A stretch of DNA of 64,000 bases from Octopus vulgaris. Its lineage: Eukaryota. The notes beneath the pieces were generated by a model. That model saw nothing but the letters and a program-made list of their open reading frames with translations, made no database searches and was not told where the DNA came from. Shown in pieces: positions 1 to 64,000 of the stretch; the stretch's first letter is position 1; every line of letters starts with the position of its first letter. Position numbers and translations under genes: made by a program. Location: NCBI GenBank assembly GCA_951406725.2, contig OX597843.1, positions 5,084,001-5,148,000 on the forward strand, in the 5' to 3' direction.

Positions 1-204
1 GCATGGGCTTAAAACCATTTATTGGTTAGGTTTTATGTCCAGCTGTGTATCTGTGTGTCAGTTATACTGAATGGTCTTTTAATGTTTGAAATATGACCGA
101 CTGTGAGCTCAAGAGTGTGTATATTGTGATTAATGTCACGTCTTATATATATATATATATATAAATTGATCAAAATAAAATAAAAACATGATGCGAAGGA
201 TTCA

Positions 205-282
205 GCGGTACATATGTTTCGGGCCTTTATTAGACAGATTTATAACAATGCATAATGTATGTCTGTGGCCTTCTTCAGCCGC
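205..282 (-). ncRNA. Type I hammerhead ribozyme 1
   Basis: Minus strand reads GCGG-CUGAAGA-AGGCC...GGCCC-GAAAC-AUAU-GUA-CCGC. Core boxes and stems I and II are present, stem III is palindromic, and the cleavage triplet is GUA. Confidence 0.85.
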
Positions 283-869
283 GCACAACAGCTTCCGCAA
301 GGACATGTGTTACATCAAAAATTCTTGATTGGGGATGCAAATCCTCTCATTCAGGTATGACATAATGCGGCAGCAGCATAGAATTGACGCGTCCATCTCT
401 TTCTTCTCTCAATGTAGAATGAGGAAAATTGGATGTTGAGGTAATGTAAATAAATAAATACATATATAGAGGTGAGGATGGAGGGGCGAGAGTTTGGGAC
501 GAGGGATAAAAAATGTATAAAAAGTGTAAGTATAGAATAATATAAAAATAATATAAAAATGTAGAGGATAAAGATATAAAGAGTTGTAAGGAGATGTAAA
601 GGGGGTATAAAGAAATATAAAGAAATGCAAATAAATGTAAAGGCATAAGGTTATAAAGTAAAAATAGAAATAGAAATAAAAGTAAAAAAATCTGATAAAA
701 CCATGATAAAAGAATGTAAAGATAAGGGATGTATAGAGGTTACGGACCAAGCATGGTGGTCAGGAGATTGGTAAAATTTAGTTGTAGAATTGTCAGTAAA
801 TCAACAGTTTCGTCTGGGGACTTAATGCGTTGTAAATCAGAGCTGATGAGCATTTAATCTGGTTCCTTG

Positions 870-2075
870 AATTAAATGGACTTCTAGTACATACATATCA
901 TCATGGATACATACACCCACATACACGCGTACATATACGCCTCCAAGCATATAAGCATACACACGCACTCGCGCGCAAACACGTACATAAACACACACGC
1001 GCGCACACACACATACATACACCAGAACATCCGCATATATACACGGACATTACGCGCGTACACGCTCACATGTATATACGCGCGCCCATCACTACATACA
1101 CACACGTATATGCCCACGCTTCTAGGTCCAGGTATAAGATATTAAAGGATGTGTATAAGAACGTAAGTAAAGAATCCCGTACTCATGTCAATACGCGCAC
1201 GCACACACGGCTGTGTGTCCGTATGTGCGTGCACATATACACTCACATACACAAACAGAGAGACACACGCGCACATGGGTATAGCTATAAGATATCGAAG
1301 TATGCATGTGCATATGTGCGCGTGCATATGTATGTATGCGTACACACACGTATGCGGACGCTCGTATATTCAAAAGATGGATCCATAGGTAAGTAAATAA
1401 ACATATATAGAGGTGTAAAGCGATAAGTTAGGGGTAAGAATGAGGGTAAGGGTAAAGATTAGAAATAAAAAATACAGTATAAAATAAGAAATACAATGTA
1501 ATAGTTAGAAATGAAGTATAAGAATTATAAAAATTATAAGAGTTAAGGTAAGGGATGAAAATGAAAATGAGAATAAATGGGAGTAGAATAAAAGTAAAAA
1601 TAAAAATAAATGGAAGTAGGATAAAAGTAAAAATAAAAGTAAAAGTAAAAATAAAATAAAATAAGATAAAAATATAATTTTGTAAAGTTTAACATGAGAT
1701 GGAGGTGGTTGAAAGTTAGAGGTGTGTGTTAAACGTAGGGGCGGGCGGGGGGAACTGAAAATTGGAAGGGTGGGAAGTGGAGTTTGGCGGTGTGCGTTCA
1801 ACATCTGAGTTAGAAATGTGAAAGGGTATAGATATAGGGAATTAAAGAGACTACATAGGGAGGATATGGGTGTAGGAGAAGAAATATTTAGGGAAAAGAA
1901 GTCATATATGGGAGACAAAATTTGTATATATAGGGGGAAATGCAGGGAACCGTATATGCACATACACACACCCACACACACGCACATGTGTATATATATG
2001 TATATGTACACATACGTACACGTATGTGCACATACATACGCACACGCACGCACGCACACATACACACGCACATAT
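870..2075. repeat. Mixed (CA/TA/CG) microsatellite and purine-skewed low-complexity DNA in the PLE 3' region
   Basis: Alternating purine-pyrimidine tracts at ~890-1370 and ~1950-2075; A/G-rich runs elsewhere. Confidence 0.85.
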
Positions 2076-2149
2076 AGGAAAGCGGGATGTGCTGGAGCCG
2101 ACAGGTTGCACCGGGTGGGAGGAAATTGCATGGGTGGTTGGAATAAGAC

Positions 2150-3010
2150 CTAAGCATTGTAGTATTTGAAAGTATTAATAAGTTTATGTATACAGGATGG
2201 TTTGAACTCTGACCTTTTGTTAATACGATTGTGTTTGTCTTTGAATTTCAAGATGTTCAGGAGTTCTACACAGCATAGTTGGCATCCTGCTCTATTATTT
2301 AAATAAGGTGCAGCTGATCCGATGATGGACCATCTGAGTTTGAAGCCTATGCATTTGTCTTTTAATTCCCAAATTCTTTTAGAGAGGGAGGTGCTGTTAG
2401 CCTTATGTCTGTGTCTCAGCGAGGACTGGTGGTTGTAGTATCTGGATTTCCAGGAGGTTGAGCAACCAATATAGGTGAGTGTGTTAAACTGAGTACTCAC
2501 CTCACATGAGTATATTACGTTTTTCGCCCTACATGCGCCCTGCAGCGGGCACTCTGATGCACATCTGCAGTTGCATTGCATTGCATTATTCGGTCGTGTG
2601 CTGCTAATCCCAGGCGGAGGTGTTGCAATACAAGTGGGGGCGCTGGTATCCTCCTGGTTGTTGATGGGTGTAGTATTTCCTCTGTTGTGTTGGCGGGTGT
2701 TATTACTAACTGTTTGGGTAGTATGGCTGTCAGTCTGGTTATATTGTCTACTGTCTAGATGAGGGGGGTTCTGTTGGTCGCTATGGTTTGCTCTTGATCT
2801 AGCTGTTCTAATATTAATATAGTTATGTTTAGCTATGAGGCAGCTCATGTTGGGCAGAGTAGAGTAGGAAATCCTAATAGTTTTGTTGGAGAAGATGCTT
2901 CTATACTTGTGGGTGGGTGGGAAGTTGTTGGAAATTATAGAGAATATTCTCTTACATAACTTACCCCTAATTGCTAAGTTGAAAGGTATGTTGAACCATA
3001 TATATTTGCG
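2150..3010 (-). pseudogene. PLE linker and GIY-YIG endonuclease
   Basis: IWFNIPFN...ISYSTLPNM...CNCRCASECPLQGAC..NVIYSC..YIGCS..WKSRYYNH..CQLC..E..NKRSE..C.H. Confidence 0.9.
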
Positions 3011-3298
3011 TAATCTATTATTATCCCTTCTATTTCTCCTAATAGGATCTATATTGCTCTCGTCGGGAGGGTTACTATTGTGTGCTGTTCTCTTAGTTCG
3101 CCTATTTCCTATACGTTGTTTGGAGTTTAAATTAGAATTATCGCTAGTGTGAGTTGAGTGCTGAGTTCGATTATAATTGGGAGTCTTATGGCCGACGGAC
3201 GCGTTCCCGGGTGGTCTACATATGATATTCTCTGGTTATACCCGGCACTATAGAGAGCCTGGTTGTAGTGTTGTGCATGATTATTGAAAATTTCTCTA

Positions 3299-4562
3299 TT
3301 AGAGGATAGTTTTGTCAGTCTTGTCTGAGATGGCTTGGACCGTGGTGCTAATTATACAGGGTGGATGGTTGGAAGAGGTATGGATGTATTTGGTAGTTTC
3401 TTCTGGTTTCCTATACGGGTAGTGAAGGTGCTTATTCAAATCTAACGTAACATCTAAGAAATTTACTATTTTAGTGTTGGTCATAAATTCTAGTTTAAGA
3501 TTGAAGGATTTGAAAAAAAGCCTGATCTTTTTCCTAATTCTTTCTAGTTTACTCCTATTGTTGGTGGGGTATATGAAGAGAGCGTCGTCTCTGTATAGAC
3601 CCCCCTGAAGATCCGGTACCTCGGAGAAAAGCTTCTTGAGCAGGTAGGCCCCGACCAAGTCAGTCACCTGAGCAGAATCGCTCGAGCCCATAGCCACATC
3701 GAAATTGTCGGGGGTATCGGATCTGGTCCAGAGTCTGCCGTCGAATTCTATTATGGTTTTTCTAGCTAATAGAATTATGTCAATTTTTTCTCTGTCTATG
3801 AGTGAAAGGTTGCGGGCAAAAATAAGGGATTTGTTAAGTAAGATGGGGGATATACTGGCGTAGTAGTTAGCTATGTCGAATTGGATGAAAGAGTAGTCGG
3901 GCCTATTGGTGATAGTGTTAAACCATTCTAGCACATCGTTGGTGTTAATCCATAGTTGGAGTGGGATGTGGGGTTTGATGTGTGGGATCACCTTGTCCAA
4001 GATGGTCTTGCTAAGTCTGCCGATATCCGATTTAGTCGGACAGATTAATCGAACTCCTACACTATCTGGGAAGTCTTTCTTATGGTCTTTAATAGTAATT
4101 TTGGGTACTTGTGGTTTAATAGGTTCTGTTCTGTCCAGGAGGTCTAATTTGCTCATAACTTCCTTGATTTTGTAGTTAATTTCCTTAAGGTTATCCGTAG
4201 AAGTAGTTTTATACTTTTTGCTAAGTTCCCTCATGATGAGCGATTTGTAGGTTTGGTAGTCTAGCCTATACCAGTTCCCAGTCTTGTCGGCGGGTATGAT
4301 AAGACTATCATCGTTCCTAAGTGAATGCAGGAAATCTTTAAGGCTCCTTAAGTGGGTGTTGGAAATGGTCTTATGTTTACTAATGTTGATGTTGGTAATG
4401 AGGTCGATTAAGTCTTTTTCAAAATTTTCCAGTGCGTAGTTAGAGGGTGGGTTTCTTCTGCTTTTAAATATCTTCCTGTGTGCTATTTCTTCTTGGTTAG
4501 AGTTGGGGTTGCTTTTCTCCGGGTTATCGAAATGGTAGGCCGCCCACCTGATTCTTCTAATA
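3299..4562 (-). pseudogene. PLE reverse transcriptase region (frame open upstream of ORF 3299..4234; frameshift near 3310)
   Basis: ORF track 3299..4234 shows the RT motifs. The same frame reads IRWAAYHF...IIPADKTGNWY back to the TA tract. Confidence 0.9.
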
Positions 4563-4604
4563 ATATATATATATACGAGAAAGAAGCAACAAGAATGGAT
4601 TAGT

Positions 4605-4695
4605 TTTTAGTACAATTGTTTCATACAAAGACAGGCTTTATTACAAGTTGCAAAAATTGCAGCAGATAAAAGTGTCCTGTACTCATCAGCTAAAA
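4605..4695 (-). ncRNA. Type I hammerhead ribozyme 2
   Basis: Minus strand reads UUUUAG-CUGAUGA-GUAC...GUAU-GAAAC-AAUU-GUA-CUAAAA. Confidence 0.85.
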
Positions 4696-4737
4696 TACAT
4701 ATGAGTTCTCTAGACATCTTAGTGGGTGAGGTTATAC

Positions 4738-5046
4738 TCATGAAATATTGGAGATAATTCCATTAAAGGCAGATATAGGTTGCAAACAGTTTTTCAAAGT
4801 TCCTTCATGATGATGCACAGTCTTATCACAGATTTTTGAAAACTTATTAGTTTCGAAGAGAAGATGAATCAATCCATAGTGTAGATTTAAATTTCCAGAG
4901 ATATGAAGAGGATGGTGCACAGACTTATCACAGGTTTTTAAAAGCTTATTAGCTTCACAGAAAAGGTGAATTAATCCGTAGTGAAGATTTACATTTCCAG
5001 CGATATGAGGAGGAATTTCATACTCACAGACGATGAATTTGACCAT
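4738..5046 (-). pseudogene. Fragment with two ~35-aa ankyrin-like repeats upstream of hammerhead 2
   Basis: PPHIAGNVNLHYGLIHLF...DKSVHHPLHISGNLNLHYGLIHLL...DKTVHH; the D-x4-PLH spacing resembles ankyrin. Confidence 0.4.
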
Positions 5047-5263
5047 TATTAATCCATATTATTATATATATATATATATATATAATACAAAATTAGAAAA
5101 TGGAGAAACATACTTAAATCAATCAAACATCAACCATCAGATGATACCCAATCAATACTTTATTACACCATTACATAACAGTAACGGCATTATACAAAAT
5201 ATATTGTAAATATAATTAGACAAGGAAATAGAAATATAAAATATAATATGTAATTATATCATA

Positions 5264-5374
5264 TCTGACAGCTGTTTCGGCAATAAGGGCAAGCATGCCT
5301 CATTTAACCTATAAGCCATATAAGGCAGGTATAAATGAGATATTAACAAGGATGTCCCACGGCCTCTTCAGAGA
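5264..5374 (-). ncRNA. Type I hammerhead ribozyme 3
   Basis: Minus strand reads UCU-CUGAAGA-GGC...GCC-GAAAC-AGCU-GUC-AGA. Confidence 0.8.
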
Positions 5375-5913
5375 ATTTAATAAATTATAATTGTGAAAAA
5401 AATTTTTTTTCCATATACATATATATATAAAAATGTAAAATATAAAAACGTGTGCATAGACACCATAATACAACACATATATATATATATTCATTAATAC
5501 AATAATACAAGATACACAAAACAAAATACAATATATATTAATAAGCACAGTTATTCTACATATTGAGCTAATATTTCTAAAAACTAACACACAGGAAAAT
5601 ATATGCACACTCACATTTAAATTAAAATCAGACTTATACATGAAAAATAATAAAAAAACACATTTCAGTTCATAAAATTATAAACCTGTAAAAGTCAATA
5701 ATAATTACTATTAATATTAATAATAATAATAATAGATACAATTATGTCTGTACCAAGTACATCCATCGGATATCGACATATCTATGTGTCTGGTTATTCT
5801 GTCTGCTTGATATTGATTATTCTAGATTAATTCGATAGGTTTATAGTTTAAAATTTGAATCACAAAAGAAATTTTACGGTTAGTTAGTCAAGAAACGCAC
5901 ACGCACATCCACA

Positions 5914-6236
5914 GGCGCGTGGCTCAGTGGTTAGAGCGTCGAGCTTACGATCGTGAGGTTGTGAGCTTGAATCCCGGACCGGGCTGGGTGTTGTGTTCTT
6001 GAGCAAGACACTTTATTTCACGTTGCTCCAGTTCACTCAGCTGTAGAAATGAGTTGTGATGTCACTGGTGCCAAGCTGTATCGGCCCCTTTGCCTTTCCC
6101 TTGGATAACATCGGTGACGTGGAGAGGGGAGACCGGTATGCATGGGCGACTGCTGGTCTTCCATAAAACAACCTTGCCCAGACTTGTGCCTCAGAGGGTA
6201 ACTCTCTAGGTACAAACTCATGACCGAATGGGGTCA
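5914..6236 (+). mobile_element. tRNA-derived SINE (CORE-like body)
   Basis: A box TGGCTCAGTGG, B-box-like GCTTGAATCCC, then ttgagcaagacactttatttcacgttgctccagttcactcagctgta. A second copy lies at 51668-51950. Confidence 0.85.
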
Positions 6237-6395
6237 ATATATATATTTATAATAAGAGTAGATCGTATACGAACGGGTATATATTTGTAAAAAAGAAGTT
6301 TGAAAACGCCACTATATTAGATGAATTTTAATTTTACATGTTTCGGTTCTTGAAAAAACGAACCTTATCAAAAAAATTTATTATAAAAAGTACAT

Positions 6396-6810
6396 CCGAT
6401 CGTGGCTGTTCGCCAGCCTCATCTGGCACCTGTGTCGGTGGCACATAATAAACACCATCCGAGCGTGGCCATCTGCCAGCCTCGTCTGGCACCTGTGTCG
6501 GTGGCACATATAAAAAAACCATCCGAGCGTGGCCGTCTGCCAGCCTCGTCTGGCACCTGTGTCGGTGGCACATAAAAACACCATCCGAGCGTGGCCGTTC
6601 GCCAGCCTCGTCTGGCACCTGGGTCGGTGGCACATAAAATCACCCACTACACTCTCGGAGTGGTTGGCGTTAGGAAGGGCATCCAGCTGTAGAAACACTG
6701 CCAGATCTGACTGGCCTGGTGCAGCCTTCGGGCTCCCCAGACCCCAGTTGAACCGTCCAACCCATGCTAGCATGGAAAACGGACGCTAAATGAATGATGA
6801 TGATGATGAA
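6396..6810 (+). mobile_element. 3' part of a SINE with an RTE-type LINE tail and internal ~59-bp tandem repeats
   Basis: Four internal repeats, the motif tggttggcgttaggaagggcatccagctgtagaaac, and an (ATG)n tail. Related copies at 42150-42630 and 43920-44402. Confidence 0.75.
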
Positions 6811-6827
6811 TGGAACAGTTCATAATC

Positions 6828-7205
6828 GTTACATACATTCAATAGAATCCATGTTACATACATTCAATAGAATCCATGTTACATACATTCAATAGAATCC
6901 ATGTTACATACATTCAATAGAACCCATGTTACATACATTCAATAGAACCCATGTTACATACATTCAATAGAATCCATGTTACATACATTCAATAGAATCC
7001 ATGTTACATACATTCAATAGAATCCATGTTACATACATTCAATAGAATCCATGTTACATACATTCAATAGAATCCATGTTACATACATTCAATAGAATCC
7101 ATGTTACATACATTCAATAGAATCCATGTTACATACATTCAATAGAATCCATGTTACATACATTCAATAGAATCCATGTTACATACATTCAATAGAGTCC
7201 ATGTT
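6828..7205. repeat. 25-bp minisatellite, ~15 copies
   Basis: Near-perfect unit gttacatacattcaatagaatccat. Confidence 0.97.
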
Positions 7206-7417
7206 CTTGAAAAGACGAACCTTGTCAAATATATTATAAAGAGTATAGTAGAAAAGATCCATAGTCGTTCCTTACTGTTTTGTCGAGTGTAGTGGAGAAG
7301 TTCATTATAGATTTCTTGCTGGTATCAAAAGGAACCGCTTCTGTGTTACCTTGTGTTCCAATGGGAGCAACTGTAGTGATTCTTGGTCGTCGTCTGTTGG
7401 TCGTATATATATATATA

Positions 7418-7804
7418 CTAGCAGTATCGCCCGGCGTTGCTCAGGTTTGTAAGGGAAATAACTATAAAGCATTTTTAGAGAGTTATAGCCAAAAAATAGC
7501 AAAAAAATGGAAAAAAAAATGATGGTAAATTTTTTTTTGAGAGTTAAAAAAGGTAGAGTTGCGTCCCCTAGACGGTCTGTGGTTTGGGTTTCTAATTCTC
7601 GACCCCATGTCGAATTTATGGATTTTTTTCAGAACTGGGGGAACTTTTCAAAATTTTCTCTGCGTTAGTTTTGAATTATGACATTGGGCTATGTGTGTGT
7701 CAAGTTTCATCAGAATCGGTTGAAAGCCGTGGTCAGGGTGAGGGTACGAGAAAACAGACACACAGAAACACACACAGACAAACTGCCGTTTATATAGAGA
7801 GAGA
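7418..7804 (-). mobile_element. Non-autonomous Helitron (~390 bp)
   Basis: Minus strand begins TCTCTCTCTATATAAACGG and ends with a GC-rich hairpin (cctgagcaacgccggg) followed by CTAG. It sits between A and T with no TSD. Confidence 0.8.
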
Positions 7805-8296
7805 TATATGTATATATATGGGAAAAATTGTAAAAGTGCAGAATGCTAAATTGAAAGAAAGTTTTAATGAAATGAGAAATTGATAAAATATATAAGTATA
7901 TTTTAATTCAAACCGGTTTTCGTCATAATGTGACTTTTCAAGAATTGTAAGGTAAAAAATTTTTTTAAAAGTGAGAAAGGGGAAAAAAGAAAGTTGCATT
8001 GTTTTTTGCAAAAGAATAATAATAAATATGTACAAAAATTTAAAAAATAAGTACTCCGATACATTGTGAATTCTTTGTGAAAGAATTATATATATATATA
8101 TATATATATATAATCAAAAAGGGTAATAATATGGATTACTACCAGTGGCCCAGCACAAAAGACGAATTAGACAAAATATTATTCATATAGAAATATAATT
8201 AAGGGCTCCTAAATAAGGATGCCAAATGCTAGGGACACAAAAAAAGGATAGATTTATCGAGAGTGAAAATCAAAAACATTTACCATTAACGATACA

Positions 8297-8376
8297 TCCC
8301 GGACTGATATCAGTTTCTACCTCTTTCTAGCAAAACAAACAGATTATGTATGCTAAGGTTGGTTTCATCAGCGAGA
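8297..8376 (-). ncRNA. Type I hammerhead ribozyme 4, at the 3' (minus-strand) edge of the mosaic
   Basis: Minus strand reads UCUCG-CUGAUGA-AACC...GGUA-GAAAC-UGAUAUCA-GUC-CGGGA. A (TA)n tract lies at ~8088-8112. Confidence 0.8.
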
Positions 8377-8879
8377 CACCTAAGTTAAATCGAGACTATT
8401 TAAACACACTGCTTCTTGGTGTGACATCATTTCCCCTTGCGTCTGGTTCCCTCAATCCACATTACCTGCTTCATTTCTTCATGTGACACCACCCCAGGTC
8501 TAAAGATCACTGCTCCTCTCTTCTTGGGTGGCCAATGTTCCCTTTGTTATCTTTGTAGGGTCACAGGGCTGGTCTCTCCCTCAACTTTTTCATCAGTGGA
8601 GCTAACCACCCTCCAAACACAAGATATGTGAACTGGCATGCATTATGGGGCTTCACCCATTCTTGCCCTACTATCTGAACAGATTTAACCCCTTCTAAAT
8701 CTGACTGCTGTGGGGTCAAACATGGATGTCTCCATTTATACTGGAATGCTTCAGAGGGCAGATTCATCCCCACTAAGTCATGGTTTGGGCTGCGCGATGG
8801 TGTCATTCCACAATTCTATTTCTACTGGGTCTGTATGCAGCTCTTAAGAAATCTCCACCGGAATCTAACATCGTCTTAC

Positions 8880-8965
8880 CAGTCAACTGAAGACAAGTTG
8901 ATGGCTTCATTATCATGAATAATGCATACTTTTGTAATAGAATCTGCATCACATCATCACCAATT
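8880..8965 (-). pseudogene. TERT: Isolated TERT-like exon (telomerase TEN domain, GQ-motif region)
   Basis: Encodes IGDDVMQILLQKYALFMIMKPSTCLQLTG, compared with human TERT [29 protein letters not shown] (recalled from memory). Preceded by a pyrimidine tract with AT in place of AG and followed by GTAAGA. Confidence 0.75.
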
Positions 8966-9114
8966 ATGCAGAAGATAAAACAAAAAAATACTTCCCTAGC
9001 CACACCTTCTGCACTGGACAGCCCAGCAAAGAAAAGAACTGTTCAAACACTCTGCTTCTTAATGTGACACCATTTCCCCTTCCTTTTGGTCCCCTCATTT
9101 TATTTAATTTTATT

Positions 9115-9610
9115 TAATTCTACTCTTATCCAATCACAGCATATGTAAAGCTGTATAACCATTTGCATGTCTCTAGCTGACATCTCTCCTCCTTCTTCTA
9201 TCAATATCTCGATTAGTTCTATGTTACCTTGCTAACAAGATGTCACCATGAGAGTTTGGCCATTTGAACTTATTTGTTTGATTTTATCAGACGGTAATTT
9301 GTTTTTTCATTCGTCGGTTACAAATTCGCCTATCAAGATATGTTGTACTTTGAGTATGTTCTCAAAGATTCTTAAAGAAGATGCCACTGTATGAAATTTG
9401 TTATAGAATTTGGTAGCTAGAATTTCCATCTTAGACGATTCTTTCTTTGGTATCATTCCACAATTCTATTTCTACTGGGTCTGTGTGCAGCTCTTAAAGA
9501 AATCTCCACCGGCATCTAACATCGTCTTTATTAGTTCTATGTTACCTTGCTAACAAGAGGTCACCATGAGAGTTTGACCATTTGAAGTTGTTTCGTTGAT
9601 TTCATTAGGA
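9115..9610 (-). pseudogene. Decayed ankyrin-repeat fragments (two related pieces)
   Basis: INETTSNGQTLMVTSC*QGNIELIKTMLDAGGD and SNGQTLMVTSC*QGNIELIEILIEEGG...NGYTALHML. Confidence 0.6.
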
Positions 9611-10142
9611 TGTAATTTGATTTTTCATTCTTTTGATGAAATCTGACTAAGCTCCTGGTCAGAAAGGAATACTTCCCTAGCCACACCTTCTGCACTGGAC
9701 AGCCCAGCAAAGAGACTGTTTAAACACACTGCTTCTTCGTGTGACATCATTTCCCCTTGCATCTGGTTCCCTCAATCCACATTACCTGCTTCATTTCTTC
9801 ATGTGACACCACCCCAGGTCTAAAGATCACTGCTCCTCTCTTCTTGGGTGGCCAATGTTCCCTTTGTTATCTTCGCAGGGTCACAGGGCTGGTCTCTCCC
9901 TCAGCTTTTTCATCAGTGGAGCTAACCACCCTCCAAACACACGATATGTGAACTGGCATGCATTACGGGGCTTCACCCAATCTTGCCCTCTTATCTGACC
10001 AGATTTAACCCCTTCTACATCTGACTGCTGTGGGGTCAAACATGGATGTCTCCATTTATACTGGAATGCTTCAGAGGGCAGATTCATCCCTACTAAGTCA
10101 TGGCTTTGGTTGTGCGATGGTGTCATTCCACAATTCTATTAT

Positions 10143-10910
10143 ATTTTATAAGAGTGATTTCTCTCTGGCATTGCACACGATGGGGAACCTTCTCTTTTGC
10201 GCACTGGTCCCATTATGAATATACTTGTTAAGATTTGGCTTTATATATTTTCAATGGTGTTGGTGAAAACTATTATATAGGCACTCCATAAATATGTTAG
10301 ATGTATGAGGTCACGTAATCTTATTTTACAGTTTTCCAGGTACGATTTCTTCCTAATAGAAACTTTCTCACCTTTGTGTGTCGGGCATCGAAATATTTTT
10401 TCTTTGTTGTATTTTATAAGAGTGATTTCTCTCTGGCATTGCACACGATGGGGAACCTTCTCTTTGCGTAATCTTATTTTACAGTTTTCCAGGTACGATT
10501 TCTTCCTAATAGAAACTTTCTCACCTTTGTGCGTTGGGCACCGAAATATTTTTTCTTTGTTGTATTTTATAAGAGTGATTTCTCTCTGGCATTGCACACG
10601 ATGGGGAACCTTCTCTTTTGCGTAATCTTATTTTACAGTTTTCCAGGTACGATTTCTTCCTAATAGAAACTTTCTCACCTTTGTGCGTTGGGCACCGAAA
10701 TATTTTTTCTTTGTTGTATTTTATAAGAGTGATTTCTCTCTGGCATTGCACACGATGGGGAACCTTCTCTTTTGCGTAATCTTATTTTACAGTTTTCAAG
10801 GTACGATTTCTTCCTAATAGAAACTTTCTCACCTTTGTGTGTCGGGCATCGAAATATCTTTTCTTTATGTTTTACCAGTCATTTCTCTCTGGCATTGCAC
10901 ACGATGGGGA
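10143..10910. repeat. 153-154-bp tandem repeat, ~4 copies plus a detached partial copy
   Basis: attttataagagtgatttctctctggc recurs at ~10144, 10411, 10564 and 10718. Confidence 0.93.
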
Positions 10911-11049
10911 GAAACCTCATTCAGAACTTTCTCTTCCTTTAGGAAGGAATATGTCCCATCGAAGTCTTGGACGATACTATACAAATCACACAACATATTA
11001 TTTAATAATAATATTTTTTGAACAAAGTAAATAATTTTTTTGTTTTGTC

Positions 11050-11332
11050 ATGTCGTCCGCATAGGCAGAAACAGACTTATGGGGACACCAGTTGAATTTC
11101 ATTGCCACTTTTCTTCATGGTTGGGCCGTTGTGGCTTTCCTTGCATTTCCGTGTATTGTTGCTTGATCAGTCGTGCATCCTGTGGTGTGGGTAACACTGC
11201 TAGCTTTGTTCTTTTTTCCTGCGGCTCTTCTTTCGCAATCCCTTTTAAGGTGTGCTTCACTGCCGCATATATAGTAGCGTGGTAATCTTCCCTCGACCAC
11301 TACATACAATTTGTGGTCTTCCGAAAGATGTA
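11050..11332 (-). pseudogene. LINE ORF1/gag-like zinc-knuckle fragment
   Basis: IHLSEDHKLYVVVEGRLPRYYICGSEAHLKRDC (degenerate CX2CX4HX4C). Confidence 0.7.
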
Positions 11333-11823
11333 TTCGTAGGATATTCGCAGCTTGCAATAAAAACCCATGAATTCTTTTGGGAGTAGGGCGAAAAGCCTGC
11401 ATGAATTGATATCTAGCAACATATTGCTTTAAGAAACACGGTTTAATTCCAGGCCTTATCACATTCCTTTTTAAGCTGCCCCAAATTCGTTCTATTGTTT
11501 GTGTATGAATAGATGGGTTTGCTGGGTCTACAAAGTTCTGGCTATGATTTATTTGAAAATGCGTGTAACCTAAACTAGGTGGCCTATATATACAGGCCAA
11601 CAATCGCTATATACAGTTGAACCTTGATGAATGTGGTGTCTGATTAATGGAATCAGTGAGGAAGAATCATGTCTTGGAATTTCACCACATTCTGATGTCA
11701 GGGGTATCAAAAAATCTTTCTTGGAATCCCTTTCCATTCCGCCAAAAAGTCTCCCCCGGTTGTTTTCTTGTAACGAAGACTGTCTCATCTATTTCAACTG
11801 CGATCCCTGGCCCTCCAATTTCT
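11333..11823 (-). pseudogene. Merlin/IS1595(ISXO2)-like DDE transposase fragment
   Basis: IGGPGIAVEIDETVF, LFGGMER, LIPLIRHHI.QGSTVYSDCW, NHSQNFVDP, IHTQTIERIW. Confidence 0.9.
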
Positions 11824-11907
11824 GTGACATCATTTCCCCCTGCCTCTGATATCCTCATTTTATGTAATTCTATTTAATTTTATGTAATTCTAAATTACTT
11901 TCAAAAT

Positions 11908-12990
11908 TCATTTACCTGACATAGGTATAGGTTCCATCTCATAATGAAACAACTCTATCTTCATGGCCAGGTGTAAACAACTGTTGCCTTTGTTGGGAGA
12001 CCCTTTTGACATAAATTGTGGGCCCCCTCCAAGGTGAGCCCTGGACCCAGCATGGATTTTCTTAACACCATAATGAAACAACTCTATTTTCACAGCAAGG
12101 TGTAAACAACTATTGCCTTTGTTGGCAGACCCTTTTGACATAAATTGTGGGCCCCCTCCAAGGTGACCCCTGGACCCAGCATGGATTTTCTTAACACCGT
12201 AATGAAACAACTCTATTTTCGCAGCCAGGTGTAAACAACTGTTGCCTTTGTTGGCAGACCCTTTTGGCATAAATTGTGGGCCCCCTCCAAGGTGACCCCT
12301 GGACCCAGCATAGATTTTCTTAACACCGGAATGAAACAACTCTATCTTCACAGCCAGGTGTAAACAACTGTTGCCTTTGTTGGCAGACCCTTTTGACATA
12401 AATTGTGGGCCCCCTCCAAGGTGACCCCTGGACCCAGCATGGATTTTCTTAACACCGTAATGAAACAACTCTATTTTCACAGCAAGGTGTAAACAACTGT
12501 TGCCTTTGTTGGCAGACCCTTTCGAAATAAATTGTGGGCCCCCTCCAAGGTGACCCCTGGACCCAGCATGGATTTTCTTAACACCGTAATGAAACAACTC
12601 TATTTTCACAGCAAGGTGTAAACAACTGTTGCCTTTGTTGGCAGACCCTTTTGACATAAATTGTGGGCCCCCTCCAAGGTGACCCCTGGACCCAGCATGG
12701 ATTTTCTTAACACCTTAATGTAACAACTCTATCTTCACAGCAAGGTGTAAACAACTGTTGCCTTTGTTGGCAGACCCTTTTGAAATGAATTGTGGGTCCC
12801 CTCCAAGGTGACCCCTAGACCCAGCATGGATTTTCTTAACACCATAATGAAACAACTCTATTTTCACAGCAAGGTGTAAACAACTGTTGCCTTTGTTGGC
12901 AGGCCCTTTTGAAATAAATTGTGGGCCTTCTCCAAGGTGACCCCTGGACCCAGCATGGATTTTCTTAACACCATAATGGCACAAATCAAT
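11908..12990. repeat. 129-bp tandem array A, ~8 copies
   Basis: gccccctccaaggtg recurs at 12022, 12151 and onward with a 129-bp period, giving 43-aa periodic ORFs. Confidence 0.95.
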
Positions 12991-12999
12991 CTACATCGC

Positions 13000-13432
13000 A
13001 AGCCTGCATGAATTGATATCTAGCAACATATTACTTTAAGGAACACGGTTTAATTCCAGCCCTTATCACATTCCTTTTTAAGCTGCCCTAAAATCGTTCT
13101 ATTGTTTGTGTATGAATAGATGGGTTTTCTGGGTCTAGGAAGTTCTGGCTATGATTTATCTGAAAATGCGTGTAACCTAAACTAGGTAGCCTATTATATA
13201 CAGGCCAACAATCTCTATATACGGTTGAACCTTGATGAATGTGGCGTCTGATTAATGGAATCAGTGTGGAAGAATCATGTCTTTGAATTTCACCACATTC
13301 CGATGTCAGGGGTATCAATAAATCTTTCTTGGAATCCCTTTCCATTCCGCCAAAAAGTCTCCCCCCGATTGTTTTCTTGAAACGAAGACTGTCTCATCTA
13401 TTTCAACTGCGATCCCTGGCCCTCCAATTTCT
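13000..13432 (-). pseudogene. Merlin/IS1595-like transposase fragment (second copy)
   Basis: Same motifs as 11333-11823 (EIDET, NHSQNFLDP, HTQTIE). Confidence 0.9.
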
Positions 13433-16400
13433 GTGACATCATTTCCCCTCCCCTCTGATCTCCTCATTTTATTTAATTCTACTCTCATCCCATCACAGCA
13501 TCTGTAAAGGTTTTTGAACCTTTGTGCATCGCTCAAGTTGATGGTTTGATTATCATGAACAATGCATACTTTTCTAATAGAATCTGCATCACATCATCAC
13601 CAATGATGTAGAAGATGTAAAGGCAACCTGCCCAAGCTCCTGGTCAGAAAGGAATACTTCCCTAGCCACACCTTCTGCACTGGACAGCCCAGCCAAGAGA
13701 CTGTTTAAACACACTGCTCCTTGATGTGACATCGTCTCCCCTTGCCTCTGATCTCCTCATTTTATTTAATTCTACTCTCATCCCATCACAGCATCTGTAA
13801 AGGTTTTTGAACATTTGTGCATCGCTCAAGTTGATGGTTTGATTATCATGAACAATGCATACTTTTCTAATAGAATCTGCATCACATCATCACCAATGAT
13901 GTAGAAGATGTAAAGGCAACCTGCCCAAGCTCCTGGTCAGAAAGGAATACTTCCCTAGCCACACCTTCTGCACTGGACAGCCCAGCCAAGAGACTGTTTA
14001 AACACACTGCTCCTTGATGTGACATCATCTCCCCTCCCCTCTGAACTCCTCATTTTATTTAATTCTACTCTCATCCCATCACAGCATCTGTAAAGGTTTT
14101 TGAACATTTGTGCATCGCTCAAGTTGATGGTTTGATTATCATGAACAATGCATACTTTTCTAATAGAATCTGCATCACATCATCACCAATGATGTAGAAG
14201 ATGTAAAGGCAACCTGCCCAAGCTCCTGGTCAGAAAGGAATACTTCCCTAGCCACACCTTCTGCACTGGACAGCCCAGCCAAGAGACTGTTTAAACACAC
14301 TGCTCCTTGATGTGACATCATCTCCCCTCCCCTCTGAACTCCTCATTTTATTTAATTCTACTCTCATCCCATCACAGCATCTGTAAAGGTTTTTGAACAT
14401 TTGTGCATGGCTCAAGTTGATGGTTTGATTATCATGAACAATGCATACTTTTCTAATAGAATCTGCATCACATCATCACCAATGATGTAGAAGATGTAAA
14501 GGCAACCTGCCTAAGCTCCTGGTCAGAAAGGAATACTTCCCTAGCCACACCTTCTGCACTGGACAGCCCAGCCAAGAGACTGTTTAAACACACTGCTCCT
14601 TGATGTGACATCATCTCCCCTCCCTCTGAACTCCTCATTTTATTTAATTCTACTCTCATCCCATCACAGCATCTGTAAAGGTTTTTGAACATTTGTGCAT
14701 GGCTCAAGTTGATGGTTTGATTATCATGAACAATGCATACTTTTCTAATAGAATCTGCATCACATCATCACCAATGATGTAGAAGATGTAAAGGCAACCT
14801 GCCCAAGCTCCTGCTCAGAAAGGAATACTTCCCTAGCCACACCTTCTGCACTGGACAGCCCAGCCAAGAGACTGTTTAAACACACTGCTCCTTGATGTGA
14901 CATCATCTCCCCTCCCCTCTGAACTCCTCATTTTATTTAATTCTACTCTCATCCCATCACAGCATCTGTAAAGGTTTTTGAACATTTGTGCATGGCTCAA
15001 GTTGATGGTTTGATTATCATGAACAATGCATACTTTTCTAATAGAATCTGCATCACATCATCACCAATGATGTAGAAGATGTAAAGGCAACCTGGCCAAG
15101 CTCCTGGTCAGAAAGGAATACTTCCCTAGCCACACCTTCTGCACTGGACAGCCCAGCCAAGAGACTGTTTAAACACACTGCTCCTTGATGTGACATCATC
15201 TCCCCTCCCCTCTGAACTCCTCATTTTATTTAATTCTACTCTCATCCCATCACAGCATCTGTAAAGGTTTTTGAACATTTGTGCATGGCTCAAGTTGATG
15301 GTTTGATTATCATGAACAATGCATACTTTTCTAATAGAATCTGCATCACATCATCACCAATGATGTAGAAGATGTAAAGTCAACCTGCCCAAGCTCCTGG
15401 TCAGAAAGGAATACTTCCCTAGCCACACCTTCTGCACTGGACAGCCCAGCCAAGAGACTGTTTAAACACACTGCTCCTTGATGTGACATCATCTCCCCTC
15501 CCCTCTGAACTCCTCATTTTATTTAATTCTACTCTCATCCCATCACAGCATCTGTAAAGGTTTTTGAACATTTGTGCATGGCTCAAGTTGATGGTTTGAT
15601 TATCATGAACAATGCATACTTTTCTAATAGAATCTGCATCACATCATCACCAATGATGTAGAAGATGTAAAGGCAACCTGGCCAAGCTCCTGGTCAGAAA
15701 GGAATACTTCCCTAGCCACACCTTCTGCACTGGACAGCCCAGCCAAGAGACTGTTTAAACACACTGCTCCTTGATGTGACATCATCTCCCCTCCCCTCTG
15801 ATCTCCTCATTTTATTTAATTCTACTCTCATCCCATCACAGCATCTGTAAAGGTTTTTGAACATTTGTGCATCGCTCAAGTTGATGGTTTGATTATCATG
15901 AACAATGCATACTTTTCTAATAGAATCTGCATCACATCATCACCAATGATGTAGAAGATGTAAAGGCAACCTGCCCCAGCTCCTGGTCAGAAAGGAATAC
16001 TTCCCTAGCCACACCTTCTGCACTGGACAGCCCAGCCAAGAGACTGTTTAAACACTCTGCTCCTTGATGTGACATCATCTCCCCTCCCCTCTGATCTCCT
16101 CATTTTATTTAATTCTACTCTCATCCCATCACAGCATCTGTAAAGGTTTTTGAACATTTGTGCATGGCTCAAGTTGATGGTTTGATTATCATGAACAATG
16201 CATACTTTTCTAATAGAATCTGCATCACATCATCACCAATGATGTAGAAGATGTAAAGGCAACCTGCCCAAGCTCCTGGTCAGAAAGGAATACTTCCCTA
16301 GCCACACCTTCTGCACTGGACAGCCCAGCCAAGAGACTGTTTAAACACACTGCTCCTTGATGTGACATCGTCTCCCCTCCCCTCTGATCTCCTCATTTTA

Positions 16401-19400
16401 TTTAATTCTACTCTCATCCCATCACAGCATCTGTAAAGGTTTTTGAACATTTGTGCATCGCTCAAGTTGATGGTTTGATTATCATGAACAATGCATACTT
16501 TTCTAATAGAATCTGCATCACATCATCACCAATGATGTAGAAGATGTAAAGGCAACCTGCCCAAGCTCCTGGTCAGAAAGGAATACTTCCCTAGCCACAC
16601 CTTCTGCACTGGACAGCCCAGCCAAGAGACTGTTTAAACACACTGCTACTTGATGTGACATCATCTCCCCTTGCCTCTGATCTCCTCATTTTATTTAATT
16701 CTACTCTCATCCCATCACAGCATCTGTAAAGGTTTTTGAACATTTGTGCATCGCTCAAGTTGATGGTTTGATTATCATGAACAATGCATACTTTTCTAAT
16801 AGAATCTGCATCACATCATCACCAATGATGTAGAAGATGTAAAGGCAACCTGCCCAAGCTCCTGGTCAGAAAGGAATACTTCCCTAGCCACACCTTCTGC
16901 ACTGGACAGCCCAGCCAAGAGACTGTTTAAACACACTGCTCCTTGATGTGACATCGTCTCCCCTCCCCTCTGATCTCCTCATTTTATTTAATTCTACTCT
17001 CATCCCATCACAGCATCTGTAAAGGTTTTTGAACATTTGTGCATCGCTCAAGTTGATGGTTTGATTATCATGAACAATGCATACTTTTCTAATAGAATCT
17101 GCATCACATCATCACCAATGATGTAGAAGATGTAAAGGCAACCTGCCCAAGCTCCTGGTCAGAAAGGAATACTTCCCTAGCCACACCTTCTGCACTGGAC
17201 AGCCCAGCCAAGAGACTGTTTAAACACACTGCTACTTGATGTGACATCATCTCCCCTTGCCTCTGATCTCCTCATTTTATTTAATTCTACTCTCATCCCA
17301 TCACAGCATCTGTAAAGGTTTTTGAACATTTGTGCATCGCTCAAGTTGATGGTTTGATTATCATGAACAATGCATACTTTTCTAATAGAATCTGCATCAC
17401 ATCATCACCAATGATGTAGAAGATGTAAAGGCAACCTGGCCAAGCTCCTGGTCAGAAAGGAATACTTCCCTAGCCACACCTTCTGCACTGGACAGCCCAG
17501 CCAAGAGACTGTTTAAACACACTGCTCCTTGATGTGACATCATTTCCCCTCCCCTCTGATCTCCTCATTTTATTTAATTCTACTCTCATCCCATCACAGC
17601 ATCTGTAAAGGTTTTTGAACATTTGTGCATCGCTCAAGTTGATGGTTTGATTATCATGAACAATGCATACTTTTCTAATAGAATCTGCATCACATCATCA
17701 CCAATGATGTAGAAGATGTAAAGGCAACCTGGCCAAGCTCCTGGTCAGAAAGGAATACTTCCCTAGCCACACCTTCTGCACTGGACAGCCCAGCCAAGAG
17801 ACTGTTTAAACACACTGCTCCTTGATGTGACATCATCTCCCCTTGCCTCTGATCTCCTCATTTTATTTAATTCTACTCTCATCCCATCACAGCATCTGTA
17901 AAGGTTTTTGAACATTTGTGCATCGCTCAAGTTGATGGTTTGATTATCATGAACAATGCATACTTTTCTAATAGAATCTGCATCACATCATCACCAATGA
18001 TGTAGAAGATGTAAAGGCAACCTGCCCAAGCTCCTGGTCAGAAAGGAATACTTCCCTAGCCACACCTTCTGCACTGGACAGCCCAGCCAAGAGACTGTTT
18101 AAACACACTGCTACTTGATGTGACATCATCTCCCCTTGCCTCTGATCTCCTCATTTTATTTAATTCTACTCTCATCCCATCACAGCATCTGTAAAGGTTT
18201 TTGAACATTTGTGCATCGCTCAAGTTGATGGTTTGATTATCATGAACAATGCATACTTTTCTAATAGAATCTGCATCACATCATCACCAATGATGTAGAA
18301 GATGTAAAGGCAACCTGGCCCAAGCTCCTGGTCAGAAAGGAATACTTCCCTAGCCACACCTTCTGCACTGGACAGCCCAGCCAAGAGACTGTTTAAACAC
18401 ACTGCTACTTGATGTGACATCATCTCCCCTTGCCTCTGATCTCCTCATTTTATTTAATTCTACTCTCATCCCATCACAGCATCTGTAAAGGTTTTTGAAC
18501 ATTTGTGCATCGCTCAAGTTGATGGTTTGATTATCATGAACAATGCATACTTTTCTAATAGAATCTGCATCACATCATCACCAATGATGTAGAAGATGTA
18601 AAGGCAACCTGCCCAAGCTCCTGGCCAGAAAGGAATACTTCCCTAGCCACACCTTCTGCACTGGACAGCCCAGCCAAGAGACTGTTTAAACACACTGCTC
18701 CTTGATGTGACATCATTTCCCCTCCCCTCTGATCTCCTCATTTTATTTAATTCTACTCTCATCCCATCACAGCATCTGTAAAGGTTTTTGAACATTTGTG
18801 CATCGCTCAAGTTGATGGTTTGATTATCATGAACAATGCATACTTTTCTAATAGAATCTGCATCACATCATCACCAATGATGTAGAAGATGTAAAGGCAA
18901 CCTGCCCAAGCTCCTGGTCAGAAAGGAATACTTCCCTAGCCACACCTTCTGCACTGGACAGCCCAGCCAAGAGACTGTTTAAACACACTGCTCCTTGATG
19001 TGACATCATTTCCCCTCCCCTCTGATCTCCTCATTTTATTTAATTCTACTCTCATCCCATCACAGCATCTGTAAAGGTTTTTGAACATTTGTGCATCGCT
19101 CAAGTTGATGGTTTGATTATCATGAACAATGCATACTTTTCTAATAGAATCTGCATCACATCATCACCAATGATGTAGAAGATGTAAAGGCAACCTGCCC
19201 AAGCTCCTGGTCAGAAAGGAATACTTCCCTAGCCACACCTTCTGCACTGGACAGCCCAGCCAAGAGACTGTTTAAACACACTGCTCCTTCATGTGACATC
19301 ATCTCCCCTCCCCTCTGATCTCCTCATTTTATTTAATTCTACTCTCATCCCATCACAGCATCTGTAAATATTTTTGAACATTTGTGCATCGCTCAAGTTG

Positions 19401-22400
19401 ATGGTTTGATTATCATGAACAATGCATACTTTTCTAATAGAATCTGCATCACATCATCACCATTGATGTAGAAGATGTAAAGGCAACCTGGCCAAGCTCC
19501 TGGTCAGAAAGGAATACTTCCCTAGCCACACCTTCTGCACTGGACAGCCCAGCCAAGAGACTGTTTAAACACACTGCTCCTTGATGTGACATCATCTCCC
19601 ATCACCTCTGATCTCCTCATTTTATTTAATTCTACTCTCATCCCATCACAGCATCTGTAAAGGTTTTTGAACCTTTGTGCATCGCTGAAGTTGATGGTTT
19701 GATTATCATGAACAATGCATACTTTTCTAATAGAATCTGCATCACATCATCACCAATGATGTAGAAGATGTAAAGGCAACCTGCCCAAGCTCCTGGTCAG
19801 AAAGGAATACTTCCCTAGCCACACCTTCTGCACTGGACAGCCCAGCCAAGAGACTGTTTAAACACACTGCTACTTGATGTGACATCATTTCCCCTCCCCT
19901 CTGATCTCCTCATTTTATTTAATTCTACTCTCATCCCATCACAGCATCTATAAAGGTTTTTGAACATTTGTGCATCGCTCAAGTTGATGGTTTGATTATC
20001 ATGAACAATGCATACTTTTCTAATAGAATCTGCATCACATCATCACCAATGATGTAGAAGATGTAAAGGCAACCTGCCCAAGCTCCTGGTCAGAAAGGAA
20101 TACTTCCCTAGCCACACCTTCTGCACTGGACAGCCCAGCCAAGGGACTGTTTAAACACACTGCTACTTGATGTGACATCATCTCCCCTCCCCTCTGATCT
20201 CCTCATTTTATTTAATTCTACTCTCATCCCATCACAGCATCTGTAAAGGTTTTTGAACCTTTGTGCATCGCTCAAGTTGATGGTTTGATTATCATGAACA
20301 ATGCATACTTTTCTAATAGAATCTGCATCACATCATCACCAATGATGTAGAAGATGTAAAGGCAACCTGGCCAAGCTCCTGGTCAGAAAGGAATACTTCC
20401 CTAGCCACACCTTCTGCACTGGACAGCCCAGCCAAGAGACTGTTTAAACACACTGCTACTTGATGTGACATCATTTCCCCTCCCCTCTGATCTCCTCATT
20501 TTATTTAATTCTACTCTCATCCCATCACAGCATCTATAAAGGTTTTTGAACATTTGTGCATCGCTCAAGTTGATGGTTTGATTATCATGAACAATGCATA
20601 CTTTTCTAATAGAATCTGCATCACATCATCACCAATGATGTAGAAGATGTAAAGGCAACCTGGCCAAGCTCCTGGTCAGAAAGGAATACTTCCCTAGCCA
20701 CACCTTCTGCACTGGACAGCCCAGCCAAGAGACTGTTTAAACACACTGCTCCTTGATGTGACATCATTTCCCCATCACCTCTGATCTCCTCATTTTATTT
20801 AATTCTACTCTCATCCCATCACAGCATCTATAAAGGTTTTTGAACATTTGTGCATCGCTCAAGTTGATGGTTTGATTATCATGAACAATGCATACTTTTC
20901 TAATAGAATCTGCATCACATCATCACCAATGATGTAGAAGATGTAAAGGCAACCTGCCCAAGCTCCTGGTCAGAAAGGAATACTTCCCCAGCCACACCTT
21001 CTGCACTGGACAGCCCAGCCAAGGGACTGTTTAAACACACTGCTACTTGATGTGACATCATCTCCCCTCCCCTCTGATCTCCTCATTTTATTTAATTCTA
21101 CTCTCATCCCATCACAGCATCTATAAAGGTTTTTGAACATTTGTGCATCGCTCAAGTTGATGGTTTGATTATCATGAACAATGCATACTTTTCTAATAGA
21201 ATCTGCATCACATCATCACCAATGATGTAGAAGATGTAAAGGCAACCTGCCCAAGCTCCTGGTCAGAAAGGAATACTTCCCTAGCCACACCTTCTGCACT
21301 GGACAGCCCAGCCAAGAGACTGTTTAAACACACTGCTCCTTGATGTGACATCATCTCCCCTCCCCTCTGAACTCCTCATTTTATTTAATTCTACTCTCAT
21401 CCCATCACAGCATCTGTAAAGGTTTTTGAACATTTGTGCATCGCTCAAGTTGATGGTTTGATTATCATGAACAATGCATACTTTTCTAATAGAATCTGCA
21501 TCACATCATCACCAATGATGTAGAAGATGTAAAGGCAACCTGGCCAAGCTCCTGGTCAGAAAGGAATACTTCCCTAGCCACACCTTCTGCACTGGACAGC
21601 CCAGCCAAGGGACTGTTTAAACACACTGCTACTTGATGTGACATCATCTCCCCTCCCCTCTGATCTCCTCATTTTATTTAATTCTACTCTCATCCCATCA
21701 CAGCATCTGTAAAGGTTTTTGAACATTTGTGCATCGCTCAAGTTGATGGTTTGATTATCATGAACAATGCATACTTTTCTAATAGAATCTGCATCACATC
21801 ATCACCAATGATGTAGAAGATGTAAAGGCAACCTGCCCAAGCTCCTGGTCAGAAAGGAATACTTCCCTAGCCACACCTTCTGCACTGGACAGCCCAGCCA
21901 AGAGACTGTTTAAACACACTGCTCCTTGATGTGACATCATCTCCCCATCCCTCTGATCTCCTCATTTTATTTAATTCTACTCTCATCCCATCACAGCATC
22001 TGTAAAGGTTTTTGAACATTTGTGCATCGCTCAAGTTGATGGTTTGATTATCATGAACAATGCATACTTTTCTAATAGAATCTGCATCACATCATCACCA
22101 ATGATGTAGAAGATGTAAAGGCAACCTGCCCAAGCTCCTGGTCAGAAAGGAATACTTCCCTAGCCACACCTTCTGCACTGGACAGCCCAGCCAAGAGACT
22201 GTTTAAACACACTGCTACTTGATGTGACATCATCTCCCCTCCCCTCTGATCTCCTCATTTTATTTAATTCTACTCTCATCCCATCACAGCATCTGTAAAG
22301 GTTTTTGAACATTTGTGCATCGCTCAAGTTGATGGTTTGATTATCATGAACAATGCATACTTTTCTAATAGAATCTGCATCACATCATCACCAATGATGT

Positions 22401-25400
22401 AGAAGATGTAAAGGCAACCTGCCCAAGCTCCTGGTCAGAAAGGAATACTTCCCTAGCCACACCTTCTGCACTGGACAGCCCAGCCAAGAGACTGTTTAAA
22501 CACACTGCTCCTTGATGTGACATCATTTCCCCTCCCCTCTGAACTCCTTTTATTTAATTCTACTCTCATCCCATCACAGCATCTGTAAAGGTTTTTGAAC
22601 CTTTGTGCATCGCTCAAGTTGATGGTTTGATTATCATGAACAATGCATACTTTTCTAATAGAATCTGCATCACATCATCACCAATGATGTAGAAGATGTA
22701 AAGGCAACCTGCCCAAGCTCCTGGTCAGAAAGGAATACTTCCCTAGCCACACCTTCTGCACTGGACAGCCCAGCCAAGAGACTGTTTAAACACACTGCTA
22801 CTTGATGTGACATCATCTCCCCTCCCCTCTGATCTCCTCATTTTATTTAATTCTACTCTCATCCCATCACAGCATCTGTAAAGGTTTTTGAACATTTGTG
22901 CATCGCTCAAGTTGATGGTTTGATTATCATGAACAATGCATACTTTTCTAATAGAATCTGCATCACATCATCACCAATGATGTAGAAGATGTAAAGGCAA
23001 CCTGCCCAAGCTCCTGGTCAGAAAGGAATACTTCCCTAGCCACACCTTCTGCACTGGACAGCCCAGCCAAGAGACTGTTTAAACACACTGCTACTTGATG
23101 TGACATCATCTCCCCTCCCTCTGATCTCCTCATTTTATTTAATTCTACTCTCATCCCATCACAGCATCTGTAAAGGTTTTTGAACATTTGTGCATCGCTC
23201 AAGTTGATGGTTTGATTATCATGAACAATGCATACTTTTCTAATAGAATCTGCATCACATCATCACCAATGATGTAGAAGATGTAAAGGCAACCTGCCCA
23301 AGCTCCTGGTCAGAAAGGAATACTTCCCTAGCCACACCTTCTGCACTGGACAGCCCAGCCAAGAGACTGTTTAAACACACTGCTCCTTGATGTGACATCA
23401 TTTCCCCTCCCCTCTGATCTCCTCATTTTATTTAATTCTACTCTCATCCCATCACAGCATCTGTAAAGGTTTTTGAACATTTGTGCATCGCTCAAGTTGA
23501 TGGTTTGATTATCATGAACAATGCATACTTTTCTAATAGAATCTGCATCACATCATCACCAATGATGTAGAAGATGTAAAGGCAACCTGCCCCAAGCTCC
23601 TGGTCAGAAAGGAATACTTCCCTAGCCACACCTTCTGCACTGGACAGCCCAGCCAAGAGACTGTTTAAACACACTGCTCCTTGATGTGACATCATCTCCC
23701 CTCCCCTCTGATCTCCTCATTTTATTTAATTCTACTCTCATCCCATCACAGCATCTGTAAAGGTTTTTGAACATTTGTGCATCGCTCAAGTTGATGGTTT
23801 GATTATCATGAACAATGCATACTTTTCTAATAGAATCTGCATCACATCATCACCAATGATGTAGAAGATGTAAAGGCAACCTGCCCAAGCTCCTGGTCAG
23901 AAAGGAATACTTCCCTAGCCACACCTTCTGCACTGGACAGCCCAGCCAAGAGACTGTTTAAACACACTGCTCCTTGATGTGACATCATCTCCCCTCCCCT
24001 CTGATCTCCTCATTTTATTTAATTCTACTCTCATCCCATCACAGCATCTGTAAAGGTTTTTGAACATTTGTGCATCGCTCAAGTTGATGGTTTGATTATC
24101 ATGAACAATGCATACTTTTCTAATAGAATCTGCATCACATCATCACCAATGATGTAGAAGATGTAAAGGCAACCTGCCCAAGCTCCTGGTCAGAAAGGAA
24201 TACTTCCCTAGCCACACCTTCTGCACTGGACAGCCCAGCCAAGAGACTGTTTAAACACACTGCTCCTTGATGTGACATCATTTCCCCATCACCTCTGATC
24301 TCCTCATTTTATTTAATTCTACTCTCATCCCATCACAGCATCTGTAAAGGTTTTTGAACATTTGTGCATCGCTCAAGTTGATGGTTTGATTATCATGAAC
24401 AATGCATACTTTTCTAATAGAATCTGCATCACATCATCACCAATGATGTAGAAGATGTAAAGGCAACCTGCCCAAGCTCCTGGTCAGAAAGGAATACTTC
24501 CCTAGCCACACCTTCTGCACTGGACAGCCCAGCCAAGAGACTGTTTAAACACACTGCTCCTTGATGTGACATCATTTCCCCTCCCTACTCCTCTGATCTC
24601 CTCATTTTATTTAATTCTACTCTCATCCCATCACAGCATCTGTAAAGGTTTTTGAACATTTGTGCATCGCTCAAGTTGATGGTTTGATTATCATGAACAA
24701 TGCATACTTTTCTAATAGAATCTGCATCACATCATCACCAATGATGTAGAAGATGTAAAGGCAACCTGCCCAAGCTCCTGGTCAGAAAGGAATACTTCCC
24801 CAGCCACACCTTCTGCACTGGACAGCCCAGCCAAGAGACTGTTTAAACACACTGCTCCTTGATGTGACATCATCTCCCCTCCCCTCTGATCTCCTCATTT
24901 TATTTAATTCTACTCTCATCCCATCACAGCATCTGTAAAGGTTTTTGAACATTTGTGCATCGCTCAAGTTGATGGTTTGATTATCATGAACAATGCATAC
25001 TTTTCTAATAGAATCTGCATCACATCATCACCAATGATGTAGAAGATGTAAAGGCAACCTGCCCAAGCTCCTGGTCAGAAAGGAATACTTCCCTAGCCAC
25101 ACCTTCTGCACTGGACAGCCCAGCCAAGAGACTGTTTAAACACACTGCTCCTTGTGTATGAATAGATGGGTTTTTGAACATTTGTGCATCGCTCAAGTTG
25201 ATGGTTTGATTATCATGAACAATGCAACAATGCATACTTTGATGTAGAAGATGTGTAAAGGCAACCTAATAGAATCTGCATCACATCATCACCAATGATG
25301 TAGAAGATGTAAAGGCAACCTGCCCAAGCTCCTGGTCAGAAAGGAATACTTCCCTAGCCACACCTTCTGCACTGGACAGCCCAGCCAAGAGACTGTTTAA

Positions 25401-25436
25401 ACACACTGCTGAAAGAAGTGCCCTTGATGTGACATC
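13432..25436. repeat. 293-bp satellite array, ~40 near-identical copies; the monomer contains TERT-like and ankyrin-derived segments
   Basis: aatgcatacttttc at 13561, 13854, 14147 and onward (period 293). The minus strand encodes IGDDVMQILLEKYALFMIIKPST in each copy. The right end is scrambled. Confidence 0.98.
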
Positions 25437-25556
25437 GGCAAAAGAGACCTGATAGAATAAGTACTGGGCTTACAAAACAATAAATCCCGAAGCCGAGCTG
25501 CTCGATCTAAAGGCAGTGCTCTGGCCACAGTCAAATAACCAAGTGAAAGAGTAAAG
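25437..25556 (+). mobile_element. SINE 3' fragment capping the satellite
   Basis: cggcaaaagagacc.gatagaataagtactgggcttac matches the SINE tail at ~60450-60575. Confidence 0.7.
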
Positions 25557-25844
25557 CGTATTGTTCCCATTTGCTAAGTGTTTCTAGTTTCTGTTAAGCT
25601 GCTGCTCTGGATTGGAGATTCGGTGTATTGCGGTAAATGTTGCTCCAGTGATTTTGATCTTTCATCTTTTGGTGTTGATTTGCATCTCCCGTATCTGCTA
25701 TTCCACTTTTTCATAATCTTTTTAATAAAGTTATTTGTGTCATACTCTTTACAAGTTCCCCCGATTATATTCTCTCCTGACCAAGACTGTCTCATCTATT
25801 TCAACTTGTTGTTATACTCTTCCATGGATCTTTCCCCTTTCCTC

Positions 25845-26530
25845 TGTTTAATTCCAGGCCTTATCACATTCCTTTTTAAGCTGCCCCAAATCGTGTCAAT
25901 ATGTTGTGTATGAATAGATGGGTTTGCTGGGTCTACAAAGTTCTGGCTATGATTTATTTGAAAATGCATGTAACCTAAACTAGGTGGCCTATTATATACA
26001 GGCCAACAATCGCTATATACAGTTGAACCTTGATGAATGTGGCGTCTGATTAATGGAATTAGTGTGGAAGAATCACATCTTTGAATTTCACCACATTCCG
26101 ATGTCAGGGGTATCAAAAAATCTTTCTTGGAATCCCTTTCTATTCCGCCAAAAAGTCTCATCCGATTGTTTTCTCGTAACGAAGACTGTCTCATCTATTT
26201 CAACTGCGATCCCTAGCCCTCCAATTTCTGCTTGGGAATTTTCGACACAAGGAAGGCAAACTTCAGAACAGAAAGATCTCCCATCAACTGACGTAGCAAG
26301 CGATGTGTCTAAATATTCTATAACAGCTTGATGCGACCAACCTTCTGTTAGGAAATGATTTATGTACAAAAGAACTTTCCATGAGGGTAACCGACTCTCC
26401 TCCAAAAAGGTGTTCTTAAAGATGGAAACTGATAAACCACATTCTGTCTCCTACGACGAACCATCTTCCTACAAAGAAATATATTTGTTCCATTTCGCAG
26501 AACACACGGTGAATTGCATGTTGGGATTCC
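25845..26530 (-). pseudogene. Merlin/IS1595-like transposase, longest piece (part of the N-terminus through the DDE core)
   Basis: SRLPSWKVLLYINHFL...EIGGLGIAVEIDETVF...LFGGIER...SDCW...NHSQNFVDP. Confidence 0.9.
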
Positions 26531-27029
26531 GTCTCATTATGAAACAAAAATCTCTTGAAATATTTTGGAGAGGTTTTTGAAAATTTTTCCAGAGATACTT
26601 CTGGAACCCCCCGACCGCATTTAGAAAGAGGGTTTTGAGTGTGTGTGACATGTACTATTTTTTTGTGTGTCGGTGGTGTAGTGTTTGGATGGTTGATCAG
26701 TTTAATGTCATCTTCACAGATGTTTGTGTGAGATGCGATGTAATTCATTAGTTTTGTAATTAGGTACATAGCTGTCAGAATATGTTTTTTTGTGGTATCG
26801 TTGCTGGTTTGATTGTGTAAGGGGATTTCAGGGTTTACATATCTCCCTGCTTTCGTTGCATTTGCCTTTTTTCTTTTACTCCCGGTGGCTATTTGCCATT
26901 CTGTTGTGCTTTCATCGTTGGACGATAAGTCTGACGAATGAGAAGGGGGGTAAGGCCAAGGCATGTGGGTCCGTTTATATTGCTGTGGTGTGTGTGGGTG
27001 TTTGTTGTTGGGGGATCGGGTGTAGTAAT

Positions 27030-27780
27030 TGTCCCTTGACCACTACATACAATTTGTGGTCTTCAGAAAGATGTATATGGGTGGGTATTTTATTTATGGA
27101 GTCTTGATTAATGTGGAGAAGAATCTCCAGTCTCTTTCCCAGCCAGATTTTCTGTTCTGAAACAACAATTCGTAGGATATTCGCAGCTTGCAATAAAAAC
27201 CCATGAATTCTTTTGGGAGTAGGGCGAAAAGCCTGCATGAATTGATATCTAGCAACATATTGCTTTAAGAAACACGGTTTAATTCCAGGCCTTATCACAT
27301 TCCTTTTTAAGCTGCCCCGAAATCGTTCTATTGTTTGTGTATGAATAGATGGGTTTGCTGGGTCTACGATGTTCTGGCTATGATTTATCTGAAAATGCGT
27401 GTAACCTAAACTAGGTGGCCTATTATATACAGGCCAACAATCGCTATATACAGTTTAACCTTGATGAATGTGGCGTCTGATTAATGGAATCAGTGTGGAA
27501 GAATCATGTCTTGGAATTTCACGACAAAGGGTAACAATACAAGCTTTGTTCATTTTTCCTGCGGCTCTTCTTTTGCAATCCCTTTTAAGATGTGCTTCAC
27601 TGCCACATATATAGCAGTGTGGTCCTCTTCCCTCGACCACTACATACAATTTGTGGTCTTCCGAAAGATGTATATGGGTGGGTATTTTATTTATGCAGTC
27701 TTGATTAATGTGGATAAGAATCTCGTCTCTTTCCCAGCCAGTTTTTCTGTTCTGAAACTGCAATTTGTAGGATATTTACA
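27030..27780 (-). pseudogene. Interleaved LINE ORF1 zinc-knuckle pieces (27030-27165, 27530-27780) and Merlin C-terminal piece (27168-27522)
   Basis: Chimeric ORFs 26975..27298 and 27455..27763 (GRGPHCYICGSEAHLKRDC fused to EIPRHDSSTLIPLIRRHI). Confidence 0.8.
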
Positions 27781-28054
27781 TTTTGCAAGTGTTGGCAGAA
27801 TCTTTTGTAATAAATTTTGGGCCCCCTGCAGGGTGACCCGTGGAACCAGCATGGATTTTCTTAACACTATAATGAAACAGATCTATTACTTCCAAAATTC
27901 ATTTACCTAACATAGGTATGGGTTCCATCTCATAATGAAACAACTCTATCTTCACAGCCAGGTGTAAACAACTGTTGCCTTTTTTGGCAGACTCTATTGA
28001 GACAAAATGTGGGCCCCCTTGAAGGTAACCCCTGGACCCAGCATGGAGTTTCTC

Positions 28055-28350
28055 CCAGCAATTTGTAGGATATTTACATCCTCCATTTCAAAACATATGG
28101 CCGATGCTACCCATTGTGTGTATGCTAGTTGCGGAACATTCTTGATTATGACTTTTGTTACTCTCTGACCAAGGTTACTGGGTATCATTATTAGGTCGTC
28201 TGAATGAAGATTTTTAGCGTTGACAATTGTTTTGCTAAATCTTCATTTTTAAATACTACTTGTACATGTGCAAACTTGCTCCACCAAGTCACATATTCTT
28301 TACATCCACAGATAAGGTGAAGGCATTTTTCAATTTTGTCAGCAATACAC
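28055..28350 (-). pseudogene. LINE (L1/Tx1-like) ORF1 RRM-like fragment
   Basis: VVFKNEDLAKQL...LIMIPSNLGQRVTKVIIKNVPQLAYTQWVASAICFEM; upstream part of the same protein as the zinc-knuckle pieces. Confidence 0.55.
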
Positions 28351-28385
28351 CAGAAAATACAAAACTAATAAATTACTTTCAAAAT

Positions 28386-29340
28386 TCATTTACCTGACAT
28401 AGGTATGGGTTCCATCTCATAATGAAACAACTCTATCTTCGCAGCCAGGTGTAAACAACTGTTGCCTTTGTTGGCAGACCCTTTTGAAATAAATTGTGGG
28501 CCCCCTCCAAGGTGACCCCTGGACCCAGCATGGATTTTCTTAACACCGGAATGAAACAACTCTATCTTCACAGCAAGGTGTAAACAACTGTTGCCTTTGT
28601 TGGCAGACCCTTTTGAAATAAATTGTGGGCCCCCTCCAAGGTGACCCCTGGACCCAGCATGGATTTTCTTAACACCGGAATGAAACAACTCTATCTTCAC
28701 AGCCAGGTGTAAACAACTGTTGCCTTTGTTGGCAGACCCTTTTGAAATAAATTGTGGGCCCCCTCCAAGGTGACCCCTGGACCCAGCATGGATTTTCTTA
28801 ACACCGGAATGAAACAACTCTATTTTCACAGCCAGGTGTAAACAACTGTTGCCTTTGTTGGCAGACCCTTTTGAAATAAATTGTGGGCCTCCTCCAAGGT
28901 GACCCCTGGACCCAGCATGGATTTTCTTAACACCGGAATGAAACAACTCTATCTTCAGAGCAAGGTGTAAACAACTGTTGCCTTTGTTGGCAGACCCTTT
29001 TGAAATAAATTATGGGACCCCTCCAAGGTGACCCCTGGACCCAGCATGGATTTTCTTAACACCGGAATGAAACAACTCTATCTTCACGGCAAGGTGTAAA
29101 CAACTGTTGCCTTTGTTGGCAGACCCTTTTGAAATAAATTGTGGGCCCCCTCCAAGGTGACCCCTGGACCCAGCATGGATTTTCTTAACACCAGAATGAA
29201 ACAACTCTATTTTCATAAGAAGGTGGAAAGAACTTTTGCAAGTATTGGCAGACCCTTTTGAAATAAAATTGTGGGTCTTCTCCAAGGTGACCCTTACCCA
29301 GCATGGATTTTCTTAACACCATAACAACGCAAATCAACCT
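28386..29340. repeat. 129-bp tandem array B, ~7 copies
   Basis: Same unit and same left flank (aattactttcaaaattcatttacctgacatagg) as array A. Confidence 0.95.
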
Positions 29341-29399
29341 TCATCGCAAGCCTGCATAAATTGATATCTAGCAACATATTGCTTTAAGAAACATGGTTT

Positions 29400-29856
29400 C
29401 AACTGCAATCCCTAGCCCTCCAATTTCTGCTTGGGAATTTTCGACCCAATGAAGGCAAACTTCAGAACAGAAAGATCTCCCATCAACTGACGTAGCAAGC
29501 GATGTGTCTAAATATTCTATAACAGCTTGATGCGACCAACCTTCTGTTAGGAAATGATTTATATATAAAAGAACTTTCTATGAGGGTAACCGACTCCGCT
29601 CCAAAAGGGTGTTCTTAAAGATGGAAACTGAAAAACCACATTCTGTTGCCCTTTGTCTCCTACGACGAACCATCTTCCTACAACGAAATATATTTTTTCC
29701 ATTTCGCAGAACACACGGTGAATTGCATGTTGGGCAATTCACATTTCTTGGGATTACCCCATGTTCGCGAAAAAATTCTGATGCCGAGTCATCTTTATAT
29801 TGAAATCTAGAAACCCCTTCATATAACGTTAATTCATACGCAATGCACGCTGTCAT
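29400..29856 (-). pseudogene. Merlin transposase N-terminus with zinc ribbon
   Basis: MTACIAY...EFFREHGVIPRNVNCPTC...IFRCRK...ECGFSVSIFKNT.LERSRL. Confidence 0.85.
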
Positions 29857-32800
29857 GACGCAGGTCTAAGTGATCGAAGCCGTGCATCCTGTGGTGTGGG
29901 TAACAATGCAAGCTTTGTTCTTTTTCGCTGCGTCTCTTTTGCGGCAGATTTGCAACCCCTTTTGAGGTGTGCTTCACTGCCGCATATGTAGCAGCGTGGT
30001 CCTCTGCCCTCGACGACCACATACAACTTGTGGTCCTCTGATATATATATCCGAGTGGGTATTTTCTTGATGTCCTCTTGGTTTATATGTAGTAAAAATT
30101 CTACTTTTTTTCCCACCCAGTTTTTGTGCTCCGTGACCGTAGTTTCTAAAACTGTGAAATCTTCCATTTTCACACACAAGGCCTTTACTAGCCATAGATT
30201 GTTGGCGTGGAGAGGGTAGTTGAACTGTCGACTAACCTCCGACGTCTGACATCTACCAATAAATCAAAGTTATTTAGAAAATCCGCACCTAAAATAGGAT
30301 GCGGAATGTCAGCAATGACAAAAACCCACTGAAAATCTCGACGAAGATTTATGTCAAGGCGTAACGAGATCTGACCGAATGTGGCTATTGGTGACGAGTC
30401 AATAGCGTGCAAGGTAACGTTAGATCGTTTTGGCTTGTCGGTTGTGAGACGCAGAGGCCAAATGCTGCAGCAAGAACCAGTGTCCACCATGAAGTATTTC
30501 TTCGACACTAGATCCTTAACGAAAAATGCACGATAACTAGAAAATGATGTGGAGGAGGTTGACGTGCAAATGATGTGGAGGTGGTTGAACGGCAAATTCA
30601 ACCATTTTATCTGCCATAGTTGCTATCTGGTCCACGGAATTGGACTCTAAAGCGGTTGCCAAAACAGTTTGTATCTATGCGGGCAACCTTCTATAACAGC
30701 TTGAAGCGACCAACTTTCTGTTAGGAAATGATTTATGTATAAAAGAACGTTCCATGAGGGTAACCGACTCTGCTCCACAAAGGTATTCTTAAAGATGGAA
30801 ACTGAAAAACCACATTCTGTTGCCCTTTGTCTCCTACGACGAACCATCTTCCTACAACAAAATATATTTGTTCCATTTCGCAGAACACACGGTGAATTGC
30901 ATGTTGGGATTCCGTCTCATTATGAAACAAAAATCTCTTGAAACATTTTGGAGAGGTTTTAGAAAATTTTTTCCAGAGATACTTTTAGAACCCCCCGACC
31001 GCATTTGGAAAGAGGGTTTTAAGTGTGTGGTGGTGCTGCGTTTGTGTGACGTTTCTTCCAGCAATTTGTAGGATATTTACATCCTCCATTTCAAAACATA
31101 TGGCCGATGCTACCCATTGTGTGTTGGGCAATTCACATTTCTTGGGATTACCCCTGGACTCAGCATGGAGTTTCTCAACAAAGATTTTCTAGCAATTGAA
31201 AATGTTGGTCAATCTTCTTGTGTTGTATCCTTTGAAACATATTTCCATTCTCCCTGAATTCCCATTTCGCAGAACACCCGGTGAATTGCATGTTGGGCAA
31301 TTCACATTTCTTGGGATTACCCCATGTTCGCGAAAAAATTCTAATGCTGAGTCATCTTTATATTGAAATCTAGAAACCCCTTCATATAACGTTAATTCAT
31401 ACGCAATGCACGCTGTCATGACGCAGGTCTAAGTGATCGAAGCCGTGCATCCTGTGGTGTGGGTAACAATGCAAGCTTTGTTCTTTTTCTCTGCGACTCT
31501 TTTGCGGCAGATTTGCAATCCCTTTTATGGTGTGCTTCACTGCCGCATATGTAGCAGCGTGGTCCTCTGCTCTCGACGACCACGTACAACTTGTGGTCCT
31601 CTGATATACATATATATCCAGGTGGGTATTTTCTTTATGTCCTCTTGGTTTATATGTAGTAGAAATTCTACTTTTTTTCCCACCCAGTTTTTGTGCTCTG
31701 TGACCGTAGTTTCTAAAACTGTGAAATCTTCCATTTTCACACATAGGGCCTTTACTAGCCATAGATTGTTGGCGTGGAGAGGGTAGTTGAACTGTCGACT
31801 AACCTCCGATGTCTGACATCTACCAATAAATCAAAGTTATTTAGAAAATCCGCACCTAAAATAGGATGCGGAATGTCAGCAATGACAAAAACCCACTGAA
31901 AGTCTCGACGAAGATTTATGTCAAGGCGTAACGAGATCTGACCGAATGTGGCTATTGGTGACGAGTCAATAGCGTGCAAGGTAACGTTAGATCGTTTTGG
32001 CTTGTCGGTTGTGAGACGCAGAGGCCAAATGCTGCAGCAAGAACCAGTGTCCACCATGAAGTATTTCTTCGACACTAGATCCTTAACGAAAAATGCACGA
32101 TAACTAGAAAATGATGTGGAGGAGGTTGACGTGCTCAACTCCTCCGAAGCTTCTTTAAATCTTTATAGGTGCATGGCGGTATGCACCTATGTGCTTTCTC
32201 TCCAAATTTGGAGTGATACCAACACAGTCCGGACTTTGACTGTGTGGTACGTGATGATGAACGGCTGCGACTCCGCGATCTTGAAAATCGCTTGCCATCG
32301 CGTCCATTCTTTTGGTGAGGGTTTCTATTTGTTTAGAAAATCCCTCAATTGAGGCTGAAGAAGTTTGTGAGGAGACACAAGCAGACCGTGACGGTTGTTG
32401 CACGGCAAATTCAACCATTTTATCTACCATAGTTGCTATCTGGTCCACGGTATTGGACTCTAAAGCGGTTGCCAAAACAGTTTGTATATATGCGGGCAAC
32501 CTTCTATAACAGCTTGATGCGACCAACCTTCTGTTAGGAAATGATTTATGTATAAAAGAACTTTCCATGAGGGTAACCGACTCTGCTCCAGAAAGGTGTT
32601 CTTAAAGATGGAAACTGAAAAACCACATTCTGTCTCCTACGACGAGCCATCTTCCTACAAAGAAATATATTTGTTCCATTTCGCAGAACACACGGTGAAT
32701 TGCATGTTGGGATTCCGTCTCATTATGAAACAAAAATCTCTTGAAATACTTTGGAGAGGTTTTAGAAAATTTTTTCCAGAGATACTTCTGGAACCCCCCG

Positions 32801-35800
32801 ACCGCATTTGGAAAGAGGGTTTTAAGTGTGTGGTGGTGCTGCGTTTGTGTGACGTTTCTTCCAGCAATTTGTAGGATATTTACATCCTCCATTTCAAAAC
32901 ATATGGCCGATGCTACCCATTGTGTGTTGGGCAATTCACATTTCTTGGGATTACCCCTGGACTCAACATGGAGTTTCTCAACAAAGATTTTCTAGCAATT
33001 GAAAATGTTGGTCAATCTTCTTGTGTTGTATCCTTTGAAACATATTTCCATTCTCCCTGAATTCCCATTTCGCAGAACACCCGGTGAATTGCATGTTGGG
33101 CAATTCACATTTCTTGGGATTACCCCATGTTCGCGAAAAAATTCTAATGCCGAGTCATCTTTATATTGAAATCTAGAAACCCCTTCATATAACGTTAATT
33201 CATACGCAATGCACGCTGTCATGACGCAGATTTAAGTGATCGAAGCCATGCATCCTGTGGTGTGGGTAACAATGCAAGCTTTGATCTTTTTCGCTGCGAC
33301 TCTTTTGCGGCAGATTTGCAATCCCTTTTGAGGTGTGCTTCACTGCCGCATATGTAGCAGCGTGGTCCTCTGCCCTCGACGACCACATACAACTTGTGGT
33401 CCTCTGATATATATATCCGAGTGGGTATTTTCTTTATGTCCTCTTGGTTTATATGTAGTAAAAATTCTACTTTTTTTCCCACCCAGTTTTTGTGCTCCGT
33501 GACCGTAGTTTCTAAAACTGTGAAATCTTCCATTTTCACACATAGGGCCTTTACTAGCCATAGATTGTTGGCTTGGAGAGTGTAGTTGAACTGTCGACTA
33601 ACCTCCGACGTCTGACATCTACCAATAAATCAAAGTTATTTAGAAAATCCGTACCTAAAATAGGATGCGGAATGTCAGCAATGACAAAAACCCACTGAAA
33701 GTCTCGACGAAGATTTATGTCAAGGCGTAACGAGATCTGACCGAATGTGGCTATTGGTGACGAGTCAATAGCGTGCAAGGTAACATTAGATCGTTTTGGC
33801 GTGTCGCTTGTGAGACGCAGAGGCCAAATGCTGCAGCAAGAACTAGTGTCCACCATGAAGTATTTCTTCGACACTAGATCCTTAACGAAAAATGCACGAT
33901 AACTAGAAAATGATGTGGAGGAGGTTGACATGCTCAACTCCTCCGAAGCTAGTTTAAATCTTTATAGGTGCATGGCTGTATGCACCTATGTGCTTTCTCT
34001 CCAAATTTGGAGTGATACCAACACAGTCCGGACTTTGACTGTGTGGTACGTGATGATGAACGGCTGCGACTCCGCGATCTTGAAAATCGCTTGCCATCGC
34101 GACACATCACGTCCATCTTTTTGGTGAGACTTAATATTTGTTTAGAAAGTCCCTCAATTGAGGCTGAAGAAGTTTGCGAGCAGACACGAGCAGACCGTGA
34201 CGGTGGTTGAACGGCAAATTCAACCATTTTATTTGCCATAGTTGCTATCTGGTCCACGGAATTGGACTCTAAAGCGGTTGCCAAAACAGTTTGTATATAT
34301 GCGGGCAACCTTCTATAACAGCTTGATGCGACCAACCTTCTGTTAGGAAATGATTTATGTATAAAAGAACTTTCCATGAGGGTAACCGACTCCGCTCCAC
34401 AAAGGTGTTCTTAAAGATGGAAACTGAAAAACCACATTCTGTCTCCTACGACGAACCATCTTCCTACAACGAAATATATTTGTTCCATTTCGCAGAACAC
34501 ACGGTGAATTGCATGTTGGGATTCCGTCTCATTATGAAACAAAAATCTCTTGAAATATTTTGGAGAGGTTTTAGAAAATTTTTTCCAGAGATACTTCTGG
34601 AACCCCCCGACCGCATTTGGAAAGAGGGTTTTAAGTGTGTGGTGGTACTGCGTTTGTGTGACGTTTCTTTCAGCAATTTGTAGGATATTTACATCCTCCA
34701 TTTCAAAACATATGGCCGATGCTACCCATTGTGTGTTGGGCAATTCACATTTCTTGGGATTACCCCTGGACTCAGCATGGAGTTTCTCAACAAAGATTTT
34801 CTAGCAATTGAAAATGTTGGTCAATCTTCTTGTGTTGTATCCTTTGGAACATATTTCCATTCTCCCTGAATTCCCATTTCGCAGAACACCCGGTGAATTG
34901 CATGTTGGGCAATTCACATTTCTTGGGATTACCCCATGTTCGCGAAAAAATTCTAATGCCGAGTCATCTTTATATTGAAATCTAGAAACCCCTTCATATA
35001 ACGTTAATTCATACGCAATGCACGCTGTCATGACGCAGGTCTAAGTGATCGAAGCCGTGCATCCTGTGGTGTGGGTAACAATGCAAGCTTTGTTCTTTTT
35101 CTCTGCGACTCTTTTGCGGCAGATTTGCAACCCCTTTTAAGGTGTGCTTCACTGCCGCATATGTAGCAGCGTGGTCCTCTGCCCTCGACGACCACGTACA
35201 ACTTGTGGTCCTCTGATATATATATCCGAGTGGGTATTTTCTTTATGTCCTCTTGGTTTATATGTAGTAGAAATTCTACTTTTTTTCCCACCCAGTTTTT
35301 GTGCTCTGTGACCGTAGTTTCTAAAACTGTGAAATCTTCCATTTTCACACATAGGGCCTTTACTAGCCATAGATTGTTGGCTTGGAGAGTGGAGTTGAAC
35401 TGTCGACTAACCTCCGACGTCTGACATCTACCAATAAATCAAAGTTATTTAGAAAATCCGCACCTAAAATAGGATGCGGAATGTCAGCAATGACAAAAAC
35501 CCACTGAAAATCTCAACGAAGATTTATGTCAAGGCGTAACGAGATCTGACCGAATGTGGCTATTGGTGACGAGTCAATAGCGTGCAAGGTAACGTTAGAT
35601 CGTTTTGGCTTGTCGGTTGTGAGACGCAGAGGCCAAATGCTGCAGCAAGAACCAGTGTCCACCATGAAGTATTTCTTCGACACTAGATCCTTAACGAAAA
35701 ATGCACGATAACTAGAAAATGATGTGGAGGAGGTTGACGTGCTCAACTCCTCCGAAGCTAGTTTAAATCTTTATAGGTGCATGACTGTATGCACCTATGT

Positions 35801-36110
35801 GCTTTCTCTCCAAATTTGGAGTGATACCAACACAGTCCGGACTTTGACTGTGTGGTACGTGATGATGAACGGCTGCAACTCCGCGATCTTGAAAATCGCT
35901 TGCCATCGCGTCCATCCTTTTGGTGAGGGTTTCTATTTGTTTAGAAAGTCCCTCAATTGAGGCTGAAGAAGCTTGTGAGCAGACACAAGCAGATCGTGAC
36001 GATGGTTGAACGGCAAATTCAACTGTTTTATCCGCCACTGTTGCTATCTGGTCCACGGTATTGGACTCTAAAGCGGTTGCCAAAACAGTTTGTATATATG
36101 CGGGCAACCT
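29690..36110 (-). repeat. ~1.8-kb composite tandem unit (Merlin N-terminus, LINE ORF1 knuckle, Gypsy protease/gag, unknown pieces), ~4 copies
   Basis: Equivalent ORFs at 31189, 32992 and 34801 (spacings 1803 and 1809). Protease copies end at 30188, 31755, 33554 and ~35363. The first unit is internally deleted. Confidence 0.93.
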
Positions 36111-36480
36111 TGAAAAAAAAATTTTTGGAAGAAGAGGAGCGTCAGCAGCCTTACCACTCAACTCTCTTAGGCGTCTCAAAAATTCAGACGGAGTCCTATC
36201 TCCCAACTCCTCATCCGCCATCAATTCATTGAAGCGACTTTCCTCGCTTCTAGTATTTCTCTTCTCCACTTCTAATCTAACAGACGCATAAGTGGCGTCT
36301 GGAGAAGGATCCGTAATAAGATCTCTGGTAGTAGTTGCAAGTTGAGGAGGCATGCAACTATAAAGAGTTTGCAACTGCTGATCAGAAGAAACACTATGTG
36401 CACCAAAATAAGCCTCAAGTTGTGCAAACCAAAGTGCAGCATCACCCGTGGAAATAGGTAATGATGCCAAAGACATGTTC
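35370..36480 (-). pseudogene. Gypsy LTR retrotransposon gag plus aspartic protease, without RT/IN/LTR; source of the amplified pieces
   Basis: LWFAQLEAYF, ELGDRTPSEFLRRLREL, CWYHSKFGEKAHRC (copy at 33949), FMVDTGS, ILGADFL. Confidence 0.88.
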
Positions 36481-36859
36481 CCTTTTTTATTTTAACTAGA
36501 TGATTCTGTCAACGGAAAGGTAAATGACAATGAATCAAAGTTGAACAGGGGTGGGAAATTTTTTGCCTAATTTGCCCCATGACGGATGCGGCGTAGACAG
36601 AGGTGATCGAAGGATTGTAGTCGCTTAATATCTTCCACCCTCATCGGCCATGACTCGCTGCTGTAAAGGAGAATCGTTTGCCCTACTGCTCGGTAGATCT
36701 GTATTTTTGTGGTCCGTCAGATTGGCGGCTTCAACCTGTCCTGTCCCTGCGTCTGTGGAAAAATCTACGGCAAACAAGACGTTCTCCCAACAGGGATATA
36801 CTTGCGGCTGGGGACCGCTAGCGAACTTCCTATTCCCAAGATCCTTCAAACATTCCTCC

Positions 36860-37000
36860 TGTTAAACCAGTGAACGATGGTTTTGTCTGTAGGTGAATCT
36901 TGTCCATGAGTTTGCCAAAAATGACTTTGCCCTGAAACCACTGACTTCAACTCAGCGTGCCACTACACACACACTGTGCTCCCTGCTCTACAGTCGCCAT
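36860..37000 (-). pseudogene. Tc1/mariner-type transposase N-terminal HTH fragment
   Basis: MATVEQGAQCV/WHAELKSVVSGQSHFWQTHGQDSPTDKTIVHWFN (one frameshift). Confidence 0.55.
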
Positions 37001-37115
37001 GATCGCTGTGGAGCGACTGACCAGGTGTTCACGCAAAGGGGTCTCTCCATGCATCCACTAATTTCCAGAATAACACAGCAATACACCAGAAAATATAAAT
37101 TCCCAGAAAATTGTT

Positions 37116-37660
37116 TCATTTACCTGACATAGGTATGGGTTCCATCTCATAATGAAACAAATCTATTTTCATAGCAAGGTGCAAACAACTATTGCCTTTA
37201 TCGGCAGAACCGTTTGAAATAAATTGTGGGCCCTCTCCAAGGTGACCCCTGGACCCAGCATGGATTTTCTTGACACCGTAACGAAACAAATCTATTTTCA
37301 TCGCAAGGTGCAAACAATTATTGCCTTTATCGGCAAAATCTTTTGAAATAAATTGTGGGCCCTCTCAAAGGTGACCCCTGGACCCAGCATGGATTTTCTT
37401 GAAGCCATAACGAAACAAATCTATTTTCATCGCAAGGTGCATACAATTATTGCCTTTATCGGCAAAATCTTTTGAAATAAATTGTGGGCCCTCTCAAAGG
37501 TGACCCCTGGACCCAGCATGGATTTTCTTGAAGCCATAACGAAACAAATCTATTTTCATCGCAAGGTGCAAACAATTATTGCCTTTATCGGCAGAACGTT
37601 TCGCAGTAAATTGTGGGCCCTCTCAAAGGTGCCTTTATCGGCAGAACCTTTTGGAATAAA
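37116..37660. repeat. 129-bp tandem array C (diverged variant), ~4 copies
   Basis: aaattgtgggccctctc.aaggtgacccctggacccagcatggattttc is repeated, and the array starts with the same tcatttacctgacatagg. Confidence 0.9.
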
Positions 37661-37769
37661 TTTTAGTGGAAATCTGATGGTGAGCTTAGATGAATCTCGT
37701 ATCCAAAAATGTTCCATGCTGCATAATTGGAGGATACATAATTACCCACAACGAATTGTTTAATTTCGT

Positions 37770-38572
37770 CATGTCTAAGGTCTTCATCACTGAACACAAA
37801 CACGGCCATATCATCACCCTTATTAATGTACTTGCAGAGCTATTGTATGCATCTCACCGAACTGCAGTACTCAACATTAATGTGTACATTAAGTGTTTTG
37901 GAAAGCAAAGGGTTGAATGGAACGATCCAGGCATTATCAACATCGAATGTTTTTAGCCGTTGTCTAATTGTAGCTGTGCGGCCACCCAAACCTGGGTCAC
38001 GCCTTCGGTAGATGGGATATCCGTCATTCGTAGTGCAGGTTTGACCGCAAAAGTCTCTAGGGTACCGCTTCAAACATCTTTTATTCTTCATGCATGGACT
38101 TCTCGGATTAAAGTCACCACATGGACCGTGAATCATATGCTTTGTCACACTGCTGTGCAGCTGAGGATCAGCATTTTGATCGGGCAACTCAGCAGATATA
38201 ATTCTGTCAATATCCACAGGGTGGATTCCATCCTGACACCGGGCTAGCATATGAACGTGTGGAAGACCTCTCTTCTGCCATTCCACAGTATACATCCAAG
38301 CAGACAGTGGGCCAAAAATATGCACAACCTTCAGTAAAAATTGCATTTTCATCAACTTGACATGAAAAACGTGCGCCACAATGTCGTGTCTGTGCTCTGG
38401 CAGCTGCCCAGCAAACACATTCTCTTTAATCTCTGGCCAGGTAGAATTGCAGGTAAATGTAATGAAGAGATCCGGCTTTCCAAACTTACTGAGGTATGTC
38501 ATTGCGTCCTGCATTCGTTTATTTCATATACCCAGGTGAGCCAAGAAATGTTGAAGGAAGAATAATACGCTT
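37770..38572 (-). pseudogene. Helitron Rep (HUH endonuclease) domain fragment
   Basis: KRIILPSTFLGSP, QDAM, PDLFITFTCN, VEWQKRGLPHVH, MIHGPCG, GYPIYRRR, HINVEYC..KYINKG. Confidence 0.95.
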
Positions 38573-38934
38573 ATTCAAATAGTTTTCTTACCAAAGCCAC
38601 CTAAACCTCTTATTGGTAGTTGACAAGTGGAACATGATTCACACTTAATTCTGATGTAACAATCACGACAGAGGACTGTATGTCCGCAGGGTTTGAATTC
38701 TGAAGAGGCTCTAACTCGACAATATGTACATCTGTGGAACAAAATACAAACACATCCCAACAATAATTTCCATTTATAATCAGGATTACATTGTGTACCT
38801 GTTCAAGGTAGAGAATAAAATGAAGGAAGAATAATACTCTTCCCAACGTGACTGCATCACCGTCTTGCCGCATAACGCATTCTGTCGCTCTCAATTGGTC
38901 CTGGTGAGACCGAATGTACTTTATCAAATGTACT

Positions 38935-39730
38935 TTATCAAATAGTTTTCTTACCAAAGCCACCTAAACCTCTTGGTTGTTGACAAGTGGAACATGATTC
39001 ACCCTTAATTTTCATATTATAAAGTCAATGAGACAAACAGACAGATTATCAAATAGTTTTCTTACCAAAGCCACCTAAACCTCTTGGTTGTTGACAAGTG
39101 GAACATGATTCACCCTTAATTTTCATATTATAAAGTCAATGAGACAAACAGACAGATTATCAAATAGTTTTCTTACCAAAGCCACCTAAACCTCTTGGTT
39201 GTTGACAAGTGGAACATGATTCACCCTTAATTTTCATATTATAAAGTCAATGAGACAAACAGACAGATTATCAAATAGTTTTCTTACCAAAGCCACCTAA
39301 ACCTCTTGGTTGTTGACAAGTGGAACATGATTCACCCTTAATTTTCATATTATAAAGTCAATGAGACAAACAGACAGATTATCAAATAGTTTTCTTACCA
39401 AAGCCACCTAAACCTCTTGGTTGTTGACAAGTGGAACATGATTCACCCTTAATTTTCATATTATAAAGTCAATGAGACAAACAGACAGATTATCAAATAG
39501 TTTTCTTACCAAAGCCACCTAAACCTCTTGGTTGTTGACAAGTGGAACATGATTCACACTTAATTTTCATATCATAAAGTCAATGAGACAAACAGACAGA
39601 TTATCAAATAGTTTTCTTACCAAAGCCACCTAAACCTCTTGGTTGTTGACAAGTGGAACATGATTCACCCTTAATTTTCATATTATAAAGTCAATGAGAC
39701 AAACAGACAGATTATCAAATAGTTTTCTTA
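38935..39730. repeat. 111-bp sub-array, ~7 copies
   Basis: aatagttttcttaccaaagccacc at 38941, 39052 and onward. Confidence 0.95.
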
Positions 39731-41289
39731 CCAAAGCCTCCTAAACCTCTTATTGGTTGTTGACAAGTGGAACATGATTCACCCTTAATTTTCATGTAAC
39801 AATCACGACATAGGGCTGTATGTCCGCAGGGTTTGAATTCTGAAGAAGCATACGTAACTCGACAAAATGTACATCTGTGGAACAAAATGCAAACACATCC
39901 CAACAATAATTTCCATTTATAATAAGGATTACATTGTGTACCTGTTCAAGGTAGAGAATAAAATGAAGGAAGAATAATACTCTTCCCAACGTTGGCTGCA
40001 TCACCGTCTTGCCGCATAACGTATTCTGTCTCTCTCAATTGGTCCTGGTCAGACCGAATGTACTTTATAAAGTATCCATGTCGTTTTCTACAAGTTGCCA
40101 GTATTTACCCCTACACAGAACGACCGATTTAACGGTCAGACTTTCTAATGCTGGTTCTTAAACTCTCAGCTGAGATTTTATGAGATTTAAATATCTTACT
40201 TCAGCAAAGATCAAAATGATGTTCTTGGGAATACCTTTGTCTTTAATCATCACCTTCCCTAGATACTGATAAATCATTAATCAACTTTGATGACTCATAA
40301 TCAATTGTTAGAAATTGGTGTTTACTGATATAAAAACAGATGTACTGATATTTCAGGTAGTTGCAAGTTATTTTGCTGTATCATTCATTAGTCTTGTGTG
40401 CTGCAGCACATAATTTTCATATCATAAAGTCAATGAGACAAACAGACAGATTATCAAATAGTTTTCTTACCAAAGCCACCTAAACTGCTTATGACAAGCG
40501 AGACATGATTCACCCTTAATTTTCATGTAACAATCACGACAGAGGACTGTATGTCCACAGGGTTTGAATTCGGAAAAAGCATACGTAACTCGACAAAATG
40601 TACATCTGTGGAACAAAATACAAACACATCCCGACAATAATTTCCATTTATAATAAGGATTACATTGTGTACCTGTTCAAGGTAGAGAATAAAATGAAGG
40701 AAGAATAATACGCTTCCCAACGTTGGCTGCATCACCGTCTTGCCGCATAACATATTCTGTCGCTCTCAATTGGTCCTGGTCAGACCGAATGTACTTTATC
40801 AAATAGTTTTCTTACCAAAGCCTCCTAAACCTCTTATTGGTTGTTGACAAGTGGAACATGATTCACCCTTAATTTTCATATTATAAAGTCAATGAGACAG
40901 ACAGACAGATTATCAAATAGTTTTCTTACCAAAGCCACCTAAACCTCTTATTGGTAGTTGACAAGTGAGACATGATTCACACTTAATTTTCATGTAACAA
41001 TCACGACATAGGACTGTATGTTCACAGTGCTTGAATTCGGAAGAAGCATACATCGCTCGACAATAATTTCCATTTATAATCAGGATTACATTGTGTACCT
41101 GTTCAAGGAAGAGAATAAAATGAAGGAAGAACAATACACTTCCCAACGTTGGCTGCATCACCGTCTTGCCGCATAACGCATTCTGTCGCTCTCAATTGGT
41201 CCTGGCCAGACCGAATGTACTTTATCAAATAGTTTTCTTACCAAAGCCACCTAAACCGCTTATGACAAGCGAGACATGATTCACACTTA

Positions 41290-44200
41290 ATTTTCATGTA
41301 ACATTTACGACACAGGACTGTATGTCCGCAGGGTTTGAATTCTGAAGAGGCTCTAACTCGACAATATGTACATCTGTGGAACAAAATACAAACACATCCC
41401 AACAATAATTTCCATTTATAATAAGGATTACATTGTGTACCTGTTCAAGGTAGAGAATAAAATGAGATCTTACTATGATGGGTAAGAATACATTAGAAAG
41501 ATTTCTATTAGCAATTGCATTCAGATTTGTGTGTATACGAACTGTGTATACATACATTCACACACATCGTTTAACGTCCGTTCTCCATGCTAGCATGGGT
41601 TGGACGGTTCGACTGGGGATCTGGGAAGCCAGAAGGCTGCCCCAGGCTCCGGTCTTATCTGGCAATGTTTCTACAGCTGGATGCCCTTCCTAACGCCAAC
41701 CACTCATACAATTATATACGCATATTCATAAAGATATGTCTTGGCTCAGATAAATCACTAAAATCGTTTTATGGGTCTGTGGTTTGCAAAAACACAATGG
41801 ACTACATATGATTGATTGATTCTAGTTTCAGCTCACGAGCTGCAGCCTTGCTGGGGCACTGCCATATATTGCAGAAATACACTTTAATTTCAACATAGAC
41901 TCCATTTCTTCTGGATAAATATATGTATGAACACATTTATTAAATGTGTATACAACAAATATTTTGTTTTATCTCCTCTATTTAACAAGTGTCCCATACT
42001 CTGTCATCTGGTTTCAAACTTTAGGGGTGGACAGGCAGAACACAATTTCCATGGGTTTCCATATGGGTATACTATGTATCAAAACAGGTTATACTTCTAA
42101 AATAGAATAATACGCTGAAAATCCTGTGGTATATATTTATATACGTAAAAGCCCCATCCGTTCACGTCCGTTGCCAGCCTCGCCCGGCCCCCGTGCCGGT
42201 GACACGTAAAAGCACCATCCGTTCGTGTCCGTTGCCAGCCTCGCCCGGCCCCCGTGCCGGTGACACGTAAAAGCACCATCCGTTCGTGTCCGTTGCCAGC
42301 CTCGCCCGGCCCCCGTGCCGGTGACACGTAAAAGCACCATCCGTTCGTGTCCGTTGCCAGCCTCGCCCGGCCCCCGTGCCGGTGACACGTAAAAGCACTA
42401 TCCGTTTATGTCCGTTGCCAGCCTCGCCCGGCCCCCGTGCCGTCTGGCACCTGTGCGGGTGGCACGTAAAAAGCACCCACTACACTCACGGAGTGGTTGG
42501 CGTTAGGAAGGGCATCCGGCCGTAGAAACACTGCCAGATCTGACTGGGCCTGATGAAGCCTTCCAGTTGAACCGTCCAACCCATGCTAGCATGGAGAACG
42601 GACGCTAAATGATGATGATGATAATGATGAATGAGACAGACAGATTATCAAATAGTTTTCTTACCAAAGCCACCTAAACCTCTTATTGGTTGTTGACAAG
42701 TGAGACATGATTCACCCTTAATTTTCATGTAACAATCACGACACAGGACTGTATGTCCGCAGGGTTTGGATTCTGAAGAGGCTGTAACTCGACAATATGT
42801 ACATCTGTGGAACAAAATACAAACACATCCCGACAATAATTTCCATTTATAATCAGGATTACATTGTGTACCTGTTCAAGGAAGAGAATAAAATGAAGGA
42901 AGAATAATACGCTTCCCAACGTTGGCTGCATCACCGTCTTGCCGCATAACGTATTCTGTCGCTCTCAATTGGTCCTGGTGAGACCGAATGTACTTTATCA
43001 AATAGTTTTCCTACCAAAGCCACCTAAACCTCTTATTGGTTTTTGACAAGTGAAACATGATTCACCCTTAATTTTCATGTAACAATCACGACACAGGACT
43101 GTATGTCCACAGGGTTTGAATTCTGAAGAAGCTCTAACTCGACAATATGTACATCTGTGGAACAAAATACAAACACATCCCGACTATAATTTCCATTTAT
43201 AATAAGGATTACATTGTGTACCTGTTCAAGGTAGAGAATAAAATGAGATCTTACAATGCTGAGTAAGAATACATTAGAAAGATTTCTTTTAACTATTACT
43301 TTCAGATTTGTGTGTATACGAACTGTGTATACATACTTTCACACACATCGTTTAACGTCCGTTCTCCATGCTAGCATGGGTTGGACGGTTCGACCGGGGA
43401 TCTGGGAAGCCAGAAGGCTGCCCCAGGCTCCGGTCTTATCTGGCAATGTTTCTACAGCTGGATGCCCTTCCTAACGCCAACCACTCATATAATTATATAC
43501 GCATATTCATAAAGATATTTCTTGGCTCTGATAAATCACTAAAATCCTTTTGTGGTTTGCAAAAACACAATGGACTACATATGATTGATTGATTCTAGTT
43601 TCAGCTCACGAGCTGCGGCCTTGCTGGGGCACTGCCATATATTGCAGAAATACACTTTAATTTCAACATAGACTCCATTTCTTCTGGATAAATATATGTA
43701 TGAACACATTTATTAAATATGTATACAACAAATATTTTGTTTTATCTCCTCTATTTAACAAGTGTCCCATACTCTGTCATCTGGTTTCAAACTTTAGGGG
43801 TGGACAGGCAGAACACAATTTCCATGGGTTTCCATATGGGTATACTATGTATCAAAACAGGTTATACTTCTAAAATAGAATAATACGCTGAAAATCCTGT
43901 GGTATATATTTATATATGTAAAAGCCCCATCCGTTCGTGATGTTGCCAGCCTCGCCCGGCCCCCATGCCGGTGGCACGTAAAAGCACCATCCGTTTGTGG
44001 CCATTTGCCAGCCTCGCCCGGCCCCTGTGCCGGTGACACGTAAAAGCACCATCCGTTCGTGTCCGTTGCCAGCCTCGCCCGGCCCCCGTGCCGGTGACAC
44101 GTAAAAGCACCATCCGTTTGTGGCCATTTGCCAGCCTCGCCCGGCCCCTGTGCCGGTGACACGTATAAGCACCATCCGTTCGTGGCCGTTTGCCAGCTCC

Positions 44201-44420
44201 GCCTGGCACCTGTGCAGGTGGCACGTAAAAAGCACCCACTACACTCACGGAGTGGTTGGCGTTAGGAAGGGCATCCAGCCGTAGAAACACTGCCAGATCT
44301 GACTGGGCCTGATGAAGCCTTCCAGCTTCACAGACCCCAGCTGAACCGTCCAACCCATGCTAGCATGGAGAACGGACGCTAAATGATGATGATGATGATG
44401 AATGAGACAAACAGACAGAT
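41290..44420. repeat. ~1.78-kb higher-order duplication, each copy with two oppositely oriented RTE-tailed SINE pieces
   Basis: ORFs 41475 and 43256 are offset by 1781. SINE pieces at ~41565-41705 (-), 42150-42630 (+, ~60-bp internal repeats), ~43346-43486 (-) and 43920-44402 (+). Confidence 0.9.
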
Positions 44421-45179
44421 TGTCAAATAGTTTTCTTACCAAAGCCACCTAAACCGGTTATGACAGGCGAGACATGATTCACCCTTAATTTTCATGTAAC
44501 AATCACGACAGAGGACTGTATGTCCGCAGGGTTTGGATTCTGAAGAAGCTCTAACTCGACAATATGTACATCTGTGGAACAAAATACAAACACGTCCCAA
44601 CAATAATTTCCATTTATAATAAGGATTACATTGTGTACCTGTTCAAGGTAGAGAATAAAATGAAGGAAGAATAATACGCTTCCCAACGTTGGCTGCATCA
44701 CCGTCTTGCCGCATAACGTATTCTGTCGCTCTCAATTGGTCCTGGTCAGACCGAATGTACTTTATAAAATGTACTTTATCAAATAGTTTTCTTACCAAAG
44801 CCACCTAAACCTCTTATTGGTTGTTCACAAGTGAGACATGATTCACACTTAATTTTCATATCATAAAGTCAATGAGACAAACAGACAGATTATCAAATAG
44901 TTTTCCTACCAAAGCCACCTAAACCTCTTATTGGTTTTTGACAAGTGAAACATGATTCACCCTTAATTTTCATGTAACATTCACGACACAGGACTGTATG
45001 TCCGCAGGGTTTGAATTCTGAAGAAGCTCTAACTCGACAATATGTACATCTGTGGAACAAAATACAAACACATCCCGACTATAATTTCCTTTTATAATAA
45101 GGATTATATTGTGTACCTGTTCAAGGTAGAGAATAAAATGAGATCTTACTATGATGAGTAAGAATACATTAGAAAGATT

Positions 45180-45430
45180 CGGACTCAACTTTACAAATAC
45201 ATGTCGATAAAAAAACTGATTGGTCAAAGAATGGCCCCTTAGTAATAAATTGAAATCGTTTTCTAGCACCATGAGTCGATAGGCGTAAAATGCCTTGGGG
45301 GAAACCTTCTGGTCAAGAAGTGTGAGAATTGTGGGATCAACCTTTTGAATTTCTAAGTGGTATCCATCCTCTCCTTGAGGAAAAAGGAGAGGGTACTGCA
45401 ACCTATCATAACATTGCTGTAACATGGAAA
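45180..45430 (-). pseudogene. Helitron RepHel N-terminal fragment
   Basis: YDRLQYPLLFPQGEDGYH...FYAYRLM...FNLLLRG..LTNQF. Partial copies at ~45610-45660 and ~46085-46200. Confidence 0.9.
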
Positions 45431-46219
45431 CAAGGATCAGTCAAATAACGTCGCTCTTTCCAAGGACGTCTATAAAAAGTAACGACATGCATCGACAAGC
45501 GCCTCGCACGATTCGATCCTGTTGCGTCTCCTTCTACAAATTTTCACCCTTCTTCACTCTTCCGCTCCAAAAATAACGTCCGACTCTGACAGCATTACTT
45601 CAGGTATTGAAAAAGGAGAGGGTCCTGCAACCTATCATAACGTTGCTGTAACATGGAAACATTGAAACGACCAGGATGCTGACCGGCAGGGGTTTTGTTT
45701 GCGAGGAGTATCACCAATTTTAAATCAGGATGAGAATCCAACGTTTCCATATCATTTTTGAACTCCTGAAGGTAAGGATGAGTCTTGTGGAGCTGCTAGG
45801 AGTGCTGCTAGGGCCGGGTTTGTTAGTCGAATTGATTCGTTGTGGTTTGCTGCTTGGTTGGTGTGAAGTCCTCAGAGACTGCCAGTACACGTCCGTTCAC
45901 GAGTGCTGCGAGGGCCAGAAAGGATGAATGAGTGATCCGCGTTTTAGGGGTCAGTTCCCCGCACATGCGCGAGGGGAAGACTTCCGGTGGCCAACCGGAA
46001 GTGATCCCATTCTGCGCTGAACCCTACACAGAAGCACCACTACATGGCTCCCCCTCGAGTGTGGAAGTACGAAACAAGAAAATTGTAGGATCAACCCTTT
46101 TTAATTTGTAAGTGGTATCCATCCTGTCCTTGAGGGAAAAGGAGAGGGTCCTGCAACCAGTCATAACATTGGTGTAACATGAAAACAAGGATCAGTCAAA
46201 TAATGTCGCGCTTTCTATC

Positions 46220-46440
46220 GAAATCCCACTGTTTGGCCCCACAGGAGGGACAAATTTTGTCCATCTTTCCAATGGTCACTTTGTCGTAGTTTTTAGCAGG
46301 ATCGTAGGTGAAGGCGGCCCTGGACCAGGACTCATCCCTCTTAGCGGCATTGTGTTGCTGGTGTCTGGTTGGGGTGTCTTTGTTGTGCTTGAATGCACTT
46401 GGCCGTGAGACGTGCCTCAACAAGTCTTGCCATACGGGTC
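46220..46440 (-). pseudogene. Helitron N-terminal zinc-finger fragment
   Basis: AAFTYDPAKNYDKVTIGKMDKICPSCGAKQW. Confidence 0.7.
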
Positions 46441-47034
46441 CTTTCACGTTGGGCAGCGAGACGTGCCTCCCTCCCTCGCAGCTGGAGTCTCGCTCATACG
46501 TAATAGGAATTCCCTATCCTCCGAGGAAACGAACTGTTGACCAGAAGAATTAGAATTCATTCTAATAAAAGCATCAATTTAAAAAGTTGTAACAAATGAA
46601 AATTTAGCACGAAAAATGTGCAGGGTTCTAAATAAATGCTCAAATGTTAATAGGTCCCAAAAAACCCACGTGATCACCAGTGATGGTCAGTATTTACATT
46701 CAGTCAGACACTACATGGATTTTTTGAAATTGGTGGTGATGACAATTTTTTCTACATTTGATGGTCATTGGGAGAAATATTTAGGTTCACCTGGACATGA
46801 AAACATTTCGTGTTTGACCCAGAATGGGGAATACAAGAGAATATTTTTAAGTAAAAGAATGTATAAAGATGAAGTAGTTTCCTCCGGTATAGACTATAAA
46901 GGACCAGGGTTTGTTGTTTGTAAACCACATCTCGTCAGTGTAGGGAAGAGGTTTATGTAGACAGCTTCCGAATGCGAAACTGTCTGTATCCTGGCATTTC
47001 ATACGTCCACTGTTTAACAGTCCGTTTCTAATGG

Positions 47035-47590
47035 AACATATGATTTGCCGCTGTTGGAGGCACCAATGATGTGGAATCCGTTCTTTTTTGGATGAATTTT
47101 ATGGCATATTTCGAACATTTCTCCTGCGAAGTTGTCTGCGTTGAAATGGTGCTGTTTCAGCCATTTCGTGTAAATTCTCAGAGACGTCTGTACCGAATGG
47201 TATTCGTAGTTCATGTCTGTGAAGAGTTCATGCTTTTGTTGCCATTTCAATGGATTGGTTACCGTTTCGATGTTGAGTTCGGTTGCTGCCGATCGGATAA
47301 TGTTTAGTAGGTCAGGAGTGTTCATATAAATATCTGGCCATTGTTCTTAGGCCTGTAGTATTTTTGGTGAATCTTATTAGATCGCCCAGCTCTGTGCTGT
47401 TGGCTGACATCATTAAGCATTTGACGAAAGCGTGTTTTTGCCCTCTGACTGTTTGCTTTTCAATGTAAGTTTGCCCTTTGTTCGTTGTCGTCTTTGAATA
47501 CGATTTCTTTGTCGGTTAGGGCCTTTAACATGTGTACTTGCTGTTTGGTGTTTATGTTAGACGCTGCGATTGTTTCTCTTTGTCAGATGC
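47035..47590 (-). pseudogene. Endogenous parvovirus/densovirus NS1 (SF3 helicase) fragment
   Basis: EICHKIHPKKNGFHIIGASNSGKSY matches the KKN..GxxxxGKS Walker A context of parvoviral NS1. It is truncated just after Walker A, and the upstream limit is uncertain. Confidence 0.75.
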
Positions 47591-47854
47591 GAGATATTTG
47601 CATAGGCCGTACCGATTAAATGCTTTCTGTGCTTTTGGGCCCCTTTGAAGCCCCAAGTTCCTGTAAGGATGCAGTGTCAGGGATTCTCACACAGAAGCCG
47701 TGATTCCATGGATGCAATTCCCGGTGGGTTTCGGTACAGGAAGTCAAGAGGCACTGGCTTTGCTTGTTTGTCCAGGTTTCCCACATAACTTGTGACCAAT
47801 ATTCCTTAAATCCCTGGCTATCACAGTCTTGGAGGTCTCACGATCAGATCGTTT

Positions 47855-48230
47855 CTTCCTTTCATTTCATTTCATTTGAGTCCATGCTCAGGCCAAGTCG
47901 AAGACTCCACCCTCAGAGTCTGGTGTGGTTGCCAGGTTGTATTCTCTGTTTAATTTTGACATGTGTAGGAGCGAGTTTGAGCCAGTTTGTGCTCGTTGTG
48001 TGTATCCTGGGAGATGGGGGTTCATCTCTAATGGTGCTTAAGTATCTATCCAGCTGCAATTTGAATGATTCCACACTGCATCCTGATAGGTTTCTGACAT
48101 GTACCGGAATGGAGTTGAATAGTTGTGCTCCTCGAACCAACAGACTTGACTCTCGCAGGGTTTTTGCTGCCTGGCCAGCCTTTTTGTTGATTGGTGTCCA
48201 CATGACATGAAGAGAGGTGCCTTTAGCTCT
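47855..48230 (-). mobile_element. 3' end of a CR1/L2-group LINE
   Basis: RGAQLFNSIP..VRN...FKLQLDRYLSTIRDEP with an (ATGAA)n tail. Confidence 0.75.
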
Positions 48231-48619
48231 TTCCTTGATGATGACACAATTTTCGGGCCTTTTCTACGTCCGATTGTTCTTAGAGAGGAGAGACATTATA
48301 AGCACGGTTCCTCCTAAAACTGAAGAATATGAAATAGAAAAGGAAGGATGTTACACAGAATAACGAAAACATAAAAAATGGTGTTGCCATAGAGTGCAAA
48401 CCAGCTGGGAAATGTTTTATCAAAATCCTTTCACAGAAAACCGAGAAATCCTAAATTTCACTCCTAGCTATTAGTATGGTTCTGGGTGTACACAGTAAAT
48501 ACAATGCTACAAGGTCTGTGACTGCTGCAGAGTCACTAGACCCCACAGTGATATCGTGATTGTCAGTCAGGTCTCACAACAGATGTTATCACACTTGAAA
48601 ATGTTCCTAATCTTCAGGT

Positions 48620-48897
48620 TTTGTCTGCTGTGTAATAACATTAGAATGAAATACTCCATTAACAGTCCTAGCTGTCTGTGATGCTGTATTTGCAAGAAGG
48701 AACTCATATTTCAAAACTGTACGAATTTCCAACTTATCCGTCTCTAAACAAAAATAGCAAAAAAAACGATTTACAAATATTTTATAAAGCATTGCAAAGA
48801 CGACAACGTGCGGAATCGGGACCGACTTTGTCACAGAAACATACTTGGACAAGCAACCATATACCTTACTACAAATTTCATACTTGATGACCTAATA
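48620..48897 (-). mobile_element. 5' end of a mariner element (TIR-like end plus HTH start)
   Basis: DKLEIRTVLKYEFLLANTASQTARTVNGVF; minus strand TATTAGGTCATCAAGTATGAAAT resembles mariner TIRs. Confidence 0.7.
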
Positions 48898-49674
48898 AAT
48901 ACAATAATACAAGGTCTGTGCAGTCACTTGACCCCACAATTGTTAGGTTTGACAAATAGATTTTATCACAATTGAAAATGTTCCTGTTGGAATATGCCTC
49001 AATTCTTTTTATATTCCCTATTTTTCACCCGTTTAAAGGGTCAGTCGGAATTTAGGGACGGTCAGAATTTAAGCAGAAGGGGGAGAAACGAGTAATTTAC
49101 TTAACGAAATTCTAAGAGATGGAGCTAAAAACTAACAGAAAGAAGGAAGAGAAAAATGTTCTTAGCTTTGACGTCTCCGTATGGTAAAAATAAAAATGGC
49201 CAGCACAGCGAACAAGGGTCAGTCAGAATTTAGGGACGTGGGGTTGGTAGCTTTTTCGTTAATGATTCTTTAATCAAAGGCCCAAAACCCTCCGAATATT
49301 TCTAAATTCACTTCCTCTAACATAACCCATGGGCTCGGTCTCATAACGAAACCTCTCCCTTTTTGTCGCAAAGTGTAAACAATTATTGCCCACCTCTATC
49401 AACAGCACCTCTCGAAAATAAAATGTGAAACCCTCAGATGTGACCTCTGGACCCAACAAGGATTTTCTCAATACAATAGATTTTATCGCAAATGAAATTG
49501 TTCCTAATCCTTAGGTGTTGTCCCTGTTGGAATATGCTTCAGTGCCTCTTATATTCCCTATTTTTCACCATTTCAAAGGGGTTATCCTACAGTTTTGGAT
49601 TTGGGACCTTGTTTTTATTTTCCCCTGTTTTTGAAGCTCTGTGACCTATTCAGCAGAAACTTCAAAATTCACAC

Positions 49675-49845
49675 TGTATGATTCATGTGTACGAACAGCC
49701 ATGCTACATGTCAGTGAAACATGGGCCGTGACCGCTGAGGATATGCGTAAGCTCACAAGAAATGCAGCCAGTATGCTCTGATGGATGTGTAATGTCAGTG
49801 TTCATACTTGACCGAGTGTAAGTACCTTGAGAGAAAAGTTGGATT
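49675..49845 (+). pseudogene. RTE-clade LINE RT C-terminal fragment (the main plus-strand coding piece in the mosaic)
   Basis: LYDSCVRTAMLH.SETWAVTAEDMRKL.RN...ML*WMCNVS. Confidence 0.75.
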
Positions 49846-49849
49846 TGAT

Positions 49850-50600
49850 GGTATTTGGAGGACCTTGAGGTAGAACCAGTAAGTAGTTCCTTCAAAAGCT
49901 GTGGCAGTTCCGGAAGAAGGGGCAATCTGAACTTACCTTTTAAGCAGCACATTCCAGGTGGCGCCCCAGCCCAATTTTTAGCATTGCAGAATGGGCAATT
50001 GAAGCACATTTCCCCTATATTTATGTCAGCGCAGATGGAGTCATACTTGAAAGCCCGTAGGTGCCAGGAAGGGCTGTTGGGACTCGTCACACACCGGGCA
50101 GCTTCTTGCCATCAGCTGTCCCGCTGCAACGTAGAACATTGCCCGTGGGAAGGTCTCACAGCAGAAGCCACATTTGCAATGGTAATGGACCGCCCATCTG
50201 CATCTTCGAAAGCTTCCATAGCCGCAGCGTTCCTAGCAAGGCGAGCCGTCCATTCGGAAGACCTGGAATCAGCATCAGCCAGTCGAGTGGCCCTTTGTTC
50301 TTGACCTTCTGAAGCCCTGGAAGCACCATTAGCAGCAGCGTTTCTAGCCAGGCGAGTCACCCTTTTGTTCCGGGCCCTCTGGAGCCCTGGAAGCAGCAGT
50401 GTATGAAGCCATATGGTGCGCTGTTGGAAACTTTCAGCAGCTCAGCATTTCGCTGAACGTAAGGCGCTTTGTGAAAGTCTAAAAGCAGTTTGGTCGGAGG
50501 ACTCGTTTGCTCTAATCGCTTTTAGTGCCAGTGCTGACTGAAGCGACGTCTCGTTTTCGGCTGTATTTCACGTCCCAAAGAAAGGGCGAAAGTTACTTTT
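49850..50600 (-). pseudogene. Helitron RepHel N-terminus (Arg/Ala-rich repeats plus Cys-rich zinc finger)
   Basis: TRLARNAAA repeats, then AFKYD..INIGEMCFNCPFCNAKNW...MCCLKGKFRLPLLPELPQLLKELL. Confidence 0.85.
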
Positions 50601-51667
50601 ACAAAAGATTTTCAAAAAACTCAAAAGTTTGTGGAGAATAAATGTTTGACTGTCGAACGTGTTTGAAAAAGATGTCGCTATTTATTTAATTTTTTTTGTT
50701 GGTGAAGGACGGTGTTAGAATGAGGTCATTGGTAACCATAGGCACATATACATGTGTGTATTTGCGTAGGGCACTCACTGGGCATGTAGGATTAGAATTT
50801 TGAAATAAGGATGAAGTAAAACAAACCTTCAAATCTCAATTGTTTTACAAAAATTTTCTAATGACAAGTAAATATAATACTTCTGAGAGGAATACCATTC
50901 TTTATTTTATAAGAATATTTTCATCTGAAACAAAAAAAGCGTATGATAAATCATTACCCTAGCCTGATCCCTTCTCAACTCCGGGACCCCTAGTCCTTTC
51001 CTGATCCCTTCTTACTCCTTCCTGTTCAACTTCAGAAATTGCTTTTTTTTTTTTTGATGGCACAATGAGTCGGTGGAGCATCTGACTAGATACCTCGTGT
51101 TTATTTCAGTTCCTTTACATGGTGAGTTCAAACCTAGCTAAAGTCACCTTGAATCTTTTATCTTTCCTGTGATGGGTGGTGGGCATGGAAATAATGCCCC
51201 TGTCCTGTACTGAGGTGGATTTGAATTAAATCCCTTGCTAGAAACAGCAGCCAAATCGCTTTGCATTCATACATACACAGCACTCAGTAAATGGACACAT
51301 TCATTAATGTGGTCCCACATTACTTATAGACAGATGGAGTTGGTCATGGATGGAATGTCTAATCAAAAAACATCTCCTGGATCTGGATAGATGGAGTGGT
51401 CATGGCTGGCTGGGCTCTGCACCACCACCCAATAATTATCAGTCCTAATGAGATGAGCAGGTGGGGGGGTATTTTTAATTAAAACTCATTAAAGATTGTG
51501 ATCGAAATGTTGTAAACAATTGTTCTTGTAAATATTTGCAAATAAAGTTTATTTTTTCCACATCTCCTCTTTGTTTAAAATTTATTTCAACACTTTTTAC
51601 AGAAATATGTGTATAATGATTTTTTCAATGTATATAGTTTTATGTGTACATATTTCATTAAATATGG

Positions 51668-51950
51668 GACCCCCTTTTGGTCATGACTGACTGTGGGATT
51701 GCACCTAGAAAGTTACCTTCCCATACACAAATCCAGGCAGGGTTGTTTATGGAAGACCAGCATCCCTTCTCCACGCCACCAATGTTATCCAAGGGAAAGG
51801 CAAAGGGGCCGATACAGCTTGGCACCTGTGATGTAGCAACTCATTTCTACAGCTGAGTGAACCAGAGCAACGTGAAATAAAGTGTCTTGCTCAAGAACAC
51901 AACAGGCAGCCTGGTCCAGGATTCGAACTCACAACCTCACGATCGTAAGT
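51668..51950 (-). mobile_element. tRNA-derived SINE, same family as 5914-6236 (5' clipped)
   Basis: Reverse-complement match including the B box GTTCGAATCC. Confidence 0.85.
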
Positions 51951-52037
51951 ATAATAAAATTTATATAACTATTGGAAATTATTTCACAACTGTTTCCCAA
52001 CTTAAAACATGCAAAAATAATTAATTTTATAAGTAAA

Positions 52038-52215
52038 CTAGCAGTATTGCCCGGCTTTGCTCGGGTTTGTTTCGACCCTTTAGATTTGGAATTTTTGAAA
52101 AGTAAACATTTTGCAGCTTGTTATTCTCTTTAGGTGAACATTTTTCTGGTTGAAATACACCGAAAAATGACGACACAGCGGTGAAAAAAATAGGGATTTT
52201 CATAGAAAGAAAGCA
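52038..52215 (-). mobile_element. Helitron 3' terminal fragment
   Basis: actagcagtattgcccggctttgctcgggtttgt, the same hairpin + CTAG terminus as at 7418. Confidence 0.7.
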
Positions 52216-52457
52216 ACTACACCACGCTTTCTATAGGTGTGTAAATTTTCAGCTCAATCCTAGCACATCTAGTCTCCATTGAGTTGTTTAAATCTGTACA
52301 GATATTAATTTTAAAGATTGTCTATATCAATGCGGACATGTTATTTAATTATTATAAAATATCATTCAGCAAACTTTGCCAGTTCTTGTTCAAACGACTT
52401 CAAATTTTAACAGAATGTGTAGAAACGGGTCAGAATTTTCTGTTTAATGTTCGATAT

Positions 52458-52770
52458 ACTCTTTTACTTGTTTCAGTCATTTTGACTGCGGCCATACTGG
52501 AGCATCGTGACCCCAGGACTTATTCTTTTGTAAGCCCAGTACTTATTCTATCGGTCTCTTTTGCCGAACCGCTAAGTAACGGTGACATAAACACGCCAGC
52601 ATCAGTTGTCAAGCAATGCTAGGGAGACAGGCTTCTTTCAGTTTCCATCTGCCAAATCCACTCAGGGCTTTGGTCAGTCTGAGGCCATAATAGAAGACAC
52701 TTGCCCAAGATGCCACGCAGTGGGACTGAACCGGGAACCATGTGGCTGGTAAGCAAGCTACTTACCACAC
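52458..52770 (-). mobile_element. SINE (family of 60195-60575)
   Basis: Reverse-complement match, internally deleted. Confidence 0.85.
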
Positions 52771-52794
52771 CTGATATGTTTATCTTTCCAGGCA

Positions 52795-53660
52795 TAGAAA
52801 TGGCATTTTGTGTGCTGGGGTATGTTCGAACAAGAATGTGCAGAATGCATTTGTGAGCGTTTCCTTAAAAGTCACCAACGGCAACGTAGATTTGGGACAT
52901 GGCACAAAAAATTCAAAGAGGAAGCACTGTCTTTGTAGGGCAAAAGGATCTGGATGACCACTAATATCAGAAGAGACGGTTTGCCAAAAATTCTTGCAAG
53001 GCCCCAAGAAGAACAAGTCTGGAACCCTACAAAGTTGCAGCTTATTCAGGCCACAACAGCAGAGGACAAGCGAAAGCGCAAACAATTCTGTGTTGATGTG
53101 CAAAAGAAACTTGAAAAAGTGGAGTTCAAGGGACATCTTGTTTACTGTAAACACTTCATATGAATGCCAAAGTCGATAAGCATAATGTTTGCATTTGGGG
53201 TAAAGAAAATCCCTATTCCACAGTTGAGCATGTGAGGGACTCACCAAGAGTGATTGCGTGCCATCTCCATGGCCCCTTTTTCTTAGAGGGAAATGTAACC
53301 AGCGATGTTTATCTGCAGATGAACATGAAGACTTCATTTTTCAGGAAGGGGCTCCAACTCAATGGAAGCTCTCTGTACGAGCTTATCTCAATGAAAATCT
53401 GCGAGGGAAATGGATTAGGCATGCTGGTGATGAAGACAATGTGCTGTTGAAATGACCCCCACGATCACCTGACCTGACAATTTGGGATTATGTGAAGGGC
53501 CTGGTCTATGTCCCCACTCTTCCTGCAAACTTGGAGGAACTCGAGCAGAGAATCACTACCGCACTTGGGACCGTTACCCAAGAAATACTGCAGTGTGTTG
53601 GGAAGGAGCCTGACTACACGTGTGCTACAGCTCAGGTGGTGAGCTTATTGAACTCTTGAG
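52795..53660 (+). pseudogene. Decayed Tc1/mariner-superfamily transposase
   Basis: KLQLIQA...DKRKRKQFC, VDKHNVCIWGKENP, GPFFLEGNVT, FQEGAP, VRAYLNE..GKWI, PPRSPDLT, WDYVKGLVY. Confidence 0.85.
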
Positions 53661-53797
53661 AAGTTGTTCATGGAATCCACATATCTTTGAATTTCTTCTT
53701 CAAATTTGGAAGAACAAATCTTACATTGGATCCTGTTTAGTTGGTTTGACGATGTAGATTCTGTGATATTTACATCTCAAATTGCTCTGAAAAACCC

Positions 53798-54100
53798 TAC
53801 TCTTTTGCTTGTTTGTCATTTGACTCTGACCATGCTGGAGCACCGCCTTTAGTCAAGCAAATAAGCCTAGTACTTATTCCTTTTGCCGAACCGCTAAGTT
53901 ACCGGGATGTAAACACACCAGCATCGGTTGTCAAGCAATGTTGGGGGGACAAACACACATATTTGTATAACCAAATCCACTCACAAAGCTTTGGTCAACC
54001 CGAGGCTATAGTAGAAGACACTTGCCCAAGGTGCCATGCAGTGGGATTGAACTCAGAACCATGTGGTTGGTAAGCAAGCTACTTACCACACAGCCACTCC
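53798..54100 (-). mobile_element. SINE (family of 60195-60575)
   Basis: Reverse-complement match from the head ggagtggctgtgtggtaag to the tail. Confidence 0.85.
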
Positions 54101-54914
54101 CGTTTACAGTCTATTCTCTAATTCCTCAAAAGACCTCTTTTACTGGATTTTCCACGAATGGTCAATCTTGTAGCTGTTTGATCTAGCTGAAATTTTGCAT
54201 GTGCAATCATTAAGTGGCAAATTACAGCTCTGAACTAATTATGTTTTCTGATTTACAGGTGTTTGAACTATCAATCAACTTGGTTAAACTAGTCCCATCC
54301 ATATCTGCTGAAAGTCTATATAAACGGAAGCCATCTCCCTCATCATCAGGTTTGTCTTTCTTCTTTTACGGTACACCACCACTGGCAACCACTACCCAGT
54401 TGCTAATATTGATGCTGCAGGCCTTCATGTCCCTTTTGCAAAAACATCCTTGTATCGTAAGAACAGTCTCTCTGTAGAGTATGTCCAGGATAGGACTACA
54501 CAGCCGGAGATGTAATAGGACATGACATGTAAAAGCTGGACTAGAATATCTTATGTGCAACTCCATTGTCCCTGAGACAAATTGGATGCCAACAGTGAAG
54601 TTTGTCTGTCTTCCATCCTGATAGAGTATAAACTCACCTTTTTTTAGATATGAATGTCTTTTCCTTGCCTCAGGTAAATATGAAAGTCTTGCCATGTCTT
54701 TCAGATTTGAAGTCTCTTGTCAACAGGTGAGTATAACATTCCTTTGCAACTCTGTTGATTTTCAAACCCAGAAGTGATGTAGTTTCGTTGTGTGGGTTCC
54801 AGTAGGGGAGTTGTCTTTCCTTGCATGCAGTATAGATTCTGCCTTCCCCTCTGCTAGAGATTTTCTTAATGAGCTAATTAACAATCAGTGATATATTTTC
54901 TATACACGGCACAA

Positions 54915-55185
54915 GTAGCTTTCACACCAACAGCATAGTTCCGAGTTCAGTCCATTTTGTGGCACGCGTCTTCTGCTATAGCCTCAGGCCAACCAAAGCC
55001 CTGTGAGTGGATTTGCTAGATGGAAACTGAAAGAAGCCTGTCGTATATGCATGTGTGTCTGTCCCACTAACATAGCTTGACAACCGATGCTGGTATATTT
55101 TTCGTCTCCGTAACTTCAAAAGAGACCGATAGAATAAGTCCTTGGGCCTATTAGCTCGACTAAAGGCGATGCTCCAGCATGACCA
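54915..55185 (+). mobile_element. SINE, degraded (family of 60195-60575)
   Basis: ctatagcctc.ggcc.accaaagcc.tgtgagtggattt..tagatggaaactgaaagaagcc. Confidence 0.8.
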
Positions 55186-55369
55186 CATATCCCTCACGAA
55201 TATTTGAATCTTTTTATGTTCAAATTGACCTACCACACAATGTCATTCAACAACATACATCCTCATCAAAATTACATTGTAAAACAAACATGGCATTTGA
55301 CAAAGAAAGCTGAATGCCAAAACAGCAAATTAACTGACAATTCAGAGAAGACATTTGGTTTGTTGAAAA

Positions 55370-55375
55370 TTTATT
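55370..55375 (-). terminator. Candidate polyadenylation signal of FABP
   Basis: AATAAA on the minus strand ~525 nt downstream of the stop codon. Confidence 0.35.
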
Positions 55376-55898
55376 AAACTTTAAATACACTGGCAGAATA
55401 TAATTGGTGACATTTGAGCAGATCAGGCAGGGGGTGTGAGTGTAAGACATCTTAGAAGTAAATAGACCCGACCCCTCCACATTGTAGCATTTTACTTGTG
55501 TGAATCGTTAAGAAAAAGCACAAGACATCATGTCTACTAAATTCCTAGATTTAATTATTTGAAGGAGCCAAATGATGGATTCTATTATACCTCTGAGATG
55601 CAGAAGTGTTTCCTTGTATATGACTGATGAAGCAGGGGTGGAGAGCCAAATATGTTGGCTGATGTACAGAGATATGATAATTCACATAGATGTGTGTCTG
55701 TGCAGATCTATATACACATACTTGTTCAATATATATCAATGCATAGTTATTCACAATGCTTCTCAGCAGATTCAGGATAATGGGTGAGAGTCATTAAGGT
55801 ATTTCGAGTGGAGTGTGTGCTGGGGGGAGATGGGCAATACTGTTTAAAAGCGACCACATGGTTGTCATCACAGAAGCAGCACTGGTGTTGTCATCATG

Positions 55899-55949
55899 TT
55901 ACACTTTTTCATATTTCCTTGTGCAGGTCACACCACACGCTGACATAGT
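55899..55949 (-). CDS. FABP: FABP exon 4 (51 nt, TMSACGVTCTRKYEKV*)
   Basis: ttttgcag acceptor; conserved R-x-Y; TAA stop. Confidence 0.92.
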   Translation of the reverse strand, partial: TMSACGVTCTRKYEKV

Positions 55950-58900
55950 CTGCAAAACAAGACAACAGCCATATTAATTATGATCATCATCATTAGTACA
56001 CAATGCAAAATACTGGGTTGTCTAGAGAGTTCTTGCTAATTTGTAGCAGCTTACCTTTCAACTTGGTCGAGTCCCTAAAATAGGATTTGACTACACCTCT
56101 GTATGGGCTATCTTTTAGTGGAAGATGGTTTATGTTCCCATAACCTGTGTCAGTTCTGAGACCCTTTCGTTACCAACCTGGCTCTGTAGTACAAATGTCT
56201 TGTTTTGAATTAAAATCTTCCACCAAACCTTAGTCACAATTTATGTTCCTAACACTAGCTGAATGATAACTAAGTTATTTTACTAAATTCTTTGATATAT
56301 TTAAAATTAACTGAAAGAAACACAGAGCATCTCAAACTAAATACAGTAATGGAAAATAAGAAAATCTATGTGCGTTACCCCACCTTCCATATTCACCAGA
56401 AAGTTTATAAATATCTATATAATTATGTTTTTAAATATCTTTATTTTTCTCCTTAACATATATATAACCTTTTTGACAGTTACTTATTATGAAATTTCTC
56501 TTATTTTCGACTCCATATACAGGGGCAGGAGTGGCTATATATGTTTGTCCCCGTAACCTAGCAGTCCTGGGGTCAATTTGCCCGACTAAAGCCGATGCTA
56601 CAGCATGGCCATAGAAAGAAAAAAAAAAAACATACATATATGTAGTTGCCTGCTCGTGCATATATTGACACACATATATCTACATACATGGTGGTCCACT
56701 TCACACCAATATGTAAATTAATATATCATGGTGAAAGTGAGTAGCGTTTGGGTCTGCAGAGCTGGCAGCAGTCTGTCTGCGAAGACGGTTGGCAATTGTA
56801 TATACAAATAGGTGGGCAATGTATAGTATATAGCAATCGACATTGTCAACTGAAACAAGCCATAAATCTGATACCCTCAGGGGCGGTAGAGAGTCATCCC
56901 TTCCTACTACGATAATCATGTATTTATTTAATCTTGTTTCAGCTCATGAAGAGGAGGTTAATAAGAGATATGAAAACTTACCATAATCATGTTGGCGCCC
57001 TCGACACTCCGATTGTTGATGGATTCCACGCCATTTCCAACCTGGGTCTCCACCAGAGTATCCCCATCCATCTTCATGGAAACCTGAAAGAAGAAGAGAC
57101 ACACACAAATATATATAAGTTTGTATAGGAATGTCTGTGTGGTAAGAAGCTTGCTGGTACCTTGGGCAAATGTTTTCTACCAAAGCCTTCGGAGTCGATT
57201 TGGTAGATGGAAACTGAAAGAAGCCCATTGTGTGTGTATATATATATCACCGTGAACGACCAGGCTATCAGATGTTGCTACCCGTCGCCTTCAAGTGACA
57301 CCACCCCACTATATAACTCATTAAAGATTCTAATCCAAATGTTGTAAACAATTGTTCTTGTAAATATTTGCAAATAAAATATATTTTTTCGACATCTCCT
57401 CTTTGTTTAAAATTTATTTCAACACTTTCTACAGAAATGTGTGTATAATGACTTTTCAATGTATATATACACATGGGACACTGAAGAGATCCCAGAATGT
57501 GGGACAAAAGACTTGGTAATAAGAATGATAATAAAGCTTGTGTTTCATTGGCAAAAATATAACAATACACATGTAATTAAAGTGCAAGTGGCTGAGTATT
57601 CCATAGAATGTGGCAAGGCTGAGAATTGAACTCATGATTGGGAGCCACACACACTAGTCGAACTTATAATTTTTGTACTCAATTGGGAAGGGGGGGGGCT
57701 ATTCAAGAATATTTAAAATTTGACACTTTAGAGACATCAGTTCATGTCACTTTCATCAACTTTACTCATAAGAACTGATGTCTCTAAAGTGTCAAATTTT
57801 AAATATTCTTGAATAGCCCCCCCCCTCTTTTTTTTGTTTCCAGCAGAGAGGTAGTGGCGAACCTTGTTCTTTGAGCAATGCTGCAATGGACTGGGGGAAC
57901 ACATACGCCATGGGAACCAGGCCCTTGAGCCTGGCTAGGCTCTAAAAGGGGTGCATATATTTTTTTTTTTGCTATCCTTCCAAAAACTGTTTATCTCACA
58001 GCCATGGTAAAAAGATACACACCCAAGTTTTAATGCTGTGCAACCAAACCCCTGGTTTGCAAAAATAAAACTTTACCTTCACAGCACGACCATCGATGGT
58101 TTGTGAATCAAAATCTTCCCCAATTTTAAATGCAACTTCTCGTTCTCCGACACTTGTGATGGTTTTGATTGTCCACGAATCACCATCATTCGTGATTAAT
58201 TGACACAGTTTTGAGCTTCCAGAGAATTTGTCGTTGGCCAACGCTCGGTTTTCAGCTGTGACCCCTGCAAATAGATAAAATTCATTGATGGAAGAATCTG
58301 TTGAAATACACTTTGTTTTGTTTCAATAAATTTAGAAATAAAGAATTTAGTAAAATAATCTTTGTTGGTTTTTATTCTTTATCTGGAACAATAATTAAAA
58401 TGAAATATTCATGGAAGTGGCTTGTTTACCAACAATATGGTTCCGGGTTCAGTTTCAGTGTGTGAGTAGATTTGGCAGACGGAAACTAAAAGAAGCCCGC
58501 CATATATATATGTGTGTGTCCCCAACCTTGCTTGATAACCAATAGAATAATTGCCCGACCAAAGACGGTGCTCCAGCATGGCCGGAGTCAAATTACAGAA
58601 ACAAGTAAAAGAGTACATACAATATATTCAACCCCTTTTCTTATATTTATGCTGAAGTTTAATTAATCTCATGTTTGAAACAAATTAGCACAAAACCTTG
58701 ATGGAAAAAATTCTAAATTAAATTACTATAAAACAAGAAGTTTGTATCACAGAACCAGTGGAGGTGGTCTCAGATGGATTGCTGTTAAACATGTTGAAGA
58801 GCCAATTTTGGCAGGAATAGTAGTGTATATAGTATGGGGACAATTTAGAAGACAGGAGGAAACTAGCAATATATATATATGGTATTGGGATAGATTGGTA

Positions 58901-61900
58901 AGGACTAGTTTTTGAGAGGAAGAAGCAGATGTATGCAAAATAATTTAAGGATTGGCTGAAATAATTAGAAAAGAAGTTGCTGGTTGATTACATCAACCCT
59001 ACTGCTAGACTGGTACTTAATTCATCAGCCCCTAAAAAGTTAAGTTAAAAAGCACACTCAACCTCGGTGAAATTTCCTCTTCAAGTTGAACCTGAGAAAT
59101 TAATCGTTATGTAGGGAGGTGTTATCTGAGACATGGGATGTAGATTAGTAGGGAATCCCTAGGTGAAATCTGACCCCTTAAGAGGGAATCATAAAGGAAT
59201 TTGACGTAAAATAGGTTTTGATTGAGTTGAAATTCCTTAAAGATTCCTGGAGGGGGATTTAATGATTTTCCCATATTAAAGAATGTTTCTGGCAAATATT
59301 TTCTGATTCTATACCAAAACCGCCACAGCACTGCACACCATCCCCCACTACTACCGACCGATATTTAACGCCCAAAATTCCTGACCTCTAGAGGTCATTC
59401 GCTCAGTTATTTATTTATTCAATAACCTGCACAGATTCCTGTTCTTACTTGGGAGCAACTCAACGAAGTCATCTGCTAGAAACAGCAGCCAAATCACATC
59501 CGACCTTCTCGCAAGAGAACCAGGATATACACTGGATAATGTCACAGATGCAGACAGGAGGAATGGTCATGGATGGAACATACAGTCCCCTTCAACAGCT
59601 GAATCATACAACTTCTTTTATTTGTTTCAGTCATGAGGCAGTGGCCATGCCTGGACCCTAGTACCCTTATTTTTTTTTGGGGGGGGAGTCAAGTAGTTAT
59701 CCCATTGGTCTCTTTTCTGGCGAACTGCAAACCAACAGCTGTTGTCAGGTAGAAGCGGGGAACAAACACACACCCCCAAAGACCTGTGAGTGGATTCGAA
59801 AGGTGGAAACTGAAAGAAGCCCATCATGCGTGTGTCTGTCTTTGTCCCCCACCACTGCTGGTGTGTTTACATTCCTCATAACATAGAGGTTCAAAAAAAA
59901 GAGACTGACAAAATAAGTACTGGAGTTTTCAAGGTGGTGCCCCAGCATGGCCACTGTCTGATGACTAAAATAATTTTTTAAAAATTAACAAATTAAACAG
60001 GTGTCAACAAATATGGATCTCAAAACCCAAGGTACCCCTAAATGAGCTGCTACACAATATTAAACCCGCCCCTTCACATCTAGCTATAGCACACGCTGAA
60101 AAAGTGGTTGGTAAGCAAATACATGATCTTTTGGGATGAGTTGGATAATGTACAGAAGTGTGTGTGTATATATATATACACACACGTATATATAGGTGCA
60201 GGAGTGGCTGTGTGGTAAGTAGCTTGCCTTCCAACCACATGGTTCTGGGTTCAGTCCCACTGTGTGGCATCTTGGGTAACTCTCTCTCCTTCTATAGCCT
60301 CGGGCCGACCATAGCCCTGTGAGTGGATTTGGTAGACGGAAACTGAAAGAAGCCCATCTTATGTGTGTGTATATGTTTTTGTGTTTGTCCCTCTAGCATT
60401 GCTTGACAACCGATGCTGGTGTGTTTATGTCCCCATCACTTAGCAGTTCGGCAAAAGAGACCGATAGAATAAGTACTGGGCTTACAAAGAATAAGTCCCG
60501 GTGTCGATTTGCTCGACTAAAAAGGCGGTGCTCCAGCATGGCCGCAGTCAAATGACTGAAACAAGTAGAAGAGTAAGTGGGAATGGTTATTATCGGTTTA
60601 GCTTAGAGACAAGAAAATTTGGCCGAGCCAAAAGACAAGCTACTTCAACTTAAGTTGTGTCTCCTGGAACCAATATAGACATAGGACGAGGTATGCCTAT
60701 ATATATATATATATACTCTCTTTTACTTGTTTCAGTCATTTGACTGTGGCCATGCTGGAGCACCGCCTTTAGTCAAGCAAATTGACCCCGGGACTTATTC
60801 TTTGTAAGCCCGCTAAGTAACGGGGACGTAGACACACCAGCATCGGTTGTCAAGCAATGCTAGGGGGACAAACACAGACACATATATACGATGGGCTTCT
60901 TTCAGTTTCCGTCTACCAAATCCACTCACAAGGCTTTGGTCGGCCCAAGGCTATAGTAGAAGACACTTGCCCAAGGTGCCACACAGCAGGACTGAACCCG
61001 GAACCGTGTGGTTCATAAGCAAGCTACTTACCACACAGCCACTCATATATATGTATGTGTGTGTGTATATACACACATATGTACAGAATGACTCCACCCA
61101 TCTGTGACTCACTTAAAATGAAAATCTCCAGATCTGGAATTCTTTGGAATGTCAACGCAACCTTTGCTAGAAACAACAATCAGAACCAGCTCATTTATTA
61201 TTATAACGCACACACCTACACAGTCCGTCCACAAATGGCACCTACCCCCAAATTTATTATCAATATTCAAAGCAACTTTTACAACCATGATAATTCTTGT
61301 CAGCGGGACCTGAATATTGGGGTCAAAATCTAGAAAATAACAGGACCCTATACACTACCTTTCTTTGTCATTAATAATGTCTTCTAATATAGACAGAAGA
61401 TTTGAGGCAGGGGCCATTTCATAGCATCAACTCACCCCAGCTTCATGGAGATGTGGGGGGTTCATGACTGTAAGATTGTGGTTTCGATTCCTGGATTGGG
61501 CGACGCGTTGTGTTCTTCAGCAAAACACTTCCTTTCACGTTGCTCCAGTCCACTCGGCTGGCAAAAATGAGTAACGCTGCGATGGACTGGTGTCCCATCC
61601 AGCTGGGGGGAACACATACGCCATTGAAACTGGGCCTATGAGCCTGGCTAGGCTTTAAAAGAAGTGTGTATACATATATAAATGTAAAAGGGCAACCCTA
61701 CAACAAAACTGGGGTCCCCATTCACAGGGGTTGTTGTGCTCTAAGTCACTTATATGCCATGGAAACTAGATAATTGGTGCTTATAGGGCCCAAAACAGGG
61801 ATACTGAAGAATATATATGTTAGGGTTGTCTAGCTGTGGTTTATAAGGAAAAGAAATTAGTAGGGTTTCAGAGACACTGAATTATGGCAGTGTTACTTCA

Positions 61901-63889
61901 TAAAGGGGCTACTACAGACTGTAAAGGGGTCAGACAAAAGATGATGCTTTAATAAAACAAAAAGTGGGGTAAGGTAATGGTGAAGTTACCTTCTAGAGTC
62001 ATGCTGACCCCTGGAGGGGACGCCAGTCCATCGCAGCGTTACTCGTTTTTGACAGCTGAGTGGACTGGAGCAACGTGAAATGAAGTGTTTTCCTCAAGAA
62101 CACAACGCGTCGCCTGGTCCAGGAATTGAAACCACAATCTACACTACATATATGTATATATAAATATAACACATGCATATATATGTATGACTGTGTGAGT
62201 GCTTATGAGACAAAATTCAGTGGAAAAAGGAGAATGATATAATTTACAAAAACAAACAGCAAAAAAAAATTAACAAAGAAAGAAACATAAGTAAATAGGG
62301 GCAACCCCCACCCCACTGGCTTCCAATTTATACACCTACACCAGGGAATATCATTGTAAACACTGCAGAAATGATTTGAGGTAATCTGAACCTATCACAG
62401 CATTAGAGTGGCAGATGGCGGGACTGGGCTGCATTTTAAAAGTGTATACAGATACACGTACATACATTCATATATATACGTATATATATGCATATACATA
62501 TATCTATATGTGCACATGTATACATACGTATATATATATACACACACACGCATATATATACGACAGGCTTCTTTCAATTTCCGCCTCCCAAATCTGTGGT
62601 CGGCTCAAGGCCAAAGAAAAAGACACTTGCCGAAGATGCCGTGTGTTTGGGAAGGGAGCTTCTTATCACACAGCCACGCCTTTATCTATTCCTAACAGTA
62701 TTTTCGGTCCTGAATACATCAACACAAGGCCTGAAATTTGGGAGGAATTCGATTTATCGATTACATTGACTTCAGTGCTCAACTAGTATTTATTTCGGAT
62801 CAGGACACCCACATAAGTTGGAGTTTCGACGGGTCTCCCCCCACGCTTCCTGATCCGAAACTCTTCCCGATATTGAAAAACATCAATACATGTCGGAGTT
62901 ACAAAGAAACGCGAGATGTGCTAGAAACAACAGCTAAACAGGTGCAGGAGTGGCAAGTAGCTTGCTTAACAACCACATGGTTCCGGGTTCAGTCCCACTG
63001 CGTGGCATCTTGGCCAAGTGTCTACTGCTATAGCCGCGGGCCGACCAAAGCCTTGTGAGTGGATTTGGTAGACGGAAACTGAAAGAAGCCCGTCGTATAT
63101 ATATATGCGTGTGTGTGTGTCCCCCAACATTGCTTAAGAACCGATGCTGGTGTGTTTACGTCCCCGTAACTTAGCGGTTCGGCAAAAGAGACCGATACAA
63201 AAGTACTAGGCTTACAAAGAATAAGTCCTGGAGTCGATTTGCTCGACGAAAAAAGGCGTTGCTCCAGCATGGCCGCAGTCAAATGACTGAAACAAGTAAA
63301 AGAGTAAATCTCCCTTAAATCACAGACATTTTCGTGTGAAAATACGAAGTTTTTTAACTATTTTTTTTTTTTGTTACTAAAAAGTTTTCTGAAAGCATCC
63401 AAGATACAACTAAGTGTGAATAAGAGACATGAAGGCCAGAGTTAGAATATCTTTGATCATAGGTCTGCTGGTTCAGGACTGACCTAGGGCTAAACAACAA
63501 CAAGAAGAAACAATCTTTCGACATTAGTAGACGAAATCATTCACCCACGCAGCCTTCTTCCTACATGACAGATAAAACAGGCTTAGCCCGACAAAGGAGG
63601 TGAACGACACTCTGTAGACCAATACCGAAAGAAGGCCAAAGATAATGTCCCCGCCAGATACTCTATGCCTAAATAAAAGAAAGGGTGGTCACGGCTAGAG
63701 CATGTTTGATCTACACAGGCCTACCGGAGGAGAACAAGAACGACCAGAAAAATAAGTAAAGACACATTTGATTTAAGTCCTAGGTATACTCAGCCAGAAT
63801 AGAACATATTCCTTACCTACAGCCTTCATATACTCATCGAAGTTGTCGCTGCTTATAATTTGCCATTTTCCGCATAATTTCGAAGCCAT
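55899..63889 (-). CDS. FABP: Fatty-acid-binding protein (iLBP family), intact 4-exon gene, 137 aa; join(63817..63889,58077..58264,56982..57083,55899..55949)
   Basis: Spliced product MASKLCGKWQIISSDNFDEYMKAVGVTAENRALANDKFSGSSKLCQLITNDGDSWTIKTITSVGEREVAFKIGEDFDSQTIDGRAVKVSMKMDGDTLVETQVGNGVESINNRSVEGANMIMTMSACGVTCTRKYEKV. All introns are GT-AG with phases 1/0/0, as in the iLBP family. Confidence 0.95.
56982..57083 (-). CDS. FABP: FABP exon 3 (102 nt)
   Basis: ctttcag|GTTTCC...ATTATG|gtaagt; VSMKMDGDTLVETQ...NNRSVEGANMIM. Confidence 0.92.
57690..57825. repeat. Perfect inverted repeat (54-bp arms, 28-nt loop) in FABP intron 2
   Basis: 57690-57743 is the exact reverse complement of 57772-57825. 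Confidence 0.97.
58077..58264 (-). CDS. FABP: FABP exon 2 (188 nt)
   Basis: ttgcag|GGGTC...GTGAAG|gtaaag; FKIGEDFDSQTIDGR motif. Confidence 0.95.
58415..58615 (+). mobile_element. SINE, internally deleted
   Basis: Head, core and tail segments of the 60195-60575 family. Confidence 0.75.
60195..60575 (+). mobile_element. Near full-length tRNA-derived SINE (dominant family here)
   Basis: ggtgcaggagtggctgtgtggtaag (A box), gggttcagtccc (B box), central microsatellite, and tail ccagcatggccgcagtcaaatgactgaaacaagta. Confidence 0.9.
60715..61043 (-). mobile_element. SINE (same family), inverted relative to 60195-60575
   Basis: Reverse-complement match. Confidence 0.9.
61465..61660 (+). mobile_element. 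CORE-like SINE variant; inverted partner at 62020-62140
   Basis: gtggtttcgattcctgga..gcgacgcgttgtgttctt..gcaaaacacttc.tttcacgttgctccagtccactc. Confidence 0.75.
62941..63307 (+). mobile_element. SINE (family of 60195-60575), near full length
   Basis: Head-to-tail match. Confidence 0.9.
63817..63889 (-). CDS. FABP: FABP exon 1 coding part (73 nt)
   Basis: caaaATGG start; GKW..SSDNFDEYMKAVG signature; G|gtaagg donor. Confidence 0.95.
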
Positions 63890-64000
63890 TTTGATTAATT
63901 AAAAGGTAATTCCTAATTAAGGTTTCTCTCTTCCGACCGGTATACTCGTAAGTTTTTCTCTCTCTCTTCTTATGTACAAGCCTTCTGTTGTTTCTCGTCC

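Follow-up and report, generated by a model that had tools for sequence, protein, structure and literature searches.

A 64,000-nucleotide stretch of the Octopus vulgaris genome (referred to as the window; C30:5084001-5148000) was found to contain 40 tandem copies of a 293-bp satellite, each of which includes part of an exon of the telomerase gene, TERT. Searches of the assembled genome (2.8 Gb in 227 contigs) showed how the repeat was built: part of the TERT locus reached C30 as a copy that retained introns, recombined with pieces of an LTR element and of an ankyrin gene, and was amplified. Judging from the strand-biased patchwork of transposon, viral and host-gene pieces in which the array is embedded, the domain is on balance likely to be a uni-strand piRNA cluster in which a module directed against TERT has been amplified. 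Actual regulation of telomerase by the array, with a fall in TERT, would be a further step that we consider doubtful.

The satellite and its telomerase exon

As originally noted, the array consists of about 40 monomers: TRF reported a period of 293 bp and 40.0 copies with 98% matches at positions 13432-25154 of the window. An alignment of the 39 complete monomers showed that variants are shared patchily among copies. The monomer contig reached a depth of 943 in a public run of DNA size, as against 39-85 for the seven low-copy contigs listed. Independent data therefore agree that the array is multi-copy and not an assembly artefact. The depth ratio of ~16-25, depth itself being no copy number, is below 40, and copy-number variation or split contigs may be the cause. 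The array, its parts and the related TERT copies on C30 are as follows.

13432..25154, no strand: 40 x 293-bp satellite with a chimeric monomer (TRF and alignment)
13534..13616, minus: TERT piece of monomer 1, 92.8% identical to C27:8354911-8354993
13466..13509, minus: monomer part resembling an ankyrin-gene exon end and donor site, 82% identical to the locus B copy
13630..13760, minus: LTR-element part, across the monomer junction, 66-81% identical to a copy at C3:47.26 Mb
25155..25436, no strand: 41st monomer, rearranged, with a broken TERT piece (sequence comparison)
25435-25555: SINE-like tail after the 41st monomer
8875..8990, minus: single TERT copy, whole exon plus GT donor, fused to integrase sequence, 87% identical to the parent
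C30:5,353,600-5,358,400: locus B, a 5-kb patchwork with four intron-bearing TERT copies plus ankyrin and LTR pieces, the latter two in both orientations

The TERT piece was detected by BLAST in 40/40 monomers. It is 83 nt long and is composed of 13-14 nt of intron end and ~70 nt of the GQ exon, with the acceptor AG changed to AT; 39 copies are 92.7-92.8% identical to the exon on C27 and one is 91.6% identical. The minus-strand peptide IGDDVMQILLEKYALFMIIKPST, which had been ascribed to each monomer, is exact in 39 of the 40, the other having a first-codon substitution. Similarly, the single copy noted at 8880-8965 does extend to CLQLTG, but it reads ILLQKYALFMIMK, two residues off the monomer.

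The proposed identity of this sequence, the TEN domain (GQ motif) of TERT, proved correct. Human TERT accounted for all PDB matches of the single copy at E<10 (3/3 chains, residues 143-173), but these are weak by themselves (E 0.5), and the identity was settled by the genome, where the best match is an exon of the TERT gene, 92.8% identical to the monomer and 87% to the single copy. With the single copy as a query, the genome DNA search gave one match to the TERT part outside C30, at C27:8354892-8355009. This parent exon (C27:8354897-8354982), on another chromosome, is 86 nt long, bounded by AG/GT and in phase with the next exon. Downstream of it on the same strand lie the TRBD, RT motifs 1/2, A, B'/C and E, and C-terminal exons; the TRBD, RT and C-terminal exons are matched by four mollusc TERTs, and the closest named relatives of the gene are from bivalves. 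TERT had been expected to be single-copy, and indeed the RT B'/C exon has one match in the genome and only one TERT gene was detected. A protein-database search with the 42-aa TERT piece gave no match, and a genome search with Pfam Telomerase_RBD, which also gave none, was uninformative because its control matched nowhere either. Just upstream of TERT, C27:8,370,865-8,374,998 holds an open frame that spans 1378 aa or more and gave no Pfam match; the clear plus-strand fragment in the window domain comes from a relative of it.

Besides the array, C30 carries six further TERT copies. Two of them, in the window and at 3.36 Mb, are each 87% identical to the parent, and the other four, at 5.355 Mb, are 82-85% identical. 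All TERT copies are fused to LTR-element sequence, and no other TERT exons were found in the 361 kb of C30 examined. The four locus B copies keep flanking intron, two of them on both sides, to an extent of ~90 bp downstream and >300 bp upstream. A processed retrocopy of TERT mRNA was therefore rejected, as the monomer keeps the intron end and related copies keep flanking intron; the template must have been DNA or unspliced RNA. Locus B may be left over from the original capture, or may be a weak source of hairpins.

Over 70 nt, the satellite is the copy closest to the parent, with 6 differences as compared with 7, 8 and 14-16 for the other C30 copies, in which the longest perfect runs are 26, 15, 15, 16, 11 and 9 nt. 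Five exon states, three of them residue-changing, are common to all C30 copies spanning those sites and differ in the gene, and one of the copy states (the L in LLE) is that of bivalve TERT. This hints that the TERT gene may have changed from the L in LLE state after its exon was captured, in a comparison made without a cephalopod outgroup: the 12 proteins matched by the RT exon in a protein search included TERTs of bivalves and plants and none from cephalopods, so the differences between parent and copies are not polarisable.

On the minus strand, the order within the monomer is LTR-element piece, TERT piece, and ~45 nt resembling an ankyrin exon end. A piece related to the latter, at 9107-9220, is 78-82% identical to dispersed ankyrin exons. 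The LTR-element part comes from just downstream of the integrase and presumably represents the polypurine tract and LTR start. A genome search placed the monomer on C30 only, with no dispersed copies. For the 231 bp outside the TERT piece, 13/13 matches were on C30 and none elsewhere (11/12 candidates scored), and TERT is therefore, within the limits of that search, the best-matched target of the monomer. On the other hand, because the monomer is a three-part chimera, its amplification need not concern TERT at all. The earlier interpretation was right about TERT, its single-copy parent and an identity adequate for slicing, and it missed this chimeric structure.

A same-strand patchwork around the array

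The array lies in a domain of ~44 kb made of short, locally duplicated pieces of transposons, virus and host genes. It is poor in microsatellites: only 9 of 77 four-kb bins in 311 kb were microsatellite-free, and all of them are inside the domain or at its right edge. Pfam identified Merlin/IS1595, Helitron, mariner, LINE ORF1 and LTR gag pieces. In all, five transposon classes are mixed with parvovirus-like NS1 and host-gene pieces in local tandem repeats. The main features are listed here.

8300..52000, no strand: strand-biased, microsatellite-poor patchwork, putative cluster; edges approximate
2153..4606, minus: reverse-transcriptase element, upstream of the core domain
8392..8874, minus, duplicated at 9712-10140: LTR integrase C-terminal piece; dispersed relatives 66-85% identical
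11118..13393, minus, also 25799-26194 and 26978-27454: Merlin/IS1595 transposase fragments (Pfam)
11940..12978, minus: ankyrin exon piece repeated 8 times in a 129-bp array, 73-75% identical to dispersed ankyrin genes
28421-29320 (x7) and 37148-37631 (x3.8): further 129-bp ankyrin arrays
27458..30263, minus: LINE ORF1-like zinc-knuckle fragments
30191..36491, minus: ~1.8-kb unit in 3 tandem copies, LTR gag-like (DUF7041) and, by eye, protease-like
37843..38523, minus: Helitron Rep fragment (E 3e-32)
38575..45180, minus: repeated RING-exon pieces of the ankyrin-RING family, 83-94% identical to family members
38935-39795: 111-bp x7.7 array within the RING-exon pieces
46583..46957, plus: fragment from an unnamed family of long single-ORF genes, 72.7% identical to a gene at C27:8.37 Mb
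46919..47416, minus: parvovirus-like NS1 fragment, a broken endogenous viral element
48610..48891, minus: mariner transposase HTH fragment
49635-49778, plus: RTE-like piece
50115-50441: Helitron-type STPR fragment
C30:3,344,000-3,382,000, minus: sister patchwork (domain A), same-strand

The integrase at 8392-8874 was named from weak PDB hits and weak Atlas hits (<0.9, leads only), and the motifs present are those we take to be typical of integrases; an ankyrin identity for this piece was rejected, the sequence being integrase-like. The reverse-transcriptase element at 2153..4606 is presumably Penelope-like, based on its GIY-YIG and RT motifs. Pfam named none of the integrase, Penelope-like, LINE-end and CRESS-like ORFs. 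Other pieces were recognized by eye: the minus frame of a 154-bp x3.9 array at 10314-10910 resembles a Merlin transposase N-terminus (no informative Pfam match), and minus frames at 45826-46191, beside NS1, resemble a parvoviral capsid end (no Pfam match). A 25-bp x15 minisatellite lies at 6828-7205, near the left edge of the domain.

Upstream of the window, at C30:5,078,474-5,079,108 and 5,082,400-5,083,700, we observed an array of 127 bp x5 together with ankyrin pieces on the minus strand, which suggests that the domain reaches further left than the window. The flanks also contain a plus-strand TPR gene upstream (C30:5,072,060-5,075,000), cyclophilin-40-like by eye, and downstream, at 57999-58322, a minus-strand exon that looks, by eye, like a fatty-acid-binding protein; a lipocalin/FABP exon scores as well.

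The ankyrin-RING family, which we assume to be Mind-bomb-like, is the main host-gene content of both this domain and its sister. It is dispersed, recently expanded and intron-bearing, with loci at C31:7.43, 10.09, 11.08 and 11.65 Mb, C6:135.4-135.5 Mb, C4:0.13 Mb, C9:0.08 Mb, C28, C29 and C1:216.9 Mb. On C1, a 3.6-kb ankyrin-bearing unit is repeated in tandem. In the sister domain, >100 ankyrin-derived units of 140/187 bp and an ankyrin array of 100 bp x43 are accompanied by LTR integrase, LINE RT and a single copy of the TERT piece; 7/8 of its four-kb bins lack microsatellites. At its end are minus-strand pieces that look, by eye, like the Rep of CRESS-DNA viruses; they gave no Pfam match.

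Nearly all the fragments share the strand of the TERT piece, minus. Using 28 proteins from outside the domain as tblastn queries, 19/20 merged segments in the domain and 17/17 in the sister domain were on the minus strand, though segments are not independent of one another. In ~270 kb of flanks, a small control of 7 segments, 4 were minus and 3 plus, and two of the four were the ankyrin pieces just upstream of the window. Counted as independent sources, 11/13 were on the minus strand (two-sided binomial p ~0.02 by hand arithmetic), a count that includes the upstream Penelope-like element and three sources named by eye; the plus-strand exceptions are the gene-family piece at 46583-46957 and the RTE-like piece at 49635-49778. 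A Pfam scan of 150 of the 179 ORFs selected (the 150 being 81 minus and 69 plus) gave 20 ORFs with a hit, 19 of them minus, with ~6 hits looking spurious. As a control for orientation, the 61 ORFs scanned in the flanks are not strong, since few of them had transposon hits. The fragments are biased to one strand, as in uni-strand clusters. Shared orientation does not tell which strand is transcribed, but this context raises the odds of an antisense reading.

Targeting capacity, transcription and alternative explanations

PIWI slicing requires at least 15 contiguous pairs according to PMC10338343. The expectation that identity would be adequate for targeting was borne out at the sequence level: a 28-nt perfect run to the TERT exon (13842-13869 in monomer 2) is kept in all 39 complete monomers aligned, and the exon allows 24 U-starting 28-mers, of which 17 reach 15 or more contiguous pairs and 14 show two mismatches or fewer. 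As in petrel-type clusters, local repeats are >90% identical to a host exon, in this case 40 copies at 91.6-92.8%. Within the monomer, the TERT piece varies least, with 2/26 substitution alleles in 83/293 columns (p 0.011, or 0.018 composition-weighted), which is suggestive of constraint; p is 0.064 without two C-run hot spots, and 18/293 circular windows are equally invariant.

Evidence on transcription was sought in sequencing runs. Three small runs, only guessed to be RNA and with strandless contigs, cover 30, 28 and 22 of 30 bins at 5100-13760; they come from three studies and two organisms and were chosen for holding the stretch, with no silent-stretch control. The monomer contig had depths of 627, 35 and 62 in these runs versus ~9-60, 4-5 and 3-6 for low-copy neighbours. 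Scaling on the SINE bin against the DNA-sized run gave 6-15-fold over genomic background by hand arithmetic, a weak figure as the runs are only guessed to be RNA. Among the 15 joints listed of 154, none was of splice type. Among runs recorded as RNA, none contains the stretch; four same-species runs had almost no matching words, which is not evidence of silence. Within the monomer, the poly(A) signals AATAAA and ATTAAA occur on the minus strand only, and in the rest of the domain AATAAA occurs 43 times on plus versus 20 on minus, a mixed picture in which the plus-strand excess counts against the cluster reading. The genome has PIWI-clade genes at two loci, C9 and C26, and two AGO-clade genes. 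Ping-pong on protein-coding mRNAs is described for molluscan piRNAs in PMC6128900.

The sequence of events we favor begins with capture of the TERT piece, introns included, on C30 and its joining to the LTR-element and ankyrin-gene pieces, followed by 40-fold tandem amplification of the 293-bp chimera within the same-strand patchwork. The domain would be read on the plus strand and the transcript processed into 1U piRNAs against transposons, the parvovirus-like element and the ankyrin-RING family. The array would multiply the dose of anti-TERT guides, and these plus-strand piRNAs would pair with TERT mRNA. A drop in telomerase level would be a further and less likely step. At its most ambitious, such a model would make the array a telomerase-silencing module, a trapped TERT exon selectively amplified 40-fold, near-invariant, and acting as a copy-number-tunable piRNA brake, from which the gene itself might since have diverged at five sites in the exon; this we regard as unlikely.

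The strongest competitor is a neutral passenger, in which the patchwork arose from RNAs by reverse-transcriptase template switching, or by transposon capture, and the TERT piece is inert. LTR elements and Helitrons show sense-biased capture, so pieces could be placed in sense without selection and the 293-bp unit spread by unequal crossing-over; orientation by itself is compatible with such an assembly. The patchy sharing of variants among monomers is expected of unequal exchange, the joining of all TERT copies to LTR-element sequence fits capture, and the conservation test is marginal. Furthermore, unrelated arrays of 129, 154, 111, 140, 187 and 100 bp occur in the same domains, and ankyrin pieces in the sister domain are amplified >100-fold without TERT, indicating that arrays form here anyway. 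However, the domains have no enclosing LTR pair or terminal repeat in common, only internal pieces being shared; DNA transposons, part of a DNA virus and gene pieces with introns are among the cargo; and the satellite retains the best match to the living gene. As to a single Helitron or Pack-type element carrying the whole domain, a comparison of the window with domain A revealed no shared ends. One inverted pair near the edges (5944-6215 / 51699-51949) belongs to a high-copy repeat that recurs elsewhere in the window. Taken together, we find neutrality somewhat improbable.

A role in other small RNAs or a lncRNA, namely endo-siRNAs produced by antisense pairing or hairpins, or read-through from the TPR gene, acting via AGO or duplex formation, appears quite unlikely. 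The end of the plus-strand TPR-domain gene does lie ~9-12 kb upstream of the window, ankyrin and LTR pieces (~70% identity) face both ways in locus B, and the two AGO-clade genes would be available; but a long inverted repeat is absent inside the window domain, and a one-strand layout with transposon and viral pieces fits piRNA sources better. Finally, that the repeats are coding or splicing-competent TERT exons yielding TEN-domain peptides or decoys is close to refuted despite the intact peptide in 39/40 copies, as the piece cannot code, with its acceptor AT rather than AG, no donor and stops flanking the frame, and the 293-bp period moves the reading frame with every copy.

Relation to known piRNA clusters

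The anatomy of the putative piRNA domain is likely that of local-repeat piRNA clusters, a class assignment drawn from sequence anatomy. In Drosophila, petrel and Hsp70B consist of host-gene pieces duplicated locally amid transposon fragments, with >20 copies in petrel and ~354-bp repeats of a nod exon in Hsp70B, and the repeats are antisense and 91-94% identical to their targets, as described in PMC8168559. The window resembles them in its local host-exon repeats, transposon fragments and >90% identity; it differs in its telomerase target, its mollusc host, its three-source chimera and the mere 83 nt of gene included. For petrel and Hsp70B, piRNA output and cleavage have been demonstrated, whereas for the locus in the window they are predicted. 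The same account reports cleavage in one of four host genes with >90% antisense cluster matches, pirate only (PMC8168559).

Su(Ste)/Stellate and AT-chX are also named there as local-repeat clusters (PMC8168559). Like the window, they are tandem repeats of a gene relative, and they are proven antisense piRNA sources; they contain long gene stretches on sex chromosomes, whereas the window has a short exon piece in a mixed patchwork. AT-chX matches vasa. The flamenco cluster collects fragments of many elements in one orientation. Densovirus-derived EVE piRNAs have been described in arthropod clusters (PMC7527727). The one orientation and the parvovirus-like piece of the window recall both these types; unlike in them, the pieces in the window are very short (50-700 bp), have undergone heavy recombination and tandem amplification, and comprise host exons together with introns. 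Satellites that derive from gene fragments captured by transposons, in the form of Helitron/Helentron arrays, are described in oyster and Xenopus (PMC7492417, PMC12001565). The present array is similarly derived from mobile-element plus host-gene sequence, but there are no Helitron ends around it and the monomer is on C30 only.

Our searches of the open-access literature brought up neither a description of this locus nor a case of TERT being controlled by piRNAs in molluscs, although supplements of cephalopod small-RNA studies may list the cluster. If the domain makes piRNAs, it would be a local-repeat cluster that targets genes, telomerase included, in an animal other than a fly; the same searches found no report of such a cluster. 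A copy-number-variable piRNA brake on TERT, if true, would provide a handle on telomerase in a short-lived, senescing group. Whether TERT is a bystander or not, the sister domains show trapping and amplification of host introns and exons by such clusters.
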